Part shown: positions 1-64,000 of the stretch, piece after piece
Layout: the number at the start of each line of letters is the position of its first letter
How positions within the stretch are numbered: position 1 is the stretch's first letter
Assembly (NCBI GenBank): GCA_025823825.1
Contig: GCA_025823825.1_4720.1
Direction: 5' to 3' (one strand)
Origin: a phage
Length of the DNA stretch: 64,000 nt
Program-made: the position numbers and the translations under genes
The notes under the pieces: generated by a model
What the model was told of the DNA's origin: nothing
Seen by the model: the letters and a program-made list of their open reading frames with translations, nothing else
The model's database searches: none

Positions 1-480
1 AGGAAAGCCATGCGGGTATGGTAGTCCAGCGGCATGTTATCGATACCGCGATACAGATAACGGTTTGCGTTAAATGCCCCTTCGCTGTTATCTTTCCAGA
101 TCTTCAGAATATCAGCAAAGGCGGTGCGGAAAACCTCAGGATTATCCACATCCAGTAACGCACGGAAAGCAGACATTAAAGACCGCTGATGACGGATCAA
201 CGACTGCGGCGTTTGCGGCATGGTCGGACCCATTTCTTCCGCATATTTCTGGAACGGAGCAACCAGGGTTGCGGCACGAGAAGCCACGATAGAAACAGCA
301 GGCGATTCTTTCACCGCCGGTTTCGCAGGCTTTTCTTCAACAACGGTTTCCTTCTTCTCAACAGCGACCGTTTCCGGCTGTGCTACAACATCACTAACCG
401 GAGCATCTGCAACGGTGGTTTCTACCGCAGTAATCTCCTCGTCCATTTTTGCAGAACGTTGGTCTTTATTCTTGCTCATG
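1..480 (-). CDS. hypothetical protein, partial (3' end beyond window start)
   Basis: ATG at 478-480 on minus strand opens a frame (MSKNKDQRSAKMDEEITAVE...) that runs off position 1 without a stop; absent from ORF track because no stop lies in the window. Confidence 0.4.
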
Positions 481-504
481 TTTATTTCCTTTCATTTAAC
501 AAGG

Positions 505-1806
505 TTAACTAATATAAAGTTCAGGATCGTAAGGCGCTAACGATACACTGGCGTTATGCATTGCTTTCATCATAGTGTTCATGAAAACGTTGTTTACACC
601 GGTGATCTCTGCCCCGATCGCGTCTGGGGTTGGAGCCATCGCGTTACCGCAACAGGTAGCACAGTATTCCAATGGGCCTGCTTTACAACGTTGAGGATCA
701 CGTAACTTGATGGTCTGTCCTTCCAAGGAAGCAAGTAATTCAGCATCAATAAGTTTAAGCGCTGCGCCGTCGATCATGTAACGGCCGACAAGCAGCTTAT
801 CTTTGATATGATCGCGGTTTACCGTGAACAGAATATGTTCGTGGGTACCACAGTCGTCCATCGTGATTTTAAGGTTCTGTGTCGCACGTTGTGATTCTTT
901 CGCCGTCTGTCCCGCTAAAGCGGTCAGTGCGCCACGTGAGAACGAACCTGCACGTGCACTGTTGTTGTACTCCGCCCAATGGTCGACACGCATCCCTTCA
1001 GCCAGGCTGTGTGTGATAACGTTACGTTTACCAGGGTCAACGAAGTCGGCTTCAACCCCCATCATGATGTGTGTTTTCTTTCGAGTATTACCGAAACTCT
1101 TGCCTGGGTTAATATAGAACCCTTCCGATTCATCACCCTTAAAGGATTCCTTATCCATTTTGGTTAGCGTAGCTTCGAGTTTGATCAGTTCTTCAGGCGT
1201 GAACTTACCTTCCTCTTGTAAGCGTGCTAACTCTTTATCGCGATAGGCAATAATATCATCATCGACCGTTAACGCTTTATCGCTCATCGATGGGACAATT
1301 AAACGGTTGATAGCGGTTAACGCACTAATATTGTTGGTGAATTTCTTCACTTCGCTTGCGTACAGCGGGCCAATAGGACGTTCGTTAGGATCGGGTATCC
1401 CCTCTTCGGGATCGTCCGCTACGCGTGGCGCAATCAGTGATTCCAGTGTACCGCTGGTCAACCGTCCTGCCTGATATTCAATCTGAATACCGAAAGCATC
1501 ATAAAGGACGTACATATTGAACAACGCTTCACCGAAGGTTGTGGTGGTCGTATTCTTAACCGACGGTAGATCACCAGGTGCGAGCTCCAATGGCTCCCAG
1601 AAACTCAACAAGGGTTTTGTTGGCTCGGTTTCCCATTGATGTTCTTCACCGTCGATGGTAACCGTAACGACGTTACCTTGACGATGTAATTTGGGCTGAT
1701 ACTTCTCAGCACCACCTTCCGTAAAAGCAAACGCGTCGTTAATCCATTCAAGATAACGGTAGTGCCCTTCACGCATCGCGTAAAGGAAATATTCACGAGG
1801 TGTCAT
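505..1806 (-). CDS. hypothetical protein (433 aa)
   Basis: Long minus-strand ORF, co-directional with neighbours; no motif recognised. Confidence 0.65.
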   Translation of the reverse strand: MTPREYFLYAMREGHYRYLEWINDAFAFTEGGAEKYQPKLHRQGNVVTVTIDGEEHQWETEPTKPLLSFWEPLELAPGDLPSVKNTTTTTFGEALFNMYVLYDAFGIQIEYQAGRLTSGTLESLIAPRVADDPEEGIPDPNERPIGPLYASEVKKFTNNISALTAINRLIVPSMSDKALTVDDDIIAYRDKELARLQEEGKFTPEELIKLEATLTKMDKESFKGDESEGFYINPGKSFGNTRKKTHIMMGVEADFVDPGKRNVITHSLAEGMRVDHWAEYNNSARAGSFSRGALTALAGQTAKESQRATQNLKITMDDCGTHEHILFTVNRDHIKDKLLVGRYMIDGAALKLIDAELLASLEGQTIKLRDPQRCKAGPLEYCATCCGNAMAPTPDAIGAEITGVNNVFMNTMMKAMHNASVSLAPYDPELYIS

Positions 1807-1819
1807 GTAACAACTCCTT

Positions 1820-2698
1820 TTAAACCTGGGTCAGGTCGCCGCGACGTGAAACGAACTCTGATAACGCTCGGGTTGCTTCTTTGGATTCTTCAGCCATCGG
1901 GAAGTTTGCGGTAATAAGTTCTCGTAAGACGGGAATAATTTCATTATCTTCGAGATCAGAAGCTAAAGCGAATGCAATCAGTTCTTGGGTGTATGCATAC
2001 GGTTGCTGGCGTAATGTAGCCAACTGATTCCGACACTGCGCCATCAGCAAGTCTAGTGGAACCGCTATTGTACCCCCTTCATCAATATATTGGCTGAACA
2101 CCGGTGGGAACGCATCGCCGATTACACGAATTCGTCGACGAATATGATCCGGAATCAGGACGTTTTCTTCATCGACGACGTTTTCGCTATCTTTCTCCAG
2201 CTTCTTGGTCAGTACCTCTTGAATACGTGGAAGTAAGCTTGAATGTACGAAACTGATTAACGGTGTTACGTTAACAGCATCAACGCCGTAAATATGATGC
2301 GCGCATTCCGCCAGCGCTTCAGCTGTGGTGTAGTCTTCATCTTCAACGATAGCGAGTAGAAAAGCGGTATCGTCGTGTGTTTCCAGGTCTAATAACGTAG
2401 ACGCCAGTGCATGAAGATATTTCAGGCTATCCAGAGTTAGCTGTCCTTCGTTAATTCGGATCCCGAAGGCAAGCAATTGTTGTTTATAAAGTTCGATACA
2501 TCCGTTTGTTAAAATGATATCTAATTCGTTTAAATCGTATTGTTCCCCAGCACCTGATAACATCGTACTGCAGAACGTTTCCAGTTGTTCGCATTTAAAA
2601 TCTTGGTATAAACGATGCATGCAGTGCTGTAACAGCGTACGCCTTGTTTCAGGGATCTTACCTTCTAACAAAGCCAAGACGGAATCAATCATATCCAC
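1820..2698 (-). CDS. hypothetical protein (292 aa)
   Basis: Minus-strand ORF 14 nt upstream of 505..1806; no motif recognised. Confidence 0.6.
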   Translation of the reverse strand: MDMIDSVLALLEGKIPETRRTLLQHCMHRLYQDFKCEQLETFCSTMLSGAGEQYDLNELDIILTNGCIELYKQQLLAFGIRINEGQLTLDSLKYLHALASTLLDLETHDDTAFLLAIVEDEDYTTAEALAECAHHIYGVDAVNVTPLISFVHSSLLPRIQEVLTKKLEKDSENVVDEENVLIPDHIRRRIRVIGDAFPPVFSQYIDEGGTIAVPLDLLMAQCRNQLATLRQQPYAYTQELIAFALASDLEDNEIIPVLRELITANFPMAEESKEATRALSEFVSRRGDLTQV

Positions 2699-2788
2699 TC
2701 CGATGCGGTAAATGTCTACTAGCTCTCATAATCTATTGAAGAAACTACCGGCTTACGCCAACTTAGATTAATCAGGAGTAACCATCCC

Positions 2789-3262
2789 ATGCCAGTTTCA
2801 TCCAAACCAAGAAAAAAATCAGTAGGAAAACCGAAAGCTCAGGAAACAACAGCAATTCGTTGGGACGAGTTACGTGAACCTATCGAAAACTGCGAATTGT
2901 TATTGGGCACCCTGGGTGCGGCTATTTACCAAGCGACGCAGCCCTGTCGTTTACGATTAACCCAAAACAAACGTGATGAGTTCGTTGCGTTATCAACAAG
3001 CACGAATAAAGATCTGACCGAACTTCAAACCGAGTTGACGACGATCAAGAACTCCATTACGCCGATGTACGGTAAAGAAGTCGATGAACAAAGTATTCTG
3101 TTACAGTACAACTACGGGATGTCGTTAATGAACATCCTGGAACGCGCATCCGATATTCTGCGTCCTGACGTTGCACGCCTGAGCCAACTGCGTGTTGAAG
3201 GGATGGAGAACCAGATCCGATTCGCTAACAGTGTTAAATCTCAAGGAGCCACCGAAGCATGA
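2789..3262 (+). CDS. hypothetical protein (157 aa), basic N-terminus
   Basis: ATG preceded by AGGAGT; stop TGA overlaps the ATG of the next gene (ATGA). Confidence 0.6.
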   Translation: MPVSSKPRKKSVGKPKAQETTAIRWDELREPIENCELLLGTLGAAIYQATQPCRLRLTQNKRDEFVALSTSTNKDLTELQTELTTIKNSITPMYGKEVDEQSILLQYNYGMSLMNILERASDILRPDVARLSQLRVEGMENQIRFANSVKSQGATEA

Positions 3263-4944
3263 GCGAACAAGAAAAAGAAGTCGTGACGAATCAGGAAGCC
3301 ACCGAACGTTCAGAGTCGTCCGTTGAAACTACGATTCCGGCAAGTTCCGAGCCGGTTGGTTCCGCACAGCAGGAAAGTAAAGACGAAGTCAGCACGACTA
3401 AAGAAGATGTAGTGGCTCCAGAAGCAACCCGTGAAGAAGAACCATCACATCCACCGCTAATCGATTTCTCGAAGGCGACGATACGTTTCCAATGCGAAGA
3501 CATTCGTCCTAAGAGCCCGAAGAAAACAAAACGCCAGCCGTTGGTGTTACCGTTATATTCTCCGCGTGTACAGACAACGTATTACCGGGAATACATCAAC
3601 GAAGCAATGGATACCGTACAAGCCATTGTCGCTCAACGCGGTAAACCGACAGACGAACAGTTTGATAAATTCAGTAAAGCGGTGGTGCAATCGGTTGCTG
3701 ATGGACAATATCATCCGCGTGGTCCAGCTCACGATCGTGCGTTGGAACGTAAGGGCAGTCAGTGGACTAACGTGCCCGTAGACTCATCGGGTGTTGGTCG
3801 CGTTATTCCTGGCATCCCGCAACCGAACCATATTCCTGATGATGTCGAAGCGCCGCTGACAGGAACCGATGCGATCTATTTTGCCATCCGTAATACGAAA
3901 TCAGGTGCGCCTGCGGTAATGCCGTTATGGCATAGCGGTATTAAGCTGCAGTTTAATCCGCCGTCAAATGAACGTGTTGCAATTATGCACGAACGTATTG
4001 CTCGCGATAAAATCCTGGGTGGACGTGATAGTACCGGCTTCCTGTTTTCGGCAACCTCGATTATCACCATGAAGCACGCAATCGAATTAGCATTAGAATG
4101 CTGCTACATGGCCAACGTACCTAACCTGGATATACAGCGTTTGAAAGACATTATTCCGGTTACCGATGTTCCAGCGTTATTGTTGAACGTGTTGGTAACC
4201 ATGTATCCGTACGGATATCCTTACGTACAGACCTGCTATCAGAATCCAGAAACCTGCGACTATCGTGTCGAAGATACCGTAAGCTTTGCGAAACTCTATC
4301 AAGTTGACAACAGCGCAATAACCAAACGTATGCGACAGATCATGACCGAAGGTCCGGTCATGACAGATGAACTTTTGCGTGAGTATGCAAACGAACTGGG
4401 TGAAACAAACTCCCGTACGCTGGATCTGTCCGACAACGGTTCTGTTATCATTGAGCTTGAAGTACCGAAGATCTCACGACAAATCGCCATGGGCGAACGC
4501 TGGTTAAGCGATACCCTGGAAGATCTGCGTGATATTCTATCGCGTCCGTCAATGACCGAAGAAGAGCGTGATCGTGTTATTCGTGAACGTCAGTTCTATA
4601 GCTGGATGCGTCAGTATGATGCGTGGATCAAATCGATGCACGTGTCAGTAAACGGTACCATGCGTCGTGTAAGCGATGCGGATACAGCAACGGTATTAGC
4701 GCAGCTGTCTCGTGATAGCGATCTTCGTGAACGCTATATCGATGGGTTGATGCAATTCATCGGTGATTCGACGATTGCGCTTGCAGCAATGCCTGCCTGG
4801 AAATGTCCGAAATGTAATGCCGATATTGCTGACAATCTGCGTGACCAGAAATACTACGATCTGATTGCTTTGGATGTACCCCAGCTTTTTTTTACCCTAA
4901 ACTCCGTCCAATCTCTTCAGGAGGGGATGGACGCGGTATTCTAA
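3259..4944 (+). CDS. hypothetical protein (561 aa) with acidic, Ser/Thr/Glu-rich N-terminal ~70 aa
   Basis: ATG 3259 preceded by AAGGAG and coupled to upstream stop; T8 run near the 3' end, see findings. Confidence 0.7.
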   Translation: MSEQEKEVVTNQEATERSESSVETTIPASSEPVGSAQQESKDEVSTTKEDVVAPEATREEEPSHPPLIDFSKATIRFQCEDIRPKSPKKTKRQPLVLPLYSPRVQTTYYREYINEAMDTVQAIVAQRGKPTDEQFDKFSKAVVQSVADGQYHPRGPAHDRALERKGSQWTNVPVDSSGVGRVIPGIPQPNHIPDDVEAPLTGTDAIYFAIRNTKSGAPAVMPLWHSGIKLQFNPPSNERVAIMHERIARDKILGGRDSTGFLFSATSIITMKHAIELALECCYMANVPNLDIQRLKDIIPVTDVPALLLNVLVTMYPYGYPYVQTCYQNPETCDYRVEDTVSFAKLYQVDNSAITKRMRQIMTEGPVMTDELLREYANELGETNSRTLDLSDNGSVIIELEVPKISRQIAMGERWLSDTLEDLRDILSRPSMTEEERDRVIRERQFYSWMRQYDAWIKSMHVSVNGTMRRVSDADTATVLAQLSRDSDLRERYIDGLMQFIGDSTIALAAMPAWKCPKCNADIADNLRDQKYYDLIALDVPQLFFTLNSVQSLQEGMDAVF

Positions 4945-5366
4945 TCGATCCGCGATACGGGTTACATGACGGACAACTTGTTCGTAATGATGAAAAAATC
5001 TGGGAATTGCTGTTAGCGCGTAAAGGCGATGGTGGCATGAAACTGAACATCGAAATGGGTATTGCGTACGATACCATGTTTGGCTTGTACGATCGTGTTA
5101 ACGACTGGACGCCGTTGAAATGGGTTGCTCAGCACCCCGCTGAAGATCCCTGGGACAGATTAGGGATTAAGCCCTTAATCGAGGATTATGTTCGATTCGG
5201 TATTAAAGAGTTCATGACGTTGGATGCGTTTTTACAAGCACCGTATCCTTACGCGCAAACGGTACTCAAAATCGCACAAGACGAACTGCGGAAACGTAGT
5301 GCGGTACTGGACGACGATGAGGACAAGTTACGACGAGAAGAAGAACGTTTACGAAACGGAAAATAA
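4845..5366 (+). CDS. downstream frame reachable by -1 frameshift from 3259..4944 (or an independent ~110-aa ORF from ATG 5037)
   Basis: Frame is stop-free from 4845; ORF track starts it at a TTG (5007); first ATG is 5037. Confidence 0.35.
   Translation, partial: PEILRSDCFGCTPAFFYPKLRPISSGGDGRGILIDPRYGLHDGQLVRNDEKIWELLLARKGDGGMKLNIEMGIAYDTMFGLYDRVNDWTPLKWVAQHPAEDPWDRLGIKPLIEDYVRFGIKEFMTLDAFLQAPYPYAQTVLKIAQDELRKRSAVLDDDEDKLRREEERLRNGK
4886..4893 (+). other. T8 homopolymer / candidate -1 slippery site (T_TTT_TTT in the zero frame)
   Basis: Eight T at 4886-4893 inside the overlap between the 3259..4944 frame and the -1 frame open from 4845 to 5366. Confidence 0.5.
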
Positions 5367-5367
5367 A

Positions 5368-5877
5368 ATGGCGAGATTTACCAGTTTGATTGGGTTGGAT
5401 ATTTGGGAAACACCGGCTGACGTTCGGGTTATTCCTGTCAACACCGTCGGTGTGATGGGACGCGGTCTTGCCAAACAGGCAGCCGATCGCGTCCCCGGTC
5501 TTCTTGAAGCGTACCGTAAGCAATGTCAAGATGGGTTTAAGGTGGGCGAAGTCGTATCGTATCAACACGGCGATAACGATCAACTCACCTACGTGTTGTT
5601 TCCATCAAAATCGGATTGGCGTGAAAGAACACGACGCGAGTATATCGTTAACGGATTACTGGCGTTAAAAGCGTGGTTATTGGAGCTTCAGTTCGAAAGA
5701 GACGGCTTCTCATACCAGCGTCCGGCTGAACCGCTGATTGTCGCAATTCCTCCGGTTGGTTCTGGTTGCGGTAATATCGGTTATGGACAATCTGAAACAA
5801 TCCAGCCTCAATGGGTACGCGCACAAATCAAACAGTATCTTGCCACCGTACCGAACGTTCATTTCTACTTGTTCTAA
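5368..5877 (+). CDS. macro-like domain protein (putative ADP-ribose binding/processing)
   Basis: Real start ATG 5368 (MARFTSLIGLDIW...); motifs VIPVNTVGVMGRGLA and IVAIPPVGSGCGNIGY resemble macro-domain Gly-rich loops. Confidence 0.5.
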   Translation: MARFTSLIGLDIWETPADVRVIPVNTVGVMGRGLAKQAADRVPGLLEAYRKQCQDGFKVGEVVSYQHGDNDQLTYVLFPSKSDWRERTRREYIVNGLLALKAWLLELQFERDGFSYQRPAEPLIVAIPPVGSGCGNIGYGQSETIQPQWVRAQIKQYLATVPNVHFYLF

Positions 5878-5942
5878 CGCAAAGGTAACATAACCCTCCT
5901 CCTTCCCTCACGGGTTGGAGGAGGGCTTATGCTGTTATGCTA

Positions 5943-6317
5943 TTAATGTTCGTTCCAGATGGCATCTTCCGGTGGAACAATAGGATCTTTCTTCGGCATT
6001 GATGGCACTTCATGACGATGCTTACGGAACTGCCTATCAATAACCTCACGAAGCCGGTACGCGTCAACCCAGGTTGATTTATTGAACAGCTCCAACGTCA
6101 CAGTTAATCGTGTTCTTGACATTGAATAGCTTTTCTTCGCAATCAAATTGGGATAATTCAGTTGAGCGAACCACGCACGTATTTGTGCTTCGGTAAAAGC
6201 GATGCTGTAATAACTAAGTTTACCGTCATTAAAATCGTGCGCGTGGGTGTAACGTCCAGCGTAACGCCAGACAAGATGCACATTCAGATCGATCCATGGT
6301 GGGGTGGTATCAGCCAT
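5943..6317 (-). CDS. hypothetical protein (124 aa)
   Basis: Minus-strand ORF convergent with 5368..5877; no motif recognised. Confidence 0.5.
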   Translation of the reverse strand: MADTTPPWIDLNVHLVWRYAGRYTHAHDFNDGKLSYYSIAFTEAQIRAWFAQLNYPNLIAKKSYSMSRTRLTVTLELFNKSTWVDAYRLREVIDRQFRKHRHEVPSMPKKDPIVPPEDAIWNEH

Positions 6318-6326
6318 GTGTTACCC

Positions 6327-6896
6327 TCAACGATTCTTCATCACTTTACCCAGGCTTTCGATATTATCCCAAAAGCGATTTTTACTTGGCGCATCGCCGA
6401 CGATAACCGACATCAAATCGCGACGTTCACGACTGATGATGCCCTGTGATTTCCAGATCACCATCGTCCAGCAAGCAGCCAGAACGAACAGATGATTAAT
6501 ACTCGGTTTGGTTTGCGCGATGAACGCGAGCCATGCCCAGATACCGGTATATACTATCGTCACTAAAAAGAGCGAGATTGTTGCAACGACAACAACGAAG
6601 TTTTGGACAGCGGGTTGATTCGCGTTATCATGAATAGCGGTAAGATCAGGAAGGTTACCTTCAACTGAACTCGTTTCATCGATTTCCAATTCTTCGATTT
6701 CTTTTCGTGTGTCGGGAGCTAATCCGGCATCATCAAGATGCTTTTTTAACCGCTGTATACTTAATCGTTGACCGATAGGAATGTTGATGTTGTCGTAACT
6801 ATTAAGCGCATCAACCAGGGAGCGCCCGTCAACGAGAACCAAGCTCGCAGTACCCATTGTCTGCGGTTTTATTTTGTAAAGGTCTTTTACTTTCAT
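6327..6896 (-). CDS. membrane protein (C-terminal hydrophobic segments)
   Basis: Hydrophobic stretches VVVVATISLFLVTIVYTGIWAWLAFI and LFVLAACWTMVIW. Confidence 0.5.
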   Translation of the reverse strand: MKVKDLYKIKPQTMGTASLVLVDGRSLVDALNSYDNINIPIGQRLSIQRLKKHLDDAGLAPDTRKEIEELEIDETSSVEGNLPDLTAIHDNANQPAVQNFVVVVATISLFLVTIVYTGIWAWLAFIAQTKPSINHLFVLAACWTMVIWKSQGIISRERRDLMSVIVGDAPSKNRFWDNIESLGKVMKNR

Positions 6897-6917
6897 GTAG
6901 ACACCACCTCCAACGTG

Positions 6918-9530
6918 TTAAGCGTCTGGTGTAAAATCAAAAGGAATGTCCGTACGAATGATATCATAACGTTTTCCTAGGAAATAAAACTCTTCGGGAA
7001 CCTGGCCGGGAATAATGCTATCGCCGATGAACTGCGGATACGCCCAGATGTACTGAGTGAGTCCTTCGAACTTATCCAGGTTATTTGCGTGGTTACCCAT
7101 GATACGTTTCCAGAGTTCGCGTTTATACGGTGTTTTAACATCGAATCCATAAAGCGGTGCAAGATCTTCACCAGGAACAAATCCCAGGTAATAATGGATC
7201 TGACTAACCGGGAAACCAAGCGTATCTCGCGGAATGGTGATCGCTTGCTCAGCCTTGGTGACATGCGTTTCAATAATCCAGTCGTAGCACTCCGAATAGA
7301 ACCGATCGAATTTCTCTGGGTTATACCACGCTTTGGGAAGATTCAGTTTCTCCGTGAACGCGTTCGACATGATCGTCGGCAAGAACGGAAGAACGCCGGT
7401 TTTGATCTGCGTGTATTTCGATTTTACCCGGTTAACCAAATTCCAGCAACTGTATCCTAATTGGTCGTTACAAAACTCAACGTAGAGATCGTAGTCACCA
7501 CCGGATAACGGGTTGTTAATATCACCGATGTCTGCGGCGTATTTGTTGGGATATCGGTTATTGAAAGCCAGTTTGGTTTGGTAATCGTAGATACACGGTT
7601 TGTTGTTCGCTGTATTGATCCACCACCAGGGTTCACCTATTTGCACACAAATGTCCTGGACATGGGGGTAGATGATATCAGCAAACGCGGTTAACACGTC
7701 CCCTAACCACGCCATCGCCTGTTGGTTACATGGAGACAGCAACCAGGACGGTGGTGTATATCCGGTTGCGGCGATGTTTCCTTCCCAATCCTGCTGCGCC
7801 CACTCGAACGGGCATGCTGTACTCATCAATTCGTAACTTAAACTGATGGTGACAGAGAAATGGTGTTTTGCAGCATATGCGGCGAAAGCTTCATGCCACG
7901 CGATACAGGGTGGATTTAATACATCCGTGGTGTTCACCAGTAACTTACCCGCACTTGGCGTCCAGACAGTATCGTAGAAATGCGACATTCCAACATAATG
8001 CACTAATTCATCTTGATACCCCGCATAAACCAGGTTTTCAAATACGCGCTCCGGCGTGATGTTGTAATGGTCATCGTAAGCGGTTATCGCACGAAGTTCG
8101 TGTGGTGTACAATGATGGCGATTAACCGTCATTTCTTGATACACCCCATCGATAGGAAGAATCTCGAGGGTTAAACCGAGGTCGATTGGCGTTTCCAGAT
8201 AGGTCGTTTCAGTCGCATCTTCCTTATAATGTCGAGAACTCATGCTGAACATCAACGACGTTACCGATTCGAGTTCGATAGGCTCGTCAGCATAGAACCC
8301 CGCCATTGCGTCATTGAAATCGATCGTTACGATTGCGCTTCTACCGTCTTCAGAGACATCGGTGGCGTATCGGGTTAATGAGATATACTGACGGCTATCG
8401 TCTTTGTGTACGATGGTTAGAACCGGCGGGTTTTCGGTATCTGCAAAGTTACGCTGATCGCCAGTAAACGTGATCTTCGCTTTAAAGATCAAACCGAATA
8501 ACGACGTCATGGGATCATACGCAATACAACCGTGATCCAGCGTATCCGTTGTCCGCCATTCTATCCCGACCAACCCGTTAGCGGTATGGCATCGCATATA
8601 CGCATTAAGGACCATGTCTTCACTGACAACCGCGAAGTTCTCTGTTGACTGACCGTTGATAATCCAATACATCGGTTGCCAGAGGTTACGCGTACCTTTT
8701 GCGTAGCGGTAGGTTGGTGCGCCTTTAGGGTTGCCATTATTGAGATGGAATACGGCAGTACCTTGATAATGGTCGTTCGTATTAATCGGAACACTGTAAG
8801 CATCACCGAGATCCGTACGTTCGACCTTCGTGACTGTTGCGTTTTCAAATAACCCACGTAGCGCCGGTAAACCGATATCTTCAGGCGCGTTTTCTCGACG
8901 AATCGCATCCGCGATGCGGTGGGCTAAGGCAGGGTAAATGACCTCACCCTGCTGTAGGTTTGCAAGACCTACAAAGCGATCGGGGTCGATGCTAGCAATC
9001 AATAACTCGACATCACCCTTCGTTCTATCGTCGTTAAGATATTTCAGTCCGGTAAGGTCAAGATGCTGAATAAGCGACAACAGGTTGTATTTACGGTTTT
9101 CAACAGTTAGTACAAGATCGCCTGCCCAAACCAAACTTCCCTCATCCGCTGTTACTTTAACGGATTGTCGGCCTGTGGTAGACGTTGTTGTCGTTTTATT
9201 TAATTGTCCTTGTAGGAAGTCGGTTGCGAGGTCAAAGGCAATGCCGTAACGGTCAGCGACCGCTTGCATGATTTCACGTAACTGGGTATCTTCTTCAATG
9301 ATAATCTTGACAGGTATTCCCAAGAACGCTTTAGCGAGGTCTCGTTTAACCAACGAGACGAATACGGATTTGTAGTATCGACTTCCATCTTTCCCTTTAA
9401 AAAGAATGGAGGTTGTTTCGGGTGCCGATAGAACACGTGCAAATTCAACATCGTCGAAAGTAAGAGAAAGTCCGTTTTTCTCGTTGGTTAATCTTAGTAT
9501 TTCATTTTGCGCGGTTTCATGTAACTTCAT
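6918..9530 (-). CDS. tail fibre/tailspike-like protein (870 aa) with shared N-terminal module
   Basis: N-terminal ~170 aa paralogous to 15425..15952, 16108..17862 and 55648..57102; GAGG 8 nt upstream of ATG. Confidence 0.6.
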   Translation of the reverse strand: MKLHETAQNEILRLTNEKNGLSLTFDDVEFARVLSAPETTSILFKGKDGSRYYKSVFVSLVKRDLAKAFLGIPVKIIIEEDTQLREIMQAVADRYGIAFDLATDFLQGQLNKTTTTSTTGRQSVKVTADEGSLVWAGDLVLTVENRKYNLLSLIQHLDLTGLKYLNDDRTKGDVELLIASIDPDRFVGLANLQQGEVIYPALAHRIADAIRRENAPEDIGLPALRGLFENATVTKVERTDLGDAYSVPINTNDHYQGTAVFHLNNGNPKGAPTYRYAKGTRNLWQPMYWIINGQSTENFAVVSEDMVLNAYMRCHTANGLVGIEWRTTDTLDHGCIAYDPMTSLFGLIFKAKITFTGDQRNFADTENPPVLTIVHKDDSRQYISLTRYATDVSEDGRSAIVTIDFNDAMAGFYADEPIELESVTSLMFSMSSRHYKEDATETTYLETPIDLGLTLEILPIDGVYQEMTVNRHHCTPHELRAITAYDDHYNITPERVFENLVYAGYQDELVHYVGMSHFYDTVWTPSAGKLLVNTTDVLNPPCIAWHEAFAAYAAKHHFSVTISLSYELMSTACPFEWAQQDWEGNIAATGYTPPSWLLSPCNQQAMAWLGDVLTAFADIIYPHVQDICVQIGEPWWWINTANNKPCIYDYQTKLAFNNRYPNKYAADIGDINNPLSGGDYDLYVEFCNDQLGYSCWNLVNRVKSKYTQIKTGVLPFLPTIMSNAFTEKLNLPKAWYNPEKFDRFYSECYDWIIETHVTKAEQAITIPRDTLGFPVSQIHYYLGFVPGEDLAPLYGFDVKTPYKRELWKRIMGNHANNLDKFEGLTQYIWAYPQFIGDSIIPGQVPEEFYFLGKRYDIIRTDIPFDFTPDA

Positions 9531-9552
9531 TAAAAACCTCAGCCCTTTAGAA

Positions 9553-10194
9553 TTAGATGTACTGCTTACCGCCCACGAAGGAAGTTAACCAGTTCCCGCT
9601 GACGAGTTGTGATACCCAACCTGGAACGGCTCTACCATTCTGGCTCATGATGTTACCACACCAACCAGGGAATCCGGGACGGATGTAATAGAAAGTTAAA
9701 TTGTAGAGATGGCAATTCCATACCGCAACGTTATGTTTACCAGAAACCGCTTTAAAGATAAACGCGACAGGTAACGGAGACGATAACAATTCGGTCACAG
9801 GGACGGCTGACCAGTTCGCATTCGCGTTCCATGGTTGCCAGGTATGGCTACGCGAGTCACCGTTAACGTTACCGTTGCTACCGCGTCCGCCCGCGTTCCA
9901 CCAAAGCGATGGACTCATGTTCTTAAGTGAGGTAAATTGCTGTGGTGGAATATTCGGAATGATAACAGGGTTGGTACCTTGTCCGTGTTTCTTTTCTTTT
10001 GCGTTCACATAGCCGTTTATCGATTCCAGGTATTTGGTACCAGGATAATTGTTCTGGACTTGTGTCGCAATATCACGAACATCGAACGTCCAGCAGATCA
10101 TGGTGTTGTAGTAAGCATCGGTGTTGTCGTACCATGCGTTACCATCTTGTAAACGTGCGCCACTATTCGGTGTTTTATCTGTGTTTATAGCCAT
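9553..10194 (-). CDS. hypothetical protein, paralogue of 10306..10971 (possible fibre-associated adhesin)
   Basis: C-terminus RPGFPGWCGNIMSQNGRAVPGWVSQLVSGNWLTSFVGGKQYI nearly identical to that of 10306..10971. Confidence 0.55.
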   Translation of the reverse strand: MAINTDKTPNSGARLQDGNAWYDNTDAYYNTMICWTFDVRDIATQVQNNYPGTKYLESINGYVNAKEKKHGQGTNPVIIPNIPPQQFTSLKNMSPSLWWNAGGRGSNGNVNGDSRSHTWQPWNANANWSAVPVTELLSSPLPVAFIFKAVSGKHNVAVWNCHLYNLTFYYIRPGFPGWCGNIMSQNGRAVPGWVSQLVSGNWLTSFVGGKQYI

Positions 10195-10305
10195 AGTGTT
10201 GTCCTATACTGCGATGATTGAGATATCGGATGCCGGATGTGTGTTGCCATCAGGTGGTACGTACAGAAACACCCACAGATAAAACAGTAGCTTCTCTAAC
10301 TTCAA

Positions 10306-10971
10306 TTAAATTGAAGTTAGATATTGTTTACCTCCAACAAACGACGTTAACCAATTACCTGAAACAAGTTGCGATGCCCAGCCAGGCACTGCCCTACCGT
10401 TCTGGCTCATCACGTTACCTGCCCATCCCGGAAAACCCGGTCGGAAAATATATACTTGAATATGTGTTAAAGCGTTATCATTACCACTGCCAACAGCAAC
10501 GTTACGACTCCCAGATGACGGGAAATATTCTTTTAAGAACAGAGGATCGGTTGCTAATAAAGATGCGGGCCAAGGGTTCGCGGATGCATCAACATCGAAT
10601 TCGGTCCATCGCCATTTACGTCCCGTGTCGAACCATGTCGATGTACCACCACCCCTCACGGCAAGATTGCGCGCATCACGGACATTATAAATTGATTCGA
10701 TGTTACGCCATCCACCTTTTGCAGCGTTTGCTGCATAGCAAACCGCATTACCACCATTCTTCTTCTCGTAAACGGTTCGTTTGATATGAACACGGTCGAT
10801 GAACGCTTCACCGTATTTGTTGACGAGCGTTTGTGCGATATCACGAAGATCGTGCATGTGAAAAGCGATGTCTTCGTTATGGAACCATGTTGTCTGGTTC
10901 CAGACGGTACCGTTTGGTTCGGCACACATCGATCGGATATTGTTGCGTTGATTAATCGCGATAAAACCCAT
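10306..10971 (-). CDS. hypothetical protein, paralogue of 9553..10194
   Basis: Shared C-terminal block; start set at ATG 10971 (MGFIAINQ...) just after a terminator hairpin and T-rich tract. Confidence 0.55.
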   Translation of the reverse strand: MGFIAINQRNNIRSMCAEPNGTVWNQTTWFHNEDIAFHMHDLRDIAQTLVNKYGEAFIDRVHIKRTVYEKKNGGNAVCYAANAAKGGWRNIESIYNVRDARNLAVRGGGTSTWFDTGRKWRWTEFDVDASANPWPASLLATDPLFLKEYFPSSGSRNVAVGSGNDNALTHIQVYIFRPGFPGWAGNVMSQNGRAVPGWASQLVSGNWLTSFVGGKQYLTSI

Positions 10972-11026
10972 TGTATACCTCGTTCCTATTCTCAAAAAGG
11001 AAATTTCATACGATGACGCCATAGCA

Positions 11027-11056
11027 GCTCCTCCTTCCCTTACGGGTTGGAGGAGC
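11027..11056 (-). terminator. intrinsic terminator-like stem-loop (GCTCCTCC...GGAGGAGC)
   Basis: 8-bp GC-rich stem followed on the minus strand by a T-rich tract, downstream of 11065..11571. Confidence 0.5.
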
Positions 11057-11064
11057 ATACTTAA

Positions 11065-11571
11065 TTACTCGCTGATAACCTCAACGGAATTGGGATCAGC
11101 GATCATCGCACGGTCAGTAGAACAATTGAAGAAGACCATGCCGACACCATCGCCGTTCGAGTTCAGGGTTGAACTTACGTAAGACAGGGTTGGTTTATTC
11201 ATGCGGTAGAAGCGTTCGCTGGTAGCGGTATTGAACCCCAGATCAACGTAGTCTTTCACCGTGGTATACAACTGTGTGGATTCGAAAACGGTTACCGGAG
11301 AGTCGACGGTAAACTGACTACCTTCATCCACAACCAGAACTTTATCGTTCCAGATTTCAGTGGTTGAAAACTTCGGTTTCCAATGTTCGAATTCCTGGGT
11401 TGCTCCCCAGCAGGAATACACAGCGAGATTGCTGTTCTTCTCAACCGGTTTCAATCCCACCAGTTGTGTCAGGTCTTTATCCAGGTTCGGTAAGCCTTCC
11501 AGCGTAGCGCACCCACCCAGAGAAAGTACCATCAACATACCAAGAATAATCGCGCAGAGTTTCTTCATCAT
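11065..11571 (-). CDS. putative lipoprotein
   Basis: N-terminus MMKKLCAIILGMLMVLSLGGC has a signal peptide with lipobox-like LGGC. Confidence 0.6.
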   Translation of the reverse strand: MMKKLCAIILGMLMVLSLGGCATLEGLPNLDKDLTQLVGLKPVEKNSNLAVYSCWGATQEFEHWKPKFSTTEIWNDKVLVVDEGSQFTVDSPVTVFESTQLYTTVKDYVDLGFNTATSERFYRMNKPTLSYVSSTLNSNGDGVGMVFFNCSTDRAMIADPNSVEVISE

Positions 11572-11619
11572 TAGATTTCCTTATGTGTTAACGGAAGTGA
11601 CTTCCATAAGGATTGATGA

Positions 11620-12009
11620 TTACTTTTTGAGCGCTTTAAGTTCTTCTTCCAACGCTTCCACTTTTGCCGTAAGCTTCTGTACTTGTTTGATTAATGGAAC
11701 CACCAAACGTTCGTACATAACACCTTCAGCGACGAGTCCGTTAGAAGAAACGATAGCGGGGTCATCTTCTTCGGTTGCATCACGCCAGTGCACGTACTGC
11801 GGTGCGATCTCACCAACCTCTTCAGCAATCAACCCATACCAACCCCAATCCTTGTTGTCTGCTTCACATGTGGAACGATACCAAACAGGACGCATCTCCA
11901 ATACTTTATCCGCTTGTTCATCCGTGATATTCTCGATATCTTTCTTATAGCGACGCGACGACGTTGAACGAAACACATTGTTGATCCCAGAAACAGGACT
12001 GATATACAT
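11620..12009 (-). CDS. S74-type intramolecular chaperone domain protein (free-standing)
   Basis: SRRYKKDIENI...WYGLIAEEVGEIAPQYV...VMYERLVVPLIKQVQKLTAKVEALEEELKALKK matches the layout of the C-terminal chaperone domain of endosialidase-type fibres. Confidence 0.6.
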   Translation of the reverse strand: MYISPVSGINNVFRSTSSRRYKKDIENITDEQADKVLEMRPVWYRSTCEADNKDWGWYGLIAEEVGEIAPQYVHWRDATEEDDPAIVSSNGLVAEGVMYERLVVPLIKQVQKLTAKVEALEEELKALKK

Positions 12010-12058
12010 GTTAGCCCCGCTGGTTGTAGTGCTAATGTCCCATACCGCAAATCCGCCG

Positions 12059-15000
12059 TTACTCCCATTTTTTTACGATCAATGTGTTGGCAATAATGTC
12101 CAGGTTATTGTCGTAACCGGTTAATTGTCTTTCCGTTACATAACTGGATAGATTGACCGAGTAGTTCTTACTGTTATAACAACGACGCCATCCTGGGCTG
12201 TTGGTACTGCCATTATAGTTGTCGTAGCTATAAATGAACTCGGAGTTGGTTTTCGCACCACTGACGGAAGACGTGGTTGCGGTCGTAACACGGATGGTAT
12301 AGTTTGTCATCCCGAAGCTAACGACCTCGATAACAGCACCAGCCAGAGGGATAATACCGCACTTGGTTTCACTGTCTGGGATGTATGCGCTGTCGGCAGC
12401 TGCGAAGGAGCAACGTGCGACCCAGGCGCGGGTATTGAATGCACCTTGGTTTTGCAACAACGTGATAAACGATGAGGTCGTAATCGAGCTGTTATTATCA
12501 CCGGTGATCAACCAGCCGGTCGGGCATGCGGTTGCGCCAACGTTTTTCGCTGTTAACGTGATGTTCTGCGATCCGTCGAAGGCTACGCCACTGATAGTGC
12601 GCGCAGTCTGCAGTTTCGTCGCCGTTGCTGCGTTCCCTGATGTGTTCTGGTTCCCTGCGGCGTTAACACCCGGCAGATTGATATTCGCACTACCGTCGAA
12701 AGACACCCCACCAATGGTGCGGGCGGTTTTCAGTTTTGTCGCCGTGGCGGCATTACCGGTCGTGTCTTGGTTACCGGTGGTGTTTACCCCAGGTAGGTTG
12801 ATATTGGCCGTTCCGTTAAATGAAACACCACCAATCGTCCGTGCCGTTTGCAACTTCGTTGCGGATGCCGCATTCCCCGTGGTGTTTTGGTTACCTGTTG
12901 TATTCACACCTGGGATACTATCCTTAGATGTGTAGATCTGTGCCCATTCCGACCAGTTCGCATCTGATGCATCACGACGCGAACGTAGGTAAGCTGGAGC
13001 GTGTGCGCCTGAAGTACCTGACCATCCAATAAGGATCTCACCTTCACCTACTGCGGTTGCTCCTTTAAGATGAACAACGTTACCGTAGGCTGTAGGGTAT
13101 CCGTTATTGTACGCTTCATACATCTGGATGCCCGTATTGCTGCCCTGGGTCGCATTAGCTAAAGCGGTGACTCGTCCCATGGAAGCGAGCACGTTAATGC
13201 TAAAGCTAATATCAGTTGTACCATCAAAGGCGACCCCATTAATCTTCCGTGCTGTTTGGAGTTTCGTGGCAGTAGCCGCATTACCAGAGGTACTCTGATT
13301 ACCTGCTTTGTTCACGCCTGGTAAATCAATGTTGGCGGTTCCATCAAAGGACACACCCCCTATGGTTCTCGCCGTCTGAAGTTTTGTTGCTGAACCGGCG
13401 TTTCCGGAAGTGCTTTGATTACCCGCCGCGTTAACACCCGGTAGGTTAATGCTAGCAGAACCATCAAAAGAAACACCACCGATTGTGACAGCCGTTTTCA
13501 ATTTCGTGGCTGTCGCAGCGTTACCCGTTGTATTCTGATTGCCAGCTGCATTGACGCCAGGTAATGCGATATCAGCTGTGCCATCGAACGCGACACCGCC
13601 TATTTTACGGGCGGTTTGTAGCTTGGTTGCTGTAGCGGCATTACCGCTGGTATTTTGCGTACCGGCTTTATTTACACCGGGAAGATCGATGTTAGCAGAA
13701 CCGTCGAAGCTGACGCCACCTATTGTTCTTGCGGTAGCGAGTTTAGTTGCTGTGGTTGCAGCATTACCAGCCTTTAACCATTCGCCCCATGGGCCATCCA
13801 CGCCGTTCCATGAAGCTGTTAAACTACGTACGTAAATATTTCCTGTACGTACGGTGTAACGCTGTGTTCCACCGAATTGCCCAGCTGGGAGCACTTCGAT
13901 GTAACCTACTGCGTTTGCTTCAGGGAAATTGTGGGCAGCATCAGCATTCGTTGACGTTTGTTTGGACCAAATACCCACAGACGCTTCAACCGGACCGTAG
14001 GTATTTAGATTCGCATCGGTGGGAAGCTGTCCTCGGAAACGTCGGAATAATGAAGCTGTTAACCCCAACGTTGTTTGCATCCCTTCAATGCTTGACTGCG
14101 ATAAAAGCGCCCGAGCTGTCGACGTGATAGCCGCTAAAGCAACCTTATCCGTACCGGTAAAATACGGGAATTTGTTTGCTGAAGTTGCTAAACCTGAAAG
14201 GGCGGTCAGTAATGCGTTAAGGGGTTGTTTCCCAGCCAGCGCGTTAGTTACTGTTGTTGCGAAATTAGGGTCGTTGCCTAAAGCTTGAGCCAGCTCATTA
14301 AGCGTATTTAGCGCTTCTGGCGACGAGTCGATCAGTGATGCGATAGCACGCATCACAAATTCCGTGTTGGCGATCTGTTGACTGCTATCGTTATCTGCAG
14401 CCGTAGGTGCTGCTGGGATACCGGTGAACACAGGGTTATTAAGATCTGCCTTGAGAGCGATGAGACGTCTAAGCGCTTCGACATCGACTTTCAGGTTTTC
14501 CCATCCGACGAGATAACCATCACCGGTTGTATGATAACGGTTGTACCAAAAATCACCATTGACACCGAAATAGAATATTCCTTTCTCTTCGTATTGTGGG
14601 CCGGAACTGTTCCGTGATGAGCTAATGTATTTTATTTCGATAAGGCCGTCGAATACCACTCCTGGGATGATTTTATTATTTCCAGCTGGCTGTGATACTT
14701 GGTACATCCCCGGGGTTGCGGCTTTAACCCACGTTAAGAATTCTGTTACTCCGGCGCTACCACTGAAATTCTTAACGTCGGTAAGTATCGCCCCATAACC
14801 GAACATACCGGGTAGAGCAACTCGTCCGCTGGTACGGTCACGAATATTTGATGCGACGACAGGCAGCTGTTTACGAACATTGTTAACCGCCTTAGGTGTG
14901 GCCGATTTTGTCTCGTCATCGCTATCGATGGCGTTGCTCAGGATGGTCAGTCCTCGAGTATTTGTGGTCGCATCAGGAAGAAACGCGTTATCCAACACCT

Positions 15001-15418
15001 TAAGTTGTACAGCGCTCGTGTTACTAACAACGAGATACATCTGACAGTTAAGAACGCTGGATGCACCTTCAGTAGGCACCGGCTTATATCTTTCCGGTGC
15101 GCTGCAAACAGCGATCAGAACACCCTGATCGTCATACAGACCGATTTCACGTACCCAGAATCCACCTTGGTTTACAGGAATAATACCCTCAACAATAATC
15201 CTGGTTGTGTCATCCGTATCGACACGGATATTAGCAACTTCCCCACGATAAACTTCGTGTACGAGCGCTGTTTGACCAACAGCCGGTGTCGGTATCGACC
15301 CGTTACCATCGCCAACAGCAAAATGTGTGATTTTTAGTTTCTCGCCACCAGGAAGTAGTGCGGCGGCGATACGTTCAGCGCCTTTATCGGTAATGACCGT
15401 TTTATATGTTGTACTCAT
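12059..15418 (-). CDS. long tail fibre protein, P2 gpH-like N-terminus with tandem fibre repeats
   Basis: N-terminus TVITDKGAERIAAALLPGGEKLKITHFAVGDGNGSIPTPAVGQTALVHEVYRGEV and block IANTEFVMRAIASLIDSSPEALNTLNELAQALGNDPNFATT resemble P2 gpH; about ten repeats of ...GNAATATKLQTARTIGGVSFDGSANIDLPGVN... Confidence 0.85.
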   Translation of the reverse strand: MSTTYKTVITDKGAERIAAALLPGGEKLKITHFAVGDGNGSIPTPAVGQTALVHEVYRGEVANIRVDTDDTTRIIVEGIIPVNQGGFWVREIGLYDDQGVLIAVCSAPERYKPVPTEGASSVLNCQMYLVVSNTSAVQLKVLDNAFLPDATTNTRGLTILSNAIDSDDETKSATPKAVNNVRKQLPVVASNIRDRTSGRVALPGMFGYGAILTDVKNFSGSAGVTEFLTWVKAATPGMYQVSQPAGNNKIIPGVVFDGLIEIKYISSSRNSSGPQYEEKGIFYFGVNGDFWYNRYHTTGDGYLVGWENLKVDVEALRRLIALKADLNNPVFTGIPAAPTAADNDSSQQIANTEFVMRAIASLIDSSPEALNTLNELAQALGNDPNFATTVTNALAGKQPLNALLTALSGLATSANKFPYFTGTDKVALAAITSTARALLSQSSIEGMQTTLGLTASLFRRFRGQLPTDANLNTYGPVEASVGIWSKQTSTNADAAHNFPEANAVGYIEVLPAGQFGGTQRYTVRTGNIYVRSLTASWNGVDGPWGEWLKAGNAATTATKLATARTIGGVSFDGSANIDLPGVNKAGTQNTSGNAATATKLQTARKIGGVAFDGTADIALPGVNAAGNQNTTGNAATATKLKTAVTIGGVSFDGSASINLPGVNAAGNQSTSGNAGSATKLQTARTIGGVSFDGTANIDLPGVNKAGNQSTSGNAATATKLQTARKINGVAFDGTTDISFSINVLASMGRVTALANATQGSNTGIQMYEAYNNGYPTAYGNVVHLKGATAVGEGEILIGWSGTSGAHAPAYLRSRRDASDANWSEWAQIYTSKDSIPGVNTTGNQNTTGNAASATKLQTARTIGGVSFNGTANINLPGVNTTGNQDTTGNAATATKLKTARTIGGVSFDGSANINLPGVNAAGNQNTSGNAATATKLQTARTISGVAFDGSQNITLTAKNVGATACPTGWLITGDNNSSITTSSFITLLQNQGAFNTRAWVARCSFAAADSAYIPDSETKCGIIPLAGAVIEVVSFGMTNYTIRVTTATTSSVSGAKTNSEFIYSYDNYNGSTNSPGWRRCYNSKNYSVNLSSYVTERQLTGYDNNLDIIANTLIVKKWE
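12580..13790 (-). repeat. in-frame tandem repeats (~28-40 aa units) within the tail fibre gene, two blocks
   Basis: Repeated ATKLQTAR(T/K)IGGVxFDG motif in the translation; antisense shadow ORFs also repetitive; coordinates approximate. Confidence 0.6.
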
Positions 15419-15424
15419 GGCGTT

Positions 15425-15952
15425 TTATCCCGGGTAAATAGTGATGGTGTCACCAACGATAGTTGTAGCACCGGCGTAAAGATACGCTGGTGATGCCTCA
15501 CGTTGGTTTGTCACGATAAGATCCAGTCTCCCACGCCAAACCACGGAGGTATTCGCGATGGGAATCGAGATCTTCTTGGAAGTATCGTCACGAAAATTAA
15601 TGGCGGTAGCAAGGGTAACTGAATCAAAATCAACGTCGGGTTCAAAGTTGAATCCGTATTGATCTGAAATAGCTTGAATAACCGCTCTTATGGTTGTTGT
15701 TTCAACCGACTCCAAAACGATTTTTATCGGTATTCCTAGAAATGCTTTCGCGATATCACGTCGTGTGTAAGTGATAAAACTTTCACCACACCACCTTGTT
15801 CCTTCATTTGCTGTGACGATCACTTTTGCCCTGTTAGCACCAGAACTCCCATCCAGGGTTAAAGTGAGATCGGAGTTGCTGAATACACTACCGTTACGTT
15901 GGTTTATCAACGTAATAAGTTCGTCTTTCCATGGTGGGTAAAGTGAACGCAT
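15425..15952 (-). CDS. fibre adaptor module protein (shared N-terminal module only, ~175 aa)
   Basis: Start ATG 15952 (MRSLYPPWKDELITLINQRN) with GGAGGAGG 8 nt upstream; TAA is in frame with and 6 nt upstream of the fibre ATG. Confidence 0.55.
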   Translation of the reverse strand: MRSLYPPWKDELITLINQRNGSVFSNSDLTLTLDGSSGANRAKVIVTANEGTRWCGESFITYTRRDIAKAFLGIPIKIVLESVETTTIRAVIQAISDQYGFNFEPDVDFDSVTLATAINFRDDTSKKISIPIANTSVVWRGRLDLIVTNQREASPAYLYAGATTIVGDTITIYPG

Positions 15953-15992
15953 ATGCGCACCCTCCTCCAATAATCAAATTAAAATGCAAAAC

Positions 15993-16020
15993 GCCTCGAA
16001 ACCAGGGTGCGATTCGAGGC
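15993..16020 (-). terminator. intrinsic terminator (GCCTCGAA...TTCGAGGC plus T-rich tail)
   Basis: 8-bp stem, 12-nt loop, followed on the minus strand by GTTTTGCATTTTAATTT. Confidence 0.55.
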
Positions 16021-16063
16021 AAACGTAAACAGTCTTAACGACCGCATAAAATTCCGCGCATAT

Positions 16064-16084
16064 TACCCCCCCCCCTCGACGAAG
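16064..16084 (-). repeat. C10 homopolymer with flank TA-C10-TCGACGAAG (copy 1)
   Basis: Ten C at 16066-16075; same flanks as the C11 tract at 34212-34222. Confidence 0.7.
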
Positions 16085-16107
16085 CGAGGTAGAGGAGGAT
16101 AACACGA

Positions 16108-17862
16108 TTATGCTGCTACATACCCAGGCCAACGTTCTCTTGGCCAGTTTGTTGCGCCCTGTCCAACGTTGTCCTTACCAGAAGTTACATTACTTACATC
16201 CCAACCACTAAGATCCTGGTTAAATGCGGTGTTGTTACGCATCATGAGGTCGATATTACGTAATGATTGGGTATTCCAGCCGGAAATGTCTTGGTTGAAT
16301 GCCGTGTTGTAAGCAAACATGTTAACAACGTTTTGTAATTTTGAAGTGTTCCAGCCGCTAATATCGCCATTGAACTGCATGTTCGAGAACATACTGCTAG
16401 CATCGATAAGACTATCTGTTTTCCAGTTAACCAGCTTGTTCTCATCAAGTGCGTTGCAACTACTGAACATGTAACTCATGTTGTTAACTTTGGATACATC
16501 CCATTTATCTAACCCGTTACCAACGAACTCGTAACAAGCTTGGAACATCCAGCTCATGTCGGTAACCTGGCACACATTCCATTTGCTAAAGTCGAGGTTG
16601 AGTTTTGCGCATCCGGAGAAAGTTTTATACATACTGGTGATACGACTAACATCCCATTCTTGAATGTTAGGATCATTAAGTATAGATAAGAATTGGAACA
16701 ATCCGTCTAACGACGTCCATTTCTCTGGAATACGGTTTGGTACTGTACGGAGCGATGAAAGGTTATTGGTTGACGGAGAGCGGAACATACCGTTATCCCA
16801 ATTTACGATTTCCGTAATGTTGTACCCACGGATCGTTTGGCGTCCATTACCATTATACACAGACCCTGTTGCAGTTATTGTATATTCGTTTGTATCAGCA
16901 TACGTATATTCAGCCTGTGTAGGCCACTCACCTATTACATCCCTATTCCCATCACCCCAGTCAATGGAAATATCTATCCAACCATCAAGATCTAGGGTAA
17001 CGGTCCCGCCATTGGTCTTCAGGATGTATTTACCTGCATTGTCGGTATAATAACAAACAATCATCGCACCGTACAGGTTACCAATTTGCCAATCATCCTT
17101 TTGAGTTACCGCGATTTGTGCTGTACCACGCTGTAAGAAAAGTACCGTACGGTTCTCGTCAGTCTGTAGTGCGGTTAGTGCTTGAGTCTTATCATCGTCG
17201 GTAATTTCACCGGCTTCCATTAAAGCACTTAACATTCTTTCGAAGTACTCGATAGGCAACTGAGGTCCTACCGACATATCAACTGATGGAACAGTGAGAT
17301 CATCCAATGCTGCTGCCGTTGCGAGGACTAATGATCCCTTGGCGGTGTCTGTTTCTTGGAGGTAACGCAGTCCCGTAATCTGGTACGCTTGAATGATTGT
17401 AATCAGATCCAGTGTATCGTTAATGACCTGTACTTGTAAATGTCCAGACCAAACATAGCTGCTTTCAGCAATCGGTAATTCGACCGACTGAATACCCGAC
17501 GTTTCAAAACTGATCTTCTTATTAAGATCGGCTTCCAGGAAATCAACAGCTAGGTCGAAATTTATACCGTACTTCTCAGCGATGGAATCTACAATGTTCC
17601 TGAAAGCAACATCGGTACTTACGATGAAACGTAACGGGATCCCGGTGAACGCGTTGGCAATATCTCGACGAACATACGTGAGCGACTGCTCGAAGAAATA
17701 AGGACTGTTATCTCCAGGTTTGATGGTTACCTGGCATACTTCAGGATGTTCAGCTGGAATGAAAGATTCGAATTTAACGTCGGTTTCCTTCAACGATAGC
17801 ATGTTCTTCCGGTTTACCAACGCCAGAAGATCAGCTTTCCACCCAGGATAAACTGTAGACAT
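16108..17862 (-). CDS. tail fibre-like protein with shared N-terminal module and C-terminal BspA-like (DUF285-type) repeats
   Basis: Start ATG 17862 (MSTVYPGWKADLLALVNRKN) with GGAG upstream; C-terminal repeats WDVSxVxxMxxMFxxxxxFNQDISGWN. Confidence 0.65.
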   Translation of the reverse strand: MSTVYPGWKADLLALVNRKNMLSLKETDVKFESFIPAEHPEVCQVTIKPGDNSPYFFEQSLTYVRRDIANAFTGIPLRFIVSTDVAFRNIVDSIAEKYGINFDLAVDFLEADLNKKISFETSGIQSVELPIAESSYVWSGHLQVQVINDTLDLITIIQAYQITGLRYLQETDTAKGSLVLATAAALDDLTVPSVDMSVGPQLPIEYFERMLSALMEAGEITDDDKTQALTALQTDENRTVLFLQRGTAQIAVTQKDDWQIGNLYGAMIVCYYTDNAGKYILKTNGGTVTLDLDGWIDISIDWGDGNRDVIGEWPTQAEYTYADTNEYTITATGSVYNGNGRQTIRGYNITEIVNWDNGMFRSPSTNNLSSLRTVPNRIPEKWTSLDGLFQFLSILNDPNIQEWDVSRITSMYKTFSGCAKLNLDFSKWNVCQVTDMSWMFQACYEFVGNGLDKWDVSKVNNMSYMFSSCNALDENKLVNWKTDSLIDASSMFSNMQFNGDISGWNTSKLQNVVNMFAYNTAFNQDISGWNTQSLRNIDLMMRNNTAFNQDLSGWDVSNVTSGKDNVGQGATNWPRERWPGYVAA

Positions 17863-18088
17863 AAGCACTCCAATCATGGGGGCGAACGCCCCCCATCAGT
17901 TAAATGATCGTTTACGTCGCGTAAGGGTAATATAATTGCTGTGAGCCATATCAGAAGTTCACAACATTCTGAATCATAAGGTTACGTCGTTGGAAACAAA
18001 CCGATACAGATTCTTCATAGAACATTGAGATGATGGAAACCTAATTCGTACCATGAAAGCCGCAATAAAAAAAAGAAAAATAGGAAAA

Positions 18089-18118
18089 CGGTGTTCATCC
18101 TTTTAGGGATGAACACCG
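18089..18118 (-). terminator. intrinsic terminator (12-bp stem CGGTGTTCATCC / GGATGAACACCG)
   Basis: Perfect hairpin followed on the minus strand by a T-rich run (plus-strand A8 at 18067-18074), downstream of 18139..18717. Confidence 0.6.
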
Positions 18119-18138
18119 CGTACCGTTATGTTGAATGC

Positions 18139-18717
18139 TTAGTAAGGAATCAGATCGTTAAGCTTCTCTTCTTCGATAACAAAGAAGTTGTTCTGGTCGT
18201 CTAAATCTGTTAACAAGACTTGCCCGACAGTAAAGCATGTACCACCTTTCTTAGGTGTCCATACCGGCTCGTTCGTTACCTTATCAGGATACCATTTGAA
18301 ACGATTGGTATCCAAGAAGAACGCCGCTTTGTTCTCTTTATCGGTTGAACGATAACTAACCAATGCGGGCCACTCAATCCAGGTATTCGTACACGGTACA
18401 TGTAAAGGGTACCACGCACGCCAACATTTACCTGGTCTGTTAGGATCTATCCAATATTTAGCAAACAATACAGCATCTTTATACTGTTTCTGCATCAGCA
18501 TTTCGAGGACAAGTTCGTTAATTGGTAAACCCGCCTTTTCTTTCGTCACACTAGGAAAACCGACGTACACGTTATTCTTCGACACGGATGATGTAACAAC
18601 ACCGGTAACTAACGGTCTGCTCGGTTTACGTTTCTGTTCTTTCCGACGTGTGTAAAAGAATAGTCCGACAGATACAGCAACAAGTATAATAAACAACACT
18701 ACCTTAATCCAGCTCAT
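18139..18717 (-). CDS. membrane-anchored protein (N-terminal TM segment)
   Basis: MSWIKVVLFIILVAVSVGLFFYTRRKEQKRK signal-anchor-like N-terminus. Confidence 0.5.
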   Translation of the reverse strand: MSWIKVVLFIILVAVSVGLFFYTRRKEQKRKPSRPLVTGVVTSSVSKNNVYVGFPSVTKEKAGLPINELVLEMLMQKQYKDAVLFAKYWIDPNRPGKCWRAWYPLHVPCTNTWIEWPALVSYRSTDKENKAAFFLDTNRFKWYPDKVTNEPVWTPKKGGTCFTVGQVLLTDLDDQNNFFVIEEEKLNDLIPY

Positions 18718-19481
18718 TCGTCAATTTCTCCTTCTACAAACAGAGTCAATTTGATTTCAGGGTCATAGAACATGGTAATCACACCATCTTGCTCTACTGA
18801 ACGCTGCGCTGTCCATATTAACTGTTCATCCCGAATATCAAATTTATGCCGCTCATCACTCACCACAGCTTCTGCGTCGACGTAATGGTAAACATCGCCG
18901 AGAGGATTCTCAATCCAGCCGCGTACCATCAAACGTTCTTTTTGTTTACGTGTAAAGAAGCGATAAGGATCTTCGCACGTGCGCCACACATCCCCGTTCT
19001 CGTTAACCAGTTCATCATAAACTTTAGAGAGTTCGTCAGGTACCGGAATCAAAATGTTATCCTGATAGTTCGACCAGAAACGACGTACATCTTGGATCAA
19101 CTCATCGTCCTGCAGTTTAATTACCGCGTCACTATAATCGATTTCAACAGTATCGATATCAAGACGGGTAAACGGAAGAGCGTCTAGGTTTATCACAGCG
19201 ACATCGATCCGATCATGATGAATATAAACCCACCCATCAAACCACCTGTAACCATCAGCTTGATATAGCGTTGTGTGGTATCTGACGACGTTGATGTCTT
19301 CGAACGATTCTAATAAGGCTTTAGCTGCTAAAAGCGGCGAAAAGTTCTTTGATTGTCCTGGTTTACGTATTTCTTCTTTGATGAACAATTTACCAAGAGC
19401 TGGATGTTCGATAACAAAACCGCAGGAGAGCATGATGCTTCCTTGATAACGTGCTTCTTGCATTTTCCATTCCTCAAACAA
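18714..19481 (-). CDS. hypothetical protein (255 aa)
   Basis: Minus-strand ORF overlapping the next gene start by 4 nt; no motif recognised. Confidence 0.5.
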   Translation of the reverse strand: MFEEWKMQEARYQGSIMLSCGFVIEHPALGKLFIKEEIRKPGQSKNFSPLLAAKALLESFEDINVVRYHTTLYQADGYRWFDGWVYIHHDRIDVAVINLDALPFTRLDIDTVEIDYSDAVIKLQDDELIQDVRRFWSNYQDNILIPVPDELSKVYDELVNENGDVWRTCEDPYRFFTRKQKERLMVRGWIENPLGDVYHYVDAEAVVSDERHKFDIRDEQLIWTAQRSVEQDGVITMFYDPEIKLTLFVEGEIDE

Positions 19482-19638
19482 ATGTGTGTCTTTTACGCGA
19501 CATGATTACTAGTACACAGGTTACTGGATTTCTGTAAAAGTTAATTTTCGTAAACTAAAAGAAAATGTATCCGTGTTTCCTGGTTCTTCCCCTCCACAGC
19601 CTCAGGAAGAGAAGAACCGTTTACTAAGTTGTTATGTA

Positions 19639-19896
19639 TTAAAATGCATTGATTGGATTGTTCAGCGCTTTATCGCGAATTTGAATCGCTGCCAGCATTG
19701 CTTTCTGATACGAATCGTAAGCATCAACAGAAACCGTCATATCAACCAATTTCTCTAATACGGATTCAGCCGCTTTTACGCGGATGCGGAACTTGGTGAT
19801 GACGTTATCTTTGTTACGGTAAACCGTGATGTGGTGCAGCGGCTGGACATTGGTTTTATTCGTTTTAACGGATTTAGTTGCTTTGATCGTTTTCAT
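19639..19896 (-). CDS. hypothetical protein (85 aa)
   Basis: Small minus-strand ORF; no motif recognised. Confidence 0.4.
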   Translation of the reverse strand: MKTIKATKSVKTNKTNVQPLHHITVYRNKDNVITKFRIRVKAAESVLEKLVDMTVSVDAYDSYQKAMLAAIQIRDKALNNPINAF

Positions 19897-19989
19897 GATG
19901 ATTTCCTTCTTTATTAGGATGATTACGTTTAGTCAGTTTAACGGCATAAACCCTTCCTGCCTTACGCAGGAAGGGCATACGGATTTGTT

Positions 19990-20487
19990 TTACGTGTGTC
20001 GTCGTTTACCAAAGAAAATGTGGCTGTCTACCACGGTGATATTGGTAGCATGTTTTCTGAAATGCTTAGGGCGAAGATGTTTCGCGTTAAAGAATACGGC
20101 TCCTCGTGTTGGGTCGGCTTTATGGTAAGCCGCAATGTCAGTATAACGTAATGTTGCGACCTCTCGTGCTATTGCTCTTGCTCGCTCAAAAGCAGCATGA
20201 TCGCGTATGACAATACGCCTTTGTTTTGTCCAGGGGAATTGACCTCTCTGCAGTACGACGTCTTTGACGTTCGTAGGGAATCGGTAGTCCATAGATCGAT
20301 TATGTATTAAAAACGCAACGGAGTATTGCCCTTTTACAGATTCGCCTCTGGCTTCCATATACACAGCGCATGCGACGATCTCTTTCCGGCAATCGATTCT
20401 AGGTCCTGCGTTCACCGATGCTTGACTGAACGGTGTGATAAGCAACATAACAAGCCCTAAAATCAACGTGTGTAAAATACCTTGCAT
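19990..20487 (-). CDS. SleB/CwlJ-like cell-wall hydrolase with N-terminal signal sequence (candidate endolysin)
   Basis: Hydrophobic N-terminus MQGILHTLILGLVMLLITPFSQA and motif CAVYMEARGES typical of the SleB-like hydrolase family. Confidence 0.6.
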   Translation of the reverse strand: MQGILHTLILGLVMLLITPFSQASVNAGPRIDCRKEIVACAVYMEARGESVKGQYSVAFLIHNRSMDYRFPTNVKDVVLQRGQFPWTKQRRIVIRDHAAFERARAIAREVATLRYTDIAAYHKADPTRGAVFFNAKHLRPKHFRKHATNITVVDSHIFFGKRRHT

Positions 20488-21029
20488 CTTAATAACCTCA
20501 CGATAAGGTGCTGTCCACTGGCGTCTTGATAACGCATCCCGTCTATCGGGTTGTTCTATTCAGCGGGCAGCAGGTTAGCGTCAGATGTTTGCCCGACATC
20601 CACGACAGAAATAAACGGTACTGAAAATACGGTCTCCTCTGGTTTGGCAATAAACATAACGTTGGATAACAGAACCCATTTCCCGCATCCAACGCGGTAA
20701 AGGTGTACATCGTTTGAATTCATATAGTTTCTCAAAGATGTTAACCTCTACCGTCAAGCCATAGGTTGTATTTATCCCGAAGGTATGGATCACGATAAAT
20801 ACGTCGATAGACTTGATACGGTATAAACTTGCAATGTACGAGTTCGTCGCTTAATTTATGACGTCGCTCCATACCGTTGTGAATACGACGTATCTCCCGG
20901 ATATTAAAGGTTGTTTTATTCAAGAGAATAGACATAATGACGGATCGATGATCCAGATTAAAGATCGCCATTACGCCTCGTATCTCGCGTAAAACAACTT
21001 CTCTATCGACAAGGATGCGATTATTTAAC

Positions 21030-21401
21030 TTAAGATTCTCCGTGATACCCATAACCTTCATCCTCGACACGTCGACACATCGGTAAAAATAAACACCAGC
21101 TTGTTGCACTGAGGATCGCCGTTACGATGATATTTGCGATATCACTCAATCGAGCATCGGCTTGCCACATAACAAGCATAAAAAGAACGTACGCGAACCC
21201 ATACACGACAAACCGTCTGATGTTACGCGTCGACCACGTACAAATATACAAAAGGGGAAGTTGTCCTATAACACAAACGATGGTTCGGATAACGTAATAA
21301 ACGCGTTCCGTCGTTGTTTCAAAATCGATATTCGCTGCAGAAATCCCGATCATTATAAAAGTGAAAATGAAATAGATTTTTGCGTATGTCTTTAAACTCA
21401 T
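21030..21401 (-). CDS. membrane protein (multiple TM segments), holin-like candidate
   Basis: Several hydrophobic stretches (IYFIFTFIMIGISAA, FAYVLFMLVMW, IIVTAILSATSWCLFL). Confidence 0.4.
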   Translation of the reverse strand: MSLKTYAKIYFIFTFIMIGISAANIDFETTTERVYYVIRTIVCVIGQLPLLYICTWSTRNIRRFVVYGFAYVLFMLVMWQADARLSDIANIIVTAILSATSWCLFLPMCRRVEDEGYGYHGES

Positions 21402-21417
21402 GGCTTTTCTCGTTCGT

Positions 21418-21651
21418 TTATTTGCGTTTTCCTACATTCCTCAACAAGGTAACGATAACGAATACCGCTATCATCAAGAAGACGAACCATAACCCTACGT
21501 TAATTCGGGCGGCTGGTACATCCACCATAAGGAACATCGTCCCACAAAAACCAATTACCATCCATGCTAAGACCATCCCTGTTAATCCCCGTAGTAGCAT
21601 ATGTCCCATCATGAACTCCTTCTTACTTTTTCTGATAGAGCGATGATTCAA
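21418..21651 (-). CDS. small membrane protein (2 TM), holin-like candidate
   Basis: LTGMVLAWMVIGFCGTMFLMV and LWFVFLMIAVFVIVTLL followed by basic tail. Confidence 0.4.
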   Translation of the reverse strand: MNHRSIRKSKKEFMMGHMLLRGLTGMVLAWMVIGFCGTMFLMVDVPAARINVGLWFVFLMIAVFVIVTLLRNVGKRK

Positions 21652-22013
21652 ATTTTAGAAACACCGCTAACGCGAGTGCGATTAATAACGCACGTACCCA
21701 CATACCTCCTTGACAACTGTTGTACAACATAAAGACCAGAGCGATGCCGCCCATATGCAGGCGGCACTTATCGAACAGTGTTGGTTTATACATAAGAGAT
21801 CAATCGTTGAGTGATTTTTACTTTGCCTTTACCTGGGCCTTTCTTACAGCGATTCAACAGACGGATACGAGTTCGGGTTACGACGTCGCCATCATAATCA
21901 GCCTGGAACTGTGATAAGAAAGCAGGTTGTATCGGATCGACACCAGGATTGCTATAGAAAGGATTGAGACTTAAAAGAGGGTTAGCTGGAATCATCGTAT
22001 TGTCCTTACTCAG

Positions 22014-22364
22014 TTATTTACCCAGATAGAGGTATTCACCACCCTGAACAACACCGGTTGCTGGATCAACAAGTATACGAACCCGCGCGTAGGTCTTGAA
22101 AGAGGGGTTGAAAACTTCGAAGTCCGCCACTTTCAATTTCACGCTGGGGTTGATTGGGTTCTTAACACCAGGAAGTTCTTTCGGGGTACCGAAGTCAACA
22201 CCGCATTCTTCAAGGTCTGCTGGCGTCATGCTCTCCATGGCCATGTAGATTGTTTTTGCTTTATCGTAAACTTCCGGGCTATCCAGCAATCCCGCCTGCG
22301 CCGAACCGATAACACTACCGAACAGAATAGCAACAGCAACAAACAATTTAGTTAACGTTTTCAT
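22014..22364 (-). CDS. secreted protein (signal peptide)
   Basis: MKTLTKLFVAVAILFGSVIGSAQA signal-peptide-like N-terminus. Confidence 0.5.
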   Translation of the reverse strand: MKTLTKLFVAVAILFGSVIGSAQAGLLDSPEVYDKAKTIYMAMESMTPADLEECGVDFGTPKELPGVKNPINPSVKLKVADFEVFNPSFKTYARVRILVDPATGVVQGGEYLYLGK

Positions 22365-22402
22365 GATCGTTTCCTTAATAACTTAAATAAACCAATTTAG
22401 TA

Positions 22403-22825
22403 TTAACGTACAGCCGCTACGCTGCGAGCGCATGCCTGAATATCATCGGTGTTTACGATGATGGTTTCGTTAAACGCACGAATACGTGCGCGACGTGCTT
22501 CTTTAAGGCTGGCGATTGCGCTAGCAGCTTGATCTGTATTCGCAAGGCTAATAACCGGGATCAAACGCATGTCAGGACTGCAGATATTCAATGCTTGGTA
22601 CACACGTCCATTGATTCCCACGGTATCAGACATCGGATAGTGCGCACGGCATTGAAATTGACCCATGACAACAAGCGAACGATCGGAGATACCAATCTGA
22701 TAACGGCCGTCTTCGCTGTAGGCGTAGCAGTTATTCCCACGAGCCATCCAGTTAGCCTGTGCTTGTGTGCTAACAAAAGCCAGGGTGGTGACGATAGCGA
22801 ATACGATATTTTTGAACAGTTTCAT
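22403..22825 (-). CDS. secreted protein (signal peptide)
   Basis: Start set at internal ATG 22825: MKLFKNIVFAIVTTLAFVSTQAQA. Confidence 0.5.
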   Translation of the reverse strand: MKLFKNIVFAIVTTLAFVSTQAQANWMARGNNCYAYSEDGRYQIGISDRSLVVMGQFQCRAHYPMSDTVGINGRVYQALNICSPDMRLIPVISLANTDQAASAIASLKEARRARIRAFNETIIVNTDDIQACARSVAAVR

Positions 22826-22883
22826 GATAAAGATCCTTATTGAAATAAAATCGGTATAAAGGCCCCCATTTAGGGGGACCTGA

Positions 22884-23201
22884 TTAGTTTGCACGTAAGA
22901 AATGACCCAGAACCGTTACGATTGGAAACAGCCCTGTAACAGTATTATCACCCGAAAACATCATCATTGTTCCGTTAACGGTGATGAAACGGATGTCGGT
23001 TGCGGACCCATCGATAGCGACAAAACGCATCGAGTTCGGTGGAAGGTCCTCAACCACTTCCACGAGGTACTCGCGATTATCAAAGGCTTCTTTAACACGA
23101 CGCATGAAACGAATCAAGGTTCCTTCCGCGTCAGCTTCCAAATGACCTAAGATATCGCGATTATTACGAATAGCAAATACAGCCATTTTAAACATACTCA
23201 T
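22884..23201 (-). CDS. hypothetical protein (105 aa)
   Basis: Minus-strand ORF; no motif recognised. Confidence 0.4.
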   Translation of the reverse strand: MSMFKMAVFAIRNNRDILGHLEADAEGTLIRFMRRVKEAFDNREYLVEVVEDLPPNSMRFVAIDGSATDIRFITVNGTMMMFSGDNTVTGLFPIVTVLGHFLRAN

Positions 23202-23309
23202 CTTGACATCCTTTTATATTGGATTGGTTGCTAATAATTCAAGGTGAAGCTGATTACTGCATTGCTTCACCTAAGTAATATAGCCGTGAAAATTAATGTA
23301 TTAACCCAT

Positions 23310-24320
23310 TCACGCTTTTGCTAAGTAGGGTTGGATCTCATTAATCCGTTTAACCACAACCTCAGGGAAAAGTTTGAGTATTTCATCAGGTGGTATCGTA
23401 CCTTCTGTCCAACGATAGCGTTCGACCATCTCGATGCGTGGACTCCCTCCGACATCAGCGATACGAAAGATACAGGCGATGCCTAAATCGAAGCATACGC
23501 TGTAAATATCTTCCGTACCTCCTTTATCAGCAAGTATTTTCGCAAAATGCTCGTTGTCAGGAAGAATGGCTAAATTACGGATACACCAAACATTACTACC
23601 CATTTCTTCAAGTTTTGGGTAAGTTAAAGTGTGTCCGTATTGTGTTAACCATCGATGACTTTCGAGGTAGAAGTCCTTATCCCCTGGTCGATAACCCAAT
23701 ATCACTCCCGTGTAGAAGAGATTGGGCATATCGAGCAGTTCTCGAATCGTTGGGCCGGTATGCTCCCAGAGACAGATTTGTTTACGGTCTATATCGTAAT
23801 CTGTGACGTTACTCACCTCCCAACTTATCGTAAGTTCATCGGCAACACGCCAACCTAAAGCATGTTCGCCACCAAGCAGATTAACAATGGCCGATATTTC
23901 ATACTTGTCAAATACACCCAAATTACACGGCGGCTGCATCGTACGTAATGGCTCCCACAGCACATTGTAATCATAGAGCAAATGGCGACATAAACTTTTT
24001 GTTAGGGGTGTCTGTTCAGTGAAAAGTGGAAGAATCACCGTATCCAATAACGGGCGTAACGGATGATCGTTCGGTGGTAACGGGGCAGCCAGCCGACCTC
24101 CTTCTTTGGGGTAATCGAGACCAAACCCGTAGCGCTCCGAAATAAGCGCAACCAGCACTTTTGCTACGCGGTTACGTAGCATGCGATGGATATCATCACT
24201 GTAACTGAATTTCGGTTTATTTCCGCAAACGAAGGTGAAGTATCTAGGCGATAGCTTAACCATAGTCTTTTCCTTAATCCAGATAGTACGTGATGGATAG
24301 GTCTTTTCCATCGAATACAA
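23310..24320 (-). CDS. hypothetical protein (336 aa)
   Basis: Minus-strand ORF; no motif recognised. Confidence 0.5.
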   Translation of the reverse strand: MYSMEKTYPSRTIWIKEKTMVKLSPRYFTFVCGNKPKFSYSDDIHRMLRNRVAKVLVALISERYGFGLDYPKEGGRLAAPLPPNDHPLRPLLDTVILPLFTEQTPLTKSLCRHLLYDYNVLWEPLRTMQPPCNLGVFDKYEISAIVNLLGGEHALGWRVADELTISWEVSNVTDYDIDRKQICLWEHTGPTIRELLDMPNLFYTGVILGYRPGDKDFYLESHRWLTQYGHTLTYPKLEEMGSNVWCIRNLAILPDNEHFAKILADKGGTEDIYSVCFDLGIACIFRIADVGGSPRIEMVERYRWTEGTIPPDEILKLFPEVVVKRINEIQPYLAKA

Positions 24321-24720
24321 TATCCGTGCAGTCGTGGATGGTCGGTAATACCATTTTTGCTGCTATTGGGACGTATGCTTGCAACTCCATGAAGTTATTC
24401 ATACGGAACGCACGACGTACCATCAGCGGCGTTAGCGTAAACGTTACGCTGACGTTACCGCTTGGGAGCAGGTGCATTATCGCATGTCCATGATCGCACC
24501 AGCAATGGTTTTCGATCCATCCGGTGTAAATCAGAATGTCTTTATCTTCGTCGTAATAAGCAATGCCGGGCTGCTTTAGATGACTAGTGAATCGAGAGGC
24601 TTGCTCGTAGCCTGCACGCAACATTCGAGCAACCAGTCGAGTATTGTTAGCGATTCGATTCTGTTCGTTGGTTTTTGTGGTTTTGAAAATTTCGATACGT
24701 TCTGCTTTTGTAATTTGCAT
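24274..24720 (-). CDS. hypothetical protein (148 aa)
   Basis: Minus-strand ORF; no motif recognised. Confidence 0.45.
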   Translation of the reverse strand: MQITKAERIEIFKTTKTNEQNRIANNTRLVARMLRAGYEQASRFTSHLKQPGIAYYDEDKDILIYTGWIENHCWCDHGHAIMHLLPSGNVSVTFTLTPLMVRRAFRMNNFMELQAYVPIAAKMVLPTIHDCTDIVFDGKDLSITYYLD

Positions 24721-24798
24721 GATTACTGTCCTTTTGAAATATGTTTAGATAAGGAGGATTTACCGGGTATTAAAAAGTTATTTGGTGTGTAATGTTTT

Positions 24799-25398
24799 TT
24801 ACTTAGGTTCCAGTATTGGTCCGAACAACCAGAATGTCAGACGCTGGTAAACCTGTTCGATGACTGCAGCTTCTGTTTGCTCTTCTAGTGCTTTCCCTTT
24901 CTTATGTTGTATTTCTGGCGGGATGTCGCCGTTGTAAACATACTCTGTTGAGAAGTCCCACGCCAGCCGTTTACCGAAAGTGGGTAAGAACACCTCTTCG
25001 AATCGGAACGCTTTCGAATTCCAATGCAACAGCTGATCGGATTCAACACGTAAAGCTTTATTACGTTTGCTTGGCATGTTTCCGAAGTACTGAACGATAG
25101 CTGATTTCATAACCCGATCTGCGAAGTCTTTGGCTTCGGCCTCATCGAGGGGAGGCAGACGATGTGATAGATTCAGCTTGCGTTGTTCAACATCGATCTT
25201 ACGCATCGCTTTAATCAAATCACTAGGAACGATTTTACCCTTATGGCCTTCCTGTCGGTGTATGAAACACCCCTGGAATAACACGCAAAGTTCTTGAGGC
25301 GCGCTACTTTCCATTCGTCCGTAAGCAACGATCACCGAACGACGACGATCAATAACTTCGCGGATAAACCGCGGCTCAGTAATACTCACCACTGTCAT
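24799..25398 (-). CDS. hypothetical protein (199 aa)
   Basis: Minus-strand ORF; no motif recognised. Confidence 0.5.
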   Translation of the reverse strand: MTVVSITEPRFIREVIDRRRSVIVAYGRMESSAPQELCVLFQGCFIHRQEGHKGKIVPSDLIKAMRKIDVEQRKLNLSHRLPPLDEAEAKDFADRVMKSAIVQYFGNMPSKRNKALRVESDQLLHWNSKAFRFEEVFLPTFGKRLAWDFSTEYVYNGDIPPEIQHKKGKALEEQTEAAVIEQVYQRLTFWLFGPILEPK

Positions 25399-25442
25399 TT
25401 AAAGCCCTCTTTATCTTTTTCCATTTCTCTTTACATAACCAC

Positions 25443-26168
25443 TTAAGACGTTGCCATCTTATCTTCCAGAGACTTCTTCGGTAAACCATGGATAACTCCT
25501 TCCGGGGTTAAGAACACACAGTCTGGATTCTGCGTTCGTGAACGGTCGTCTGGACTGTTCAACGAAAACAGCAATGCAGAAATACCTTTTGTCCGATTTA
25601 ACGTTGCGACGATCACATCAAGCTGTCGTAGCGCATCCGATACCGTTCGATGAGGAACGATTCGCGACTGTTTGAAGCTGGCTAACCGCCAAGTCTCGAA
25701 CAAACAACGCAGTTTAAACACGTCGGACGGAATAGCTGTAGATCCCTGTTCGATAACCTCAACCCGATCAGCTTCAGGATAACCTACAGCAACCGCACTA
25801 AAGTGTCTTACCCCATTATGAAAATCATCGATAGACGCTTCAGCGTATTTACATACCGTACCAGAAACGACCATCACTTTTGCTAAACCGCGATAATTGA
25901 TCGTTAACGGAATACGAAATACGCGTAAAGCATGTTCCGGATTTAATGAGACGTCATTCACTTTCGCAGATACCAGCGCACCTCGTTCATATCGAGCTTT
26001 GAACGGCAGCCCATTATAAACGGGATTGATCACAACGCCCCCTGGGGAGGCGTTAGCGTTAAGATGAGTGTTAAGCCAATCGGATACTTCCTGTCTGCTG
26101 GTTACGATTAACATAAAACGGTCCTCCATTTCTTTTCCTTCATTCATGACGCATATCTTCCAAATCAT
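25443..26168 (-). CDS. hypothetical protein (241 aa)
   Basis: Minus-strand ORF; no motif recognised. Confidence 0.5.
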   Translation of the reverse strand: MIWKICVMNEGKEMEDRFMLIVTSRQEVSDWLNTHLNANASPGGVVINPVYNGLPFKARYERGALVSAKVNDVSLNPEHALRVFRIPLTINYRGLAKVMVVSGTVCKYAEASIDDFHNGVRHFSAVAVGYPEADRVEVIEQGSTAIPSDVFKLRCLFETWRLASFKQSRIVPHRTVSDALRQLDVIVATLNRTKGISALLFSLNSPDDRSRTQNPDCVFLTPEGVIHGLPKKSLEDKMATS

Positions 26169-26790
26169 CCTTTTGTTTTGTAAATTCTGATTGCTTGCGA
26201 TAAACCGCCCATGCGTCGTATATACCGTTAAAAGTCAAATGACGCGCATTTAAGTTCACGGTGAATTCTTCCACAGAGGCAAAATCCGAACGAAGCATCG
26301 AATGGAAGGTGTCATCTCCAGTGCAGCCTCCGTACCCTTCGCCCTGATAAACCAAAAGCTGGTGGGGTTGGATACGTGCGGCAACCAACGCCGCTTGTGA
26401 TTCGTGGTAAGGTGGCCACGACAGTAGAATAACGTCGTACTGTGAAAGATCGATGTTTGTGTAGTCCGCTTGCTGGATATCATCAATAAACGGATGGGGG
26501 TGTATTGCGATGTCGTACGCGGTAATATCCTCAACACCAAGTTTACGTAACACGTAAGTCAGGTAACCTGTCCCACAACCCAAGTCAGCGATGCGTCGCC
26601 CGTAACAGATGTTCGCTAACTGGAGCGCGGTATCCATGGTTAACAACGACCATCCAACATGCTGGGTATATTCTTCACGGACAATCCATTGTTGATGGTG
26701 CGTCATCGGTTCTAAGATAGCAGCAAGCTGCTGGTACGGCAACGGCATTTTGGTTTCGCCTTGCGTGAGTAATGCAATAACATCGTTCAT
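26140..26790 (-). CDS. class I SAM-dependent methyltransferase (substrate unknown, possibly DNA)
   Basis: Motif I ADLGCGTGYLT and downstream LLSWPPY; start set at ATG 26790 with AAGGA upstream. Confidence 0.5.
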   Translation of the reverse strand: MNDVIALLTQGETKMPLPYQQLAAILEPMTHHQQWIVREEYTQHVGWSLLTMDTALQLANICYGRRIADLGCGTGYLTYVLRKLGVEDITAYDIAIHPHPFIDDIQQADYTNIDLSQYDVILLSWPPYHESQAALVAARIQPHQLLVYQGEGYGGCTGDDTFHSMLRSDFASVEEFTVNLNARHLTFNGIYDAWAVYRKQSEFTKQKDDLEDMRHE

Positions 26791-26838
26791 TCTGTTTCCT
26801 TTTATCGGCATAAGCCCTCCCATGCCGGGAGGGTACAA

Positions 26839-27267
26839 TTATTCATTTTCAATAACTTTAAGATTCGGTGTACCAAGCGTTTTCTTCACCAACGCTTCGG
26901 CAACACGTTTCTCGATGAAATCGGTCGCATTGCTTCCGTCTATCGTACGCATGTCGCCACGGAAGTTATTGAAGACCATAAACAAGTCACAACCGTCGAT
27001 AGGTATCGCAAGATCATAACTGACTTGTGATGCCGTGAAATGGACACCCACGACAACGGCGGGAACGAATTTAACCGCTGTGTTATCTCCTTCTTCTCCG
27101 GTTCCGAACGGAAGCTCAACACGATCACCGATAGAGAACTGTGAGACATCATTAATCGCGTGAGTTAGTGCGATTCGTTGCATGTCGGCGATCTTTTCCT
27201 TATTCGCGTCGCAAGGTAGGTCCAAGACTTCTTCCAACGTGAAGAATTTACGATCGAACCAGCTCAT
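26839..27267 (-). CDS. hypothetical protein (142 aa)
   Basis: Minus-strand ORF; no motif recognised. Confidence 0.45.
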   Translation of the reverse strand: MSWFDRKFFTLEEVLDLPCDANKEKIADMQRIALTHAINDVSQFSIGDRVELPFGTGEEGDNTAVKFVPAVVVGVHFTASQVSYDLAIPIDGCDLFMVFNNFRGDMRTIDGSNATDFIEKRVAEALVKKTLGTPNLKVIENE

Positions 27268-27268
27268 G

Positions 27269-27802
27269 TTAAGCTCCTTTGTGTTTTACGGACGATGTTA
27301 ACCAGGACGATCTTACCGTGAAACCCTCAGACTCGTAGAACGCCTGGGCTTCATCATTGTCGGCGCGAACATCCAGACCGATAGAATGGCCACCGCACTG
27401 GTAAGCGATGTTGCGCGCCTCATTCATCAAGGCATGGCCGATCCCGCGTCCGCGATATTCGGGTTTTACAATAATCGATGTAACGTCATGAATGCCCATA
27501 TGGCTCTCTGTATTCACTTCCAAGAGGCCTACCGGCATCGAAGCGATAGCATCGATCATAACGACCAACATTGCAGTATCTGGTAAACGCTTTTCTAATT
27601 CTAAAGCATCGTACTCGCGTTTTAAATCGGGGATATTCTCAAACATAAACGTGGTAGCCCATGCCTCTGATTCTACATCGTCGAGAATACGGTACAGCTC
27701 ACGAATCTGTCGTTTATGTGGGTAAAGGTGTGGATCGGCAGCCGTTGAGGCGATAACGCAATAGAACGGTCGTTCATTAATAACTACTGTTTTGATGCTC
27801 AT
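27269..27802 (-). CDS. GNAT family N-acetyltransferase
   Basis: Acetyl-CoA binding motif IVKPEYRGRGIGHALMNEA and C-terminal AQAFYESEGF. Confidence 0.7.
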   Translation of the reverse strand: MSIKTVVINERPFYCVIASTAADPHLYPHKRQIRELYRILDDVESEAWATTFMFENIPDLKREYDALELEKRLPDTAMLVVMIDAIASMPVGLLEVNTESHMGIHDVTSIIVKPEYRGRGIGHALMNEARNIAYQCGGHSIGLDVRADNDEAQAFYESEGFTVRSSWLTSSVKHKGA

Positions 27803-28305
27803 GCTAAAATTCCCTCATTACCTAACAGTCGATTACGATGACGTCGGTACATTTGACAAAGTGTTGTGATTTGATAATGTTTGTTATAACGTAATTCGAT
27901 ACGTTTTTGCACCTCTTTCCATGAAAGTTTATCGTATTGCCGATAACGATGGATTTCATTTAACATACGAAGACGAGTAGGATCGGTGTTCTTTATCGTC
28001 GTGAGCTTCACACGTTGATATCCACGCTGTAGTCCCGATTCGGAATACGTGACGTCAAACTCATCTTGAATGATGGTAATGATCTCCCGCCACCGACGGT
28101 TCTCGCCGTCACGTAAATGGACAACCCGCGATAAGATATCGTTCCGATTACGATGACTCAGTTTAATGTTAAGCATTGAAGCAATCGCGCTAATTGCTCT
28201 CTGACTCCGTCCTAACGCTTCACCTATTTCTTTCGATGTCATGACGCCCGCGTTTCGGCGTATGAATGCGATTTCGGTTGTTGTGTATTCTTTACCTGCT
28301 GCCAT
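27799..28305 (-). CDS. double Myb/SANT-like HTH protein, array member 1
   Basis: Two repeats of ...EIGEALGRSQRAISAIASMLNIK... type; overlaps neighbour starts. Confidence 0.6.
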   Translation of the reverse strand: MAAGKEYTTTEIAFIRRNAGVMTSKEIGEALGRSQRAISAIASMLNIKLSHRNRNDILSRVVHLRDGENRRWREIITIIQDEFDVTYSESGLQRGYQRVKLTTIKNTDPTRLRMLNEIHRYRQYDKLSWKEVQKRIELRYNKHYQITTLCQMYRRHRNRLLGNEGILA

Positions 28306-28769
28306 TTCTTACCACGTGTGTTATAATAGTAACGCTGACAAAGATGTGTGTGATGATACTCCCGTTTGAACTCGACGCTGATAATGCGAGCAACTTCTCT
28401 CCAGTTAACTCCTTCATGCCGAAGTGCTGTAATACGGTCTGAAATTTTGCACCATTCATCTGGATCGTATCGTCGTAGTTTGAGTCGTCGTATTACGGAG
28501 GCGACACTCGCTCTCGATCGACCAAGATGATTTGACAGTTGTTTAACCGAGTATCTGTGGATATTGTCACGAATATAGGAAATCTCGTTGTCCGTATATG
28601 CCTCATTGGTTCTCGACGAAGGGAACAGCATATACAACTTATTCTTAATCGCGCTTTCTGTGCGTTGAAATACAGAAGCCAGCTCACTAACCGGTGGTCT
28701 GGGTATCTGGTCCGCGTAATACTCGAGGCGCGAGAGTTCCTCATCTGTCCAGCGACGACACTTGCGCAT
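28239..28769 (-). CDS. double Myb/SANT-like HTH protein, array member 2
   Basis: WTDEELSRLEYY... and QLSNHLGRSRASVASVIRRLKLRRY; start set at ATG 28769. Confidence 0.6.
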   Translation of the reverse strand: MRKCRRWTDEELSRLEYYADQIPRPPVSELASVFQRTESAIKNKLYMLFPSSRTNEAYTDNEISYIRDNIHRYSVKQLSNHLGRSRASVASVIRRLKLRRYDPDEWCKISDRITALRHEGVNWREVARIISVEFKREYHHTHLCQRYYYNTRGKKWQQVKNTQQPKSHSYAETRAS

Positions 28770-29244
28770 GGGCAACTCCTTTGTTTTTCGTGTAGTAACA
28801 CCAACGTTGATACAACGCATGTTTATTCGTTGTAATCCCAAATTTAACAACAACGTCGTATGTGATAACATTCCAATTTTGGGTAACGTTAAGTCGTTCC
28901 GCGATAAACGCGATAATCGCTTCCCGTTCTTGCTTGGTTAGCGCACGACGAATTCTATTAAGCCGTATAAACTGACGAACCGAGTCATACGAACGGTTTA
29001 AATCGTACGCAATCTCCCTCAGCGATTTTTGTTTGATTACCGACTTGATGTACGCGCGTTCTTCTTCCGTATACGGTCGATGCTTTTGACGTTGACGTAT
29101 TCCCAAACGTCCCAGACGCGCGTCGATGCTGGCGCGTGTTCGTCCTGTCCGTTGTGCGATTTCATCAATCGTCAGCGACGTGTTCAAATACAGGTGTGTA
29201 ACATCTTTTAACTCATCGTCACACCACGGCCGAGGTCGTCCCAT
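28741..29244 (-). CDS. double Myb/SANT-like HTH protein, array member 3
   Basis: WCDDELKDV...EIAQRTGRTRASIDARLGRLGIRQR and SLREIAYDLNRSYDSVRQFIRLNRIRR. Confidence 0.6.
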   Translation of the reverse strand: MGRPRPWCDDELKDVTHLYLNTSLTIDEIAQRTGRTRASIDARLGRLGIRQRQKHRPYTEEERAYIKSVIKQKSLREIAYDLNRSYDSVRQFIRLNRIRRALTKQEREAIIAFIAERLNVTQNWNVITYDVVVKFGITTNKHALYQRWCYYTKNKGVAHAQVSSLDR

Positions 29245-29722
29245 CTTGTATCCCTCTTTTCTTTCTATGATGCCACCAACGCTGATAGACAGCTTGCTTC
29301 GTACGTGTTATGCCAAAATGCGCATTAACCCGTTCAGCAATGTGGTGCCAATCCTGTGTTTCTTCCAACAATGTATCAACGAAGGCTATGAAGATCTTAG
29401 TATCATCCTCACTTAACCGCTTGAAACCATGACGGTGTGCTATCGTTCTAATACTGTTTGGATCTCTGTTTAAATCGCGTGCGAGTTGTTTGTAACTTTT
29501 GTGTTTGCAGTGCACTCTGATGTATTCCAACTCATCGACACTGAAACGTTTATGCGGTTTACGACGTTCAACATTTAAGTACCTCAACCTAGATTCGATT
29601 GCCCCATACGTCGTTTCCATGATTTCCGCGATTTCACGGATTTTTAATTTCGGATGGCGGTGGTACAATTTCAGCAACTGTTCATCGTCCTTACGATTCC
29701 ATCGTCGTACTGGAGGTTTCAC
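29219..29722 (-). CDS. double Myb/SANT-like HTH protein, array member 4
   Basis: WNRKDDEQLLKLY...IREIAEIMETTYGAIESRLRYL and YKQLARDLNRDPNSIRTIAHRHGFKR. Confidence 0.6.
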   Translation of the reverse strand: MKPPVRRWNRKDDEQLLKLYHRHPKLKIREIAEIMETTYGAIESRLRYLNVERRKPHKRFSVDELEYIRVHCKHKSYKQLARDLNRDPNSIRTIAHRHGFKRLSEDDTKIFIAFVDTLLEETQDWHHIAERVNAHFGITRTKQAVYQRWWHHRKKRGIQDGTTSAVV

Positions 29723-29735
29723 AACGAGATTTCTC

Positions 29736-30203
29736 CTATTCTACGCGTTTTAATGCTTGAGTGTAGTAGAGGGCATGAACACCGCTTAACGTGTAATGGG
29801 TGTTAAATTCGTTATTGATGATATTCTGTATTCTCTCCCAGGTTTTCTTCTCTTTTCTAAGAGTATGTATTCGGTGATAGATCATCTCTCGACGTTGCGC
29901 TTTGCACGCGATAATACCGTAGCGGTAGCAGAGTTTAGCGATCGCATCCACGCTACGATTGAACATTACCGCGGCTTCTTTCACGCTGTGCGTCTTGAGA
30001 TAATCGGCTAACATCACGCGTTCTTCGAAACAACAATAGCGGTGACGCGACGTGAGTTTCCAGCGCTTGCGATTACGGTTAATTCGACCTTGAACCGAAC
30101 CTTCCGTTCGGCCAAGTCGTACCGCAATCTCTTGCATCGGTATACCGTTTCGGTACAGGGTAATCAACATCGCATCTTCTTCGGGTGTCCAGTCCTTGAC
30201 CAT
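29736..30203 (-). CDS. double Myb/SANT-like HTH protein, array member 5
   Basis: WTPEEDAMLITLYRNGIPMQEIAVRLGRTEGSVQGRINRNRKRW and VKEAAVMFNRSVDAIAKL. Confidence 0.6.
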   Translation of the reverse strand: MVKDWTPEEDAMLITLYRNGIPMQEIAVRLGRTEGSVQGRINRNRKRWKLTSRHRYCCFEERVMLADYLKTHSVKEAAVMFNRSVDAIAKLCYRYGIIACKAQRREMIYHRIHTLRKEKKTWERIQNIINNEFNTHYTLSGVHALYYTQALKRVE

Positions 30204-30215
30204 AATGCCACCCCA

Positions 30216-32906
<2,691 letters not shown>

Positions 32907-32986
32907 AAAATTGTCAAAATGTACATCGGCATAACGCCCGTGCCCGCCCGTGATGGGAGGGACACAGGCAATACGCTTTTATTTCA

Positions 32987-33619
32987 TCAAGACTTCACAA
33001 CGCATTCGACTTCGTCGTTCATATAGGCTTCGTATAAAGACAGTACTTCCTTCATTTTAATTTCAGGTAACGCAACAGAACGAATCGCTTTCAGGATATT
33101 CCGTGTCTGATGATGTTTAACCTTCGCTTCACGTAGTTTACAGAATTGACGGATGCAGGTATTAACTTTACCACCTTCCGCACGTTCGAGGGCGACGTGC
33201 AGTTTCAGATCCAGTAATACTTCCGTGAGTTCCTGGGTGGCAGGATCGTTACGAATAAGTCGCACCGTCCGTTCATCCGGATTCAACATCGTGAGGAACT
33301 GAAGCTTGATCTGTTCAGGTACGGGTTTCGTGTTCATCATGATGGCGTCAAACTGTTCCTTAACATCCAACTCATTGAACACATAACGTTCGATGTGTAC
33401 GACGTGTGCTTTTCCCGACTCACCGTAAATCGCCATCGCACGATAGTCATCGAACAACACAGCATACAACAAATCCTGTTCCGGTCCGATGGTACCATCG
33501 ATGAGCTTCGGGGCGTGTTTCCTAAAGAAGCCGTAGCGAACCGCTTCATCCGGCATGAGCGTCCACGCATTAACGGGCTGTTTTACGAGTTCCATGTAAC
33601 ACCTCATCAAGATTATCAC
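32987..33619 (-). CDS. hypothetical protein (210 aa)
   Basis: Minus-strand ORF; no motif recognised. Confidence 0.5.
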   Translation of the reverse strand: MIILMRCYMELVKQPVNAWTLMPDEAVRYGFFRKHAPKLIDGTIGPEQDLLYAVLFDDYRAMAIYGESGKAHVVHIERYVFNELDVKEQFDAIMMNTKPVPEQIKLQFLTMLNPDERTVRLIRNDPATQELTEVLLDLKLHVALERAEGGKVNTCIRQFCKLREAKVKHHQTRNILKAIRSVALPEIKMKEVLSLYEAYMNDEVECVVKS

Positions 33620-33878
33620 TTACGCCAGGCGGTACCACAATACCGGTACGAATCACAGCAGCAACTTCCTGCATGCCCTTACCCTTCAACGCATAGGTTT
33701 CATGTACCACATTACGTCGAGTCGTTAATCCAACAAATTTACATACAACCATGTTGTTTTCTGAAAGATAAGCGGTGTCGAGTTCACCGTGCAACAATTC
33801 TTTTTCTTTGGTATCAATACCTAATAACGCAATTTGATAAGCAGAAAGTTTCCAATAACGCATAATCGTCCTATTCAT
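33570..33878 (-). CDS. hypothetical protein (102 aa)
   Basis: Minus-strand ORF overlapping both neighbours; start uncertain. Confidence 0.35.
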   Translation of the reverse strand: MNRTIMRYWKLSAYQIALLGIDTKEKELLHGELDTAYLSENNMVVCKFVGLTTRRNVVHETYALKGKGMQEVAAVIRTGIVVPPGVSDNLDEVLHGTRKTAR

Positions 33879-34698
33879 AAACTATCAAATATTCTGAAAC
33901 CAAGTTTCTTGTTTCTACTTTTGCCGAAATCGTTCTTCGTACAGTTACAGGGTACAATTTTGTCGCCGAACTATAAATCTCTTCAGTCAACGCACAAGCA
34001 CTGTTGCTAATGATTGTAGGAATTCCCCGCGAGCGCAAGTTGTCAGCCTTTTCTGCAAGATAACGATGATCGTCTAATGTAAACCCCTCTTGAGTATAGC
34101 CCGTAAACGATGCGGTGGGGGAAATGGGAATATAAGGAGGGTCGCAATAAACGACGTCACCCGGAACCACCTTTTCAAGATGCTTCTGGAACCCACCACT
34201 TACAATTTCTACCCCCCCCCCCTCGACGAAGGCAGCCTGAAGATGGTTCGCTGCCAGACGCAATTCCTGTTTCGGGAAATAGACGGTCTTATACCGCCCA
34301 TGCGCAACATTAAATAAACCATCACGATTATAACGACATAAGCCATTGAAACCGTAACGGTTTAAATACATGAAGCAAACTGCGCGTTCCCACGGATCTT
34401 CAGCGCGGTTAAAACGTTCACGTATCTCGTAGTAGCTTCTGACGTCGGTAGGATCCGTTTGAAAAAGACGTTCCACTTCTTCGATGAAAGATTCTGGACG
34501 CGCTAGCAACGCAGACCATACTGAGAGAATATCCTCATTCGCATCACCTATCGAATACGCTGGGTACTTAAGAGCAAGCGTAACAGCGCCGGAACCAACG
34601 AATGGTTCAACAAGACGCTTTCCTTTAGGTAACACTTTTTCAATCTCAGGGATAAGCCTGGTTTTGTTCCCAAGCCATTTAAGAAATGTTCTGCTCAT
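33871..34698 (-). CDS. dam: Dam-type DNA N6-adenine methyltransferase
   Basis: N-terminal FLKWLGNKTRL and EPFVGSGAV, catalytic motif VVYCDPPY, NRYGFNGLCRYN block; contains a G11 run encoding EGGGV. Confidence 0.85.
   Translation of the reverse strand: MSRTFLKWLGNKTRLIPEIEKVLPKGKRLVEPFVGSGAVTLALKYPAYSIGDANEDILSVWSALLARPESFIEEVERLFQTDPTDVRSYYEIRERFNRAEDPWERAVCFMYLNRYGFNGLCRYNRDGLFNVAHGRYKTVYFPKQELRLAANHLQAAFVEGGGVEIVSGGFQKHLEKVVPGDVVYCDPPYIPISPTASFTGYTQEGFTLDDHRYLAEKADNLRSRGIPTIISNSACALTEEIYSSATKLYPVTVRRTISAKVETRNLVSEYLIVYE
34210..34231 (-). repeat. C11 homopolymer with flank TA-C11-TCGACGAAG (copy 2), inside dam
   Basis: Eleven C at 34212-34222 on plus strand, G11 on the dam coding strand. 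Confidence 0.7.
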
Positions 34699-35113
34699 CG
34701 ATTGGCGTTCCGATAATGTTGATGACTATTTCCGTTCGAACCGGATTGGTCAGTACGGCCTGCATGCGTTCAAGCATTGTTGGGTTATCCGTAACCACCA
34801 CATCGGCGTAACACAACGGATGACTTTCGAATGCTTCGGTGTCACTTACTAACAGAACACCCATCACATTTACGTATTGCGGTATGCGTCCACGGATGCG
34901 TTGCCACATGTCTTGAGTAAGGTCTTCGTTTTCTAATGCCACCACGATGACAGGGCTGATATTTACCGGGAAACGCGGATGCACCGTGCGGCGAAAGGTC
35001 ACCCAGCTTTCGACGTGGGATAATGCAAGTTCGAGAGAACAGCACTTTGGAGAAATCTGTATGTTTATTTGCTGAATCAATGAAAGGGGGTTTTGTACAG
35101 TCGCTTCAGCCAT
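34679..35113 (-). CDS. hypothetical protein (144 aa)
   Basis: Minus-strand ORF; no motif recognised. Confidence 0.45.
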   Translation of the reverse strand: MAEATVQNPLSLIQQINIQISPKCCSLELALSHVESWVTFRRTVHPRFPVNISPVIVVALENEDLTQDMWQRIRGRIPQYVNVMGVLLVSDTEAFESHPLCYADVVVTDNPTMLERMQAVLTNPVRTEIVINIIGTPIDEQNIS

Positions 35114-36091
35114 TTACTTTTTCCTGAAAATTAATGTTGGTAAGCCGTTTCTTACAGCATAATACAACACTAAGAGGTTAATCTTACCTGCGGATACCGT
35201 AAGCATTTTACGACGACGTGGTAAACTAACCGGTACGGTAGACGCCATCGTTGCGCTGTTCTTGAACGTTTGGGAATAACGTCGCAGCGATGCTTCACCT
35301 AACAATGGAAGGAACAGATCCTCGGTAAGAATATCATCGCAGATATACGTAATCGCAAGTAACGGCGGATTCCACTCGTTCAGGAACTCGAAAATCTCGT
35401 TTGTGATACCCAACGCATTATTAGGAAGCGGAACCTCACGAACGTATTTCTGATTGCCTTTATCCAGCAGGATTCTTGACATACAGTAATCGTGGATTAT
35501 ACCCGCAACATCATCCGCTGTTTCTGCGTTCTGCATCAACGCCTGTGCTTCTTCCCAGGTCAGCTGACGTTTTGTTTCGTAGTAGGTTGGTTTCAAAACC
35601 GCGTAAAAATCGTGGATTAAGCGACCAACATCCCCACGGGTTTTTGTTGCTAACGCGATCGCGTACGCTTTCTTCTCCGCATCCGTTAAGATCTGATTAC
35701 GCCACAGTTCGTATTCGTCTAACAGCTCGGTGTATTTGGCTGTCCATTCAGAGGAAAGATAATAACCAATACTATCAATCATTGCACGTGTTAAAACACC
35801 CAGACGTTCGCGTCTTGGATCGACCGACGGCTCATAAACGAAAGGTAGCTTCGGTTTTTCAAAACCACCGGCTACGACGGTATCTGAAAAAGCGTTAGCA
35901 AAAACACCCATTGGTTTCCATGACGTAAGAAGATCCTGATATAGCATTGGATGAATGTTATTAATCGCAGTGAGTTTGTCATCGAAAAGACTAATGCTTG
36001 GATGTTCAGCATTCGCAAGCTCAAAATAAATTCTTTCGAGCAACGCCTTTACGACATCGCGTGTCTTATCAATTGGGCCAACAGAAGCCAT
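35114..36091 (-). CDS. hypothetical protein (325 aa)
   Basis: Minus-strand ORF; no motif recognised. Confidence 0.55.
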   Translation of the reverse strand: MASVGPIDKTRDVVKALLERIYFELANAEHPSISLFDDKLTAINNIHPMLYQDLLTSWKPMGVFANAFSDTVVAGGFEKPKLPFVYEPSVDPRRERLGVLTRAMIDSIGYYLSSEWTAKYTELLDEYELWRNQILTDAEKKAYAIALATKTRGDVGRLIHDFYAVLKPTYYETKRQLTWEEAQALMQNAETADDVAGIIHDYCMSRILLDKGNQKYVREVPLPNNALGITNEIFEFLNEWNPPLLAITYICDDILTEDLFLPLLGEASLRRYSQTFKNSATMASTVPVSLPRRRKMLTVSAGKINLLVLYYAVRNGLPTLIFRKK

Positions 36092-36105
36092 GTAGATTAT
36101 CCTCG

Positions 36106-36372
36106 TTAAAAAGTACCCATGATAGATAGGGCGATATGGTCTTTGTTCGCACGCGCTTGTAACGACATATCGAGACCGCTTTTCTTAATATGCCAACGCG
36201 CCACCAGTTCTGGTTGGTCAACGGAATACAGCCCTTCTCGATGTTGATTCAACCATTTAGCAATCGGATGCAATTTATCAGGATTGACCACACCCAATTC
36301 CAAGCCGCCGGATGTTAGTGGTTTAGAATAAAAGTCAAGTGCGTTCCGTAAAAAGTCATCCTCGATACTCAT
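36106..36372 (-). CDS. hypothetical protein (88 aa)
   Basis: Small minus-strand ORF. Confidence 0.4.
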   Translation of the reverse strand: MSIEDDFLRNALDFYSKPLTSGGLELGVVNPDKLHPIAKWLNQHREGLYSVDQPELVARWHIKKSGLDMSLQARANKDHIALSIMGTF

Positions 36373-36561
36373 CGCAGCATACCAGCCATGCCAATTACGG
36401 CAAACAGTATACCAACAGCGCTATATGCGAGCAACGCCTTAGCAACCCAAGATTTTATTTCCGTATACTCTTCATTATTCACCACGTTTCACCTCGTTCG
36501 GTTGTTGTCCGATCTCATACCTTTACCTAAGCGTATCCCCGTCGTTAAGACGGGGTGCTTA

Positions 36562-36936
36562 TCACCAGAGACGATTACCTTCCTCGTCCCACCACGCAAT
36601 CGCTTGTGTCGACTCAAATGAGTTAGGACGTAATACCATGCCCTTGCGATCAACGATTAATCGCAATTCCGTACCGAACCATTCAATCGAGATAAACAAA
36701 CCCTTCCGAATGATTGCTTGATAACCTGATAGCCGCTCAAAGAGTCGTTGAAAGATCTCATCATGCGAGCATGATGTTAACGCTTCTGAATAACGCTGCA
36801 TCGATCTTGTATCAACGGGTAAACGTGTTTTACAGTTCCACCACAACACAGCGTACATCAGTGCAGCACTACGCAATCGTAACGATTGAACAGGCGTTAG
36901 TTGTCGTCCTTCAACATCATCGATAATAACATACAT
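36562..36936 (-). CDS. hypothetical protein (124 aa)
   Basis: Minus-strand ORF. Confidence 0.4.
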   Translation of the reverse strand: MYVIIDDVEGRQLTPVQSLRLRSAALMYAVLWWNCKTRLPVDTRSMQRYSEALTSCSHDEIFQRLFERLSGYQAIIRKGLFISIEWFGTELRLIVDRKGMVLRPNSFESTQAIAWWDEEGNRLW

Positions 36937-37171
36937 TGCGTCTTATTCCGCGTCTGTTTTCTTAACATGGACACATTCCGCATCGATAGTCACGCCAGTA
37001 GAACGATTGGTCTCGTTGGTAGAATCAAATCCGCTGTTGAACAACATTGCGAACGTATTATTATCCATACGAGCAAAGGTCTCCGCAATACGATCGGGAT
37101 GAAAATCGGTGCGGTTGATGGTCGATTTCACAAAAACTCCTATAAACAAAAATTAATTATTGATGTTAAAA

Positions 37172-37651
37172 TTAAAGCAGAATCTGCGGACAGCAGCACG
37201 ATTCGTATCCACCTTCGTGCGGTAGTGTATTGCTGGTGTCAGGCCAGACAAGCTGGATACCAGCGACATTACCATATCGAATAACGGCCAACGTCGCGTA
37301 TTCTTTATTAAAGGCTTCGATATCTTCGATTTCGCGCACATCGAGTCGCAAGGTTTCGCCTGTACCTTTCAGGATCATGTTACCATCGAATGCGCCCAAT
37401 GGGATGGTCTTTGTTTTCACCATGAAGTTACCCAGTTTGTTGATTGCTGAACCGAGCGCCGGACAGCAACCAGATACAAAGATTTCCGGCATTCCATGGG
37501 CGGTTAGGCCAACAGTATACATAAAGCCGGGCTCGTCGCTTCCCTCATCAGGAGCGACACTGATAATAGCCCATTGCTTTTTCTCGATATAATCTTCAAC
37601 AAAATCGTCCAGTTTTGAAAAATTGTTATTAAGTTTAACCACGTTACTCAT
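37172..37651 (-). CDS. hypothetical protein (159 aa), possibly DUF4262-like
   Basis: EPGFMYTVGLTAHGMPEIFVSG motif; weak recollection of a domain of unknown function. Confidence 0.4.
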   Translation of the reverse strand: MSNVVKLNNNFSKLDDFVEDYIEKKQWAIISVAPDEGSDEPGFMYTVGLTAHGMPEIFVSGCCPALGSAINKLGNFMVKTKTIPLGAFDGNMILKGTGETLRLDVREIEDIEAFNKEYATLAVIRYGNVAGIQLVWPDTSNTLPHEGGYESCCCPQILL

Positions 37652-37937
37652 GTTCTTTATCCTTTAATGCGTTTTCTAACCAATGGACATAACTTTCGCG
37701 ATAGACATGTATATGTCCTTTGCCGTCGCGGGAATTAGGGTCGATAAGATGAACTGCAACACACGTTGATGCTGCTGCATGTTGCAGGTGTTTCTGCGTT
37801 AGCCGTCCGAGTTTTGCCCAACGTTTGATAAAGCGCGCATCAGCCGCTAGACACGTTCTATCGTCAACAAAGGGTACCAGCACCTGAACGATACTACCGT
37901 AATACACCATCGAACTGTTGAACATCTGCGTCTCCAT
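37644..37937 (-). CDS. hypothetical protein (97 aa)
   Basis: Minus-strand ORF. Confidence 0.4.
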   Translation of the reverse strand: METQMFNSSMVYYGSIVQVLVPFVDDRTCLAADARFIKRWAKLGRLTQKHLQHAAASTCVAVHLIDPNSRDGKGHIHVYRESYVHWLENALKDKEHE

Positions 37938-37955
37938 GCAAATGGATGGGGCGGA

Positions 37956-38264
37956 TTAGTGAAGAATTACCGTTTGCGATCCGTTCTCGTATTCGGTAAG
38001 TAACTCGTCATACCGACGATCGACTACCTTGATTGCATTATCGATCTCTGTCGTGTCTGATACAACAGATCGTTTCGCTTCCAGTCGATATACTAACGCA
38101 TCACGCATACCCTCGGCTGCAGCGAGTTCACAGGTTGCTTGATGTTTATTATCCGAAAAGACGAAGAATGGTTTGTTCTCTTCATCGGCCAGGAAGTAGT
38201 TACGAATCTCAACCAACCTTTCATCTGGAACCAGTTCACATTTGTTTTCGTTCATTTTCATCAT
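37956..38264 (-). CDS. hypothetical protein (102 aa)
   Basis: Minus-strand ORF. Confidence 0.4.
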   Translation of the reverse strand: MMKMNENKCELVPDERLVEIRNYFLADEENKPFFVFSDNKHQATCELAAAEGMRDALVYRLEAKRSVVSDTTEIDNAIKVVDRRYDELLTEYENGSQTVILH

Positions 38265-38269
38265 CTCTC

Positions 38270-38602
38270 TTAAAGTTTTAACGTATTGACGCCGCTTATA
38301 AAGGCGTTGATTTCATTGTCAATATTACCAGTTTGCTCGATAATCTTCTCCACGGTCAATCTTGGTTTGTTGTAAGCGATACATACAGCATCGGGACCAT
38401 TTCCATACATGCTCGCGACGTAAATTCGAAGTTCTTTTAAACGATCAAGTAACAACTGTGTGATATCCAGAACTTCTTCTGTGGCGGTCTGTGTGTTGCA
38501 TTCGCGTAACTTGTGTTCTAACAGCGAAGTCGCAGCATCGAGCATGGATGTGTATTTACGGTAGTTATAAATATCAATTATAGCTGTCTGATTCATATAC
38601 AC
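38270..38602 (-). CDS. hypothetical protein (110 aa)
   Basis: Minus-strand ORF. Confidence 0.4.
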   Translation of the reverse strand: MYMNQTAIIDIYNYRKYTSMLDAATSLLEHKLRECNTQTATEEVLDITQLLLDRLKELRIYVASMYGNGPDAVCIAYNKPRLTVEKIIEQTGNIDNEINAFISGVNTLKL

Positions 38603-38607
38603 GTTAT

Positions 38608-38976
38608 TTATTTATCGGGGTCTGGAAAATAGTAAAATCGCCAATACAACATAGAAATCGCATTTCTTATTCGATTCGCACGAACACGGCGTCCGAGAAA
38701 GGACTTGTAGCAAGAATCGCAATCCATAAACAACTCATGGCTCGATTTCATCAGAACCACGATATCTCTTATATACGAATTGCAGTACTCGATAAACGGG
38801 TCTGTATCGTACGTATATTTCCTCGCACTACCTATCCCCAACTCTCTATTTAACTCACGACAATTTATCATGAGCTTCACATAACGGATAAGCCGAACGA
38901 AGTCACGTAAATTACGATTAAACCAATATCGATACCAAAATGACTGTATACTCCGAACAGTTCTATTTAACTTCAT
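38608..38976 (-). CDS. hypothetical protein (122 aa)
   Basis: Minus-strand ORF in AT-rich block. Confidence 0.4.
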   Translation of the reverse strand: MKLNRTVRSIQSFWYRYWFNRNLRDFVRLIRYVKLMINCRELNRELGIGSARKYTYDTDPFIEYCNSYIRDIVVLMKSSHELFMDCDSCYKSFLGRRVRANRIRNAISMLYWRFYYFPDPDK

Positions 38977-39604
38977 TGATACCTTCTATTAGTTGTACAG
39001 CAACTTCTTTTTCGGTGCTATAAAAGAACTTGCGGTGGAACTGAACAAGAAGCTTTTCGAATTTACATTGAACGATCTTTTTGCGTTCGATATGACCCAG
39101 GGAGAGCAAAGCACCCATGCAACGTACCGCTTGTTCGAGAACTTGTTTCGCGGTATCGTGATCGTCCGGTAACGGTAAATCTTCCTCATCGTCTTTAGCG
39201 ATAAGGCGTCTGATGATGTTATCGATACGTATCTCATCACCGTTAATAAAAGCCCCCTTCTCCCAGTCATCGAATCGTTGATGGATTCGACGTTGTAAGT
39301 TGGCTCTGTCTTCCATTAACTCTTTCAACTGGCTTTCTAAGTGGGATACGGTACGGCGGTCGGTTTCAGTGAAGTTTTCCGATTCTTTGTACCACCAATC
39401 ATTACGCGATAGTAAATCGTTAACGCGCGAAATCGTCCGACGACACTCACTAACAAGCCCATCACCATTCGGTAGCTCCGTGCCGAAATAGCATTTGTAT
39501 TTATAACGCATAACACGGATTAAACGTTTCGCTAGAAAACCTTGCCTTTCCAGTTTCTTCTTCAGTTGTGTGTATTTCTCTTCTTTTGTTTCCATTAATT
39601 CCAT
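38963..39604 (-). CDS. hypothetical protein (213 aa)
   Basis: Minus-strand ORF in AT-rich block. Confidence 0.45.
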   Translation of the reverse strand: MELMETKEEKYTQLKKKLERQGFLAKRLIRVMRYKYKCYFGTELPNGDGLVSECRRTISRVNDLLSRNDWWYKESENFTETDRRTVSHLESQLKELMEDRANLQRRIHQRFDDWEKGAFINGDEIRIDNIIRRLIAKDDEEDLPLPDDHDTAKQVLEQAVRCMGALLSLGHIERKKIVQCKFEKLLVQFHRKFFYSTEKEVAVQLIEGINEVK

Positions 39605-39993
39605 GATGTTGTACCTCGTTCAGCAATCAGGAGAGTCGTGGTTGTGCTTTTCACTAATCTATTAAAGTCTTGATATATCCGCCTGAGGGATGGTTTCAAA
39701 TCACAATAACGGCTGAAATAAACCTTCAAGTCATCTTTTGTCACAGTCTCCGTATTTATTTTCGTAGAAACACCGAGATCGATAAACTCTTTTCTTAATT
39801 GGGATAATTCATCAAGAAGTCGATGGTGGCTTAGATAAATAACAGATTTATCGGATAACAACTCGCCGGTTATCCGGCTCTGGCGTTCATCGAAATATTG
39901 GAGCCGCCATTCAATTCGCTTACGTAATTTATCAAGTAAATCAACAAAAGCGGTATAGCTGTTAACGGCTAGGTTAACTTGACTCGTTATCAT
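39595..39993 (-). CDS. hypothetical protein (132 aa)
   Basis: Minus-strand ORF in AT-rich block. Confidence 0.4.
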   Translation of the reverse strand: MITSQVNLAVNSYTAFVDLLDKLRKRIEWRLQYFDERQSRITGELLSDKSVIYLSHHRLLDELSQLRKEFIDLGVSTKINTETVTKDDLKVYFSRYCDLKPSLRRIYQDFNRLVKSTTTTLLIAERGTTSWN

Positions 39994-40340
39994 TCCACTT
40001 TCTCCGTTATATGCTTTAAACTGTTACGTATACTTTTCAATCGATGGTTAAATCCGGAACGATAACATTTCCGTACATCCCGTGCTGCTCGCGCTTTATT
40101 CGCCTGATGAAGCTGCTCATTCACCTGCGACGCTATACGTAAACGCTCTAATAAAGACCTCAACCGAACGACAACCAACGGCTGTTCTTTTACCTTCTCT
40201 AGTTTGAGTAAAGAGTCAATATGAAACTTTATTTCGATAATCTGATTCCTGTTTTTGCGGTACTGATGAATATACCAACATCGACGAAAATAGGCGATGT
40301 TTAGCATCGGGTAGATCCTTTTCAACGCTACCTCCAACAA
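39990..40340 (-). CDS. hypothetical protein (116 aa), basic
   Basis: Minus-strand ORF in AT-rich block. Confidence 0.4.
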   Translation of the reverse strand: MLEVALKRIYPMLNIAYFRRCWYIHQYRKNRNQIIEIKFHIDSLLKLEKVKEQPLVVVRLRSLLERLRIASQVNEQLHQANKARAARDVRKCYRSGFNHRLKSIRNSLKHITEKVE

Positions 40341-40525
40341 TACATCGGATTAGGCGCTTTATGGTATTTATAGATACCTACTTTCTTCTGTCTGCCTTTA
40401 CCCGGGCCTCGTTTAATACGTTTGTTATAAACACGATCCAAATATCGAGTGGTGATACATCGGGATAAATACACCGGATCGATATATTCTAGCGTACCTG
40501 CTTCTGTCACTTCGAGGCATTGCAT
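40328..40525 (-). CDS. small basic protein (65 aa) with KRGPGKGRQKK motif
   Basis: One of three tandem mini-ORFs sharing a Lys/Gly-rich motif. Confidence 0.3.
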   Translation of the reverse strand: MQCLEVTEAGTLEYIDPVYLSRCITTRYLDRVYNKRIKRGPGKGRQKKVGIYKYHKAPNPMYCWR

Positions 40526-40551
40526 GCGTAACCTCTCTTTTCTCTAAAAAG

Positions 40552-40755
40552 TCAGTCCAACATAAGCCACGGCATCGCTTTCGCGATAGAATCCACCGCA
40601 GCATTTGCGATCCTTCGTTCAGTCGTCGGTACCACATGTGCAACGAACCGTTTCCCTTTATTGCAACCTTTCTTGTGTTTTCCTTTGACTAAACGAACAC
40701 CGATCATGTCATTGATAACATGATTTAGTATGTAGCGCTGTAGAGAATTAATCAT
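40552..40755 (-). CDS. small basic protein (67 aa) with KGKHKKGCNKGKR motif
   Basis: Tandem mini-ORF, shared Lys/Gly-rich motif. Confidence 0.3.
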   Translation of the reverse strand: MINSLQRYILNHVINDMIGVRLVKGKHKKGCNKGKRFVAHVVPTTERRIANAAVDSIAKAMPWLMLD

Positions 40756-40894
40756 CGCTTTTACTCCAGGCAGAGAAGATTCTCGGTTTTAGTTCTATCT
40801 GTCCGCATATCCAGGTGTATCTCCATTTACCTTTACGAGGACCTTTCTTATTTTTAACACCTATCAGAATACGATAGGGGTATGACCAAGCCAT
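40748..40894 (-). CDS. small basic protein (~48 aa) with KNKKGPRKGKW motif
   Basis: Hand-translated from ATG 40894 (MAWSYPYRILIGVKNKKGPRKGKWRYTWICG...); below ORF-track size cut-off, stop position approximate. Confidence 0.25.
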   Translation of the reverse strand: MAWSYPYRILIGVKNKKGPRKGKWRYTWICGQIELKPRIFSAWSKSDD

Positions 40895-40924
40895 TCTAAA
40901 CTCCTAAAATAAATCTCAATGTTC

Positions 40925-41251
40925 TTAATGCAACCGCTTCTCGAAGTCGGTTTTAAGAAGCATCATTCTTTCATCGATAGTATCCAACGCTTTCAGTAAT
41001 GATTTACGTTGTTCTTTCGTAAGCATTTCAGCTCGAAGACGTTCGTTAATTCCCGCTTTAAGCTGTATAGGAAGGGCTTGTGTAAGCACGCTATCAGCTT
41101 CTATCTCGTAACTATTTTTCGGTGGGGGTAATGCTGCAATAACACCAACGAGATAACAACCGACAATAGTTATCCGTTTATCCATTGCTTCTAACAGTTC
41201 AGAACTTACTTCATCCACGATAGTCCTCCGTATTAGGGTGGGCGTACCCAC
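40925..41251 (-). CDS. hypothetical protein (108 aa)
   Basis: Minus-strand ORF. Confidence 0.45.
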   Translation of the reverse strand: MGTPTLIRRTIVDEVSSELLEAMDKRITIVGCYLVGVIAALPPPKNSYEIEADSVLTQALPIQLKAGINERLRAEMLTKEQRKSLLKALDTIDERMMLLKTDFEKRLH

Positions 41252-41265
41252 CCTCAGTTGTTACT

Positions 41266-42285
41266 TTACACCGCCACCTTGGCCTTGATAGCGGGGTGTG
41301 ATTGATATCCGACGAACACAAAGTCTTCGTAACGGTAATCCGTAATACTTTCTGGTTTACGTACGATTGTTAGCTTCGGTAATGGATACGGCTCACGACT
41401 AAGTTGTTCTTTAACCTGTTCGAAATGGTTGTGATAGATATGACAATCTCCACCTGTCCACACGAACTCACCAACGTCCATATTCAACTGCTGGGCAAGC
41501 ATGTGTGTTAACAACGAATATGAGGCGATGTTGAATGGTGTTCCAAGCAGTACGTCCTGCGATCTTGCTAGCAGCATACACGACAAGGCACGTGTTGGTA
41601 CGTTATGCGCATTCAACCAAAGTTCCGTTTCACTGTGTCGTACATCATCCGTAACCCACTGGGTTCTTAATACGTCGTTGCGTTGAACATAATCAACACG
41701 TTCATCGATCGTGAGCTCGTGGGTATAGAACTGATAGAAACTGTGGCATGCGGGAAGCGCCATATCGTCTAAATCACCTACGTTCCATGCGCTAACGATG
41801 ATTCGTCGAGAATCAGGATCTTCTTTAAGCTGGCGCATCACGTTTGCAATCTGATCGTGATGTTTAACATACACGAGGTGTTTTAGCGTACCGTCATTAA
41901 GAATGCCGCAATACTCGTAACCACGCTGCATCAACTCACGAGTACGCTCTGTATCGTGCGGAACAACCACTTTGTAGTCTATCCATTCCCGCCACTGTCT
42001 ACCGTAAATCGGTCCTAGATTCCCTTCTTCGTCAGCCCACTCATTCCAGATACGAACACCGTTATCTTGAAGATACGCAACATTTGTGTCGCCGTTAAGA
42101 AACCAGAGCAGTTCGTGGATAACGCTCTTAAGGTGAATCTTCTTGGTGGTTACCAGAGGGAATCCTTTCTTCAGGTCAAAACGCATTTGACGTCCAAATA
42201 CGGAACGGGTACCGGTACCTGTACGATCGGCTTTATCGCGACCGTTATCCATGATGTCTTGCAAAAGGTCCAAATACTGTTTCAT
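41266..42285 (-). CDS. thyA: thymidylate synthase
   Basis: Motifs [65 protein letters not shown]. Confidence 0.9.
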
Positions 42286-42485
42286 TTTAATCCTCTAAGT
42301 GTTTCAAGTAGTTCCTGAAATTTGTAACGATATTTAGGATCGCTTAACGTGCAGCAGCAACCATGTAACACGTTATACGCGTAATCGGCTTGTAAACCAC
42401 GAACCTTAGGATCCAATGATAGATTCAATGACGCGCCATCAAAAATCCACGCTTCAATGTTCTTCTTGGATTCCTTCGTTAACAT
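42282..42485 (-). CDS. hypothetical protein (67 aa)
   Basis: Small ORF whose stop overlaps the thyA start. Confidence 0.4.
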
Positions 42486-42558
42486 CGTTTCTCACCTCGT
42501 CGTAAAAGTAAATAGAGTTTTGTCGAGACGCCCTAATTACATACAACGTCGGTTATCC

Positions 42559-43539
42559 TCAGTAACAGTTATAATGGGTTCCAAGCCGCTCCGGTTTTCT
42601 CAGAAGACTATCTTTAAGCGGTACGACGTCGATATCAACGTTTTCTGAATAATAACCATTAGAACTACCATACCAACGAATAACAACACATCCTTTTGCT
42701 GTACGAATATGGTAAAATGTCCATCGCGTACGTTTGCAAAAGTCGTCATCCTCGTCTCTTTCCTCGGTTCTTTCTTCAGCGCTAAGTATCTTCTCACCAA
42801 TAATGTCGTTAAGATCGCCATCGATGTCTTCAAGGTACACTTTTTCACAGCAATCTTGCTTATGGCAGAATTCAACAACGTTCCCATCGCCCCGATAGAA
42901 AAGAAGGGCAATGCTGTATTGTAGCTGTTCGGCCGTTAAGTCTGTCGCGCAATACAAACTTTGATCTTCGGTTATCACCAAGACATTGTTGATTACGTGT
43001 CCGGCAAGCGCTCCGATCTTATTTACCGTGATAATCGGACGAACGGGTTCAGGTTGAACGATCGGAATACGAACACAACCAATTAAGGCCATCCGTCCTT
43101 TCTTTGGTCTAACCGCAAGGTAAGGTGATTTTCTTGGGTGGTTATGCAGACGTATTTCTAATTCGTCAAATTTAATCCCGTATATACCTAAGAAACGATC
43201 GAACAACCGATGAAACTCATCTGTTGCTTCTTTCAACGTTATGGTGTCTACCGTGAGTTTATGTCCCCTGAACACCCGGGTTATATCGATAACGTCGAGT
43301 GTTTTAAAATGTATTTCCGTAAGGGGGTGATTTGTATTTTCCAGGTATGTAATGGTTCTTTGAACCGCGATTTTAGGTGACGCACCTTTAAAACGTTTCA
43401 GGTATTTAACACGATAGCGTGTATGATCTGATGTTAACATTTTAATCTCCTCTCCCGACTTCAGAGAATTCTTAAAATCCGTTAGTTTTGATAGATGAGG
43501 TAAGACGGCATAAAAGCCTCCCGTAATGGGAGGCTTCAT
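42559..43539 (-). CDS. hypothetical protein (326 aa)
   Basis: Minus-strand ORF. Confidence 0.5.
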   Translation of the reverse strand: MKPPITGGFYAVLPHLSKLTDFKNSLKSGEEIKMLTSDHTRYRVKYLKRFKGASPKIAVQRTITYLENTNHPLTEIHFKTLDVIDITRVFRGHKLTVDTITLKEATDEFHRLFDRFLGIYGIKFDELEIRLHNHPRKSPYLAVRPKKGRMALIGCVRIPIVQPEPVRPIITVNKIGALAGHVINNVLVITEDQSLYCATDLTAEQLQYSIALLFYRGDGNVVEFCHKQDCCEKVYLEDIDGDLNDIIGEKILSAEERTEERDEDDDFCKRTRWTFYHIRTAKGCVVIRWYGSSNGYYSENVDIDVVPLKDSLLRKPERLGTHYNCY

Positions 43540-43547
43540 TAATCAGC

Positions 43548-44096
43548 TTATTTCACAAGAACAGCGAATTCGAGAACATGAATAGCTTCATCGTCCATCG
43601 GATTTGTCGTGGTATAACCAACGAAGCAATAGCCCATATCCGCGATAAACTCGCTAAGTTTATCGATGACTGATGCCCCGATACGATCGTTAACAGACAG
43701 GCGACATTTACGGGTTATGTTTTGCCCGCGAGGAACGCCAGCTAACACGGATAGGAAATGTACGATCCGGTTATTGGTTGCGAACTGCTTGAAATCATCG
43801 TAGTGCTTAAGGTCTTTCATCGCAGACTCTACCGTCATACGACGACCAGGCGACACATACTCAGAATAAGAATAAGCTGCAATCGTGCGGCGGTCTTCAG
43901 TGAGGTAAGTATTCCCTTCGGGATGATAACTCTCGACTGTTCCGTCTTCATAGGTGACGGTCACAACAGGTGCACCGTACTCGTCGCGACCGAAATCAAT
44001 TTTACATTTATCCGAAAGCGGTAGAACCGTGCAAGGTTTTGCGTTGTTCTCATCAGGGAGATCGTAACCACTCATCATTTTCAAGAACATAGACAT
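43548..44096 (-). CDS. hypothetical protein, paralogue family member A (NNAKP N-terminus)
   Basis: Shares DxNNAKPxT N-terminal block and C-terminal ...EFAVLVK-type block with 44183..44716 and 44793..45125. Confidence 0.5.
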   Translation of the reverse strand: MSMFLKMMSGYDLPDENNAKPCTVLPLSDKCKIDFGRDEYGAPVVTVTYEDGTVESYHPEGNTYLTEDRRTIAAYSYSEYVSPGRRMTVESAMKDLKHYDDFKQFATNNRIVHFLSVLAGVPRGQNITRKCRLSVNDRIGASVIDKLSEFIADMGYCFVGYTTTNPMDDEAIHVLEFAVLVK

Positions 44097-44182
44097 AATA
44101 GAACCTCATGATAATAGATAATAGAAATGATAGATAGTACAACAAATTGAGGGGGTATTATCCCACCCCCTCGCAGGGATTA

Positions 44183-44716
44183 CTACTTAACGACCACGAT
44201 GATTTTGCCACCCGCACCGGCGTAATATGCCGTTAATTCACCAGTAAACAACTCTTGTAAAAGACGATTTACGTTACTAACAAAGTTAGGATTGTCTGAT
44301 TTTACAAACTCGATATTGCGCGTTTGTTTTATATCACGATCGATTAAGCGTATTTCCAACAACGCACAAATAAGGCGATCGTCAAGTTTACCACTTGCAT
44401 CCAGCACTTCTCCATACTTCGTAGCACGGACGTCTGCATACATACGGTCAACATCATCCTTCCCAAAACCACAGGAATAGGCGTACGTTGCGATGGTATT
44501 ACCATTGTCCATCACATAAACGTTACCGCCTGGGTAATCGATGAATCGTTGATCCTTATCACCATGAGCGACGAACTCCAGTGTCGGTCTACCTAGTGAA
44601 TCGCGATTGAATTCGATTGTGGTCAAACGGTCAGGCACCACATGCAATGTAAACGGTTTCGCATTGTTACGATCGCTAGTATCGCAGTTAGCCATTACTT
44701 TTACAATAACACTCAT
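44183..44716 (-). CDS. hypothetical protein, paralogue family member B
   Basis: MSVIVKVMANCDTSDRNNAKPFTL... ending ...GKIIVVVK. Confidence 0.5.
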   Translation of the reverse strand: MSVIVKVMANCDTSDRNNAKPFTLHVVPDRLTTIEFNRDSLGRPTLEFVAHGDKDQRFIDYPGGNVYVMDNGNTIATYAYSCGFGKDDVDRMYADVRATKYGEVLDASGKLDDRLICALLEIRLIDRDIKQTRNIEFVKSDNPNFVSNVNRLLQELFTGELTAYYAGAGGKIIVVVK

Positions 44717-44792
44717 GTTTATTCCTTAGTAGTCCTAGTAGTAGTAGTATTGAGGAATTTCACCTCATTAGATAATCAACTTTGGTAATGTT

Positions 44793-45125
44793 TTACTGAA
44801 ACAAGACATTAAATTCGACGAGATACCCATCGGATCTATCACCACGATATCTGTTGCAGAAAACACCGAATTTCATCAAGAACTCACATAACTCTTCGGC
44901 TTTGTATAGCGGAATACGATTTTCGTCGAGCAGGGGGCACTTATGGCTAACCCGCTCCGACGAATCAACGCAACACAAATAAAGAAGGAATCGAACAATA
45001 GCTCGGTTCTTAGTGAAGCTCTCGAATTCACCTGCAGTTCTGAACTCATCGAGGAGCTTTGTCGTTTTCTTCAATCGTTCACGATCGAGCATGTTAACCC
45101 CAATACGAGCATAACCCTCCTCCAA
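44793..45125 (-). CDS. hypothetical protein, paralogue family member C (C-terminal module only)
   Basis: NRAIVRFLLYLCCVDSSERVSHKCPLLDENRI...GYLVEFNVLFQ aligns with the C-terminus of 43548..44096; start uncertain. Confidence 0.45.
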   Translation of the reverse strand: MEEGYARIGVNMLDRERLKKTTKLLDEFRTAGEFESFTKNRAIVRFLLYLCCVDSSERVSHKCPLLDENRIPLYKAEELCEFLMKFGVFCNRYRGDRSDGYLVEFNVLFQ

Positions 45126-45155
45126 CCCATCAGGGAAGGAGGAGGGAATATGCTG

Positions 45156-45470
45156 TTATTCTGTTTTCGGTGTTGAACCGTTCTTCTTGAAGTCGGATTC
45201 GTATTTCACGTTAGAATCGAGAACCTCACGAACGGTTTTATCCGTACAACCACGAGCGATGTATGCATTAAGATCATCACGTAATTTACGCATCGTTGTT
45301 TTATCCGCATCAGAAACATCTGACTTGGTAAGACGGAATGCGATTGCATCGCGAATTTTATTCAACGTTGCTGGGTTATTACGCTGTTCTGCAAATACCG
45401 CTTTGATGAATGTACCGCTATCTTTCGAAGCGACAGCTGCATCAAGAATCTCAATATGCTTTTCAGACAT
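45156..45470 (-). CDS. hypothetical protein (104 aa)
   Basis: Minus-strand ORF. Confidence 0.45.
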   Translation of the reverse strand: MSEKHIEILDAAVASKDSGTFIKAVFAEQRNNPATLNKIRDAIAFRLTKSDVSDADKTTMRKLRDDLNAYIARGCTDKTVREVLDSNVKYESDFKKNGSTPKTE

Positions 45471-45521
45471 CTTCTTTCCTTTAATAAACGATCATCGTCA
45501 TATTCATTGCGCAGGATGCTA

Positions 45522-46775
45522 TCACTTCAGAAGCTTAGACACCGCCATGCTTCGCGCCATCGCAACGTCATACGCATCCATGATCGCGTCACCGATAGCG
45601 GTATGACGGATCAACGGAATACCCATGTCTGGATACTCTTTGGTGCCTAAGATGGATACCGGTTTGTCTTGATACGCGGCAATCATCGAACGAATATCCT
45701 GAATCTGGTTATAACGGCAGATTGGTTTGAAGCCTGCCTTACGGAACCAATGTTCTAATTGAGGCCAATCTGTTTCACCACGAGCAAGATAATAGAAGGT
45801 ATCCTTACCGTAGTATTCGGTCATCTCATCACGGATATTGTTAACAAATGCATTTACTGTAGCAATGGCTTCTTTATAGTCCATCACTCCGTCATGCTGA
45901 AAACAATAGTCACGCGCTTCCTTCGGTGCTTTGGTTTGCCACCATTCTACCGTGGACTTACTAATATCACCGCCATCAGCGATTTGACCATAAACGTCGG
46001 GGAAGATATCAATACGTGGGCCGTTAATAACAGATTCTGGATTGACTAGATCGAAGAACAAGATACCGATTTCCAGCAGTACCCCGTTCTTTTCCAGACT
46101 GAGATTCTCCACATCCAGGCAAAACGCAGGTTTCTCTACCGTTGAAAAATCAAAATATTCTTCGAGACGCGGCGTTGGTTCAGCAGCGAGAAACGTCTCA
46201 TGAATGAACTGGGCGAATGTCTTATTCATTGCTACTAAGTCAATACCCAATTTACTTAGCAGAGGTATAATTGCGGGGTCATTCTGCTGTATTACCACAC
46301 ACTCTTGGTTTTTGATACAACGACCAAGTGAGTAAAAAAGATGAACGATGTCTAACGGTTTGTACGGGGCCTCAAATGTTGTTCCCTGGAACGACTGAGC
46401 TAGCACTTTATGTGTTTCTTCACGATGATCTATCAGTTGGAAAATAGCACAGCGCAGATAATGCCGTAATGTTATCTCGTGAAGGTGTGATGTATCTTCC
46501 TGAAATAACGTCATGAAACCGTGATACGTATAATACGCACCTCTTCGAATTTCTTCGAGGAGTTCTTTGTCCCCATTTGTTTCCTCCGATGTTATCGGTT
46601 CCATTTGATCGAGGATAGTGCTGAGAAGGTCACTGCCGTGTACCTTAAACAGTTTTTCAACGTCAAGATTAGGTAATGTCGCGATTGCTGCGTACATTAA
46701 TGTTTCTGCGGGATTAAGTTCTTTATTGTCAATTGTGATGGTTAAAGCCATTTTATTATACCTCATCGAAATCAA
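45522..46775 (-). CDS. protein with C-terminal DnaQ-like 3'-5' exonuclease domain
   Basis: Candidate exo motif I CLDVENLSL and motif III RHTAIGDAIMDAYDV; N-terminal ~200 aa unknown. Confidence 0.45.
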   Translation of the reverse strand: MISMRYNKMALTITIDNKELNPAETLMYAAIATLPNLDVEKLFKVHGSDLLSTILDQMEPITSEETNGDKELLEEIRRGAYYTYHGFMTLFQEDTSHLHEITLRHYLRCAIFQLIDHREETHKVLAQSFQGTTFEAPYKPLDIVHLFYSLGRCIKNQECVVIQQNDPAIIPLLSKLGIDLVAMNKTFAQFIHETFLAAEPTPRLEEYFDFSTVEKPAFCLDVENLSLEKNGVLLEIGILFFDLVNPESVINGPRIDIFPDVYGQIADGGDISKSTVEWWQTKAPKEARDYCFQHDGVMDYKEAIATVNAFVNNIRDEMTEYYGKDTFYYLARGETDWPQLEHWFRKAGFKPICRYNQIQDIRSMIAAYQDKPVSILGTKEYPDMGIPLIRHTAIGDAIMDAYDVAMARSMAVSKLLK

Positions 46776-46776
46776 A

Positions 46777-47118
46777 TTAGTTCAGTTCTGGTTTATCAGC
46801 AACCAGACCAAGTCCAGTCAATATCACGTAGTCGTACCAAGCTTTTACTTTTGCTTTCGCTTCACCTAAACTATCTGCGTTGATGTGCGAAAACTCATCG
46901 TTGACTGGGAAAGGTAAATCGCAGTCATAGCTGGTATAATCCTTCCAACCTTTCCATTCGATAGTTAGAGAACCAAAAACGGTCTCAGCGACAACATGGT
47001 TATAGCGACAGTTTTCACATGGCGCGCGCTCTTCCGACCAAACAAGCTCGTGTTGCGCTAAAAGTTGTTGTACGACCGATAACGGCTGCTCTTCATTAAG
47101 TTCGATACTGTCTATCAT
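46777..47118 (-). CDS. hypothetical protein (113 aa)
   Basis: Minus-strand ORF. Confidence 0.45.
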   Translation of the reverse strand: MIDSIELNEEQPLSVVQQLLAQHELVWSEERAPCENCRYNHVVAETVFGSLTIEWKGWKDYTSYDCDLPFPVNDEFSHINADSLGEAKAKVKAWYDYVILTGLGLVADKPELN

Positions 47119-47711
47119 CGAATACTCTCCTTTTCCTTATCGTAATCGCTGCAAATATTGACAAACGCCGTATTATCAGACAGCCTGCTGACCATCTGAC
47201 GGATTGCGTCCAACGGTTCAAGTTTAGGATTGATTGATTCACCGGTCAACGCGCTTATTGCTCGTGTGATCTCAACCAAATCAACGTTCGGGTCGTTGTC
47301 ATCAATAATGAGCAGACTCTTCGCCGGTTTCTGACGACGTTTGATAATTAACAAATACGTGATGAGGTTCTCACGCCAAGCATCAGAATCCAGATTGCGT
47401 ATCAGGGTTAACGCACGACGCTCTTCCGCCCATGATGGTTTCTCACGGATAACAGGCATGTAAGATAATTGCTCAGCAAGCCCTTTCAAGCTGACACGGT
47501 TGGTGCCGCCAGGATGCTCGCTAATCCGCAACATCTCGGTTAACAGACGGACATAGGCGGCTGTTGTAGAAACACCCCTCAGCGGCAGGAACACATTATG
47601 TCCTGGAACCCCATCGTGACTCAGCGGTGCGATATACGCCATGAATTGCCGAATATCATCGTCGCTCTGTTCTCCAGCAACGAACTTAAACGCTTCACGT
47701 AAAACGCTCAC
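47115..47711 (-). CDS. hypothetical protein (198 aa)
   Basis: Minus-strand ORF. Confidence 0.5.
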   Translation of the reverse strand: MSVLREAFKFVAGEQSDDDIRQFMAYIAPLSHDGVPGHNVFLPLRGVSTTAAYVRLLTEMLRISEHPGGTNRVSLKGLAEQLSYMPVIREKPSWAEERRALTLIRNLDSDAWRENLITYLLIIKRRQKPAKSLLIIDDNDPNVDLVEITRAISALTGESINPKLEPLDAIRQMVSRLSDNTAFVNICSDYDKEKESIR

Positions 47712-47997
47712 TATGACGTCTCCTTAATGTTTCTTGCATACGTAGTCTCTCCGGCAGGTACAGACGTTTGTATAGATCAATTAACAGATAACGCATAACG
47801 GAAGCAACCACCAGGTATTCACCTTCAGCTTCCGAATAACGTATCATGTTAATTGGGTAGTTCAAATAAGAATAAGAAAAGAGATCATCGTTGGTAAGGT
47901 GATGATCTTCAAGATACTGACGAAACAATTTTGCTAAGGCATCGTACTCCATTCCGTAGTAACACAACGACACCTGTCTTGCAGATAGTCGTTTCAT
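47695..47997 (-). CDS. hypothetical protein (100 aa)
   Basis: Minus-strand ORF. Confidence 0.4.
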   Translation of the reverse strand: MKRLSARQVSLCYYGMEYDALAKLFRQYLEDHHLTNDDLFSYSYLNYPINMIRYSEAEGEYLVVASVMRYLLIDLYKRLYLPERLRMQETLRRRHSERFT

Positions 47998-48836
47998 GCT
48001 GGGTTACCTTTTAGTTTTCCACGTATCATGTCGACAACGCGTGAGGGATCAGAAATAACATTGGCGATAAGATGATCGATAGGTAGGTCGAGAATGATAT
48101 TCTTCAGCTGGAAAGCCGTATCTTTACGACGCACGCCGTAGAACACGCCATCTTTAAACACAACCTCGTACGAAATGGGGAGCTGGCTAATAACCGTGTT
48201 AGCGTAATCACCCAACCACATCGACCCCGCCATCAGATGCGCACAAACCGCATGACTAATACGCACATCTTTGTTCTTCCGGCTAACGTCTTTGGTTTTC
48301 GACATGGTAACCAGAAGCTCACCGATCTTACTCAGCATATCGTCGTATACCCCAAAGAACTTAATCAGTTGTCGGGCACCTAACGATATATATGTTTCTC
48401 GTGGTAAGACACAACACACCTGCGGTAACGTTCCAACCCCATAGACACAACTGTGTGGTGATAATGGAAGCAAATCAGCAACCGCGTTCTTGATGTTGTT
48501 ATACTCAACGATATCGTTGAACGGTGAAAGACCTTTCGTAATCGGTTTATCAATCGCCACATCGAACTCCGCGAACGTCCATGCTGCTTTACGTGGTTCC
48601 CCTTTCTGGTACGGTGGAGCCAGTACCGCGACAACACGAAGTCGATGTTCATGGGTATCACGTAGCTTAAGTTGGATACCCTCACCATCACCCTCACGCA
48701 CAAGTGAGTAGCGGCTTGCGCAGTCATCACATACCACCGTTGGTTCGTGTTGACCGTATGCTGCAAGCATCGGTTTACTAAGATCTTTATCACAGTGTTT
48801 ACAGCGATGATCCTGTTCCTGATAACTGATTTTCAC
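47994..48836 (-). CDS. hypothetical protein with N-terminal Cys4 zinc-ribbon-like motif
   Basis: CKHCDK...(17 aa)...CDDC near N-terminus. Confidence 0.5.
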   Translation of the reverse strand: MKISYQEQDHRCKHCDKDLSKPMLAAYGQHEPTVVCDDCASRYSLVREGDGEGIQLKLRDTHEHRLRVVAVLAPPYQKGEPRKAAWTFAEFDVAIDKPITKGLSPFNDIVEYNNIKNAVADLLPLSPHSCVYGVGTLPQVCCVLPRETYISLGARQLIKFFGVYDDMLSKIGELLVTMSKTKDVSRKNKDVRISHAVCAHLMAGSMWLGDYANTVISQLPISYEVVFKDGVFYGVRRKDTAFQLKNIILDLPIDHLIANVISDPSRVVDMIRGKLKGNPA

Positions 48837-48851
48837 ACCGAGACCCCTTTG

Positions 48852-49808
48852 TTAATGCAAGACACGATCTGCTGGAATTATCGAGGCATTGCTGTCGGAC
48901 AGATCCGTCGCTTTACGATCAGGACTGAATCGACGCGCGTTCTCTTCATGGTGGTTGACGGGATTATCCTGTTTTAGCAGTTCCATTGCCTCATCAAACG
49001 TTAGTTCCCGAAATCCTCTTGGGTAGAGGAACAAGGGTTCATCAACATCCAACCCTTTAACAAACCCGTGCGACAACCAGACGCTGCCATCAGCACTGTA
49101 AAGAACCGGCTCAACGTCATAATCCAAGACGTATTGATACCAATAATTAAACAGTTGAGCAATCCACCGATTACGTAATAAGTAATCGATCATAACCGCA
49201 CTACGCACGCTGTGGCACCAGCCGATCTTACCATCAACTTTCTGCAACAACGTACCCTCATTTGCTTGATGAATAACCGCATTAAATAACCACGCAAGAT
49301 CGGTTGCGAAAAGTGCTGCTTCTTGAATATCGCTAATGTAACGCACGGGTATCGTCAGATGCGTGCGGTAATGCGACATCGCCTCTTCGTAGTTGTCTCC
49401 TTCGATACAGAGAGTCCCGTTTGGTGACAGATGCCCCTGATTCAACGACTGACCAATATAAAGATCAGCGATCGCGTTAATATGTTCGACGGTACCCAAG
49501 GTTAACTCAGACATAAAACAATCGACATCAACAGCCATCGATGTACTGGAAACAAACGGATTGGCTGGGCGAGTTGTATTAGAGAAAATAATCGACCAAA
49601 TCGCTTCGTGTTTTTCATCCGATGGCAAAAACGAAATATGGCGTTCTGCGCTATTATCGACAACAAATACCTTTACGGTTTTCAAACAGCTAGTACAAAC
49701 ATAGCAGGTGTTCGGCAGCGGCATATCCGAAAACATATCGTAACGAATCGATGCCAGCGAAATGTCATGTCCGCAATGAGGGCATGTCGTATCAATAAGC
49801 GTTTTCAT
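48852..49808 (-). CDS. hypothetical protein with N-terminal Cys4 zinc-ribbon-like motif
   Basis: CPHCGH...(24 aa)...CYVCTSC near N-terminus. Confidence 0.5.
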   Translation of the reverse strand: MKTLIDTTCPHCGHDISLASIRYDMFSDMPLPNTCYVCTSCLKTVKVFVVDNSAERHISFLPSDEKHEAIWSIIFSNTTRPANPFVSSTSMAVDVDCFMSELTLGTVEHINAIADLYIGQSLNQGHLSPNGTLCIEGDNYEEAMSHYRTHLTIPVRYISDIQEAALFATDLAWLFNAVIHQANEGTLLQKVDGKIGWCHSVRSAVMIDYLLRNRWIAQLFNYWYQYVLDYDVEPVLYSADGSVWLSHGFVKGLDVDEPLFLYPRGFRELTFDEAMELLKQDNPVNHHEENARRFSPDRKATDLSDSNASIIPADRVLH

Positions 49809-50071
49809 TATTGAATTCCTTTTGATAAGAATAACTGAATATCGGTAAACTGTTCTTCAGGAACATCGTCAGCGGCCGTTAGAACCTTAGGACCGTGTTC
49901 ATTGAGGTAAGCTTCCCGTAGACAATGATGACGTCGATTGGCTTCCTGGAACTCAGTGTCCGTCATGTAAACCAGCGTAAACTTCGAACGTTTATTCGGA
50001 TTATATCTCTTATTACGTTTCTTTGGTTTCTTCGCCATAATAGCCTCGTGAAGGTGGATGGATACACCCAT
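49808..50071 (-). CDS. hypothetical protein (87 aa), basic
   Basis: Minus-strand ORF. Confidence 0.4.
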   Translation of the reverse strand: MGVSIHLHEAIMAKKPKKRNKRYNPNKRSKFTLVYMTDTEFQEANRRHHCLREAYLNEHGPKVLTAADDVPEEQFTDIQLFLSKGIQ

Positions 50072-50086
50072 CCACCTTCCTCCATG

Positions 50087-50608
50087 TTAAAGTGTGTTCA
50101 ATTCTTCAGGCGTACGTACAGTACGCGTGTTGGGATCAACCATTGCTGGCACGCCCGCTGGGCATTTACGGACATCAATCCGCATCTCCGGTTCGATCGG
50201 ACGAACGCGATACGTTTTGCCATCGTCGGTTAACACCGAAATGGTCAACGCCTGATTCAATTCACTAACGAAGTTCACCAAACGCTGTTGTCCACCCTTC
50301 GACCAGAAGTTAAGATCGGTTTCTCCATTGAAATAACTGATTCCATCAGCGGTTCCAATCGTGATTTTAACGATACCCGGATAGTCACGAAGAAGAGGTG
50401 CCTGATAACCTTCATCTTCCGTATCCAGTTTTACCCACGCGCCTCCCGTAGACAAACAGTTAACTTCCAAGGCGGTTGGTGCGCTGACTTCCGCCGATGA
50501 CCAGGTATACATCGTGCCTAGTTTAGCGTGTCCGGTTTCCAGCTCGCTGTAATCCCAAGCATGTGCTGATGCCGTAATAAATAAAGCCGCAAGAAACAAC
50601 TTTTTCAT
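50087..50608 (-). CDS. secreted protein (signal peptide)
   Basis: MKKLFLAALFITASAHA signal-peptide-like N-terminus. Confidence 0.5.
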   Translation of the reverse strand: MKKLFLAALFITASAHAWDYSELETGHAKLGTMYTWSSAEVSAPTALEVNCLSTGGAWVKLDTEDEGYQAPLLRDYPGIVKITIGTADGISYFNGETDLNFWSKGGQQRLVNFVSELNQALTISVLTDDGKTYRVRPIEPEMRIDVRKCPAGVPAMVDPNTRTVRTPEELNTL

Positions 50609-50663
50609 TCTTTTCGATTCCTATTAAAAGTGACCGATTTCTGTGGTCGAGATTGCTAATAAA

Positions 50664-51125
50664 TTAATTCCGGTTTTGTTTCCGTATTGCACGGTTACGT
50701 TTACGTTCTTGGTCTTTGACTGCACCAAGAAACTTCTTTAATTCCGACGGTTCGAGCGTACCCTCACGTACCACACCGTTTTGTTCGATATGGTACGACC
50801 AATAACCAACTTCAGCCGTTAAGGATAACGTTGTCGGTTGCTCATCAGGTAACGATCGGGGTGAGAAAATAAAGAGTAATTCAAAAGGCGTTTCTCGGCT
50901 GATGGTGGGACGGATACTCACGTCAAGCCCCTCCCATCGCTGAGGTTTAAATATTCCTCCAGCGGCGACGATTGTCTCCGAGCGCTGGTCTACAAGCTCG
51001 GCTAATTCACGATCGTCATTGAAATAAATATCGTGAAGGATATCCGTATCGATAAAAAACCCGCGATCCGAATCGTGACGAACAATGGAATTCTTCATTC
51101 TAACGCCTTTGTTGTTTGTTTTCAT
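50664..51125 (-). CDS. hypothetical protein (153 aa)
   Basis: Minus-strand ORF. Confidence 0.45.
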   Translation of the reverse strand: MKTNNKGVRMKNSIVRHDSDRGFFIDTDILHDIYFNDDRELAELVDQRSETIVAAGGIFKPQRWEGLDVSIRPTISRETPFELLFIFSPRSLPDEQPTTLSLTAEVGYWSYHIEQNGVVREGTLEPSELKKFLGAVKDQERKRNRAIRKQNRN

Positions 51126-51174
51126 GTCCTATACGAACATGAAAAACCGTTAATTTTTACCATAGCCGCGTGCG

Positions 51175-51450
51175 TTAAAATTCCACACCGCGACCTGTCA
51201 TCGACGAAGGAACCGCGCGATAATAGAAGTAGATGTAATGGTCACGATGGCTAAAATAGTTTTTGCAAGCATAGAACTCTCCAGATCCAATGAATGATTT
51301 AATACGTGTAACTTGAGGGTGTCGTGCGATTAACGCCTGTATAACGATTTCCATTTGGTGTGCGCTCAAGCCTGGTCGAGCTGCAACATGATAATGAAGC
51401 TCCTTAAGAAATCGTTTCCAGGGGTCGTGGTGTGTCGATGATCGAGACAT
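51175..51450 (-). CDS. hypothetical protein (91 aa)
   Basis: Minus-strand ORF. Confidence 0.4.
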   Translation of the reverse strand: MSRSSTHHDPWKRFLKELHYHVAARPGLSAHQMEIVIQALIARHPQVTRIKSFIGSGEFYACKNYFSHRDHYIYFYYRAVPSSMTGRGVEF

Positions 51451-51516
51451 CTTTATCTCCTTAACGGGTGCTGGTAACGCAGCATAAACCCTCCCCGAAG
51501 GGAGGGCGGTTAACGT

Positions 51517-52074
51517 TCACTCCATCCATACTTCTTCGTCGTAATGATTTTCTATCGCATTACGCCAAAAACGTACGGTGTCCAAACTAATCGGTGCATA
51601 AAAATGCTGATCAACGCCTACATTAAGTCCGTTGGCTTTCGCTAACATACAGCGATGAATATGACCGAATAAATTAAAGTAGCCTGGGTTTCTTTCGCTG
51701 GGCTTATGGCATAGCCAGTAGGATTCGTCATTGCTAATCGGCAACACCAACGGATGTTCATAAACCGCAGCAAACCCCATACCGAGCAATTTATCACGCC
51801 ACGCTTCAAAGCTTAATCCTGTCGCTTTGTATGCGTCCTCGTCCCAATTCCCCAATACCAATTGAACCTGGATATCAGAACGAATGGCTTCCACGAACTC
51901 GAACTTACCCCAATCACCTAAATGCCACAACACACTGTTCTTTGGAAGCTTGTTGATGGCTTTCAGCATATGCTGGTTCATATCGGCGACGCTTGCGAAC
52001 GGACGGCGTGAATACGTCCACGTACGCTCGCTATCAAAATGGGTATCCGACATAAAGAAGATGGGTGGGGTCAT
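51517..52074 (-). CDS. calcineurin-like metallophosphoesterase
   Basis: Motifs MSDTHFD, HLGDWG, GNWD, GHIHR in canonical order. Confidence 0.7.
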   Translation of the reverse strand: MTPPIFFMSDTHFDSERTWTYSRRPFASVADMNQHMLKAINKLPKNSVLWHLGDWGKFEFVEAIRSDIQVQLVLGNWDEDAYKATGLSFEAWRDKLLGMGFAAVYEHPLVLPISNDESYWLCHKPSERNPGYFNLFGHIHRCMLAKANGLNVGVDQHFYAPISLDTVRFWRNAIENHYDEEVWME

Positions 52075-52553
52075 TGATTTAATTGCTCCAGAAATGCACG
52101 ACCTGATTTACTTGCTTTTAAATGCTGTTCTGCGGAAGTAAGCAGAAGATCGGTTGGTGTGAACGCAGCGCTACCTTTCCACTCTGTTTTCAGTTTACCC
52201 TCTTCGATACTGAACTGAATCAGTTGTTGGGTGCCGAAGTTAAGCGTGTTCGTCGCGGCGCTAAATACACCACCCATCATGCTGTAACCAAAGACTTTCA
52301 CGTTTTCCGTGTAGAAGTCATTGTCGATCAATTTGTTCTGGAGCTCGAGTTGGTCGGACGGTAGCAATCCCCCATCAAAGACGCTTAAAATACCAGCCAG
52401 GCGATACATACTCACCTTTCCTGAAACACCCACCACGTAATTGCCGTACAGGGTTTCTTCCAGTTTAGCAACAACGGTGCGATCGTCGGAGGTTTTCATC
52501 GAAACCTCAATACCATCACCAATTTCTGTTAACGTTAAATCAACGATGCTCAT
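52071..52553 (-). CDS. hypothetical protein (160 aa)
   Basis: Minus-strand ORF whose stop overlaps the phosphoesterase start. Confidence 0.45.
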   Translation of the reverse strand: MSIVDLTLTEIGDGIEVSMKTSDDRTVVAKLEETLYGNYVVGVSGKVSMYRLAGILSVFDGGLLPSDQLELQNKLIDNDFYTENVKVFGYSMMGGVFSAATNTLNFGTQQLIQFSIEEGKLKTEWKGSAAFTPTDLLLTSAEQHLKASKSGRAFLEQLNQ

Positions 52554-52575
52554 TCATTATTCTCCGCTTTCATGT

Positions 52576-53262
52576 TTAACACATGATTTCACCATGTTTC
52601 TTTTCGACATACGTATAAACATCATCCAAATAAGCAATGAGTTTATCACGATCCGCACAAAGCGATTTAATCGCCGCAATCTCTTTCATATAAAGCTGCT
52701 GACCTAACGCTGGATACGTAATCCAAGCGTAGCCGTCAGGCGCAAATTTAGAAATAAGATAATCGGCGGTTTCCTGTAATGCGAACTCTTTGCTCATCTG
52801 ACCGTAACGATGTTCGATTGCGCGGATACCAAAACGTTCGCTATCAAGACGACCCATATCCGCCAAACGAAGCACCTGAGAAGCAACCGAACTACGTGGA
52901 CCAGAGTACGAGGCACGATGTTCGGCAATAAGTACGCGTATCTCTTCGATGTCTTCCGGTGTGAAAATATGCTGCTCGTTACGAAGCAGGATAACCGACG
53001 CACGAATACCCCCGATAAGGTGGTGGTAGGTTCTGTTTTCATGGCAAGCGATATCATGCATAAAAGCAGCTGTTAATAGACGGCGGCGTTCGGTAGGTCT
53101 AATAATCCCGACCACATCAGCAAGTTCATTTGCCAGTTCAACAACAGCAAGCACATGTTCTTCTTGATGTGCAAGATCGTTCTTCCGAATATTTTCAATT
53201 ACTTCAGCGCGTGTTTCCTGAGATAAGAAATTTAAACAATCCAACGAATATAAAGATTTCAT
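52576..53262 (-). CDS. HD-domain phosphohydrolase
   Basis: HQEEHVLAV ... AAFMHDIACHE consistent with an HD motif. Confidence 0.6.
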   Translation of the reverse strand: MKSLYSLDCLNFLSQETRAEVIENIRKNDLAHQEEHVLAVVELANELADVVGIIRPTERRRLLTAAFMHDIACHENRTYHHLIGGIRASVILLRNEQHIFTPEDIEEIRVLIAEHRASYSGPRSSVASQVLRLADMGRLDSERFGIRAIEHRYGQMSKEFALQETADYLISKFAPDGYAWITYPALGQQLYMKEIAAIKSLCADRDKLIAYLDDVYTYVEKKHGEIMC

Positions 53263-53405
53263 CGCACGTACCTCTTTGAATCTATTAATAAATTTTCTTT
53301 ACTCACGTAAGTAATATAGCCGTGAAAGGATTTGTGTTGGCCCGTTTCGATGCCCATCGTATTTTATGGATTGTCGAATGACGTCATTTTAAGGGACATC
53401 CCCGG

Positions 53406-53442
53406 CCTCCTCCCCAGGAAAGGTGTGGGGAGGAGTTTTTAT
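53406..53442 (+). promoter_or_regulatory. GC-rich stem-loop plus T5 upstream of the helicase gene (terminator/attenuator-like)
   Basis: CCTCCTCCCC...GGGGAGGAG followed by TTTTTAT on the plus strand, at the divergent switch region. Confidence 0.4.
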
Positions 53443-53470
53443 CATACATTCTATTAAATCGAGCGCGATT

Positions 53471-55552
53471 ATGTTGGATAGAATCAATCGTCTAATGAAC
53501 CGAATAACGGTTAAAAATCAGAGTAACAATACCGTGCATATCGGGGGTATCGATGCCTGGCGTCTTTCAGATGACATTCAGCGAATATGGGGTACCTCCC
53601 GATTTATGAAACATATGTTTCGTAATTTCTCTTCTAGTGGACTCAGCCTCCACAACTTTTACCTCCCCGATTTCGTTTATATTCTCGAGACGATCATCGA
53701 AGCAAAGAATACCCGCAGTAACAAACGCATGCTGAAACACCTTATTGAGGTACTGCTACAGGAAACCTGGTTGCAAAATACCACAATCGAGCAACCTGCA
53801 ATCCTCGATAAAGCACGCATGAACAAAATGCTAACGCTCTCTTTGTTCGATTATCAAGATGAGTTTATCGACATCTATAACCGTAACGTACCTAAATACC
53901 GACTGAAAGGATACGTGTGTGCGATGGGTGCTGGTGCGGGTAAAACAATCACCGCACTGGCATTAAGCTCCGCAATGAACGTCGATGTATTTGTGGTCTG
54001 CTGTCCTAAGAACACCATGCGTTCAGCATGGCAATCCGATGTAAACAAAGCCATCGTTGACCCTGCAACAGAAACCGCGTTCTGGTCAGATACGATGCCA
54101 CCATCACAGCTGCAGAAAAGCGATAAGTACTATTTTCTGCATTATGAATCGATGGGTTTATTAAACGATGTAATGATCAAGCATAAACGCACAGCGAAGC
54201 GCGTGTTGATCGTGGTTGATGAAAGCCATAACTTCAACGACAAGAACAGTCAACGTTCCCAACGACTGGTTGATCTCGTACAGACGATGCGTCAGACCAT
54301 GAATGCGGATGTGCACGTCTTGTTTATGTCAGGTACACCTGTTAAACAAATGGGTTCTGAGATGATCCCATGTTTAGGTTGTATCGACCCGATGTTCCAA
54401 GGACAGGTGGTCGATAGCTTCAAAGCGATTTACGGTTTAACCAGCAGTCGCGCTAACGATATCCTCAGACATCGTCTTGGGTTCATGATGCATGTCGTAC
54501 CTAAAGAGGCTTACCGTAAAACCCGTCCGGAAGTTCAGGATGTTTACGTGAAGCTCCCTAACGGTAGCGATTATACCATCTCAAGTATCCGCGACGACAT
54601 GGCGATATTTGTACGCGATCGGGCGAAGTATTACAAGGATAACTGGGGACACTACAGAAAGATTTTTGATGACGCCTTGGACTACTATCGTAAGACTATT
54701 CGTACCGACGGAGAACGTAAAGAGCTATCTCGATACGAATCGATTGTTGCTCGTTTCCAGAAAGGTTACGACCCCGTCAGAGACAAAGAAGATGCGATGT
54801 TCTGCAACGCGTTTGAAAAACGTTCCATCATGCCGGTTCTTCCTTCTGATTTAAGGATTGCTTTCAAAGACGCTAAGAGTGTCATCAAGTACGTTGGGTT
54901 GAAAATTCAGGGTGAGGCGTTGGCCCGTGTTCTCGGTGCAGCCCGCATTCGGTGTCATGTCGATATGGTGGAGTACATCGACTTCGAAGGGTATATCAAC
55001 AACGCTGAAGCCAAGGTGTTGATCTTCACGTCGTACGTTCAGGTGGTTGAGCGTGTCGACAACATGCTTCGTGATGCGGGTTTCTTACCGGAACCCATTT
55101 ACGGGAAGACCAACAAAAACATCAACCAAATACTTGCTCGTTTACGCGACGATCCCGACAGCGGCCCCGCTATCGCAACATTTGATAGCTTAGCTGAAGG
55201 GGTTCCGATGTTGATGTGTAACGTGGGTCTCTTCTTGAACAACCCATGGCGTTCATCCGATGAAATCCAAGCCATCAGCCGTCTCGATCGTGTAGGGCAA
55301 ACGCAACCGGTTCGGATTTATCGTTTCATGTTAGATACGGGAAGCGAGGGTAACGTTTCTACACGTAGCCACGAAATCATGGAGTTAAGTCGGCAGCTTG
55401 TTGAAGAAATCACGGGTGTCAAATACGTGGTGAACAAGCAAGACGATGTTAACTTGCAAGAAACGTTGGCGATGGAAGGATACGATCAATACGTTACCGT
55501 AAACACCACGGAATACGATATTAAACCACGACCTGCGTTCTTGGAATGGTGA
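53471..55552 (+). CDS. SNF2-like (SF2) helicase
   Basis: Walker A-like GAGAGKT, DExH-like VVDESHNF, SGTP motif III, C-terminal QAISRLDRVGQ signature; start set at first ATG. Confidence 0.75.
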   Translation: MLDRINRLMNRITVKNQSNNTVHIGGIDAWRLSDDIQRIWGTSRFMKHMFRNFSSSGLSLHNFYLPDFVYILETIIEAKNTRSNKRMLKHLIEVLLQETWLQNTTIEQPAILDKARMNKMLTLSLFDYQDEFIDIYNRNVPKYRLKGYVCAMGAGAGKTITALALSSAMNVDVFVVCCPKNTMRSAWQSDVNKAIVDPATETAFWSDTMPPSQLQKSDKYYFLHYESMGLLNDVMIKHKRTAKRVLIVVDESHNFNDKNSQRSQRLVDLVQTMRQTMNADVHVLFMSGTPVKQMGSEMIPCLGCIDPMFQGQVVDSFKAIYGLTSSRANDILRHRLGFMMHVVPKEAYRKTRPEVQDVYVKLPNGSDYTISSIRDDMAIFVRDRAKYYKDNWGHYRKIFDDALDYYRKTIRTDGERKELSRYESIVARFQKGYDPVRDKEDAMFCNAFEKRSIMPVLPSDLRIAFKDAKSVIKYVGLKIQGEALARVLGAARIRCHVDMVEYIDFEGYINNAEAKVLIFTSYVQVVERVDNMLRDAGFLPEPIYGKTNKNINQILARLRDDPDSGPAIATFDSLAEGVPMLMCNVGLFLNNPWRSSDEIQAISRLDRVGQTQPVRIYRFMLDTGSEGNVSTRSHEIMELSRQLVEEITGVKYVVNKQDDVNLQETLAMEGYDQYVTVNTTEYDIKPRPAFLEW

Positions 55553-55647
55553 TTAAGAAGCCCTGCCGTCAAGCAGGGCTTTATGCTGCGTTTGTTGCAA
55601 GATCGTATGACGTATATGCGTTGTACTTATTTAAAAAGGCAGAATAA

Positions 55648-57102
55648 ATGAAACTCAAACAAAGCTGGAAAGACGAACTTCTCGCGTTAGTAAACAACAA
55701 AAACAGTTTACAGCTGACATTAGACGACGTAAAATTTGAACTAACTGAACCGGTAAGCGAAGTGCCCGGAACAGTCGTCGTTACGATCAAACCGAACGAT
55801 GATAGCCGTTACTTTAACGAGCAGTCTCTGACCTACATCCGTCGAGACATCGCTAAAAACTTCACCGGGATCCCGTTACGTGTTATCGTTAAAAATGATA
55901 CCGTCGTAAGGGATATCATCAATACGATTGCTGAACGTTACGGATTGGTATTTGACACAACCGTTGACTTCCTCGAATCAGAGCTGAATAAGCAGATTAC
56001 GTTCGAAGACACCGGTATTAAAGACATTACGGTTCCGGTTGCAAACACGTCTTATGTTTGGGCTGGTAATCTTCAGTTCAATATCGCTAACGATACGTTA
56101 AGCTTGATTACGATCATCAAGGAAACCAATCTTACGAATCTGGTTTATCTGGATGGCGTTGAAGCTGACACAACCGGATCGTTATTATTAGCAACGGCCT
56201 CGATTATCGACGATAACGGAAATACCGAAACAACTGAAGGTGTCCTTGATGCCGAGTACTTCCAGAATGTCCTGAATGTCATGGTTCGTTATGGTGATAT
56301 TACCAGCGAACAAATGCAACAAGCAATGCAGACAATTAACCAAAACGAAGACGTTCGTGAAGTGGAGGTTAAGTCATACGGCGACTCTGAGCTGTTGGTA
56401 ACCACAAAGAAAGATTGGGCTATCGGTAACCTTAAGGGCGCTATGGCAGTTGTTCGCAACGCTCAACCGAAACCAATTCAGTACATTCTCAAAACGAATG
56501 GCGGCTCCGTTACACTAGCATTGGACGGTTGGACAAATATTTCCATCGATTGGGGTGATGGGAATAAAGCAACATTACCAGGCGGACAAACTCGCGGATT
56601 CCACGAATACAGTGACGGTACAGAACGTACGATTGTAGCTACTGGTGTCCTCTCAAACCCTGAAGCACCAACACAGACACAAACCATCAGCGGCGATAAC
56701 ATCACTGAAATCGTTGACTGGAACAACGGATTACCGCAGGCTGTACAATTAACGGGATTAACCAGTTTGATTAAGGTTCCCGATTATATCCCGTCATACT
56801 GGACAACGTTGGAAAGTTTGTTCGAGAGCTGCTCATCGATAAACGACGTAAACATCACGAAATGGAATACCGGTAACGTCACATCAATGAAGAATTTGTT
56901 CTTTGGCTGTAACGTCTTCAACCAACCGATCATCGTATGGGATGTTACCCATGTAACAAATATCGACAATATGTTCTCGGGATGTTCGGCGTTCAACCAG
57001 GATCTAAGGATGTGGTCATTCCCAGCGGATACTTCCCGCAACAACTACGATAACGGTGCTACAGCCTGGCGGTCAGAGTATCGTCCAAGCTTCGATTTGT
57101 AA
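55648..57102 (+). CDS. tail fibre-like protein with shared N-terminal module and C-terminal BspA-like repeats (remote, opposite-strand paralogue)
   Basis: N-terminus MKLKQSWKDELLALVNNKNSLQLTLDDVKF... paralogous to 16108..17862; C-terminal ...VFNQPIIVWDVTHVTNIDNMFSGCSAFNQDL. Confidence 0.65.
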   Translation: MKLKQSWKDELLALVNNKNSLQLTLDDVKFELTEPVSEVPGTVVVTIKPNDDSRYFNEQSLTYIRRDIAKNFTGIPLRVIVKNDTVVRDIINTIAERYGLVFDTTVDFLESELNKQITFEDTGIKDITVPVANTSYVWAGNLQFNIANDTLSLITIIKETNLTNLVYLDGVEADTTGSLLLATASIIDDNGNTETTEGVLDAEYFQNVLNVMVRYGDITSEQMQQAMQTINQNEDVREVEVKSYGDSELLVTTKKDWAIGNLKGAMAVVRNAQPKPIQYILKTNGGSVTLALDGWTNISIDWGDGNKATLPGGQTRGFHEYSDGTERTIVATGVLSNPEAPTQTQTISGDNITEIVDWNNGLPQAVQLTGLTSLIKVPDYIPSYWTTLESLFESCSSINDVNITKWNTGNVTSMKNLFFGCNVFNQPIIVWDVTHVTNIDNMFSGCSAFNQDLRMWSFPADTSRNNYDNGATAWRSEYRPSFDL

Positions 57103-57117
57103 AAAAAAAAAAAAAAA
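57101..57117 (+). repeat. A17 homopolymer starting within the stop codon of 55648..57102
   Basis: Seventeen consecutive A; reads as T17 on the minus strand directly after the stem-loop. Confidence 0.8.
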
Positions 57118-57129
57118 TAGTTAGCATAT

Positions 57130-57162
57130 CTTCCTCCCTACCCATAACGGGCGGGGAGGAAG
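57130..57162. terminator. bidirectional intrinsic terminator between convergent genes
   Basis: Stem CTTCCTCCC / GGGAGGAAG flanked by A17 upstream and GTTTTAT downstream. Confidence 0.6.
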
Positions 57163-57180
57163 GTTTTATGGCGTTATAGC

Positions 57181-57519
57181 TTAGAACCAGAGTTCTTTCA
57201 TGAGGTAGGCTTCCATATCGTAGATAAGCCACGCATCGGGGATTTCTAAAGGATCGTCTTCGGTTAAGGTCAGCATGTGCAGGGCGAACGCACGCTTGAT
57301 ATCTTCCAACAGCTTATCATCACCGTAATCCTCGGGTAGTTTACGGTCAACCAGCTGGGTTTGTTTATAGACGTCGCGGAACGCTTCAGGGCTGTGTTTG
57401 TCCATCGGGAATTGTTCAGCAGCCTGAACCATCGTCAACGTCCAGCTTACAACATTGTAACGCTCACCGTTAATTTCACTGAACTGATCATCGATTAAAC
57501 AGATTTGTTGTACGTTCAT
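57181..57519 (-). CDS. hypothetical protein (112 aa)
   Basis: Last gene of a minus-strand operon, overlaps upstream gene by 4 nt. Confidence 0.45.
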   Translation of the reverse strand: MNVQQICLIDDQFSEINGERYNVVSWTLTMVQAAEQFPMDKHSPEAFRDVYKQTQLVDRKLPEDYGDDKLLEDIKRAFALHMLTLTEDDPLEIPDAWLIYDMEAYLMKELWF

Positions 57520-58409
57520 TCATTTTCTCCATTCTTATCTTGGTCGCAATCACACTCTTCGACGTCTTTCTTACTTAAACGTAAGACACCTAGTGCAGCA
57601 TGCTTGAGTTCTTGCAAAGCGCTTTTCAGCTGACCTTCTTCATCGAAATCAAAATACTTCTCGTTGTAGCTTAATGCCGGAATCATATTTACGAGAGGTT
57701 CGATGGCGGGCATCAGCATTTCAATGACGACCTTAGGATCGACAAAACGTTCAAACCCTTCAGGAAGTTTGCTCGCTACAACCTTATCGTTCTTGATGTA
57801 GAATTTGTTCTTGAATAGATCGTCAAGAATAGCATTCTCTTCATCCGTACGTTTTGCGTGAGGACGATCGATCATCTGCACAAACACACCACTCAACGCT
57901 TCAGGCAAAGTCGGATTTTCGCGAAGATAAGTTCCGGCCGGAATTTCAATGTCGATCTTCGTCCACTCAACAACCTGATGGTCTCGCGTATAGATGACGT
58001 CAACTTCCCATGCCAGACCATCAGCGCTTTCTACGGTGTAACGTGTTTTCGCCTGGCCTTCAGGAGCCATACGTTCGATCGCATCAAACATCTCGACTGG
58101 GATTTCGACTTCGCTTTCCGTTGCATCGCCTGGACCGCGATACACCTTCGTGGTCATGATGTATTTCGGTTCTTCGTTATCGATCTGTATAGCTCGTGCT
58201 CGTACTTGACCTTTCACACCACCAACGGCCGTGTTATCAAACAACCATTGATGTTGCACCATATGTTCGATTTTTGATGCGACTTGACGAAGACGTTCAA
58301 CACCGTCTTCGGCCAGTTTACCAAAGAAGACCAGCTCACGTTCCTGCTGTGTCTCACCACTTAACATCATTAAATTGGCGATTTGTTTCACGCCTCTTAC
58401 TTTTGACAT
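57516..58409 (-). CDS. hypothetical protein (297 aa)
   Basis: Minus-strand ORF. Confidence 0.5.
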   Translation of the reverse strand: MSKVRGVKQIANLMMLSGETQQERELVFFGKLAEDGVERLRQVASKIEHMVQHQWLFDNTAVGGVKGQVRARAIQIDNEEPKYIMTTKVYRGPGDATESEVEIPVEMFDAIERMAPEGQAKTRYTVESADGLAWEVDVIYTRDHQVVEWTKIDIEIPAGTYLRENPTLPEALSGVFVQMIDRPHAKRTDEENAILDDLFKNKFYIKNDKVVASKLPEGFERFVDPKVVIEMLMPAIEPLVNMIPALSYNEKYFDFDEEGQLKSALQELKHAALGVLRLSKKDVEECDCDQDKNGENE

Positions 58410-58477
58410 ACATGCTCCGGTTATAAGGGCCTGCTTCGAGGCCCTTCATTGATTTTTGATTCCACCAAACGCTATCG

Positions 58478-60052
58478 TTACAATTCAAAATCTTCATCGA
58501 TAACACGCTGGGTAAGCACTTTGTCGCTGAAGAACTCCACCTTGCGCTGATGGTATTTACGGTGCGCTTCGATAGAAGTACATACCAGATACCAGAACGT
58601 TGGCGTCATTCCTTCAAACTTTCCTTTCAGCTGACGCAGTCGTCCCAACACCTGAATGTTACCGGTTCGTGACCCCATCGCTAATGTCATGAACGTCATC
58701 ACCAAGTCAGGAAGGTCGATACCTGTACCTGCCGATTTCACCGTTGTAACGCTAATATCGTTATCCAGCAAGACCATGAAGTCTTCTTCAGCAGTATAAG
58801 GACCGATTTCTAACTCAGGGATACGTTCACTGAGATAATGCGACAACGACTTACACATATCGACGGTTGCACAATACACCAGCATCTTCATACCTTCCTG
58901 ATACTGGTTCATGAAACCCTTGATAATAACGGTATAGATGAAGTTAAAATACGCGAGTTTGAGTTGCTTGTTCTTCATGATAGACTGTTCGAATATCGTG
59001 TGCGAATAAGCTCCACCAAACCCTTTGTATCTGACTTTATCTGTACTGCGTAGTCGGTACGTTACCGCATTTACCGCAATGTATTTCTTGTATTCGCCTT
59101 TCGCATAACGGGCTTCTTTCGGATACATCAAATACAGCATCTGTTCGATAAACGGATCATCGGATACCGCTGTTGCCGACAGATAAATGATTTCCGGAAT
59201 ATTGGCGTAACACTTGACCTTAAACAAGAAATGCAATGCTTCGTGACACTCGTCATGAATCAGCAAACCTATGCCGGTCTTTTCCCAAAACTCAGCGGGA
59301 TGAAAGGCATATGGCGCAACGCAGTTATTCTTCTCGTAGTCCGCAATATAACGTTGGAACATGTTCAAGGAGAACAATGCGATTTTGAAGTCGAGTTCAC
59401 CTTGTTCAACCAAGGTTTGAAACTCCAACATACTGTAACGAGGAATGTCGGGATGCGGTGGATCCTCCTTAGCGTTCCCGCGTATCTCGATAACGTCCCC
59501 TGGTTCCATCCCGAAGAAGTTCAGCAGTGAGCTTCGCCAACCTGGCATGTATCTCGGCGACAGAATGATACCCGTCCGTACACCGCGTCGGAAGGTGATC
59601 TCCTGCGACATGGCCGTTTTTCCTGACCCCGTTTGAGCGGTGTTTAGGCTCATTCTGAAGGGGGTATCCTTACCCCCGTCCATGTACTCCAACCATTCTT
59701 GCTGATCTTGACGCCATGGAAACTTCCATTTCTTTACGAACTCCACTTCTTTACCTGGTACCGGATCGTGATAGACGATTTCCAACCACTCTTTTCGTAT
59801 CCCTCGGGAAAAGATAAAATCCAAAAACGATTTCAACTGTTCACGGAGTAAGTATACCTCGCTATAATCGCTTCTTGCCGCGGCATACGTGTTTATGGTA
59901 TCGGTAACCATTCTCCGTGTACGAGGGTCACGCCGTTTCCTCAGATGCAAACAACGGTCTCGAAGGTAATGGCCGATAAGATGGGCAAATCGAAGTCCGT
60001 ATCCGCTCAGCCTCATGCCGTGCGAGAAGACGTCGATACGAGCTAACTTCAT
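58478..60052 (-). CDS. SF2 (DEAD/DEAH-type) helicase
   Basis: Walker A AQTGSGKT, DExH box IHDECHE, motif VI-like QVLGRLRQ. Confidence 0.7.
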   Translation of the reverse strand: MKLARIDVFSHGMRLSGYGLRFAHLIGHYLRDRCLHLRKRRDPRTRRMVTDTINTYAAARSDYSEVYLLREQLKSFLDFIFSRGIRKEWLEIVYHDPVPGKEVEFVKKWKFPWRQDQQEWLEYMDGGKDTPFRMSLNTAQTGSGKTAMSQEITFRRGVRTGIILSPRYMPGWRSSLLNFFGMEPGDVIEIRGNAKEDPPHPDIPRYSMLEFQTLVEQGELDFKIALFSLNMFQRYIADYEKNNCVAPYAFHPAEFWEKTGIGLLIHDECHEALHFLFKVKCYANIPEIIYLSATAVSDDPFIEQMLYLMYPKEARYAKGEYKKYIAVNAVTYRLRSTDKVRYKGFGGAYSHTIFEQSIMKNKQLKLAYFNFIYTVIIKGFMNQYQEGMKMLVYCATVDMCKSLSHYLSERIPELEIGPYTAEEDFMVLLDNDISVTTVKSAGTGIDLPDLVMTFMTLAMGSRTGNIQVLGRLRQLKGKFEGMTPTFWYLVCTSIEAHRKYHQRKVEFFSDKVLTQRVIDEDFEL

Positions 60053-62055
60053 AACGTGATTACATCCTCCGGTTTAGGTTCTTTACGCGGTAACAGCATG
60101 TAGTCGATCGGATGATCCGGCTTCATGGTTGGGATATAACTGTTCGGGTTTTGGAACGCATCCAGCTGCTCTTGGTGAGCGAACTTCATACTCAAGGAGC
60201 GCATGTTCATGTTCTTCTTGAAGGTACTGAAGTATCGTGTTGTTCCCTGTTTCGGCATGCGATAATCTTTCGTGTGCGGTGAACGAATCATGCTGGCGTA
60301 GAGAATAACATCGAGATGCGAAAGGTTCATTCGCAGACGCTGGGCACACAGACGATGCCAATAGTACAGCACGTTTGCAACTTCTTCCGGTGTTGCTTCG
60401 TCTTCCGAAAGGAATCCGGCACTGAAAGAACCTTTCCCGAATTTGAATTCACGTTCGATTTCTTTTGCGTATTCCATCATGTTTTTGTGGATTAACGGCA
60501 TCTGGAATAACGTACGTGAATTGTCCCAATGTTTCAAGTCGAAAATCACAATCCCGTCAGACGTCACTTCCCAGCTATGGCGTTTAAGATAACGGATAAA
60601 CGCTTTACTCGGTACAACAGGACGTCCACAGAAATCGAAATTGACTTTGAGCTTACGATAGCTTTCATCTTTCCTGTCGTAAATCTCCATATCGCAAAGC
60701 GTCATGTTAAACAAGCGTTGCGGTATCAGCGAACTGATTTCTTCCGCTTCGGCTACGTCGTACAACATGTTCGCAAGACCTAACTTCATCTTAATCAGCA
60801 CGTGTTTACCTTTCAGCTCACGTGCGAGTTTGATGTCGTTCATGTTCTGGCTATAGCGAAGGATATGTTGATATTCCGGTGGGATTGGTGCTGTGGATAC
60901 CGTTGACGAACCATCGTGGTGTTTGGTAGAAAGAATGTTCTGCGTCACCTGTTGCGAACAGGTACGCGCTGCGCCATCGCCGACATTATCAGTCAATGCG
61001 AAGTTATGACTTAATTCACCGTAACACGTTGTACATACCCCAGCAGGATCGGGATGATGACAATAGTTAACGGAGCGCATGCGTACCGTCGTGCCGATCA
61101 ATTCTTTCATGTGTGGTTGTATCGCTACCAACGAACCGTCATCACGAATAATGAATCGACCATGGAAGCCACGCAGGTCGGTCTCGTCGCGGATTGGCAT
61201 CGGGATGGTCTCTTTACTACCACAATCACCAGGATGGAGTCGTTGTACAACCGCTGTCGCTATCTGAAGTTCACGACCGAAATATTCAGACTTTTTAATC
61301 TGCTCTTTGTTGAACAGCAACGATTTTGCCGCAGAACGACTTTCTTTCAAGCTGTCGGGAAGAGAGATCAAACCGGCTGCGTATGACCGCATTACTGGAT
61401 CACGGAATATCTCGGAGTTAATATCGGTCAAGAATCCACGCATCCCAATACACTGCAGCACCTGTCCAATCGAAACGTGTTCGGTTCTTACCGCACGTGC
61501 GATAGGGTTTGCATGTAACGTTTTATCGGTGCTCAGTACCTTTGTCAGTTTCTTGTATGCGCTTTCGATACCTTCACGGGTGGGTTCCGCTTCGGCGATG
61601 ATTTTCTTAACTTCGGGATGTACGGTAATCTGATAAAAATCGTCCGCGCAAATCGTTGTTACGTATTCCTCCAACGCATACGTAAAGAAGTTATATACGT
61701 TGTTGAACATATCGAACAGTGCTTTCCAGAGAACCTCACGATTCTCTTGTGGGTAAGCATACATGCATTGACGATACGCTGCGCTTTGCAACGCAACCGA
61801 CGAACCAGCAGTAAACTTGCGTTTATCGACCAGGTTCTCTTTTGTCAATGGTGTCTCAGGATACATGCGATGCACAGACCAGTGCATGTAACTAAAGAAA
61901 ATGCGTCGCGCACGCAATTCATGAACGCCATCGTCCATCTCGATATATACACGGTCATTAGGCTGTGCCCACTCGAACACCTCATCAACCGGCCAATGCA
62001 TAAGCTCGCGTGCCCTCACACGACGTTTCGTGGTGGTCGTCTGTGTTATAGTCAT
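60049..62055 (-). CDS. hypothetical protein (668 aa), translationally coupled to the helicase
   Basis: Stop overlaps helicase start (ATGA); Cys/His cluster CHHPDPAGVCTTCYG; no catalytic motif recognised. Confidence 0.6.
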   Translation of the reverse strand: MTITQTTTTKRRVRARELMHWPVDEVFEWAQPNDRVYIEMDDGVHELRARRIFFSYMHWSVHRMYPETPLTKENLVDKRKFTAGSSVALQSAAYRQCMYAYPQENREVLWKALFDMFNNVYNFFTYALEEYVTTICADDFYQITVHPEVKKIIAEAEPTREGIESAYKKLTKVLSTDKTLHANPIARAVRTEHVSIGQVLQCIGMRGFLTDINSEIFRDPVMRSYAAGLISLPDSLKESRSAAKSLLFNKEQIKKSEYFGRELQIATAVVQRLHPGDCGSKETIPMPIRDETDLRGFHGRFIIRDDGSLVAIQPHMKELIGTTVRMRSVNYCHHPDPAGVCTTCYGELSHNFALTDNVGDGAARTCSQQVTQNILSTKHHDGSSTVSTAPIPPEYQHILRYSQNMNDIKLARELKGKHVLIKMKLGLANMLYDVAEAEEISSLIPQRLFNMTLCDMEIYDRKDESYRKLKVNFDFCGRPVVPSKAFIRYLKRHSWEVTSDGIVIFDLKHWDNSRTLFQMPLIHKNMMEYAKEIEREFKFGKGSFSAGFLSEDEATPEEVANVLYYWHRLCAQRLRMNLSHLDVILYASMIRSPHTKDYRMPKQGTTRYFSTFKKNMNMRSLSMKFAHQEQLDAFQNPNSYIPTMKPDHPIDYMLLPRKEPKPEDVITL

Positions 62056-62200
62056 TATTGCTTTCCGATTTAAATGGTTTTATCATACGGTTTACCAAAT
62101 CCGTTGGACTTTACTATCGTTGTGATAGCATCGGGAATCCCTTCCCTTAGGTTATGTAGGTGTTAATATATCTCCACTGCTGACCTTTATGTCGGCAGCA

Positions 62201-62686
62201 TTATCCAGCTTTCTGTTGTAAAGCGTATGGATCCATAGCGTCTGACATATCCGCAAAAACGGTGAGAATAAACCCCTTTATCTGTCTCACCTCGGTTACA
62301 CGAAGCCCTTTATCATTGCGATATACGTTTTCTTCACCGACTAACTTTGGTCGAATAACATAAACTCCATCAACAAGCGGGAATGTCGGATACGGATAAA
62401 TACCAATACGAATGATGTTTGGGTGATCGCCTAGAAGGTCACGTCCAAACTTATCGACTCGACCATAAATCGCCCCATCCGCACCTTCCACTTCAATGAG
62501 ATCATTTCGAATATCCTGAAATAGTTGCTCTAACGTGTCGGCGGGATACGCATATGCGACGCCTAACGCCGGATCCTCGACGGTTTTGACACTGAATCCG
62601 TTAAGCCAAACAATCCGTTCATCCGCCCATGTTTCTTCATATACCGTTAATCCATCGCCGTATATGTTGGCGTGTGCTATCTCCAT
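62201..62686 (-). CDS. hypothetical protein (161 aa)
   Basis: ATG preceded by AAGAGGA. Confidence 0.45.
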   Translation of the reverse strand: MEIAHANIYGDGLTVYEETWADERIVWLNGFSVKTVEDPALGVAYAYPADTLEQLFQDIRNDLIEVEGADGAIYGRVDKFGRDLLGDHPNIIRIGIYPYPTFPLVDGVYVIRPKLVGEENVYRNDKGLRVTEVRQIKGFILTVFADMSDAMDPYALQQKAG

Positions 62687-62800
62687 AATCTCATTTCCTC
62701 TTATACGTTAGGATAGATGACATGTTGGATATACGTTGCCTTTGCATATATTGCTTTATTTCCGTCAGAAATAACGGAAAATAAAAACAACGACATAGTT

Positions 62801-62830
62801 CCCTCCCACCTCCACATGGGAGAGGGAGGG
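62801..62830 (-). terminator. intrinsic terminator-like stem-loop (CCCTCCC...GGGAGGG)
   Basis: GC-rich hairpin followed on the minus strand by a T-rich tract, downstream of 62844..63206. Confidence 0.5.
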
Positions 62831-62843
62831 CTATTCGTGTTTA

Positions 62844-63206
62844 TTACTCTATGCTGTCTTCTTCAGCACAATCCTCTTCTGAACCGTCGAACGTTTTCTG
62901 CACTGCAGTGGTATCCCAGTTGGCAGCGTAATCAGCCATCGCTTCGCGCAGTGCTTCTTCACCAGCATCACCGGCCAGGTCAAGCACAACCAAACCTTGC
63001 GCGACGTTTTGAGCGACAGTATCAATAACGGTCGCATCTTCTTCAAAACTACGTACCGGTTCAATGGTGCCTACATCAACAGCATAGTTCGTGGTCGCTG
63101 TAAGCACGGCGACTTGTAGCGCGTCGCTATCTTCATCATGCAATGCTGCTTCAATACCGATTGGACGGGCCAGTTCTTGCAGTGTTAATTTGCGAATTAA
63201 GTTCAT
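62844..63206 (-). CDS. small highly acidic protein (120 aa)
   Basis: Asp/Glu-rich throughout (...DEDSDALQ...GDAGEEALREAMAD...GSEEDCAEEDSIE); paralogue of 63697..63975. Confidence 0.45.
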   Translation of the reverse strand: MNLIRKLTLQELARPIGIEAALHDEDSDALQVAVLTATTNYAVDVGTIEPVRSFEEDATVIDTVAQNVAQGLVVLDLAGDAGEEALREAMADYAANWDTTAVQKTFDGSEEDCAEEDSIE

Positions 63207-63227
63207 TATATTTTCCTCAGGTGAATG

Positions 63228-63578
63228 TTAGCAATCGTTTAAAACTTTTTCGATACGATGGTTGACGAATTCATTGAACGACTCTTCGGCTTGTTCGATA
63301 ATTTCATCAACGTCGATATCTAATTGTTGGGGTTGGATAACATGCTCTTTCATGGTTTCTAGCCAGTATTCGGCTTTAACCATAACGTTAGCGACATGTT
63401 CGACCTGACTGCGTATGTCGACGATCTGGCAGTCAGGATTGTTAATATCGATGATGTGTCCGTGGTGGTTGATAAAACCTAGCTTATTTGATGCCCTTAC
63501 CGCATCGCGGGTAAGTTCTTGCAAGATTAAATTATTGACGTAGTTCACTGCTACGGAACGATTTTCGTTATCACTCAT
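63228..63578 (-). CDS. small acidic protein (~117 aa)
   Basis: Start set at ATG 63578 (MSDNENRSV...). Confidence 0.4.
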   Translation of the reverse strand: MSDNENRSVAVNYVNNLILQELTRDAVRASNKLGFINHHGHIIDINNPDCQIVDIRSQVEHVANVMVKAEYWLETMKEHVIQPQQLDIDVDEIIEQAEESFNEFVNHRIEKVLNDC

Positions 63579-63696
63579 ACCAGGGATCCTCTTTAAGTCT
63601 TCACATTCTAGTGTTAAGCAGTTAAAATAAACCGTTCCTTTAATCAGCATAAACATCCTCCTCCCACCACATGGGCAGGAGGAGGCGTAATATGCA

Positions 63697-63975
63697 TCAG
63701 AAAGGAGGACGATCTTTAAATTCTAACAACGTGTCTTCGAAGCAAGCGATGAGTTCAGACTGCAATTCGGTACGGCCTTGTTCACCGAAGAGTTCCAGCA
63801 ACATTAACCCCCGAGCGGTCTTCGTAGCAACCTCTTCGCAGATGCGGAGATCGTGAACTTCATCATCGTTGACATCTTTACGCAACTGTGCCGCAATGGG
63901 CTTAAGATTGCCGTTTTCATCGTGTTCGTCACGAAATGCATCATAAGCCGCATCGATGTTCGCGATCCGTGTCAA
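63697..63975 (-). CDS. small acidic protein (92 aa), paralogue of 62844..63206
   Basis: TARGLMLLELFGEQGRTELQSELIA aligns with VAQGLVVLDLAGDAGEEALREAMAD. Confidence 0.45.
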   Translation of the reverse strand: MTRIANIDAAYDAFRDEHDENGNLKPIAAQLRKDVNDDEVHDLRICEEVATKTARGLMLLELFGEQGRTELQSELIACFEDTLLEFKDRPPF

Positions 63976-64000
63976 TCCTTCAGAATCCCGCCAGTCTCGA

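Follow-up and report, generated by a model that had tools for sequence, protein, structure and literature searches.

Very probably, a run of eleven G residues inside the dam gene of a phage is a genuine hypermutable repeat, that is, a contingency locus that toggles an accessory DNA methyltransferase in Goslar-like phages infecting E. coli, Salmonella and Shigella. The run lies in the 64,000-nucleotide stretch of DNA analysed in this study (hereafter the window), which belongs to a Goslar-like nucleus-forming jumbo phage. On either side of dam the sequence shares 93-95% identity with Escherichia phage vB_EcoM_Goslar (Goslarvirus), but Goslar itself is without dam and the gene is accessory in the genus. 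Relatives of the window Dam with at least 77% identity were confined to contigs of roughly 240 kb that show Goslar-like synteny; their sources are Logan, ENA and JGI metagenomes as well as NCBI assemblies that bear the label E. coli, Salmonella or Shigella.

Goslar-like phages have been described as common passengers in bacterial isolate assemblies, and the genus has been enlarged from 1 to 237 genomes (PMC12768965). A second report, on "persistent virulent phages", places Goslarvirus in the nucleus-forming Chimalliviridae (10.1101/2024.12.31.630880), and Goslar-like Chimalliviridae persist in clinical isolates of E. coli, Salmonella and Shigella (PMC12768965; 10.1101/2024.12.31.630880). The finding of close Dam relatives on contigs in bacterial assemblies agrees with both reports. 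Neither of these two papers mentions a methyltransferase or a homopolymer, and a search of the literature on Goslar or Goslarvirus together with these two terms found no earlier mention of the tract. The closest Dam in IMG/VR had no more than 44% identity and the closest in the INPHARED phage collection no more than 44.5%; IMG/VR includes Goslar itself and one other Goslar-like contig, yet it holds no close relative of the window Dam. Megablast of dam against complete E. coli genomes and PLSDB plasmids gave no matches, and the tract plus flanks, sought as an exact pattern, did not occur in IMG/VR or in the GTDB species genomes. The features of the window that bear on the tract are the following.

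33864-34713, no strand assigned: 850-nt dam-carrying segment flanked by homologs of Goslar_00124 and Goslar_00125; Goslar has 33 nt in its place
33871-34698, minus strand: dam open reading frame, 275 aa, D12-class N6-adenine DNA methyltransferase (matches to Pfam PF02086 and E. coli Dam 2G1P)
34588-34602, minus strand: motif I FVGSG (AdoMet binding), residues 33-37, kept in the truncated OFF products
34327-34347, minus strand: DNA-recognition loop NGLCRYN, residues 118-124, with the same sequence as N120-N126 of E. coli Dam
34212-34222, minus strand: G11 homopolymer (C11 on the plus strand), end of E159 plus G160-G162, very probably a hypermutable repeat
34209-34211, minus strand: TAG directly 3' of the tract, stop for G10 (162 aa) and G13 (163 aa); gene calls of 162 aa plus 99 aa at the natural loci L028 and L030 (G10)
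34175-34177, minus strand: TGA, stop for G12 (174 aa) and G9 (173 aa); gene calls of 174 aa at the natural loci L023, L027 and L029 (G12)
34132-34143, minus strand: catalytic motif IV DPPY, residues 186-189, absent from every out-of-frame variant

The gene product is a complete member of its family. The PF02086 (D12 N6-adenine methyltransferase) profile matched it along positions 1-253 of 253 (E=2e-60, 204.9 bits against a cut-off of 22), the E. coli Dam structure 2G1P matched residues 2-274 (E=1e-68), and the two Dam proteins are 45% identical over their full length. The fold and the motifs FxGxG, NGLCRYN and DPPY are common to the window Dam, E. coli Dam 2G1P and orphan phage Dams (T4, P1 and T1-like). 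The residues of E. coli Dam that contact GATC are reportedly K9, N120, L122, R124 and P134 (Horton et al. 2006). The equivalents of K, N, L and R are conserved in the window Dam (FLKW and NGLCRYN), with Ala at the position equivalent to P134 (FNVAHGRYK). An active enzyme with GATC specificity is predicted, with the Ala at the P134 position weighing against it. The window contains 292 GATC sites (observed/expected 0.68), and therefore ample substrate for such an enzyme.

On the coding strand the tract reads GAG GGG GGG GGG GTA, which encodes E159, G160, G161, G162 and V163 of the 275-aa frame, and the plus strand at this place reads TAC(11)TCGACG. In an AlphaFold (AF2) model of the protein (pLDDT 84), E159-G162 form a turn between a helix (143-158) and a strand (162-166), two elements before the strand that carries DPPY. 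The tract encodes part of a 7-aa insertion that the window Dam has there and E. coli Dam does not. Natural variants of the turn read EGEGV, EGKGV, EGRGV and ERGGV, so that E, K and R are all accepted and the turn is tolerant of change.

The tract lies 24 codons ahead of DPPY, and a change of one nucleotide in its length ends the product before that motif. In silico, G10 gives a 162-aa product ending in EGGG before the stop and G12 gives one of 174 aa, both of which stop ahead of DPPY. All OFF products (G9, G10, G12 and G13) retain motif I and lack the catalytic DPPY half of the enzyme. The alternative frames are dead after 0 codons (the -1 frame, at TAG) or 12 codons (the +1 frame, at TGA), without a conserved extension. 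A first-pass annotation of the same DNA, made from the letters alone, had called the gene Dam-like, had given these coordinates and codons for an 11-G run upstream of VVYCDPPY, and had reasoned that gain or loss of one nucleotide would truncate the enzyme before its active site. The sequence and the translation of the open reading frame bear out the position and codons, the full-length PF02086 and 2G1P matches bear out the Dam-like call, and the two in silico products bear out the truncation.

The same annotation had put the gene forward as a candidate for phase variation, and this is supported at the genotype level. Among loci whose tract flanks match those of the window exactly (…GCTGCCTT CGTCGA-Gn-TAG AAATTGTAAGTG), three lengths of the window allele were seen in DNA, while the tails of database proteins point to G13 and G9 as well.

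G10: L028 and L030, product called as 162 aa plus 99 aa
G11: the window, L011-L020, L024, L025 and L032, product called as 275 aa
G12: L023, L027 and L029, product called as 174 aa

The G11 form of the window allele is present in at least 15 independent assemblies. By source, G11 comes from SRR16035854, SRR5814921 and GCA_020241125.1, G10 from SRR15841266, and G12 from ERR11836920, GCA_020241865.1 and GCA_020395325.1. When the window gene was changed in silico, the G10 product equalled protein P0144 residue for residue (7 contigs), the G12 product equalled P0135 exactly (7 contigs, NCBI E. coli O157) and the G13 product equalled P0147 exactly (4 contigs). Near-isogenic phages differ in the tract: the G12 loci L023 and L029 match the window at every one of the 817 nt of dam outside it, and over 3,494 nt they differ from the G11 locus L013 by one mismatch and the tract. 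Two pairs of loci, each consisting of an NCBI and a Logan assembly (L013 and L015; L012 and L017), are identical over 20.8 kb with the G11 call included.

OFF alleles were reached through the neighbouring 97-aa gene, so that the sample was anchored on that gene and not on dam. In this sample of 10 places G11 was found three times, G12 three times, G10 twice and an interrupted in-frame tract twice, which puts 5 of the 8 uninterrupted tracts out of frame. Some NCBI assemblies (P0140 and P0142 from Shigella flexneri, and P0139 and P0141) have breaks on both sides of the tract. The N-terminal partial protein from Shigella flexneri stops 4 residues before E159 and the C-terminal one begins 5 residues after G162; judging by their adjacent accession numbers, P0140 and P0142 probably come from one assembly. 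Such breaks fit mixed tract lengths in the reads, though they are only suggestive.

The tract is not a product of chance. In the window, runs of G or C occur 115 times at length 4, 24 times at length 5 and once at length 6, after which there are only a C10 and the C11 of dam. GGG is the rarest glycine codon (15%), and the codons used for the tract peptide have a joint probability, P(GGG)^3 x P(GAG|Glu), of about 0.001. When 66 distant dam genes of IMG/VR phages were examined, none had a homopolymer longer than 7, and Tandem Repeats Finder reported no other repeat arrays in the window.

A natural control is provided by alleles in which the run is interrupted. G-to-A changes that keep the 11 nt give G6AG4, G5AG5, G4AAG5, GGGAGGAGGGG and, by inference, G4AG6 (ERR11438248 and SRR32103871 are examples of samples with G5AG5 or G6AG4), and one lineage (L002 and L003) carries G6AG5, which has 12 nt and is fixed out of frame. 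Among the listed cluster members, in which contigs are not independent of one another and cluster 1 is represented by 15 of its 121 members, 39 of 55 contigs with uninterrupted-type alleles were out of frame and 16 were ON (EGGGV ON proteins could carry G6AG4 instead of pure G11), whereas only 2 of 68 contigs with interrupted alleles were out of frame and 66 were ON. The Fisher p value is 9e-17 when contigs are counted and 5e-4 when each distinct protein form is counted once. This contrast shows that the frameshifts are caused by the uninterrupted run.

The gene has nevertheless been kept by selection over the long term. Compared with the window allele, dN/dS in the codons downstream of the tract is 0.09-0.16, the OFF alleles L028, L030 and L002 included, and it is close to 0.1 upstream of the tract as well as downstream, which indicates that the OFF states are young. 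Resetting the tract to 11 restores a complete open reading frame in every OFF allele, with no other lesion. The uninterrupted run is also found in diverged alleles, as G11 in L006 (about 9% nucleotide divergence) and as G9 in L010 (77% amino acid identity). Frequent OFF states together with long-term purifying selection are the signature of a contingency locus and not of a decaying pseudogene. The dam alleles are mosaic in their 3' half, with breakpoints at about nt 432, 512 and 582. The idea that the tract itself (nt 477-487) is a recombination junction was dropped because the breakpoints differ from its position.

The mechanism that we propose for the switch begins with slipped-strand mispairing during replication of the phage DNA, which would change the length of the tract. 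Such changes would be reversible and frequent, so that a phage population would be a mixture of Dam-ON and Dam-OFF genomes, and the ON genomes would give GATC-methylated DNA. This methylation could matter especially if the phage nucleus keeps host Dam out. The Goslar nucleus is known to exclude an mCherry cytoplasmic marker, and if it excludes host Dam as well, then the methylation state of progeny DNA would depend on nothing but the phage gene.

It is a separate question whether the switch has been selected as a form of bet-hedging, and we hold this to be plausible while rating it somewhat below an even chance. The hosts E. coli and Salmonella are themselves Dam+, so that there is no obvious trade-off in defence that is known; the gene is missing from Goslar; and the fraction of ON alleles looks neutral. 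The in-frame fraction of uninterrupted alleles is 0.29, matching the 1/3 that a random tract length predicts, and this speaks against strong selection favouring ON or OFF. Short-term selection on Dam therefore looks weak in the sampled populations.

The same observations give the strongest of the competing explanations its weight, namely that the tract is a neutral mutational hot spot and that dam is an accessory gene which the phage can do without. Slippage would then produce ON and OFF states that have no selected role, while the gene is tolerated or is being lost, as in Goslar. We regard this as a real possibility, somewhat short of the likely answer. An ON fraction indistinguishable from 1/3, the absence of a close dam relative from Goslar and from IMG/VR, the fixation of the G6AG5 lineage out of frame and the Dam+ state of the hosts are all as expected under neutrality. 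However, a dN/dS of about 0.1 downstream of the tract points to long-term translation of the full reading frame, and the OFF alleles lack secondary lesions. Furthermore, an uninterrupted tract has been kept across 9-25% divergence even though one G-to-A change stabilises the gene, and the rarest glycine codon is used three times within it.

Two further explanations of the tract were weighed. In the first, RNA polymerase slippage or ribosomal frameshifting on the G run would restore or vary the reading frame, and so buffer the phenotype against the length of the tract or yield two products by design. Transcriptional slippage is possible on long homopolymers, and buffering would fit the near-neutral fraction of ON alleles. 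However, slippage is best documented on runs of A or T, and alternative frames that end after 0 or 12 codons leave no second product to encode. Recoding of this sort is improbable, and programmed recoding as the main reading was rejected, since the alternative frames are dead ends in which nothing is conserved.

The second of these explanations concerns the other long G/C run of the window, which lies away from dam (site 1).

16064-16084, minus strand: second occurrence of the tract and its flanks (plus strand: TA-C10-TCGACGAAG), intergenic, in the 3' region of the DUF7941/DUF285 gene at 16108-17877

Apart from the dam tract, this C10 at 16066-16075 is the sole long run of G or C in the window, and it has the flanks of the dam tract (TA-Cn-TCGACGAAG), an identity of 21 nt for which 0 occurrences are expected by chance. 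It stands downstream of the stop of the DUF7941/DUF285 gene and ahead of a terminator-like hairpin; a look-up of the 175-aa gene beside it returned no record. Relatives of site 1 were found by a metagenome pattern scan. The run is C10 in the window and in L038 and C11 in L040, while in Goslar and five further relatives its place is taken by an equally long but interrupted sequence, gCCCCtCtaCCCCGACaAAG or a close variant. Relative to the Goslar type, the window, L038 and L040 carry six clustered substitutions, all towards dam, and this pattern suggests short-patch gene conversion from dam.

It could be argued from this second copy that the tract with its flanks (CTTCGTCGA-G10/11-TA) is itself the signal, either a protein-binding or RNA element or a site of recombination or conversion, that happens to sit in dam. 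The 21-nt identity between the sites, the direction of all six substitutions towards dam with a run of C10 or C11, and the presence of poly-G on the transcribed strand in both copies would agree with this. However, the flanks of the dam tract differ among alleles (CGACGA, CACCGA, AGTCGA and CGTTGA) while the position of the tract is constant, most Goslar-like genomes are without a tract at site 1, and the window has no third copy at up to 3 mismatches. A sequence signal of this sort is improbable.

The weakest alternative, which the first-pass annotation had itself raised as a homopolymer miscall, is that the tract has one true length and that G10, G12 and G13 are Illumina or assembler errors; poly-G runs are indeed error-prone, contigs do break at the tract, and the irregular tails of some low-coverage Logan and ENA members (EGVGG-stop and EGRGWGG-stop; P0132, P0133 and P0152) look like poly-G read errors, but this account is very unlikely given the many independent G11 assemblies, the agreement of the two NCBI/Logan pairs through the tract, the occurrence of G10, G12 and G13 in 4-7 contigs each from different sources and assemblers, out-of-frame calls that are not rare but about as common as in-frame ones, and G-to-A interruptions at four positions, all with 11 nt, which are evolutionary events and not read errors.

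If the tract is a contingency locus as we propose, it would be an independent example of such a phage locus from a natural population, in which dozens of public assemblies hold both ON and OFF states and the interrupted alleles serve as a built-in control. It would also open the questions of whether host Dam has access to DNA within the phage nucleus and of what value adenine methylation has to a phage that is shielded from restriction. For annotators the practical consequence is that a split or "partial" dam, or an assembly broken at the tract, should be checked against the reads before a pseudogene or an error is called. A broader reading would join adaptive epigenetic bet-hedging by the dam switch in nucleus-forming jumbo phages with short-patch gene conversion that copies the tract and its flanks from dam to 16064-16084. 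Taken as a whole this combination is unlikely. If it were true, host Dam would be kept out of the phage nucleus and every burst would release some genomes that are methylated and some that are not, fitted to hosts whose defences are methylation-sensitive or methylation-dependent, or else to a lytic as against a persistent (carrier-state) infection, and copying of the tract to new sites would seed more hypermutable sites.

Several known systems resemble the dam tract in part. Phase-variable methyltransferases are familiar from bacteria, for example the mod genes of phasevarions in Haemophilus and Neisseria. Another is the Type IIG enzyme cj0031 of C. jejuni, which has a polyG tract (PMC4889913). 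As in dam, a change of repeat length within the reading frame switches methylation of a motif. However, the bacterial genes are cellular, usually belong to restriction-modification systems and control regulons, whereas the gene described here is an orphan dam of a lytic or persistent phage and is without a known regulon. In phages, a recent preprint notes a polyG tract in the methylase gene of Bordetella phage BPP-1, without further study there (10.1101/2025.10.21.683753). That gene is like dam in being a phage DNA methylase gene with a poly-G run, but BPP-1 is a temperate podovirus and its methylase is of a different class.

Closer to the present case are the Fletchervirus phages of Campylobacter. 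These phages reportedly carry G7-G11 tracts in open reading frames and produce ON and OFF subpopulations of progeny (Sorensen et al. 2021, Cell Rep 35:109214), which makes them similar to the dam phages in having a polyG tract within a phage reading frame. The Fletchervirus tracts lie in genes for receptor-binding proteins and change the host range, and the host Campylobacter itself uses polyG switching, whereas here the tract lies in a DNA methyltransferase gene of an enterobacterial phage.

The closest known case is the alpha-glucosyltransferase gene agt of T2, with the Fletchervirus tracts next. Phage contingency loci were first described experimentally in 2025, in a preprint on T-even phages by Gomez, Barrick and Waters, in which the reversion rate of agt null alleles that arise by slippage of one nucleotide in either direction is about 1000-fold that of a SNP; the explanation proposed there is bet-hedging between the opposing restriction systems TgvAB and McrBC (10.1101/2025.10.21.683753). 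T2 is a virulent coliphage, and agt and dam are alike in that a homopolymer lies within a DNA-modification gene of a phage and slippage of one nucleotide gives null alleles. They differ in the repeat, which is formed by A runs of about 9 nt in agt and by G11 in dam, and in the enzyme, a glucosyltransferase in T2 and a Dam-family methyltransferase of a nucleus-forming jumbo phage here. A defence trade-off has been proposed for agt while none has been identified for dam, and the evidence for agt comes from laboratory reversion assays whereas that for dam comes from natural polymorphism across public assemblies. What is new in this study compared with these systems is the gene (dam), the type of phage (a nucleus-forming enterobacterial jumbo phage) and the evidence from a natural population.

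Within Goslarvirus, the dam gene (33871-34698, - strand) is present in some genomes and missing from others as a clean, gene-sized unit. The 850 nt at 33864-34713 stand in place of 33 nt in Goslar (MK327938, 125431-125463), and dam overlaps or abuts two conserved small genes that are its neighbours. When the dam alleles of five related phage loci (L021, L026, L028, L030 and L031) were compared with window positions 33871-34260, they were found to be mosaic. Their 5' halves are nearly identical to the window, whereas their 3' halves (from gene nt ~432, 512 or 582 to 798) diverge from it by 10-15%. The breakpoints differ between alleles, and this mosaic pattern indicates that recombination inside the dam gene is frequent. 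Across the whole window there are 292 GATC sites (obs/exp 0.68), which makes GATC the most under-represented palindromic 4-mer, with CTAG and TATA at a similar level.

The G11 tract of dam (C11 on the + strand, 34212-34222) is also a practical pitfall for annotation and assembly. Four NCBI Dam proteins annotated as partial (P0139, P0140, P0141 and P0142; EDV8486531.1, EKA3416424.1, ECE9610371.1 and EKA3416462.1, respectively) start or end only a few codons away from the tract, since the contigs that encode them break off at this point. Among these is a contig of 243 kb, and thus a whole-phage contig ends at the dam tract.

Other homopolymers and their surroundings in the window are as follows:
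16066-16075, C10 homopolymer within an element at 16064-16084, the second long G/C run of the window
16108-17877, - strand, DUF7941/DUF285 gene
53423-55552, + strand, SNF2/ResIII/DEAD-type helicase of 709 aa, directly upstream of the following gene
55648-57102, + strand, DUF7941/DUF285 (BspA-like) gene, paralog of the gene at 16108-17877
57101-57117, A17 run, starting inside the TAA stop of the preceding gene

Sequence comparison showed that 16064-16084 has 21 nt in common with the dam site, covering the tract and its flanks. The element is intergenic, with the DUF7941/DUF285 gene stop on one side and a terminator-like hairpin on the other. Goslar-type relatives have an equally long but interrupted sequence at this site, and the tract is C10 in one related locus (L038) and C11 in another (L040). 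Gene conversion from dam to 16064-16084 is suspected.

Long ORFs lie mostly on the - strand (56 of 61 in the whole window), and the helicase is among the few + strand genes. In a separate observation, the thymidylate synthase gene of another related locus (L019, 1-2800; Logan SRR31936954) is in two pieces of 249 aa and 99 aa, with a GIY-YIG/NUMOD3/I-TevI-like homing endonuclease ORF splitting it. The interruption, which the other relatives do not have, resembles an intron or an intein-less insertion.

Both non-coding homopolymers, C10 and A17, lie just 3' of a DUF285 paralog, and a conserved hairpin follows the A17 run. The equivalent position in Goslar has A11 rather than the A17 of the window, so the length of this run is variable too.

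Follow-up and report, generated by a model that had tools for sequence, protein, structure and literature searches.

Three adjacent mini-genes on the minus strand of a Goslar-like phage, A65, B67 and C48, were shown to be distinct protein-coding genes, each held under purifying selection. Together with a fourth gene, D69, which lies 18.5 kb away amid ORFs for small predicted membrane proteins, with only a few genes between it and an endolysin homolog, they constitute a Goslarvirus-restricted set of predicted small proteins of basic character (48-69 aa, pI ~10). The window, meaning the whole 64,000-nucleotide stretch of DNA that was analysed, was ~93% identical to Goslar, a nucleus-forming E. 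coli jumbo phage, and by its sequence the phage belongs with Goslar in the Goslar-like cluster. Phages of this cluster are also frequent as persistent infections in Enterobacteriaceae isolates. The four mini-genes were located as follows:

40748..40894, minus strand, C48 (48 aa; Goslar gp139, YP_009820824), with KKGPRKGK at 40826-40849
40552..40755, minus strand, B67 (67 aa; Goslar HOV27_xxxxx, 'gp138', YP_009820823), with KKGCNKGK at 40651-40674
40328..40525, minus strand, A65 (65 aa; Goslar gp137, YP_009820822), with KRGPGKGR at 40391-40414
21786..21995, minus strand, D69 (69 aa; Goslar gp102, YP_009820787), with KKGPGKGK at 21822-21845

The coordinates, lengths (65, 67 and 48 aa) and motif strings of the three clustered ORFs in the first-pass annotation were all correct, the strand being minus. 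They had been described as consecutive and non-overlapping, but the start of B67 and the stop of C48 overlap by 8 nt (ATGATTAA). A65 and C48 occupy one reading frame and B67 another, and each of the three has its own Shine-Dalgarno sequence, including AGGAG 6 nt 5' of the ATG of C48 and GAGAGG upstream of the A65 start. The Goslar counterparts of the four (gp139, HOV27_xxxxx, gp137 and gp102) are direct orthologs, 92-98% identical, with matching order, lengths and gene overlaps; they are recorded as hypothetical proteins and the shared motif is not mentioned in the records. The calculated properties of the mini-proteins were a pI of 9.8-10.4, a net charge of +5.5 to +8.6 and a composition rich in Trp, Tyr and Phe.

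The block containing the three clustered genes was shown to be part of a long, densely packed minus-strand early-gene array of a Goslar-like phage. This array runs from 42485 to 37172, with gene-to-gene gaps of no more than 47 nt or overlaps, and includes the following neighbours of the mini-genes:

42282-42485, minus strand, gp142 homolog, upstream member of the array
41266-42285, minus strand, thymidylate synthase (thyA), upstream member of the array
40925-41218, minus strand, gp140 homolog, upstream member of the array
39990..40307, minus strand, gp136 homolog, 105 aa, 92% identical to Goslar gp136
39595..39993, minus strand, 132-aa ORF with a presence/absence polymorphism among Goslar-like phages
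38963..39604, minus strand, gp135 homolog, 213 aa, near-neutral charge and without a known domain
38608..38976, minus strand, 122-aa Arg- and aromatic-rich ORF, pI 9.8, conserved and unannotated in the Goslar record

In two relatives thyA is interrupted by a GIY-YIG ORF, 1.5 kb from the mini-genes. A sigma-70 promoter scan returned fewer matches than expected from shuffles, phage-polymerase promoters being outside the reach of such a scan, and the phiKZ-type promoter motif, which we take to be TATATTAC, was not found in this form near the mini-gene block. In the window and in the two intron-bearing loci, no Rfam family reached the gathering threshold.

Conservation was assessed in the 12 Goslar-like genomes or contigs whose sequence extends to the mini-genes. 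A65, B67 and C48 were present in the same order, with neither internal stop nor frameshift, in all 12, and their boundaries, start codons and ribosome-binding sites were kept in every relative with sequence extending there. An excess of synonymous changes was detected in each gene: 12 synonymous against 4 non-synonymous changes in C48 (10 genomes, p=3e-6, annotated frame only), 18 against 8 in B67 (p=4e-7, own frame only), 19 against 28 in A65 (p=0.003, own frame only) and 18 against 15 in D69 (p=1e-4). Against the diverged lineage L023, dN/dS was 0.29 for C48, 0.30 for B67 and 0.27 for A65, with pS of ~0.4-0.5. In another relative, L022, the A65 frame is still open beside an adjacent deletion, and B67 lacks the C-terminal helix and retains the motif. 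That these are real, separate and selected genes is almost certain.

Expression was taken from published Goslar RNA-seq, in which A65, B67, C48 and D69 are transcribed and belong to the nucleus-independent early class. Reads from the mini-genes were unchanged on ChmA knockdown (log2FC between about -1 and +1.3); late genes, in contrast, fell by 4-7 log2 units. Read density per nucleotide was similar from thyA through gp135. The mini-proteins were not found in the parts of the Goslar virion mass-spectrometry table that were available.

The first-pass annotation had offered as one explanation that the ORFs are what is left of a decayed gene, for instance a homing endonuclease; A65, B67 and C48 would then be out-of-frame pieces of a single larger ORF. 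The three ORFs are adjacent and occupy two frames, as such pieces might, and homing endonucleases do occur in Goslar-like phages, as does the GIY-YIG ORF in thyA. However, purifying selection acts on each ORF in its own frame and in no other, each has its own ribosome-binding site, and a fused longer version is absent from all relatives. Neither a neutral pattern nor variable frameshifts and stops, as in the pseudogene-like evolution of an HNH or GIY-YIG endonuclease, were seen in the 12 genomes or contigs. The HNH_3/NUMOD1 endonucleases and the other Goslar ORFs have no similarity to A65, B67 or C48; a tblastn search of the region with every Goslar ORF, the three HNH_3+NUMOD1 proteins among them, gave only noise, and no residual similarity to HNH_3, GIY-YIG or NUMOD1/3 was found with Pfam, PHROG or NCBIfam. 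The intact conserved order, the own-frame synonymous excess and the early-class transcription together lead us to reject a broken gene, which is now an exceedingly improbable explanation.

The gp136 homolog is very basic (pI 10.7, net charge +15), had 19 synonymous against 13 non-synonymous changes (p=3e-6) and has no recognised domain or family match in Pfam, PHROG or NCBIfam. The gp135 homolog had 28 synonymous against 15 non-synonymous changes (p=3e-10), and gp135 was detected at a low level in the portion of the Goslar virion mass-spectrometry supplement that was available. The 122-aa ORF is 97% identical in Goslar, where it falls inside the annotation gap 129351-129716; it had 9 synonymous against 8 non-synonymous changes (p=0.003), and its counterpart in L023 is called as a 121-aa gene. 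The 132-aa ORF overlaps both neighbours at its start and stop (ATGA), and its sole family hint was a weak PHROG match (E 0.008). It is missing in Goslar and in IMG/VR UViG_3300011560 and is found in L020 and in the diverged L023.

The description of the region as an AT-rich block was borne out by sliding-window GC, the effect being real but modest: the GC content of 38608-40904 was 41.2% against 45.4% for the window (0.412 against 0.454), the 1.5th percentile of same-size windows, or ~2.3 sd. The low-GC stretch spans about 38.0 to 41.25 kb. GC3 of the block genes was only 0.4-1.8 sd low, and much of the AT-richness is therefore due to amino-acid composition. Recent acquisition of the block as a foreign island, in the form of a moron-like cassette that brought in the mini-genes as imported cargo, would be compatible with this being the lowest-GC stretch of the window, containing its three lowest-GC genes, and with the gene-sized indels that distinguish strains, namely the 132-aa ORF and the additional DNA of L020 and L021. 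However, the whole block is syntenic in every Goslar-like lineage, including the two most diverged, so the AT-richness is no sign of foreign origin; the 132-aa ORF appears to be ancestral and then lost rather than gained, and no relatives that could have served as donor were found outside Goslar-like phages. Recent acquisition is very unlikely.

The motif common to the three clustered ORFs proved to be real. The pattern [KR][KR]G[PCAS]x[KR]G[KR] was matched 4 times when the window, and likewise all 237 kb of the Goslar genome, was translated in six frames, where shuffles gave an expectation of 0.13, and all four matches lie in small same-strand early ORFs. As the pattern was drawn from the copies in A65, B67 and C48, only the fourth match, D69, is an independent test; it is the sole strict match beyond those three in both the window and the Goslar genome. 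In every ortholog group conservation was highest at the motif columns, and within each protein it was strongest over ~20-30 residues around K-[KR]-G-[PC]-x-K-G-[KR], with N-terminal parts that vary or are swapped. Third codon positions differ, and the conservation is therefore at the protein level only. The C-terminal half of A65 is conserved and its N-terminal half variable, and in the D69 group two unrelated N-termini are joined to an identical motif module. The 8-residue motif is located at residues 15-23, 27-35, 37-45 and 50-57 in otherwise unlike small proteins.

Profile comparison with hhalign gave 72% (E 3e-5) for A65 and D69, 61% (E 8e-5) for C48 and D69 and 17% for A65 and C48, the reversed controls of these three pairs being at most 2.5%. 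Common ancestry is moderately supported by these profiles for A65 with D69 and for C48 with D69, and weakly for A65 with C48. The best profile match of B67 was to C48 at 12%, no better than the reversed control (8%), and B67 is tied to the set by the motif alone, ~12 residues. The Goslarvirus K/G-motif set was defined as basic proteins of less than 100 aa from early-class genes of a Goslar-like phage, carrying K-[KR]-G-x-x-K-G-[KR] after an Arg and a hydrophobic run; A65, B67, C48 and D69 all have these properties.

The mini-proteins had no match in Pfam, PHROG, NCBIfam or PDB sequences, DNA- and RNA-binding families included, and no homologs were found outside Goslar-like phages. An exhaustive phmmer search with B67 over 1.84e9 proteins returned only Goslar-like relatives, an alignment query against a 5.8-billion-protein index returned 105 orthologs, and a scan of genome contigs with A65 gave no matches. 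B67 also matched glutamyl-tRNA synthetase weakly (E 0.16), as it did a 142-aa ORF at 26839-27267, and both matches were treated as chance. The AP2 DNA-binding domain is carried by some phage HNH endonucleases and has the profile YRGV...GKW.A.I, with three sheet strands followed by a helix; its presence, suggested by eye for C48 and B67 ('IGVK..KGKWRYTWI' and 'IGVR..KGKRFVAHV'), had no Pfam support at E<=1 and no PDB match with a single sequence or a family profile; the endonucleases of the Goslar genome carry NUMOD1, not AP2. Presumed resemblances to bS21 and KOW-motif proteins (B67 'PTTERR', D69 'GKGKVKI') had no Pfam, NCBIfam or PDB match at E<=1-10 and are retained as analogies only. Two AF2 models were of low confidence (pLDDT 55, pTM 0.28 and 0.20) and gave no usable fold. 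No paper on the mini-gene products or their motif was found in the literature.

Several known systems may be compared. The AT-hook (HMGA-type) is built on an R-G-R-P core; like the mini-proteins it is a short, strongly basic Gly/Pro segment in a small protein, probably unstructured when free, and the likeness is a functional analogy only. Unlike the AT-hook, the cores KRGPGKGR, KKGCNKGK, KKGPRKGK and KKGPGKGK all lack RGRP and have Lys in place of Arg, and there was no Pfam AT_hook match. A resemblance to HU/IHF arms and Cren7/Sso7d-type proteins, which we assume and keep as analogy only, lies in small size and a basic Lys/Gly/Pro-rich segment between hydrophobic or aromatic residues; these DNA binders use a basic beta-arm or loop tipped by Pro or Gly. 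The mini-proteins match no PDB chain, and neither a hairpin at the motif nor an SH3-like barrel appears in the AF2 models, which are too poor for fold comparison and too weak to argue either way. The lineage-specific small early ORFans of large lytic phages such as T4, T7 and phiKZ, which act in host take-over, are alike in size, early expression, dense co-oriented arrays, fast evolution, single-genus range and lack of known domains; they are a category and not a homologous family, and a motif shared across four genes is unusual here. The mini-genes are phage ORFans of the ordinary kind, and their one mildly interesting feature is the shared motif.

Nucleic-acid binding, proposed from the basic pI, the net charge and the conserved Lys/Gly segment, is our best guess for A65, B67, C48 and D69, and a tentative one; the basic stretch may just as well bind a membrane or the acidic surface of a protein. 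The Lys/Gly(/Pro) segment would be the working part, most likely touching a polyanion (DNA or RNA). It may lack a fixed structure before binding, as AT-hook-like or arm-like basic motifs do, while the variable remainder of each protein would supply its own specificity or partner. Their early expression, which does not depend on the phage nucleus, would place the action of the mini-proteins in the opening minutes of infection, in host take-over or on the nucleic acid of either phage or host.

The segment might instead serve as a short linear motif for docking or targeting that one common protein partner recognises. This could be a host target, for example, or a phage factor belonging to the early-infection vesicle, the nuclear shell or the import machinery, and the four mini-proteins would be cargoes or adaptors bearing the same tag. 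The recurrence of the same eight residues at different positions in dissimilar proteins, the N-termini swapped onto a constant module, the early-class transcription of all four genes and the absence of regular structure at the motif in the AF2 models, typical of linear motifs, are consistent with this. However, low AF2 confidence does not equal disorder, and the motif is found in no larger Goslar protein, whereas more cargo would be expected to carry it if it were a general targeting signal; we know of no linear signal reported in published chimallivirus protein-import work. Such docking is considered rather doubtful. That KKGPxKGK is a transferable tag for a single partner, for example a component of the vesicle, nuclear shell or import system or a host hub protein, is less likely still, and if true it would be the first sorting or docking signal defined by sequence in a chimallivirus. 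Host inhibitors are common among the early mini-proteins of phages, and the four might also be small cationic peptides, effectors or toxins, directed at the host envelope or at some other host process (lysis timing, growth inhibition), which would use their basic and aromatic residues for binding at the membrane interface. The Lys/Arg- and Trp/Tyr/Phe-rich composition and the setting of D69 near membrane-protein ORFs and the endolysin homolog are in keeping with this, but A65, B67 and C48 adjoin thymidylate synthase among non-membrane genes, no hydrophobic segment of membrane-spanning length could be read from the sequences, and a signal peptide was not evident. An effector role appears unlikely.

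The 122-aa ORF fills one annotation gap of Goslar, and the mini-ORFs should be kept as genes. The practical value of the mini-genes is modest at present, and their motif is flagged for attention. If the motif is a nucleic-acid-binding or docking element, the four genes would offer a small, tractable entry to early Goslar-type infection, in which most genes have no assigned function.

The GC content of the block at 38608-40904 was 0.412 compared with 0.454 for the window, the 1.5th percentile among windows of the same size, bearing out the AT-richness described in the first-pass annotation. The low-GC stretch extends from ∼38.0 to 41.25 kb and, in a gene-level comparison, the three genes with the lowest GC in the window were all located inside the block. 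GC3 in the block was only 0.4-1.8 sd under the mean, therefore the shift arises largely from proteins rich in Lys, Asn, Ile, Tyr and Arg rather than from foreign codon bias.

The region 38000-42300 was 93.7% identical to Escherichia phage vB_EcoM_Goslar, a nucleus-forming chimallivirus of 237 kb, over 91% of the region length. All genes of the region lie on the minus strand and, from 42485 to 37172, intergenic gaps are ≤47 nt or the genes overlap, forming one operon-like array. The three mini-genes of the block, and a fourth gene sharing their motif, are as follows:

40748-40894, minus strand, C48, 48 aa, Goslar gp139
40552-40755, minus strand, B67, 67 aa, Goslar HOV27_xxxxx
40328-40525, minus strand, A65, 65 aa, Goslar gp137
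21786-21995, minus strand, D69, Goslar gp102, fourth motif copy

The coordinates of the three mini-ORFs and the motif strings quoted for them in the first-pass annotation were confirmed; the ORFs are consecutive as described, but not strictly non-overlapping, as C48 and B67 share 8 nt. The Goslar record lists hypothetical proteins of identical sizes (gp139, 147 nt; HOV27_xxxxx, 204 nt; gp137, 198 nt).

Each of A65, B67 and C48 is preceded by its own Shine-Dalgarno sequence, and compared with Goslar and one IMG/VR genome a synonymous excess was confined to the annotated frame of each ORF (pooled p = 4e-9). Seven further contigs were gained by a metagenome scan and, in the resulting nine or ten genomes, synonymous/non-synonymous counts were 12/4 for C48 (p = 3e-6), 18/8 for B67 (p = 4e-7) and 19/28 for A65 (p = 0.003). 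The orthologs were separate and in the same order in all nine or ten genomes, and neither frameshifts nor internal stops were found in them with two exceptions: the A65 ortholog of contig L016 is without its last two residues and contig L021 stops within B. Of two further diverged lineages, L023 has kept all three mini-genes (dN/dS 0.27-0.30 at pS ∼0.4-0.5; thyA dN/dS 0.06), while in L022 a ∼77-nt deletion takes the C-terminal helix of B and the B-A spacer, and the B motif and full A frame survive. Through this deletion (L022 4190-4290) the B homolog reads on in an alternative frame across the A start and its product becomes 79 aa long (P0003); A keeps an open frame but no longer has a spacer or ribosome-binding site of its own. 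No resemblance to the mini-ORF region was detected among all Goslar ORFs, including three HNH_3+NUMOD1 endonucleases. The proposal of a single frameshifted gene or a degraded homing endonuclease was rejected on the basis of own-frame selection, intact and separate ORFs in relatives and this lack of endonuclease likeness. These data point to the mini-ORFs being genes and not debris.

Six-frame translation of the window gave four matches to the motif [KR][KR]G[PCAS]x[KR]G[KR], and that of the complete Goslar genome likewise gave four, compared with an expectation of 0.13 from shuffles. The fourth copy lies in D69, which also shows purifying selection (18 synonymous versus 15 non-synonymous changes, p = 1e-4). 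When 5.8 billion proteins were searched with a profile, 105 matches were obtained, every one an ortholog of the A, B, C or D groups (the ortholog sets of A65, B67, C48 and D69), on contigs of up to ∼235-250 kb. Some carried the label of an E. coli, Salmonella or Enterobacter isolate, which fits a preprint describing ∼60 low-diversity Goslar-like genomes, mostly from isolate assemblies. Searches of other phage records and of GTDB genomes gave no relatives, nor did IMG/VR besides two Goslarvirus genomes.

Within each ortholog group the most conserved columns were the motif and its flanks. The D group includes 69-aa and 96-aa forms with unrelated N-terminal halves and an identical motif module (P0088-P0095), and one C ortholog has an N-terminal extension of 48 aa. 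The 96-aa form has a second 'RIRLL..RK' element within its N-terminal half. At the DNA level the paralogs resembled one another only over the motif-coding 24-33 nt, where third codon positions differ, so conservation is at the protein level and the duplication is not a recent one. Group profiles were compared pairwise by hhalign with reversed controls, which the near-palindromic motif inflates.

Pairwise comparison of ortholog-group profiles (pair; hhalign probability; E; aligned columns; reversed control)
A-D; 72%; 3e-5; 35; 1.4%
C-D; 61%; 8e-5; 20; 2.5%
A-C; 17%; 1.4e-3; 21; 1.4%
B-C; 12%; 2.6e-3; 13; 8%
B-D; 6%; 6.5e-3; 12; 0.3%
A-B; 0.75%; 0.075; 2; 0.6%

These profiles make homology of A, C and D plausible. 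B has in common with the others only the ∼12-residue motif, its best link (B-C) being no better than the control.

D69 is surrounded (21000-22900) by small ORFs for which membrane segments or signal peptides are predicted (21030-21401, 21418-21651, 21623-21793, 22014-22364 and 22403-22894), a few genes from an endolysin homolog in Goslar; this could be a gene cluster related to lysis or the envelope.

The neighbourhood of the block is a hot spot of small-gene gain and loss. A 396-bp segment (39594-39989) with a complete 132-aa ORF (39595-39993) is missing from Goslar and IMG/VR UViG_3300011560, and the ORF was found in L020, a metagenome contig, and in the diverged L023; repeated loss of an ancestral gene is a more likely explanation than a new insertion. 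The ORF overlaps both neighbouring genes at its start and stop, so that its loss or gain is clean, in the manner of a cassette. A second gene-sized difference, 42559-43450 (ORF 42559-43539, 326 aa), is missing in Goslar and present in the IMG/VR genome; Pfam DUF7448 was matched by L022 and L023 genes (294 and 287 aa) at the syntenic position. Strain-specific extra segments of ∼330 bp were observed between gp135 and the 122-aa ORF in L020 (∼7781-8116) and between thyA and gp140 in L021 (∼1700-2033). This 122-aa Arg- and aromatic-rich ORF (pX122, 38608-38976) is 97% conserved with a synonymous excess and sits in a Goslar RefSeq annotation gap (129351-129716); gene calling in L023 includes it, and the Goslar annotation has probably missed a gene here. 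The homologs of gp135 and gp136 are both conserved orphans.

The window thyA is uninterrupted. In two related metagenome contigs thymidylate synthase is split after ∼residue 242 by ∼1.1 kb (L017 1361-2464; L018 2383-3479; ∼window 41560), the insert containing a 284-aa ORF with apparent GIY-YIG and NUMOD3-like motifs seen by eye; the arrangement resembles that of the T4 td intron, and no Rfam group I intron matched these loci at the gathering threshold. A GC-rich stem-loop (GGGUGGG-UACG-CCCACCC, 41236-41253, minus-strand RNA) lies ∼10 nt past the thyA stop codon and is kept in 11/11 related loci with a locatable thyA end; some of the stem changes among them are paired, e.g. GCGGGCGG/CCGCCCGC in L023. 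The stem-loop is not followed by a U-tract, and it may act in RNA stability, processing or partial termination.

In a Goslar early-infection study (doi 10.1101/2023.09.20.558163, Supplementary Table 2) reads at 30 min were 174/222/190 for gp137, 191/219/201 for HOV27_xxxxx, 62/92/77 for gp139 and 274/322/304 for gp102. On ChmA knockdown the mini-genes changed by ∼−1 to +1.3 log2 units, while structural genes dropped by 4-7 (doi 10.1101/2023.09.20.558163). The mini-genes are thus transcribed, and they fall in the nucleus-independent early class; their reads per nucleotide were similar to those of thyA through gp135. In the part of the Goslar virion mass-spectrometry table that was covered (Goslar structure preprint, 10.64898/2026.04.21.720040) the mini-proteins were not listed, and gp135 (ortholog of 38963-39604) was present at low abundance with 4 peptides.

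The predicted mini-proteins are basic, with a pI of 9.8-10.4 and a net charge between +5.5 and +8.6, and aromatic-rich; neither they nor the family profile matched Pfam, PHROG, NCBIfam or PDB sequences. AF2 models were unusable, both for B67 alone (pLDDT 55, pTM 0.28; two helices either side of an unresolved Lys/Gly segment) and for A65 with a 35-sequence alignment (pLDDT 55, pTM 0.20; one helix, otherwise coil). The best-supported reading, held tentatively, is that the Lys/Gly segment is a putative nucleic acid contact and that the variable remainder would confer the specificity of each protein. Of two live rivals, one in which the segment would be a shared protein-docking tag is considered unlikely, and the other, a membrane or host-toxic peptide role, more improbable still. 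The observation in the first-pass annotation was accurate and one of its two interpretations is refuted; the other, putative nucleic-acid-binding peptides, stays plausible as a reasonable guess. The mini-genes are ordinary lineage-specific early phage genes, the sole mildly interesting feature being the motif common to four of them.

Follow-up and report, generated by a model that had tools for sequence, protein, structure and literature searches.

Are three adjacent small genes in a Goslar-like jumbo phage true paralogues, and what might they do for the phage? The stretch of phage DNA analyzed here (the window, 64,000 nucleotides) comes from a phage with 97.6% identity to Escherichia phage Goslar. 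An earlier note, made from the sequence alone, had described three open reading frames as duplicated, diverging early genes that bear the signature of an arms-race locus. The three reading frames are present; the note had not stated their orientation, and all are encoded on the minus strand. Gene A (43548..44096, minus strand) encodes 182 aa and is the orthologue of Goslar gp143; gene B (44183..44716, minus strand) encodes 177 aa and is the orthologue of gp144; gene C (44793..45092, minus strand) encodes 99 aa and has no annotation in Goslar, where a 'gp145' is called on the opposite strand. A, B and C are true paralogues built from two modules, and they form a tandem accessory array in this nucleus-forming phage: A joins an N-domain to a C-domain, B joins an N-domain to a diverged C-terminal half, and C is a C-domain only. 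The two-module family is undescribed in detail and ordinary in kind; the papers in the library searched contained no discussion of Goslar gp143/gp144, of 201phi2-1 gp34 or of PHROG 10337/10807. Searching with A, B and C by tblastn found no further copies of their domains elsewhere in the 64-kb window, and complete E. coli genomes gave no match to the array locus.

The N-domain spans residues 1–80 of A (43857..44096, minus strand), where it is acidic, predicted to be a 7-stranded all-beta fold of the PHROG 10337/10807 type (strands 3–8, 22–27, 31–37, 43–49, 54–57, 63–67 and 70–75 in the AlphaFold2 model), and residues 1–82 of B (44471..44716, minus strand), where it was located by BLASTP against A and by PHROG profile matches. 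BLASTP aligned the two N-domains over ~80 residues, with 36% identity across residues 1–81 (29/81 identities, E=1e-13). The NNAKP block previously pointed out at the N-termini of A and B (M-x4-K-x-M-x3-D-x2-D-x-NNAKP-[CF]-T; MSMFLKMMSGYDLPDENNAKPCT in A and MSVIVKVMANCDTSDRNNAKPFT in B) is part of this longer similarity. Against the PHROG profiles, B scored E=1.9e-7 for phrog_10337 and E=5.4e-6 for phrog_10807, and A matched more weakly (E=0.0015 and E=0.0097, respectively). Both PHROGs are without an assigned function, and both lack the Goslarvirus-specific C-terminal half that is added in A, B and a further paralogue, D, described below.

A profile combining A, B, D and the Erwinia and Proteus phage sequences retrieved 45 homologues (E 2e-31 to 4e-4), most of them 75–115 aa long, i.e., stand-alone proteins, which are carried by many small phages and prophages (Pseudomonas temperate prophages, ~45-kb Acinetobacter phages). 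One of these, P0040, matched Goslar gp143 at 1e-13 by tblastn. The stand-alone homologues cover phrog_10337 end to end (E 1e-7 to 2e-14), while phrog_10807 represents the 379-aa Agricanvirus form, in which the N-domain makes up the first ~80 residues. Alignments of 7 and 62 sequences gave K6, D15, K20, F35, R37, G61-N62-x-Y64, T71 and A73 (A numbering) as conserved positions. The domain always begins at Met1, with the inspected sequences starting within 0–5 residues of one position, and its pI is 4.4 in A and 4.8 at the median of 44 stand-alone members. Neither a Pfam family nor a solved structural neighbour was found for the N-domain; scanning 62 family members against Pfam returned only scattered, sub-threshold matches to beta-hairpin repeats (Tcp10_C in 3, MORN_2, WG_beta_rep), which hint weakly at a beta-meander and are not taken as homology. 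The earlier note had not recognized the N-terminal block as an autonomous domain that is widespread among phages.

The C-domain comprises residues 81–182 of A (43551..43856, minus strand) and is predicted to be alpha/beta with the order H-H-H-E-H-E-E (H83–94, H99–106, H109–119, E127–132, H141–153, E157–164 and E172–181 in the AlphaFold2 model). It matched gene C by BLASTP (E=6e-8) across ~90 residues, up to and including the terminal ...EF-x-V-x-x, and comparison of the A and C orthologue profiles by hhalign gave a probability of 97% (E=3e-11). The similar endings that had drawn attention to this pair (EFAVLVK in A, EFNVLFQ in C) are the tail of a ~90-residue domain present in both. The alignments and profiles therefore far exceed chance and the short motifs to which similarity might have been confined, and the duplication and divergence proposed for these genes is borne out by BLASTP for A/B and A/C and by hhalign of the A/C orthologue profiles. 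The C-domain is restricted to Goslar-like phages, in that HMMER searches over 1.84 billion representative proteins returned orthologues of A and C only. In B, residues 83–177 (44186..44470, minus strand) have the same predicted order of elements (H86–97, H100–107, H113–124, E133–139, H143–156, E161–166 and E171–176 in the AlphaFold2 model) without detectable sequence similarity to the C-domain of A; B and C were likewise not similar in sequence (E=47), and hhalign gave no significant match of either the B or the D C-half to the A/C domain. D aligned collinearly with A across 175 residues by BLASTP (E=7e-18), the score coming mainly from the N-domain. The C-halves of B and D have probably diverged past sequence recognition, and for B it is the order of predicted secondary-structure elements that suggests homology to the C-domain of A.

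The third gene had been placed at 44793..45125. While the gene itself stands, its start is most likely the ATG at 45092 (99 aa) and not the TTG at 45125, because the TTG lies within the stem of the upstream hairpin, GGAGG precedes the ATG in relatives, and gene callers give 99 aa. C is called as a 99-aa gene in the relatives L003–L007 and L025, and P0170 is a 99-aa orthologue; dN/dS of C against five relatives was 0.05–0.16, and the strand opposite C carries 4–8 stops in relatives. The Goslar 'gp145' was called on the wrong strand and masks the conserved 99-aa gene C, and the reference annotation is corrected accordingly. C gave no PHROG match. A candidate N-domain remnant upstream of C was judged spurious, because the tblastn extension to 45149 enters the terminator hairpin. 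Neither the C-domain-only nature of this gene nor its missing annotation in the reference genome had been noticed earlier.

GC-rich stem-loops, which had been said to separate the genes, occur after A, after B and before C, but not between C and B. The hairpin after A (43514..43536, minus strand; AAGCCTCCC-N5-GGGAGGCTT, then TTTATGCCG) and the hairpin separating C from the capsid latch gene (45115..45146, minus strand; CCCTCCTCC...GGAGGAGGG), which holds the spurious TTG 'start' of C, were read from the sequence, and an intrinsic-terminator-like hairpin after B (44149..44172, minus strand) was found by scan. Each is conserved in relatives, and those after A and B are annotated as terminators in Goslar. 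The C–B spacer (44717..44792, minus strand) contains a weak 4-bp hairpin (44752..44766) and is the site at which relatives carry D, a fourth paralogue of 198–201 aa with an N-domain and a diverged C-half, giving the order C-D-B-A. D is carried by most relatives examined (L003–L007, L025 and L026) and is absent from the window and from Goslar. In L003 and L005, the D cassette is flanked by direct repeats consisting of a hairpin plus ATTA(A)CTACT, and the window and L002 have one copy of this repeat. No relatives of D were found in IMG/VR. Close relatives differ in whether they carry D and in whether they carry the neighbouring DUF7448 gene, and the locus is thus a plasticity hot spot. The DUF7448 match belongs solely to the downstream neighbour (42559..43440); A, B and C matched neither DUF7448 nor DUF7941 in Pfam.

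We then consider how these genes are evolving. Gene A shares 97% amino acid identity with Goslar gp143 and has 36 orthologues (67–98% identity), and gene B has 89. Relative to L003, dN was 0.21–0.29 for A, B and C and 0.012 for the flanking capsid latch gene; at the protein level the array has diverged ~20x as much as this adjacent gene, mainly in the C-terminal halves. Values of dN/dS were 0.05–0.40 over all comparisons (A 0.16–0.35, B 0.19–0.37), and A, B and C are under purifying selection. No comparison gave a dN/dS of 1 or more, so these values do not demonstrate diversifying selection; the arms-race signature suggested earlier is not upheld by these values, nor by matches to known defence or anti-defence families, of which none was found by sequence or fold. 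Within A, dN against L005 was 0.055 for the N-domain and 0.134 for the C-domain, and mean column entropy among B orthologues was 0.13 for the N-domain and 0.39 for the C-half. Constraint acts on the N-domain, and the C-half evolves fast. The high divergence, the presence or absence of D and the cassette edges at repeats could be explained if the genes were duplicated cassettes, for the most part without function, that drift within a recombination hot spot. Purifying selection makes this very improbable (dN/dS 0.05–0.37 despite saturated synonymous divergence), as do intact reading frames in >120 orthologue clusters, the RNA and peptides detected for gp143/gp144, and confident structure predictions for A (AlphaFold2 pLDDT 92, pTM 0.79) and B (pLDDT 83).

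In other chimalliviruses, the N-domain is found from Met1 onward, followed by a C-terminal extension, in proteins annotated as hypothetical: Erwinia phage Special G gp201/RAY (379 aa), Pseudomonas phage 201phi2-1 gp34 (228 aa), Phabio gp456 (173 aa), Viktualia CDS0221 (187 aa), Salmonella phage SA002 MGA_204 (334 aa) and Proteus phage 10 QMP24040 (239 aa). These forms are single-copy and not a tandem array, their genomic positions differ, and their extensions are unlike the Goslar C-domain, none having been retrieved by the HMM search over 1.84e9 proteins. The occurrence of a homologue in so many chimallivirus genera (Goslar, Agricanvirus, Serwervirus 201phi2-1, Phabio, Viktualia, SA002, Proteus phage 10), together with strong purifying selection on the N-domain (dN 0.02–0.08) and neighbours with nucleotide-metabolism roles (thymidylate synthase and an Rv2179c-like exonuclease), would suit a phage-internal housekeeping function, e.g., in replication, transcription, RNA handling or in association with the nucleus, and not one directed at the host. 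However, temperate Pseudomonas prophages and Acinetobacter phages of ~45 kb also carry the N-domain on its own, without a conserved partner, and neither tblastn nor Foldseek detected a homologue in phiKZ. Paralogue number differs between near-identical phages, and the N-domain is acidic and without a nucleic-acid-binding or enzyme signature. A housekeeping function is unlikely in our assessment.

The surroundings of the stand-alone genes were compared across nine contexts, and no conserved partner gene was seen beside them. In Pseudomonas prophages, the gene heads the late operon after a 0.5–0.9-kb non-coding gap, and in one of them it lies directly before a holin-like gene and ~0.8 kb from an Acb2/Tad1-hairpin gene; a recognizable anti-defence gene is nearby in only one of about ten contexts of N-domain genes. 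This moron position in prophages, the early class in Goslar and the cassette-like units with their own hairpins, gained and lost via recombination at short repeats, are what might be expected of proteins for inter-phage competition or superinfection exclusion, possibly toxic to the host, which the lytic phage would express early and prophages would express from the moron position. No membrane segment or signal peptide is visible in the sequences, however, and toxin families gave no match. We regard competition or exclusion, too, as an unlikely role.

Published Goslar data allowed expression to be addressed for gp143 and gp144, the orthologues of A and B, C being unannotated in Goslar. RNA and peptides were detected for both (3 and 2 peptides, respectively). 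Under ChmA knock-down, their transcripts changed by a log2FC of -0.10 to +0.22 in the RNA-seq data, compared to about -4 (a ~16-fold drop) for the major capsid gene. The levels of gp143/gp144 RNA are thus nucleus-independent, as befits genes of the early class, in agreement with the earlier description of these as early genes. The peptides came from LC-MS/MS of purified Goslar virions, and they raise the possibility that A, B and C are virion-associated proteins, with the N-domain as a module for packaging or for binding to the capsid or virion, bringing variable C-terminal cargo into or onto particles. Genomic position is consistent with this: the array adjoins the capsid 'latch' gene gp146, the stand-alone homologues of Acinetobacter Obolenskvirus follow portal and head genes, further homologues are found between the head-completion and tail genes or directly upstream of terminase, and in 201phi2-1 and Viktualia the homologue is beside tail tube and sheath genes. 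The abundance of the proteins is not: gp143 and gp144 were estimated at ~7 and ~2 copies per virion, far under the contaminants PhuZ (~170) and chimallin (~126) in the same preparation. In addition, they go unmentioned in the cryo-EM model, their transcription, unlike that of the major capsid gene and the majority of structural genes, is nucleus-independent, and the GenBank note of 201phi2-1 gp34 has no mass-spectrometry identification, whereas its neighbours gp32 and gp36 have one. Neither late, nucleus-dependent transcription nor stoichiometric presence in particles was found for the A and B orthologues, and we consider a virion role distinctly unlikely.

Searches of Pfam, NCBIfam and PADLOC with A, B and C gave nothing significant. 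A sequence-profile search of the PDB was without a credible match, Foldseek against PDB returned nothing below E=0.026, and Foldseek against BFVD returned uncharacterized chimallivirus homologues only. No homology or fold similarity to characterized anti-defence proteins (Acr, Ocr/ArdA, Acb, Tad, Gad and similar) was found. The small inhibitors that phages express early (anti-CRISPR, Ocr/ArdA-type and Acb/Tad-type proteins) are acidic, patchily distributed as accessory genes, fast-evolving and without enzymatic motifs. The array resembles them in size, acidity, early expression, patchiness, fast evolution and lack of enzymatic motifs, and it shares with the anti-defence class early expression, a small acidic protein and accessory distribution. 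It differs in having no sequence or fold similarity to them, and no aca-type regulator was seen nearby.

Our preferred reading, to which we assign a probability of roughly 40%, is that A, B and C are dispensable early host-interaction proteins, serving host take-over or counter-defence. Counting for it are the paralogy and modular construction, the autonomy of the N-domain and its fusion to varied C-termini (173–379 aa) in chimalliviruses, as well as the lack of catalytic or known-family signal, the acidity, the early class, the plastic accessory locus, the greater variability of the C-half and the stand-alone gene near holin-like and Acb2/Tad1-hairpin genes in the Pseudomonas prophage. Counting against it are the missing homology or fold match to any characterized anti-defence or host take-over protein, the dN/dS below 1 throughout, the single context of about ten near a recognizable anti-defence gene, and the several small phages that hold the stand-alone gene in or beside morphogenesis modules, a placement that a role in the virion could also explain. 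If A, B and C do act on the host, they would do so by stoichiometric binding and not by catalysis, a suggestion drawn solely from the absence of enzyme signatures. The conserved acidic N-domain, which stands alone in small phages, would carry the core binding activity; the lineage-specific C-domain may add or tune a second interaction or oligomerization surface; the paralogues may cover different target variants; and the free C-domain protein C could act separately or pair with A.

A bolder version, which we hold to be possible but doubtful, is that the N-domain is a new autonomous fold family of phage inhibitors (counter-defence or take-over) common to temperate prophages of Pseudomonas, Acinetobacter myophages of ~45 kb and jumbo phages that form a nucleus, with the C-D-B-A array as a specificity-diversified set in which the lineage-restricted C-domain would redirect one and the same binding module to other targets and free C would modulate it. 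Should the N-domain bind a host or defence target, the result would extend to many unrelated phages. Goslar serves as the E. coli model of a nucleus-forming phage, and the majority of its early genes are without a known role. The locus offers a compact, testable set of candidates whose modular logic is clear, with three genes in the window, four in most of the relatives examined and natural gain/loss variants.

Diverged paralogues occur elsewhere in such genomes. The DUF7941 virion proteins of Goslar also combine a conserved N-terminal module with variable C-terminal parts, and phiKZ has a multi-copy paralogous family, orf93/162/163 (PMC12676376), which is like the array in placing several diverged paralogues in one genome. 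Compared to both, A, B and C are not among the modelled virion proteins, belong to the early class, and lie in tandem and not dispersed.

Around the array, a 2.1-kb stretch shares 97.6% identity with Escherichia phage vB_EcoM_Goslar (MK327938), which belongs to the nucleus-forming jumbo phages (Chimalliviridae); all genes of the array region lie on the minus strand. Genes A (43548..44096, 182 aa) and B (44183..44716, 177 aa) are the orthologues of Goslar gp143 and gp144; gene C (44793..45092) encodes 99 aa from an in-frame ATG at 45092, and its upstream neighbour is gp146 (45156..45470, 104 aa), which recent work (bioRxiv 10.64898/2026.04.21.720040) identified as the capsid 'latch' protein. 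In the window, as in every related contig, A is immediately followed downstream by a DUF7448 gene (42559..43440, minus strand, ~293 aa; Pfam E=2.4e-24), Goslar having none at this position; the longer, 326-aa reading frame opening at ATG 43539 probably runs too far, into the terminator hairpin. Relatives differ in the C-terminal half of the DUF7448 protein, of which at least two diverged versions exist (L003 versus L004 and L005). On the same side lies thymidylate synthase (41266..42285, minus strand), which at 339 aa is clearly longer than a typical bacterial ThyA (~264 aa) and may carry insertions.

The earlier note had described A, B and C as paralogues from an N-terminal motif shared by A and B and a C-terminal block shared by A and C. 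The motif is exact and sits within an 81-residue similarity (36% identity, E=1e-13), while the block belongs to a common domain of ~90 residues (BLASTP E=6e-8; hhalign of orthologue alignments, Prob 97%, E=3e-11). Sequence similarity between B and C is absent, and no further copy of the array genes was found in the window. The GC-rich stem-loops said to separate the genes are present after A, after B and before C, but the C-B gap has only a weak hairpin. The evolution and anatomy of the array are securely established: it consists of tandem, cassette-like paralogues built from a widespread, autonomous N-terminal module of ~80 residues (N-domain) and a lineage-restricted C-terminal module (C-domain), with one gene being the C-domain alone. 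Tandem diverging paralogues are a familiar feature of jumbo-phage accessory regions.

For gene C, the start given by the ORF finder (TTG 45125) falls inside a hairpin stem, whereas GGAGG precedes the ATG in relatives, where gene callers report 99 aa. Goslar gp145 is annotated on the opposite strand (window 44943..45176, plus), overlapping C. The minus-strand frame of C has dN/dS of 0.05-0.16 against five relatives, the plus strand opposite it carries 4-8 stops in every frame in relatives, and the protein library holds a 99-aa orthologue (P0170). From these sequence comparisons we conclude that gene C is real and gp145 mis-called; the Goslar reference seems to annotate the wrong strand.

Related Goslar-like contigs have the order latch-C-D-B-A-DUF7448. 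D, a fourth paralogue of 198-201 aa with the N-domain of A and B (in L003-L007, L025 and L026), aligns collinearly with A across 175 residues (E=7e-18) and is absent from the window, Goslar and L002. At each end of the D cassette a hairpin precedes ATTA(A)CTACT, and this element is single-copy in D-less genomes; D was thus cleanly gained or lost through recombination. Compared with L003, A, B and C show 65-69% DNA identity with dN of 0.21-0.29, and the adjacent latch gene 92% with dN of 0.012. Among orthologues the C-terminal halves are 2-3 times more variable than the N-domains: column entropy is 0.59 in the C-half of A against 0.29 in its N-domain, and 0.39 against 0.13 in B, with dN 2.5-7 times as high. 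The 'arms-race' label of the earlier note is plausible, not proven: the genes have diverged strongly but, overall, under purifying selection, dN/dS being below 1 in all comparisons (maximum ~0.40, in the C-half of B). That the genes are drifting junk, a reading open to such divergence but at odds with these ratios, is highly improbable.

Searching with a profile built on the ~80 N-terminal residues retrieved 45 proteins, mostly 75-115 aa and consisting of the N-domain alone; these stand-alone proteins match PHROG 10337, a family without assigned function, and gave no Pfam, NCBIfam or PADLOC model matches. By tblastn the N-domain occurs in 38 phage records, including Acinetobacter Obolenskvirus (~45 kb) and many chimalliviruses, such as Agricanvirus, Phabio, Viktualia, SA002 and Proteus phage 10; 201phi2-1 gp34 was recovered using the Phabio protein and via Foldseek. 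In the chimalliviruses examined, it is always N-terminal and followed by differing extensions, for totals of 173-379 aa. It is acidic (pI 4.4 in A; median 4.8 in 44 stand-alone members). A search for a conserved neighbour of the stand-alone genes found none. In Pseudomonas prophages the stand-alone gene opens the late operon and is followed by a holin-like gene; in one (L010, 7001..8344) it comes first after a ~0.85-kb gap behind NinG and a 225-aa gene, the holin-like protein directly after it has three hydrophobic segments, and a gene with an Acb2/Tad1-hairpin Pfam match lies 0.8 kb downstream, in this one such prophage. Other stand-alone genes are found behind portal and head genes, between genes for head completion and tail, or a short way upstream of terminase.

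The C-domain profile (A's C-domain plus C), run in full HMMER against 1.84 billion representative proteins, gave four matches, only A and C orthologues, so that by this search the C-domain appears confined to Goslar-like phages. The AlphaFold2 model of A (pLDDT 92, pTM 0.79) has seven beta-strands (residues 3-75), then H-H-H-E-H-E-E. The element order of the B model (pLDDT 83) equals A's in both halves, which suggests, short of proof, that the C-half of B is a divergent version of the C-domain seen in A; sequence profiles found nothing between them. A BFVD structure search returned uncharacterised chimallivirus homologues only, and a few family members match beta-hairpin-repeat families below threshold, which hints weakly at a beta-meander. 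Pfam, NCBIfam and PADLOC describe neither domain family, the PHROG families of the N-domain are unannotated, and no paper on them turned up in the literature library searched; the array is of interest mainly because the widespread N-domain is undescribed, the model phage is tractable and an annotation is corrected.

Goslar RNA-seq at 30 mpi (Sup. Table 2, bioRxiv 10.1101/2023.09.20.558163) gave ~850-970 raw reads each for gp143 and gp144; under ChmA knock-down their log2 fold changes were +0.11/+0.22/-0.10 and +0.14/+0.15/-0.05, whereas the major capsid protein gp41 and most structural genes dropped by 3-7 log2 units; by the authors' logic, nucleus-independent transcripts represent the early programme from the EPI vesicle. 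Unlike gp41 and most structural genes, the latch gene gp146 was not down-regulated (+0.1 to +0.4), and this virion gene appears to be in the nucleus-independent class. Virion LC-MS/MS detected gp143 (3 peptides, ~7 copies estimated) and gp144 (2 peptides, ~2 copies) in a preparation that also held PhuZ (~170) and chimallin (~126) (Table S4, 10.64898/2026.04.21.720040), and we therefore take the peptides as proof of translation, not of membership in the virion; that A and B are low-copy virion or packaged proteins is quite unlikely. The most economical reading, to which we give roughly 40%, is that A, B and C are dispensable early proteins binding host or defence components, given their early class, small size, acidity and absent enzyme signature, the autonomy of the N-domain in unrelated phages, the patchy presence, and rapid divergence that falls mostly in the appended half. 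We consider a role as phage-internal housekeeping factors unlikely; inter-phage exclusion or toxicity is likewise improbable.

Goslar-like contigs of 235-250 kb (here loci L002-L007, L025 and L026, with proteins P0001-P0036 and P0082-P0169) turn up frequently in draft assemblies under the labels Salmonella, E. coli, Shigella and Enterobacter. The array locus had 0 matches in 5,426 complete E. coli genomes, and together these observations suggest that isolate sequencing picked up carried-over or carrier-state phage, not an integrated one. GC-rich intergenic hairpins often have the motif TTATGC(C/T)G directly after them (window 19942, 32927, 43506, 51480, 55581 and others; 11 matches versus 3.6 +/- 1.9 expected), and the two may form a combined terminator and TATG-type promoter element, presumably comparable with phiKZ late promoters; a variant, TTATGCTC, follows the hairpin upstream of gene C.

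Follow-up and report, generated by a model that had tools for sequence, protein, structure and literature searches.

Within a stretch of about 58 kb read from the minus strand, the window (the whole 64,000-nucleotide piece of phage DNA analysed here) carries two neighbouring genes on the plus strand, a helicase gene (gene 1) and a second gene at 55648-57102 (gene 2). The original prediction was that this island, bounded by hairpins, combines a helicase with a displaced receptor-binding gene in an unusual way, and that it owes its place to the inversion or insertion of a module. This raises the question whether the locus has been rearranged and, if so, which part of it. The two plus-strand genes are borne out as open reading frames of 693 aa, counted from the first ATG, and 484 aa, and between 5943 and 63656 a greedy ORF call with a crude caller (ATG starts only, 80 aa minimum) gave no further convincing plus-strand gene, a dubious 86-codon ORF at 21386 excepted.

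The window is a relative of the Escherichia coli jumbo phage Goslar (Chimalliviridae). Between 53000 and 57600 its nucleotide identity to Goslar is 91.2%, the genes and the annotated terminators agree, and the gp160-gp161 locus of Escherichia phage vB_EcoM_Goslar (NC_048170, 142953-146585) resembles it in its genes, their order and strands, and three hairpins. The same layout is present in five more Goslar-like genomes (L092 and L094-L097), whose backbones are as little as about 83-93% identical, and the GC content of the island equals that of its flanks. The locus is a conserved pair of predicted virion-protein genes, ordinary for a Goslar-like jumbo phage, in which only the 3' end of gene 2 is variable (Table 1).

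Table 1. Features of the island and of the related gene in the tail-fibre cluster (positions in the window).
Feature	Coordinates	Strand	Basis or remark
Promoter-like element, 19 nt, TTCACGGCTATATTACTTA	53308..53326	-	3' end 45 nt upstream of HD-hydrolase gene start (53262)
GC-rich hairpin, 10-bp stem + T5 (53436-53440), divergent intergenic region	53407..53440	+	31 nt before helicase start codon
Virion-associated SF2/SNF2-like helicase (predicted), 693 aa	53471..55552	+	homologue of Goslar gp160, phiKZ gp203, RAY gp131
Hairpin followed by TTTATGC	55557..55586 (stem-loop to 55582)	+	directly 3' of helicase gene
Gene 2, conserved 5' part, residues 1-183, DUF7941 N-terminal module	55648..56196	+	Pfam DUF7941
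Gene 2, variable 3' cassette, residues 184-484: helical linker, beta-rich domain, DUF285/BspA-like LRR	56197..57102	+	allele comparison, DUF285 75 bits
A17 homopolymer overlapping TAA stop	57101..57117	.	3' boundary of variable cassette
Strong hairpin, convergent junction with minus-strand block	57128..57164	.	fold energy, conservation
Paralogue, 589 aa, DUF7941 + two DUF285 stretches, tail-fibre cluster	16108..17877	-	48% identical to gp161-like protein

The helicase and its DUF7941-LRR neighbour

The product of gene 1 exceeds the Pfam cut-offs (second values) for ResIII (46.6 and 22.5 bits), SNF2-rel_dom (31.7 and 24.9) and Helicase_C (30.1 and 23.5) and matches phrog_62 (E 5e-89). Walker A (GSGKT), DESH, SGT and Q600/R604/R607/G609, with the motif VI arginines included, are invariant in 8 of 8 homologues, and on these sequence features the protein is assigned to the Superfamily 2 helicase/SNF2-like ATPases. 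The label "SNF2-like" of the original prediction is a fair one: SNF2-rel_dom passes its cut-off, but ResIII scores higher and DEAD passes as well, and in the strict sense the protein is no more than a candidate SNF2 member. Among 205 phage records, homologues from RAY, phiKZ, OBP and EL align over more than 90% of the length at 29-39% identity (phiKZ gp203: 32.8% over 94%), and gene 1 encodes a full-length homologue of the virion-associated family of phiKZ gp203, RAY gp131 and Goslar gp160. Mass spectrometry of Goslar virions gave about 10.6 copies of gp160, with 15 peptides (bioRxiv 10.64898/2026.04.21.720040). The phiKZ orthologue, gp203, is a non-essential protein that undergoes processing, is packaged in the head and co-pellets with DNA (PMC12676376), and according to the literature RAY gp131 fused to GFP is found together with capsids. 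By analogy with these three orthologues, the helicase of the window is probably packaged in the virion.

Gene 2 encodes a homologue of Goslar gp161 (78.6% identity, the differences being concentrated after residue 183), in which an N-terminal DUF7941 module (PF25613, 84 bits against a cut-off of 27, residues 4-182) precedes a BspA-like LRR domain (DUF285, PF03382, 75.3 bits against 25, residues 386-467). With an AlphaFold2 model of the protein (pLDDT 84.5), the top match of Foldseek in the PDB was a chain of the phiKZ outer peripheral baseplate (9xqd_0; E 2.5e-5, probability 1.00, 150 columns, target-normalised TM-score 0.57), an entry in which the N-terminal domain of gp127 is modelled (bioRxiv 10.64898/2026.04.21.720040). 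The model thus suggests that the DUF7941 module shares the fold of this solved chain; the module may serve as an anchor or for oligomerisation at the peripheral baseplate. The same N-terminal module would be common to Goslar gp22, gp23, gp86, gp92 and gp161 and to phiKZ gp126 and gp127 (PDB 9xqd), and gene 2 resembles gp86, gp92 and gp161 in the architecture described for these as DUF7941 plus a host-recognition-type domain (bioRxiv 10.64898/2026.04.21.720040). The LRR part of gene 2 is missing from gp22 and gp23, the abundant filament formers. The window encodes four DUF7941 proteins, of which the island copy is encoded apart from the others.

In Goslar virions gp161 was found at about 111 copies (27 peptides); it is listed there among ten Goslar DUF7941 proteins, and a host-recognition fibre cloud has been proposed, but gp161 is not resolved in the cryo-EM maps. 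That DUF7941 proteins join head to tail and attach to the peripheral baseplate is a proposal from AlphaFold predictions and negative-stain EM of gp22 (bioRxiv 10.64898/2026.04.21.720040). A receptor-binding role of the gene 2 protein is likewise a proposal. A classical tail fibre was rejected for both gene 2 and its paralogue at 16108-17877, which have DUF7941 and DUF285/LRR domains instead: neither matched a tail-fibre Pfam family at E <= 0.01, and the gene 2 protein had no sequence match in the PDB; the neighbouring gene 12059-15418, by contrast, contains Phage_tail_fib and Phage_fiber_2. Of the original description of gene 2 as a fibre paralogue, the paralogy stands (48% identity over 447 aa), and "fibre" is too loose a word.

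The island is probably the normal transcription unit of a Goslar-like chimallivirus for two of its virion proteins, or a pair of such units. Gene 1 would supply an SF2/SNF2-like ATPase that is packaged in the capsid at low copy number and presumably delivered together with the DNA and the virion RNA polymerase, while gene 2 would supply a modular baseplate-filament protein whose DUF7941 module would dock into the DUF7941 filament network of the peripheral baseplate and whose C-terminal beta-domain and BspA-like LRR would contact the host surface. The two genes would oppose their neighbours because the virion helicase of this family leads its own short unit against the surrounding non-structural genes. 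The hairpin after the helicase gene would separate the two genes and so allow different dosage, and the last hairpin would close the unit against the converging block; late timing and separate transcription of the two genes are likewise inferred.

An improbable alternative is that the island is a defence-related accessory module, with a packaged DarB-like anti-restriction or anti-defence helicase and an LRR protein that, instead of binding a receptor, acts as a further counter-defence or adhesion factor, either injected or at the surface. Homologues in EL, PhiPA3 and Vibrio phages are annotated as DarB-like antirestriction proteins, but by similarity only, and other records say RapA-like. That phiKZ gp203 is packaged, DNA-associated and dispensable in the laboratory agrees with such a role, and the fast evolution of the 3' part of gene 2 would also suit a target in an arms race; the helicase, however, is not fast-evolving (98.8% aa identity to Goslar gp160, 83-99% nt identity across Goslar-like genomes). 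Gene 2 moreover has a baseplate-associated DUF7941 module, and a count of some 110 gp161 copies per Goslar virion is more in keeping with an external filament component than with an injected effector.

Hairpins and transcription signals

The three stable hairpins and the A17 tract are present where they had been reported. The first (53407-53435, -20.6 kcal/mol, z -2.1) has the stem and T5 of an intrinsic terminator, as which its counterpart is annotated in Goslar, but there is no plus-strand gene upstream for it to terminate. It is kept in seven genomes, with a compensatory A-U to G-C change in L092 and L094, and a search of 38 other chimallivirus loci gave no equivalent; the helicase loci of phiKZ, RAY, OBP, EL and Noxifer differ from the window in having no hairpin upstream of the helicase. 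The second (55557-55582, -18.0 kcal/mol, z -3.1) shows a compensatory C-G to T-A change and a loop that varies in length and sequence among the seven genomes, and is predicted to be the terminator of the helicase gene, if a weak one by the TTTATGC after its stem. It may also contain a TATG-type late start for gene 2. Couplets of hairpin and TATG occur 13 times in the window against 4.5 +/- 2.4 in shuffled sequences. Similar hairpin and TATGC elements are found at convergent junctions too, where a promoter would serve no purpose, and Goslar has TCATG in place of TATG after the middle hairpin; therefore the motif may belong to the terminator.

The third hairpin (-28.1 kcal/mol on the plus strand, z -5.4; -25.0 on the minus strand, z -4.6) is kept in seven genomes, with a perfect stem in L092, and is a probable terminator, weak by the intrinsic pattern, for both converging transcripts. 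Its earlier description as a bidirectional terminator is partly apt: on the plus strand GTTTTAT follows (stem, then GTTTTATGG), while on the minus strand the T17 run begins only after a gap of 12 nt. A generic terminator scanner listed none of the three hairpins. The A-run is A17 in the window and A10-A11 or interrupted in the six relatives (A11 in Goslar).

The intergenic region 53263-53470 is 99% identical to that of Goslar, and nowhere is the locus more conserved than in these 208 nt upstream of the helicase (92-100% identity across seven genomes). They contain the promoter-like element, which has a second exact copy at 23272-23290 on the minus strand, likewise upstream of a minus-strand gene (0.02 expected by chance), is conserved in 7/7 Goslar-like genomes and is the probable promoter of the leftward block diverging from the island. 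A more far-reaching and rather doubtful reading is that the 208 nt form a Goslarvirus-specific regulatory leader with an attenuator hairpin. A plus-strand transcript would begin at the conserved TTTTATGG (about 53368) and would either end at the first hairpin and its U5 as a small RNA of about 70 nt or continue into the helicase gene, and the hairpin and TATGC couplets found genome-wide could be joint stop and start signals for the phage's own RNA polymerases. If this were true, the hairpin would be an attenuator that limits the packaged helicase to roughly a tenth of the dose of the neighbouring protein.

Orientation of the helicase unit and origin of the paralogue

In 29 of the 53 evaluable loci of distant chimalliviruses, the helicase lies on the strand opposite to its neighbours, and 0-3 genes of its own orientation come after it. 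Such loci, including those of RAY, Proteus phage 10, Noxifer, Eowyn, phiKZ, OBP and EL, are scattered over most clades of the helicase tree, and the orientation is for this reason probably ancestral rather than the outcome of a recent inversion; since the layout is absent in the other 24 loci, this is likely, not proven. The units phiKZ gp203-gp202-gp201, RAY gp131-gp130, OBP gp263-gp262, EL gp166-gp165 and Noxifer gp231-229 resemble the island in that a homologous helicase (29-39% identity over its full length) heads a short counter-strand unit with virion-protein genes after it. The slot after the helicase is filled by different genes in different genera, and the followers are unrelated to gene 2: phiKZ and Noxifer have phrog_26200 and phrog_11065 there, OBP and EL have PF12699-like internal head proteins, and RAY has a glycine-rich protein. 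Where annotated, they are virion proteins (phiKZ gp202 and gp201, "structural protein"; OBP gp262, internal head protein), as they are in Goslar, so that the pairing of a helicase with a receptor-binding gene, originally regarded as unusual, is not, because the helicase is itself, as predicted from its orthologues, a virion protein.

A recent event that inverted the two-gene module or inserted it into the minus-strand block, with the flanking stem-loops as scars or recombination sites, is therefore very improbable and largely refuted. The strand switches at both ends of the island with a hairpin at each, GGGGAGGA is common to the 3' arms of both outer hairpins, and the gene after the helicase does change from genus to genus. 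However, hairpins of the CCTCC/GGAGG type are ordinary punctuation all over the window, the orientation of the helicase is kept in many genera, and the synteny comparison found in Goslar and the five other Goslar-like genomes the identical arrangement that the original prediction had itself named as evidence against a rearrangement. Nor is the island an invertible or mobile DNA segment, a candidate rejected on its normal GC content, on its same orientation in 7/7 Goslar-like genomes, and on a search that found no flanking inverted or direct repeats beyond chance-level matches of 14-24 nt and no recombinase in the ORF list or by Pfam.

The paralogue in the tail-fibre cluster (DUF7941, 76.9 bits) lies on the minus strand, and its first ATG is at 17877 and not 17862. 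It has no counterpart at the same position in Goslar, which has gp092 and gp093 there instead of a second DUF7941-LRR gene; GCA_961210045.1 has the same arrangement as the window. The island copy had been taken for the displaced one, and the reverse holds: the copy beside the helicase is syntenic and that in the fibre cluster is without a Goslar counterpart. The two copies show no sign of recent exchange with each other (43-69% nt identity, longest exact match 21 nt).

An exchangeable 3' cassette in gene 2

The original suggestion of a moved module is not supported for the two-gene island. It finds support in a different sense in the 3' 905 nt of gene 2, which have been swapped between phages by recombination. 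Over 35 alleles, mean pairwise identity is 94.5% from residue 1 to about 183-185, and allele identity is 58-70% from about residue 184-186 to 484. The breakpoints are sharp. On the left flank the window and L096 share 99-100% identity, and in the 5' part of the gene 1 of 548 nt is different; from 56196 (codons GSLLLAT) to the A-run about half of the positions disagree (52.9% identity), and between-genome similarity resumes exactly at the A-run. The same abrupt pattern is seen in L092 and L094. The cassette of the window is closest to that of L094 (86.9%), though the L094 backbone is only 90-92% identical, and the similarity matrices of the regions are incongruent, the cassette grouping the window with L094 and L096 with L092, unlike the backbone. 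Residues 184-484 are a recombining cassette that is swapped between nearly identical backbones. Divergence in place, by relaxed or diversifying point mutation, is most improbable: the type A cassettes do form a graded series (65-87% nt, 73-93% protein identity), but gradual divergence cannot set 99.6% beside 52.9% identity in one gene, and it conflicts with the groupings and with the repeat of the pattern in L092 and L094. The swap would proceed by homologous recombination, with the invariant DUF7941 coding sequence (up to GSLLLAT) and the poly-A and terminator region as arms.

Phage tail fibres and tailspikes are well known for their mosaicism: in these modular receptor-binding proteins the N-terminal anchor is conserved and the distal domain exchangeable. 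Gene 2 is like them in its conserved anchor, sharp junction, divergent distal part and exchange between near-identical genomes. It differs in that the distal part is a BspA-like LRR (DUF285) and not a trimeric beta-helix or fibre tip, that no chaperone or assembly gene comes after it, and that the anchor is the chimallivirus-specific DUF7941 module. It is this recombining cassette in gene 2 that is the new finding here.

A conserved unit of two virion-protein genes

Both ORFs of the plus-strand island are genuine by ORF calling, and the minus-strand block around them holds no other convincing plus-strand gene between approximately 5.9 kb and 63.7 kb. Gene 1 encodes an SNF2-like helicase, as originally predicted, with Pfam matches to ResIII, SNF2-rel_dom and Helicase_C and with invariant canonical SF2 motifs. 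Gene 2, a homologue of Goslar gp161, had been called a fibre paralogue. It is a true paralogue of an ORF in the fibre cluster (48% identity across 447 residues), but the fibre wording is loose because a tail-fibre domain is absent from both copies in Pfam, which instead combine DUF7941 with DUF285 (BspA-like LRR).

The inversion or insertion of a module suggested by the original prediction is not supported. Escherichia phage vB_EcoM_Goslar, the sole phage matched by megablast with 53000-57600 (100% query cover, 91.2% identity), has identical genes on identical strands, with terminators annotated at matching places. Five further Goslar-like genomes, recovered via divergent gp161 alleles and with backbones 83-99% identical to the window, share this layout; such a conserved arrangement in relatives is what the prediction itself regarded as speaking against a rearrangement. 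A mobile or invertible element was rejected for lack of flanking repeats beyond chance size, of compositional deviation and of a recombinase; the island matches its flanks in GC content and differs from them just in skew, which follows the coding strand. Far more distant chimalliviruses follow the same rule: in RAY, Proteus phage 10, Noxifer, Eowyn, phiKZ, OBP, and EL, the neighbours on both sides of the homologous helicase (29-39% identity) are on the opposite strand, and 0-3 genes in its own orientation come after it before that strand resumes. In a survey with one simple ORF caller of 80 IMG/VR loci plus the phage-record loci other than those of Goslar itself, 31 of the 53 evaluable loci had an upstream neighbour on the opposite strand, and in 29 of them the helicase led a closed islet of at most three followers; loci with such islets are scattered across most branches of the helicase tree. 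In Klebsiella phage Eowyn and a relative, a DUF7941 gene also comes after the helicase, and because both branch apart in the helicase tree as a clade of their own, the pairing recurs. RAY gp130, which follows the RAY helicase, was considered as a DUF7941 relative and rejected (no similarity; sole Pfam match a sub-threshold Gly_rich_2).

The helicase adjoins a supposed receptor-binding gene because both encode virion proteins. In the phiKZ record, gp203, gp202, and gp201 carry a structural-protein annotation, and OBP gp262, next after the OBP helicase, is an internal head protein. The helicase orthologue RAY gp131 localises with capsids; phiKZ gp203 undergoes proteolytic processing, is a head-packaged protein that pellets together with DNA, and is dispensable under laboratory conditions (PMC12676376). 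Label-free mass spectrometry of purified Goslar virions gave approximately 111 copies of gp161 per virion (27 peptides) and approximately 10.6 of the helicase gp160 (15 peptides) (bioRxiv 10.64898/2026.04.21.720040). The virion association of the orthologues indicates that the island is a small virion-protein unit embedded among non-structural genes, and such units are common in chimallivirus genomes. DUF7941 has been defined as a chimallivirus-specific module; Goslar gp22 was shown to form filaments, a phiKZ DUF7941 protein was placed in the outer peripheral baseplate, and gp161 is one of three Goslar proteins whose DUF7941 module precedes domains that suggest host recognition (bioRxiv 10.64898/2026.04.21.720040). 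In the gene 2 protein, DUF7941 and DUF285 score 84 and 75 bits, and the only significant PDB fold match of its AlphaFold2 model (mean pLDDT 84.5) is the phiKZ outer peripheral baseplate chain 9xqd_0 (E 2.5e-5, 150 aligned columns); a PDB sequence search gave nothing at E <= 1. A PKD-like domain, suspected in the middle beta-domain from a WGDGN motif (residues 230-385), had no Pfam match even at E <= 5. In total, four DUF7941 proteins are encoded in the window, gene 2 among them. The unit is of a known type, pairing a chimallivirus virion helicase with a baseplate-filament protein of the DUF7941 kind, and belongs to a new Goslar-like phage.

Hairpins and promoter-like elements

The three predicted stem-loops are stable (-20.6, -18.0, and -28.1 kcal/mol), the second and third well beyond shuffled controls. 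In the middle hairpin, after the helicase, a C-G to T-A compensatory change occurs and the loop varies freely; the terminal hairpin is conserved, with a perfect stem in L092, one of the five Goslar-like genomes. GC-rich hairpins, often CCTCC...GGAGG, directly followed by (T)TTATGC(T/C)G, punctuate the window, where 13 couplets of hairpin and TATG compare with 4.5 +/- 2.4 in dinucleotide shuffles.

Features of the window and their positions
Feature	Position	Strand	Remark
Gene 1	53471-55552	+	helicase
Gene 2	55648-57102	+	DUF7941 protein
Paralogue	16108-17877	-	DUF7941 protein, 589 aa
DUF7941 protein	6918-9530		also PF23845, PF23844 (non-contractile tail sheath protein family)
DUF7941 protein	15425-15970		
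Hairpin + T5	53407-53440		upstream of helicase
Hairpin + TTATGC-type element	5897-5933	+	
Hairpin + TTATGC-type element	19948	-	
Hairpin + TTATGC-type element	26812	-	
Hairpin + TTATGC-type element	43512	-	
Hairpin + TTATGC-type element	45143-45113	-	
Hairpin + TTATGC-type element	51507-51486	-	
Hairpin + TTATGC-type element	55557-55586	+	after helicase
Hairpin + TTATGC-type element	57128-57170	both strands	
Hairpin + TTATGC-type element	63685-63650	-	
Second TATG	55607-55610		
TTCACGGCTATATTACTTA, exact copy	53308-53326	-	
TTCACGGCTATATTACTTA, exact copy	23272-23290	-	
TATATTAC	17927-17934	-	looser TTCACGGCTATATTACTTA copy
Exchanged cassette	56197-57099		gene 2
Poly-A tract	57101-57117		A17
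Long fibre gene	12059-15418		
D12-class N6-adenine DNA methyltransferase gene	33871-34698	-	
ORF lacking in Goslar	42559-43539	-	
ORF lacking in Goslar	39595-39993	-	
Non-virion SF2 helicase	58478-60052	-	524 aa

In phiKZ, late promoters have the consensus 5'-TATG-3' and initiate at its G (PMC4666361), so that the element after the helicase could be stop and start at once; this would fit the tenfold copy-number difference in virions. Two facts speak against such a double role: the couplet is also found at convergent junctions with no gene beyond, and Goslar has TCATG, not TATG, after the middle hairpin. The motif may belong simply to terminators. These elements could therefore be a terminator motif, phiKZ-like TATG-type late promoters, or both. 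A second TATG downstream of the middle hairpin is conserved in all seven genomes (the window, Goslar, and the five others).

The upstream hairpin with T5 lies in a divergent intergenic region with no plus-strand gene upstream. Conserved throughout the seven genomes, it shows an A-U to G-C compensatory change, and a search of 38 loci from other genera revealed no equivalent ahead of the helicase. An attenuator or small-RNA role is conceivable. A 35-codon ORF spanning it is not coding, since indels in L092, L094, and L095 disrupt its frame. The 19-nt element TTCACGGCTATATTACTTA, a candidate phage-polymerase promoter, has two exact copies (0.02 expected by chance) 45-70 nt upstream of minus-strand gene starts; the one in this divergent intergenic region probably serves the leftward block as its promoter. 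The looser copy TATATTAC precedes the DUF7941-LRR paralogue. Alone, TATATTAC was rejected as a promoter word (3 matches vs 2.5 expected), being significant only as the extended 19-mer, as was a shared operator ATCGTATGACGT upstream of both plus-strand genes (12 matches with <= 2 mismatches vs 9 expected, not significant). Matches to sigma-70 promoters are fewer in the window than in shuffles, as expected because the phage uses its own polymerases, and no known RNA family reached its gathering score in the whole window.

Exchange of the 3' cassette of gene 2

Nucleotide identity to Goslar is approximately 89-98% over the helicase and the first 550 nt of gene 2, falls to 60-84% from approximately 56300 to 57100, and is restored past gene 2. 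Among 35 alleles, mean pairwise identity is 94.5% over residues 1-185 and 58-70% over residues 186-484. Region-by-region identity matrices of the seven genomes are incongruent. The window and L096 agree at 99.0% in the HD gene, 100% in the intergenic region, 98.8% in the helicase, and 99.6% in the 5' part of gene 2, but at 52.9% in the 3' cassette; for L092 and L094 the values are 97.8-99.5% (backbone) and 54.0% (cassette). Conversely, the closest cassette to that of the window is in L094 (86.9%; backbone 90-92%, intergenic 94%), and the closest to that of L096 is in L092 (75.7%; backbone 91-95%). The 5' junction is sharp: a single mismatch occurs in the 548 nt that end at 56195, and from 56196, directly after the invariant codons for GSLLLAT (residues 177-183), about every second position is mismatched; at the 3' junction, between-genome similarity returns exactly at the poly-A run past the stop codon.

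The incongruent identities and sharp junctions indicate that the cassette is exchanged by homologous recombination, with the DUF7941 coding sequence and the poly-A/terminator as arms. Two deeply divergent cassette types (approximately 53% nucleotide identity) circulate on near-identical backbones. A new finding is that recombination concentrates in the gp161-type DUF7941-LRR gene, a hot spot whose module boundaries are very sharp. Phage receptor-binding proteins usually follow this pattern of cassette exchange, which lends indirect support to a role of gene 2 in host recognition. The predicted A17 tract was confirmed and overlaps the TAA stop codon of gene 2; in the six relatives it is A10-A11 or interrupted. 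The tract is length-variable and at a recombination boundary, and its length cannot recode gene 2 because the stop is kept at any A-run length.

Recombination between the two paralogues, which the original prediction had also raised, was not found: nucleotide identity of 43-69% and a longest exact match of 21 nt speak against recent gene conversion. Nor is the island copy the displaced one, as it is syntenic in all seven genomes and the fibre-cluster copy is not. At the place of the latter, Goslar has gp092 (tail protein) and gp093, whereas GCA_961210045.1 is arranged as the window and many 584-aa homologues occur on contigs of 235-247 kb, indicating that two alternative fillings circulate.

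Diversity and implications for Goslar-like phages

The window is collinear with 88.5-153.5 kb of Goslar, a 237-kb Goslarvirus among the nucleus-forming jumbo phages, except for the mosaic tail-fibre region (10246-18024 vs 97.8-108.0 kb in Goslar) and a few indels. In that region the long fibre gene matches Goslar in parts only (64-87%, internal repeats), and the 589-aa DUF7941-LRR gene replaces gp092 and gp093. The methyltransferase gene (Pfam E 2e-60) lies within an 850-nt insertion absent from Goslar; two further ORFs, one with a DUF7448 domain and the other without a Pfam match, are in segments without a Goslar counterpart, and counterparts of Goslar gp108 and gp120 are absent from the window. 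The non-virion SF2 helicase adjoining the island has 524 aa in the window and 753 aa in L092, L094 (7826-10087, minus strand), L095, and L096. There, an in-frame insertion of approximately 228 aa inside the Walker A motif (GSGK/ALALHTPV...IVTHN/TAMSQ) has intein terminal signatures (Ala1 start, HN then Thr) and no Pfam match; the window, Goslar, and L097 have the insertion-free version.

The exact gp161-like protein of the window had no record in the large protein collection searched, where the nearest cluster representative was 93% identical, indicating a Goslar-like phage outside the collections searched. Goslar-like phages turn up commonly both in Logan and ENA data and in assemblies that bear the labels E. 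coli, Shigella, Salmonella, and Enterobacter; those in the gp161-like protein search are contigs of 235-247 kb. The group is far more widespread than its single reference phage suggests, and its members differ in whether the fibre cluster contains a DUF7941 gene of the glycosidase type or a second one of the DUF7941-LRR type. For annotation, a plus-strand island of this kind is normal in chimallivirus genomes and is to be interpreted as a unit of virion-protein genes rather than a rearrangement. At the population level, the cassette exchange indirectly supports a recently proposed function in host recognition for DUF7941 proteins bearing extra domains, and its exact junctions, after GSLLLAT and before the poly-A run, are possible sites for experimental cassette swaps and phage retargeting.
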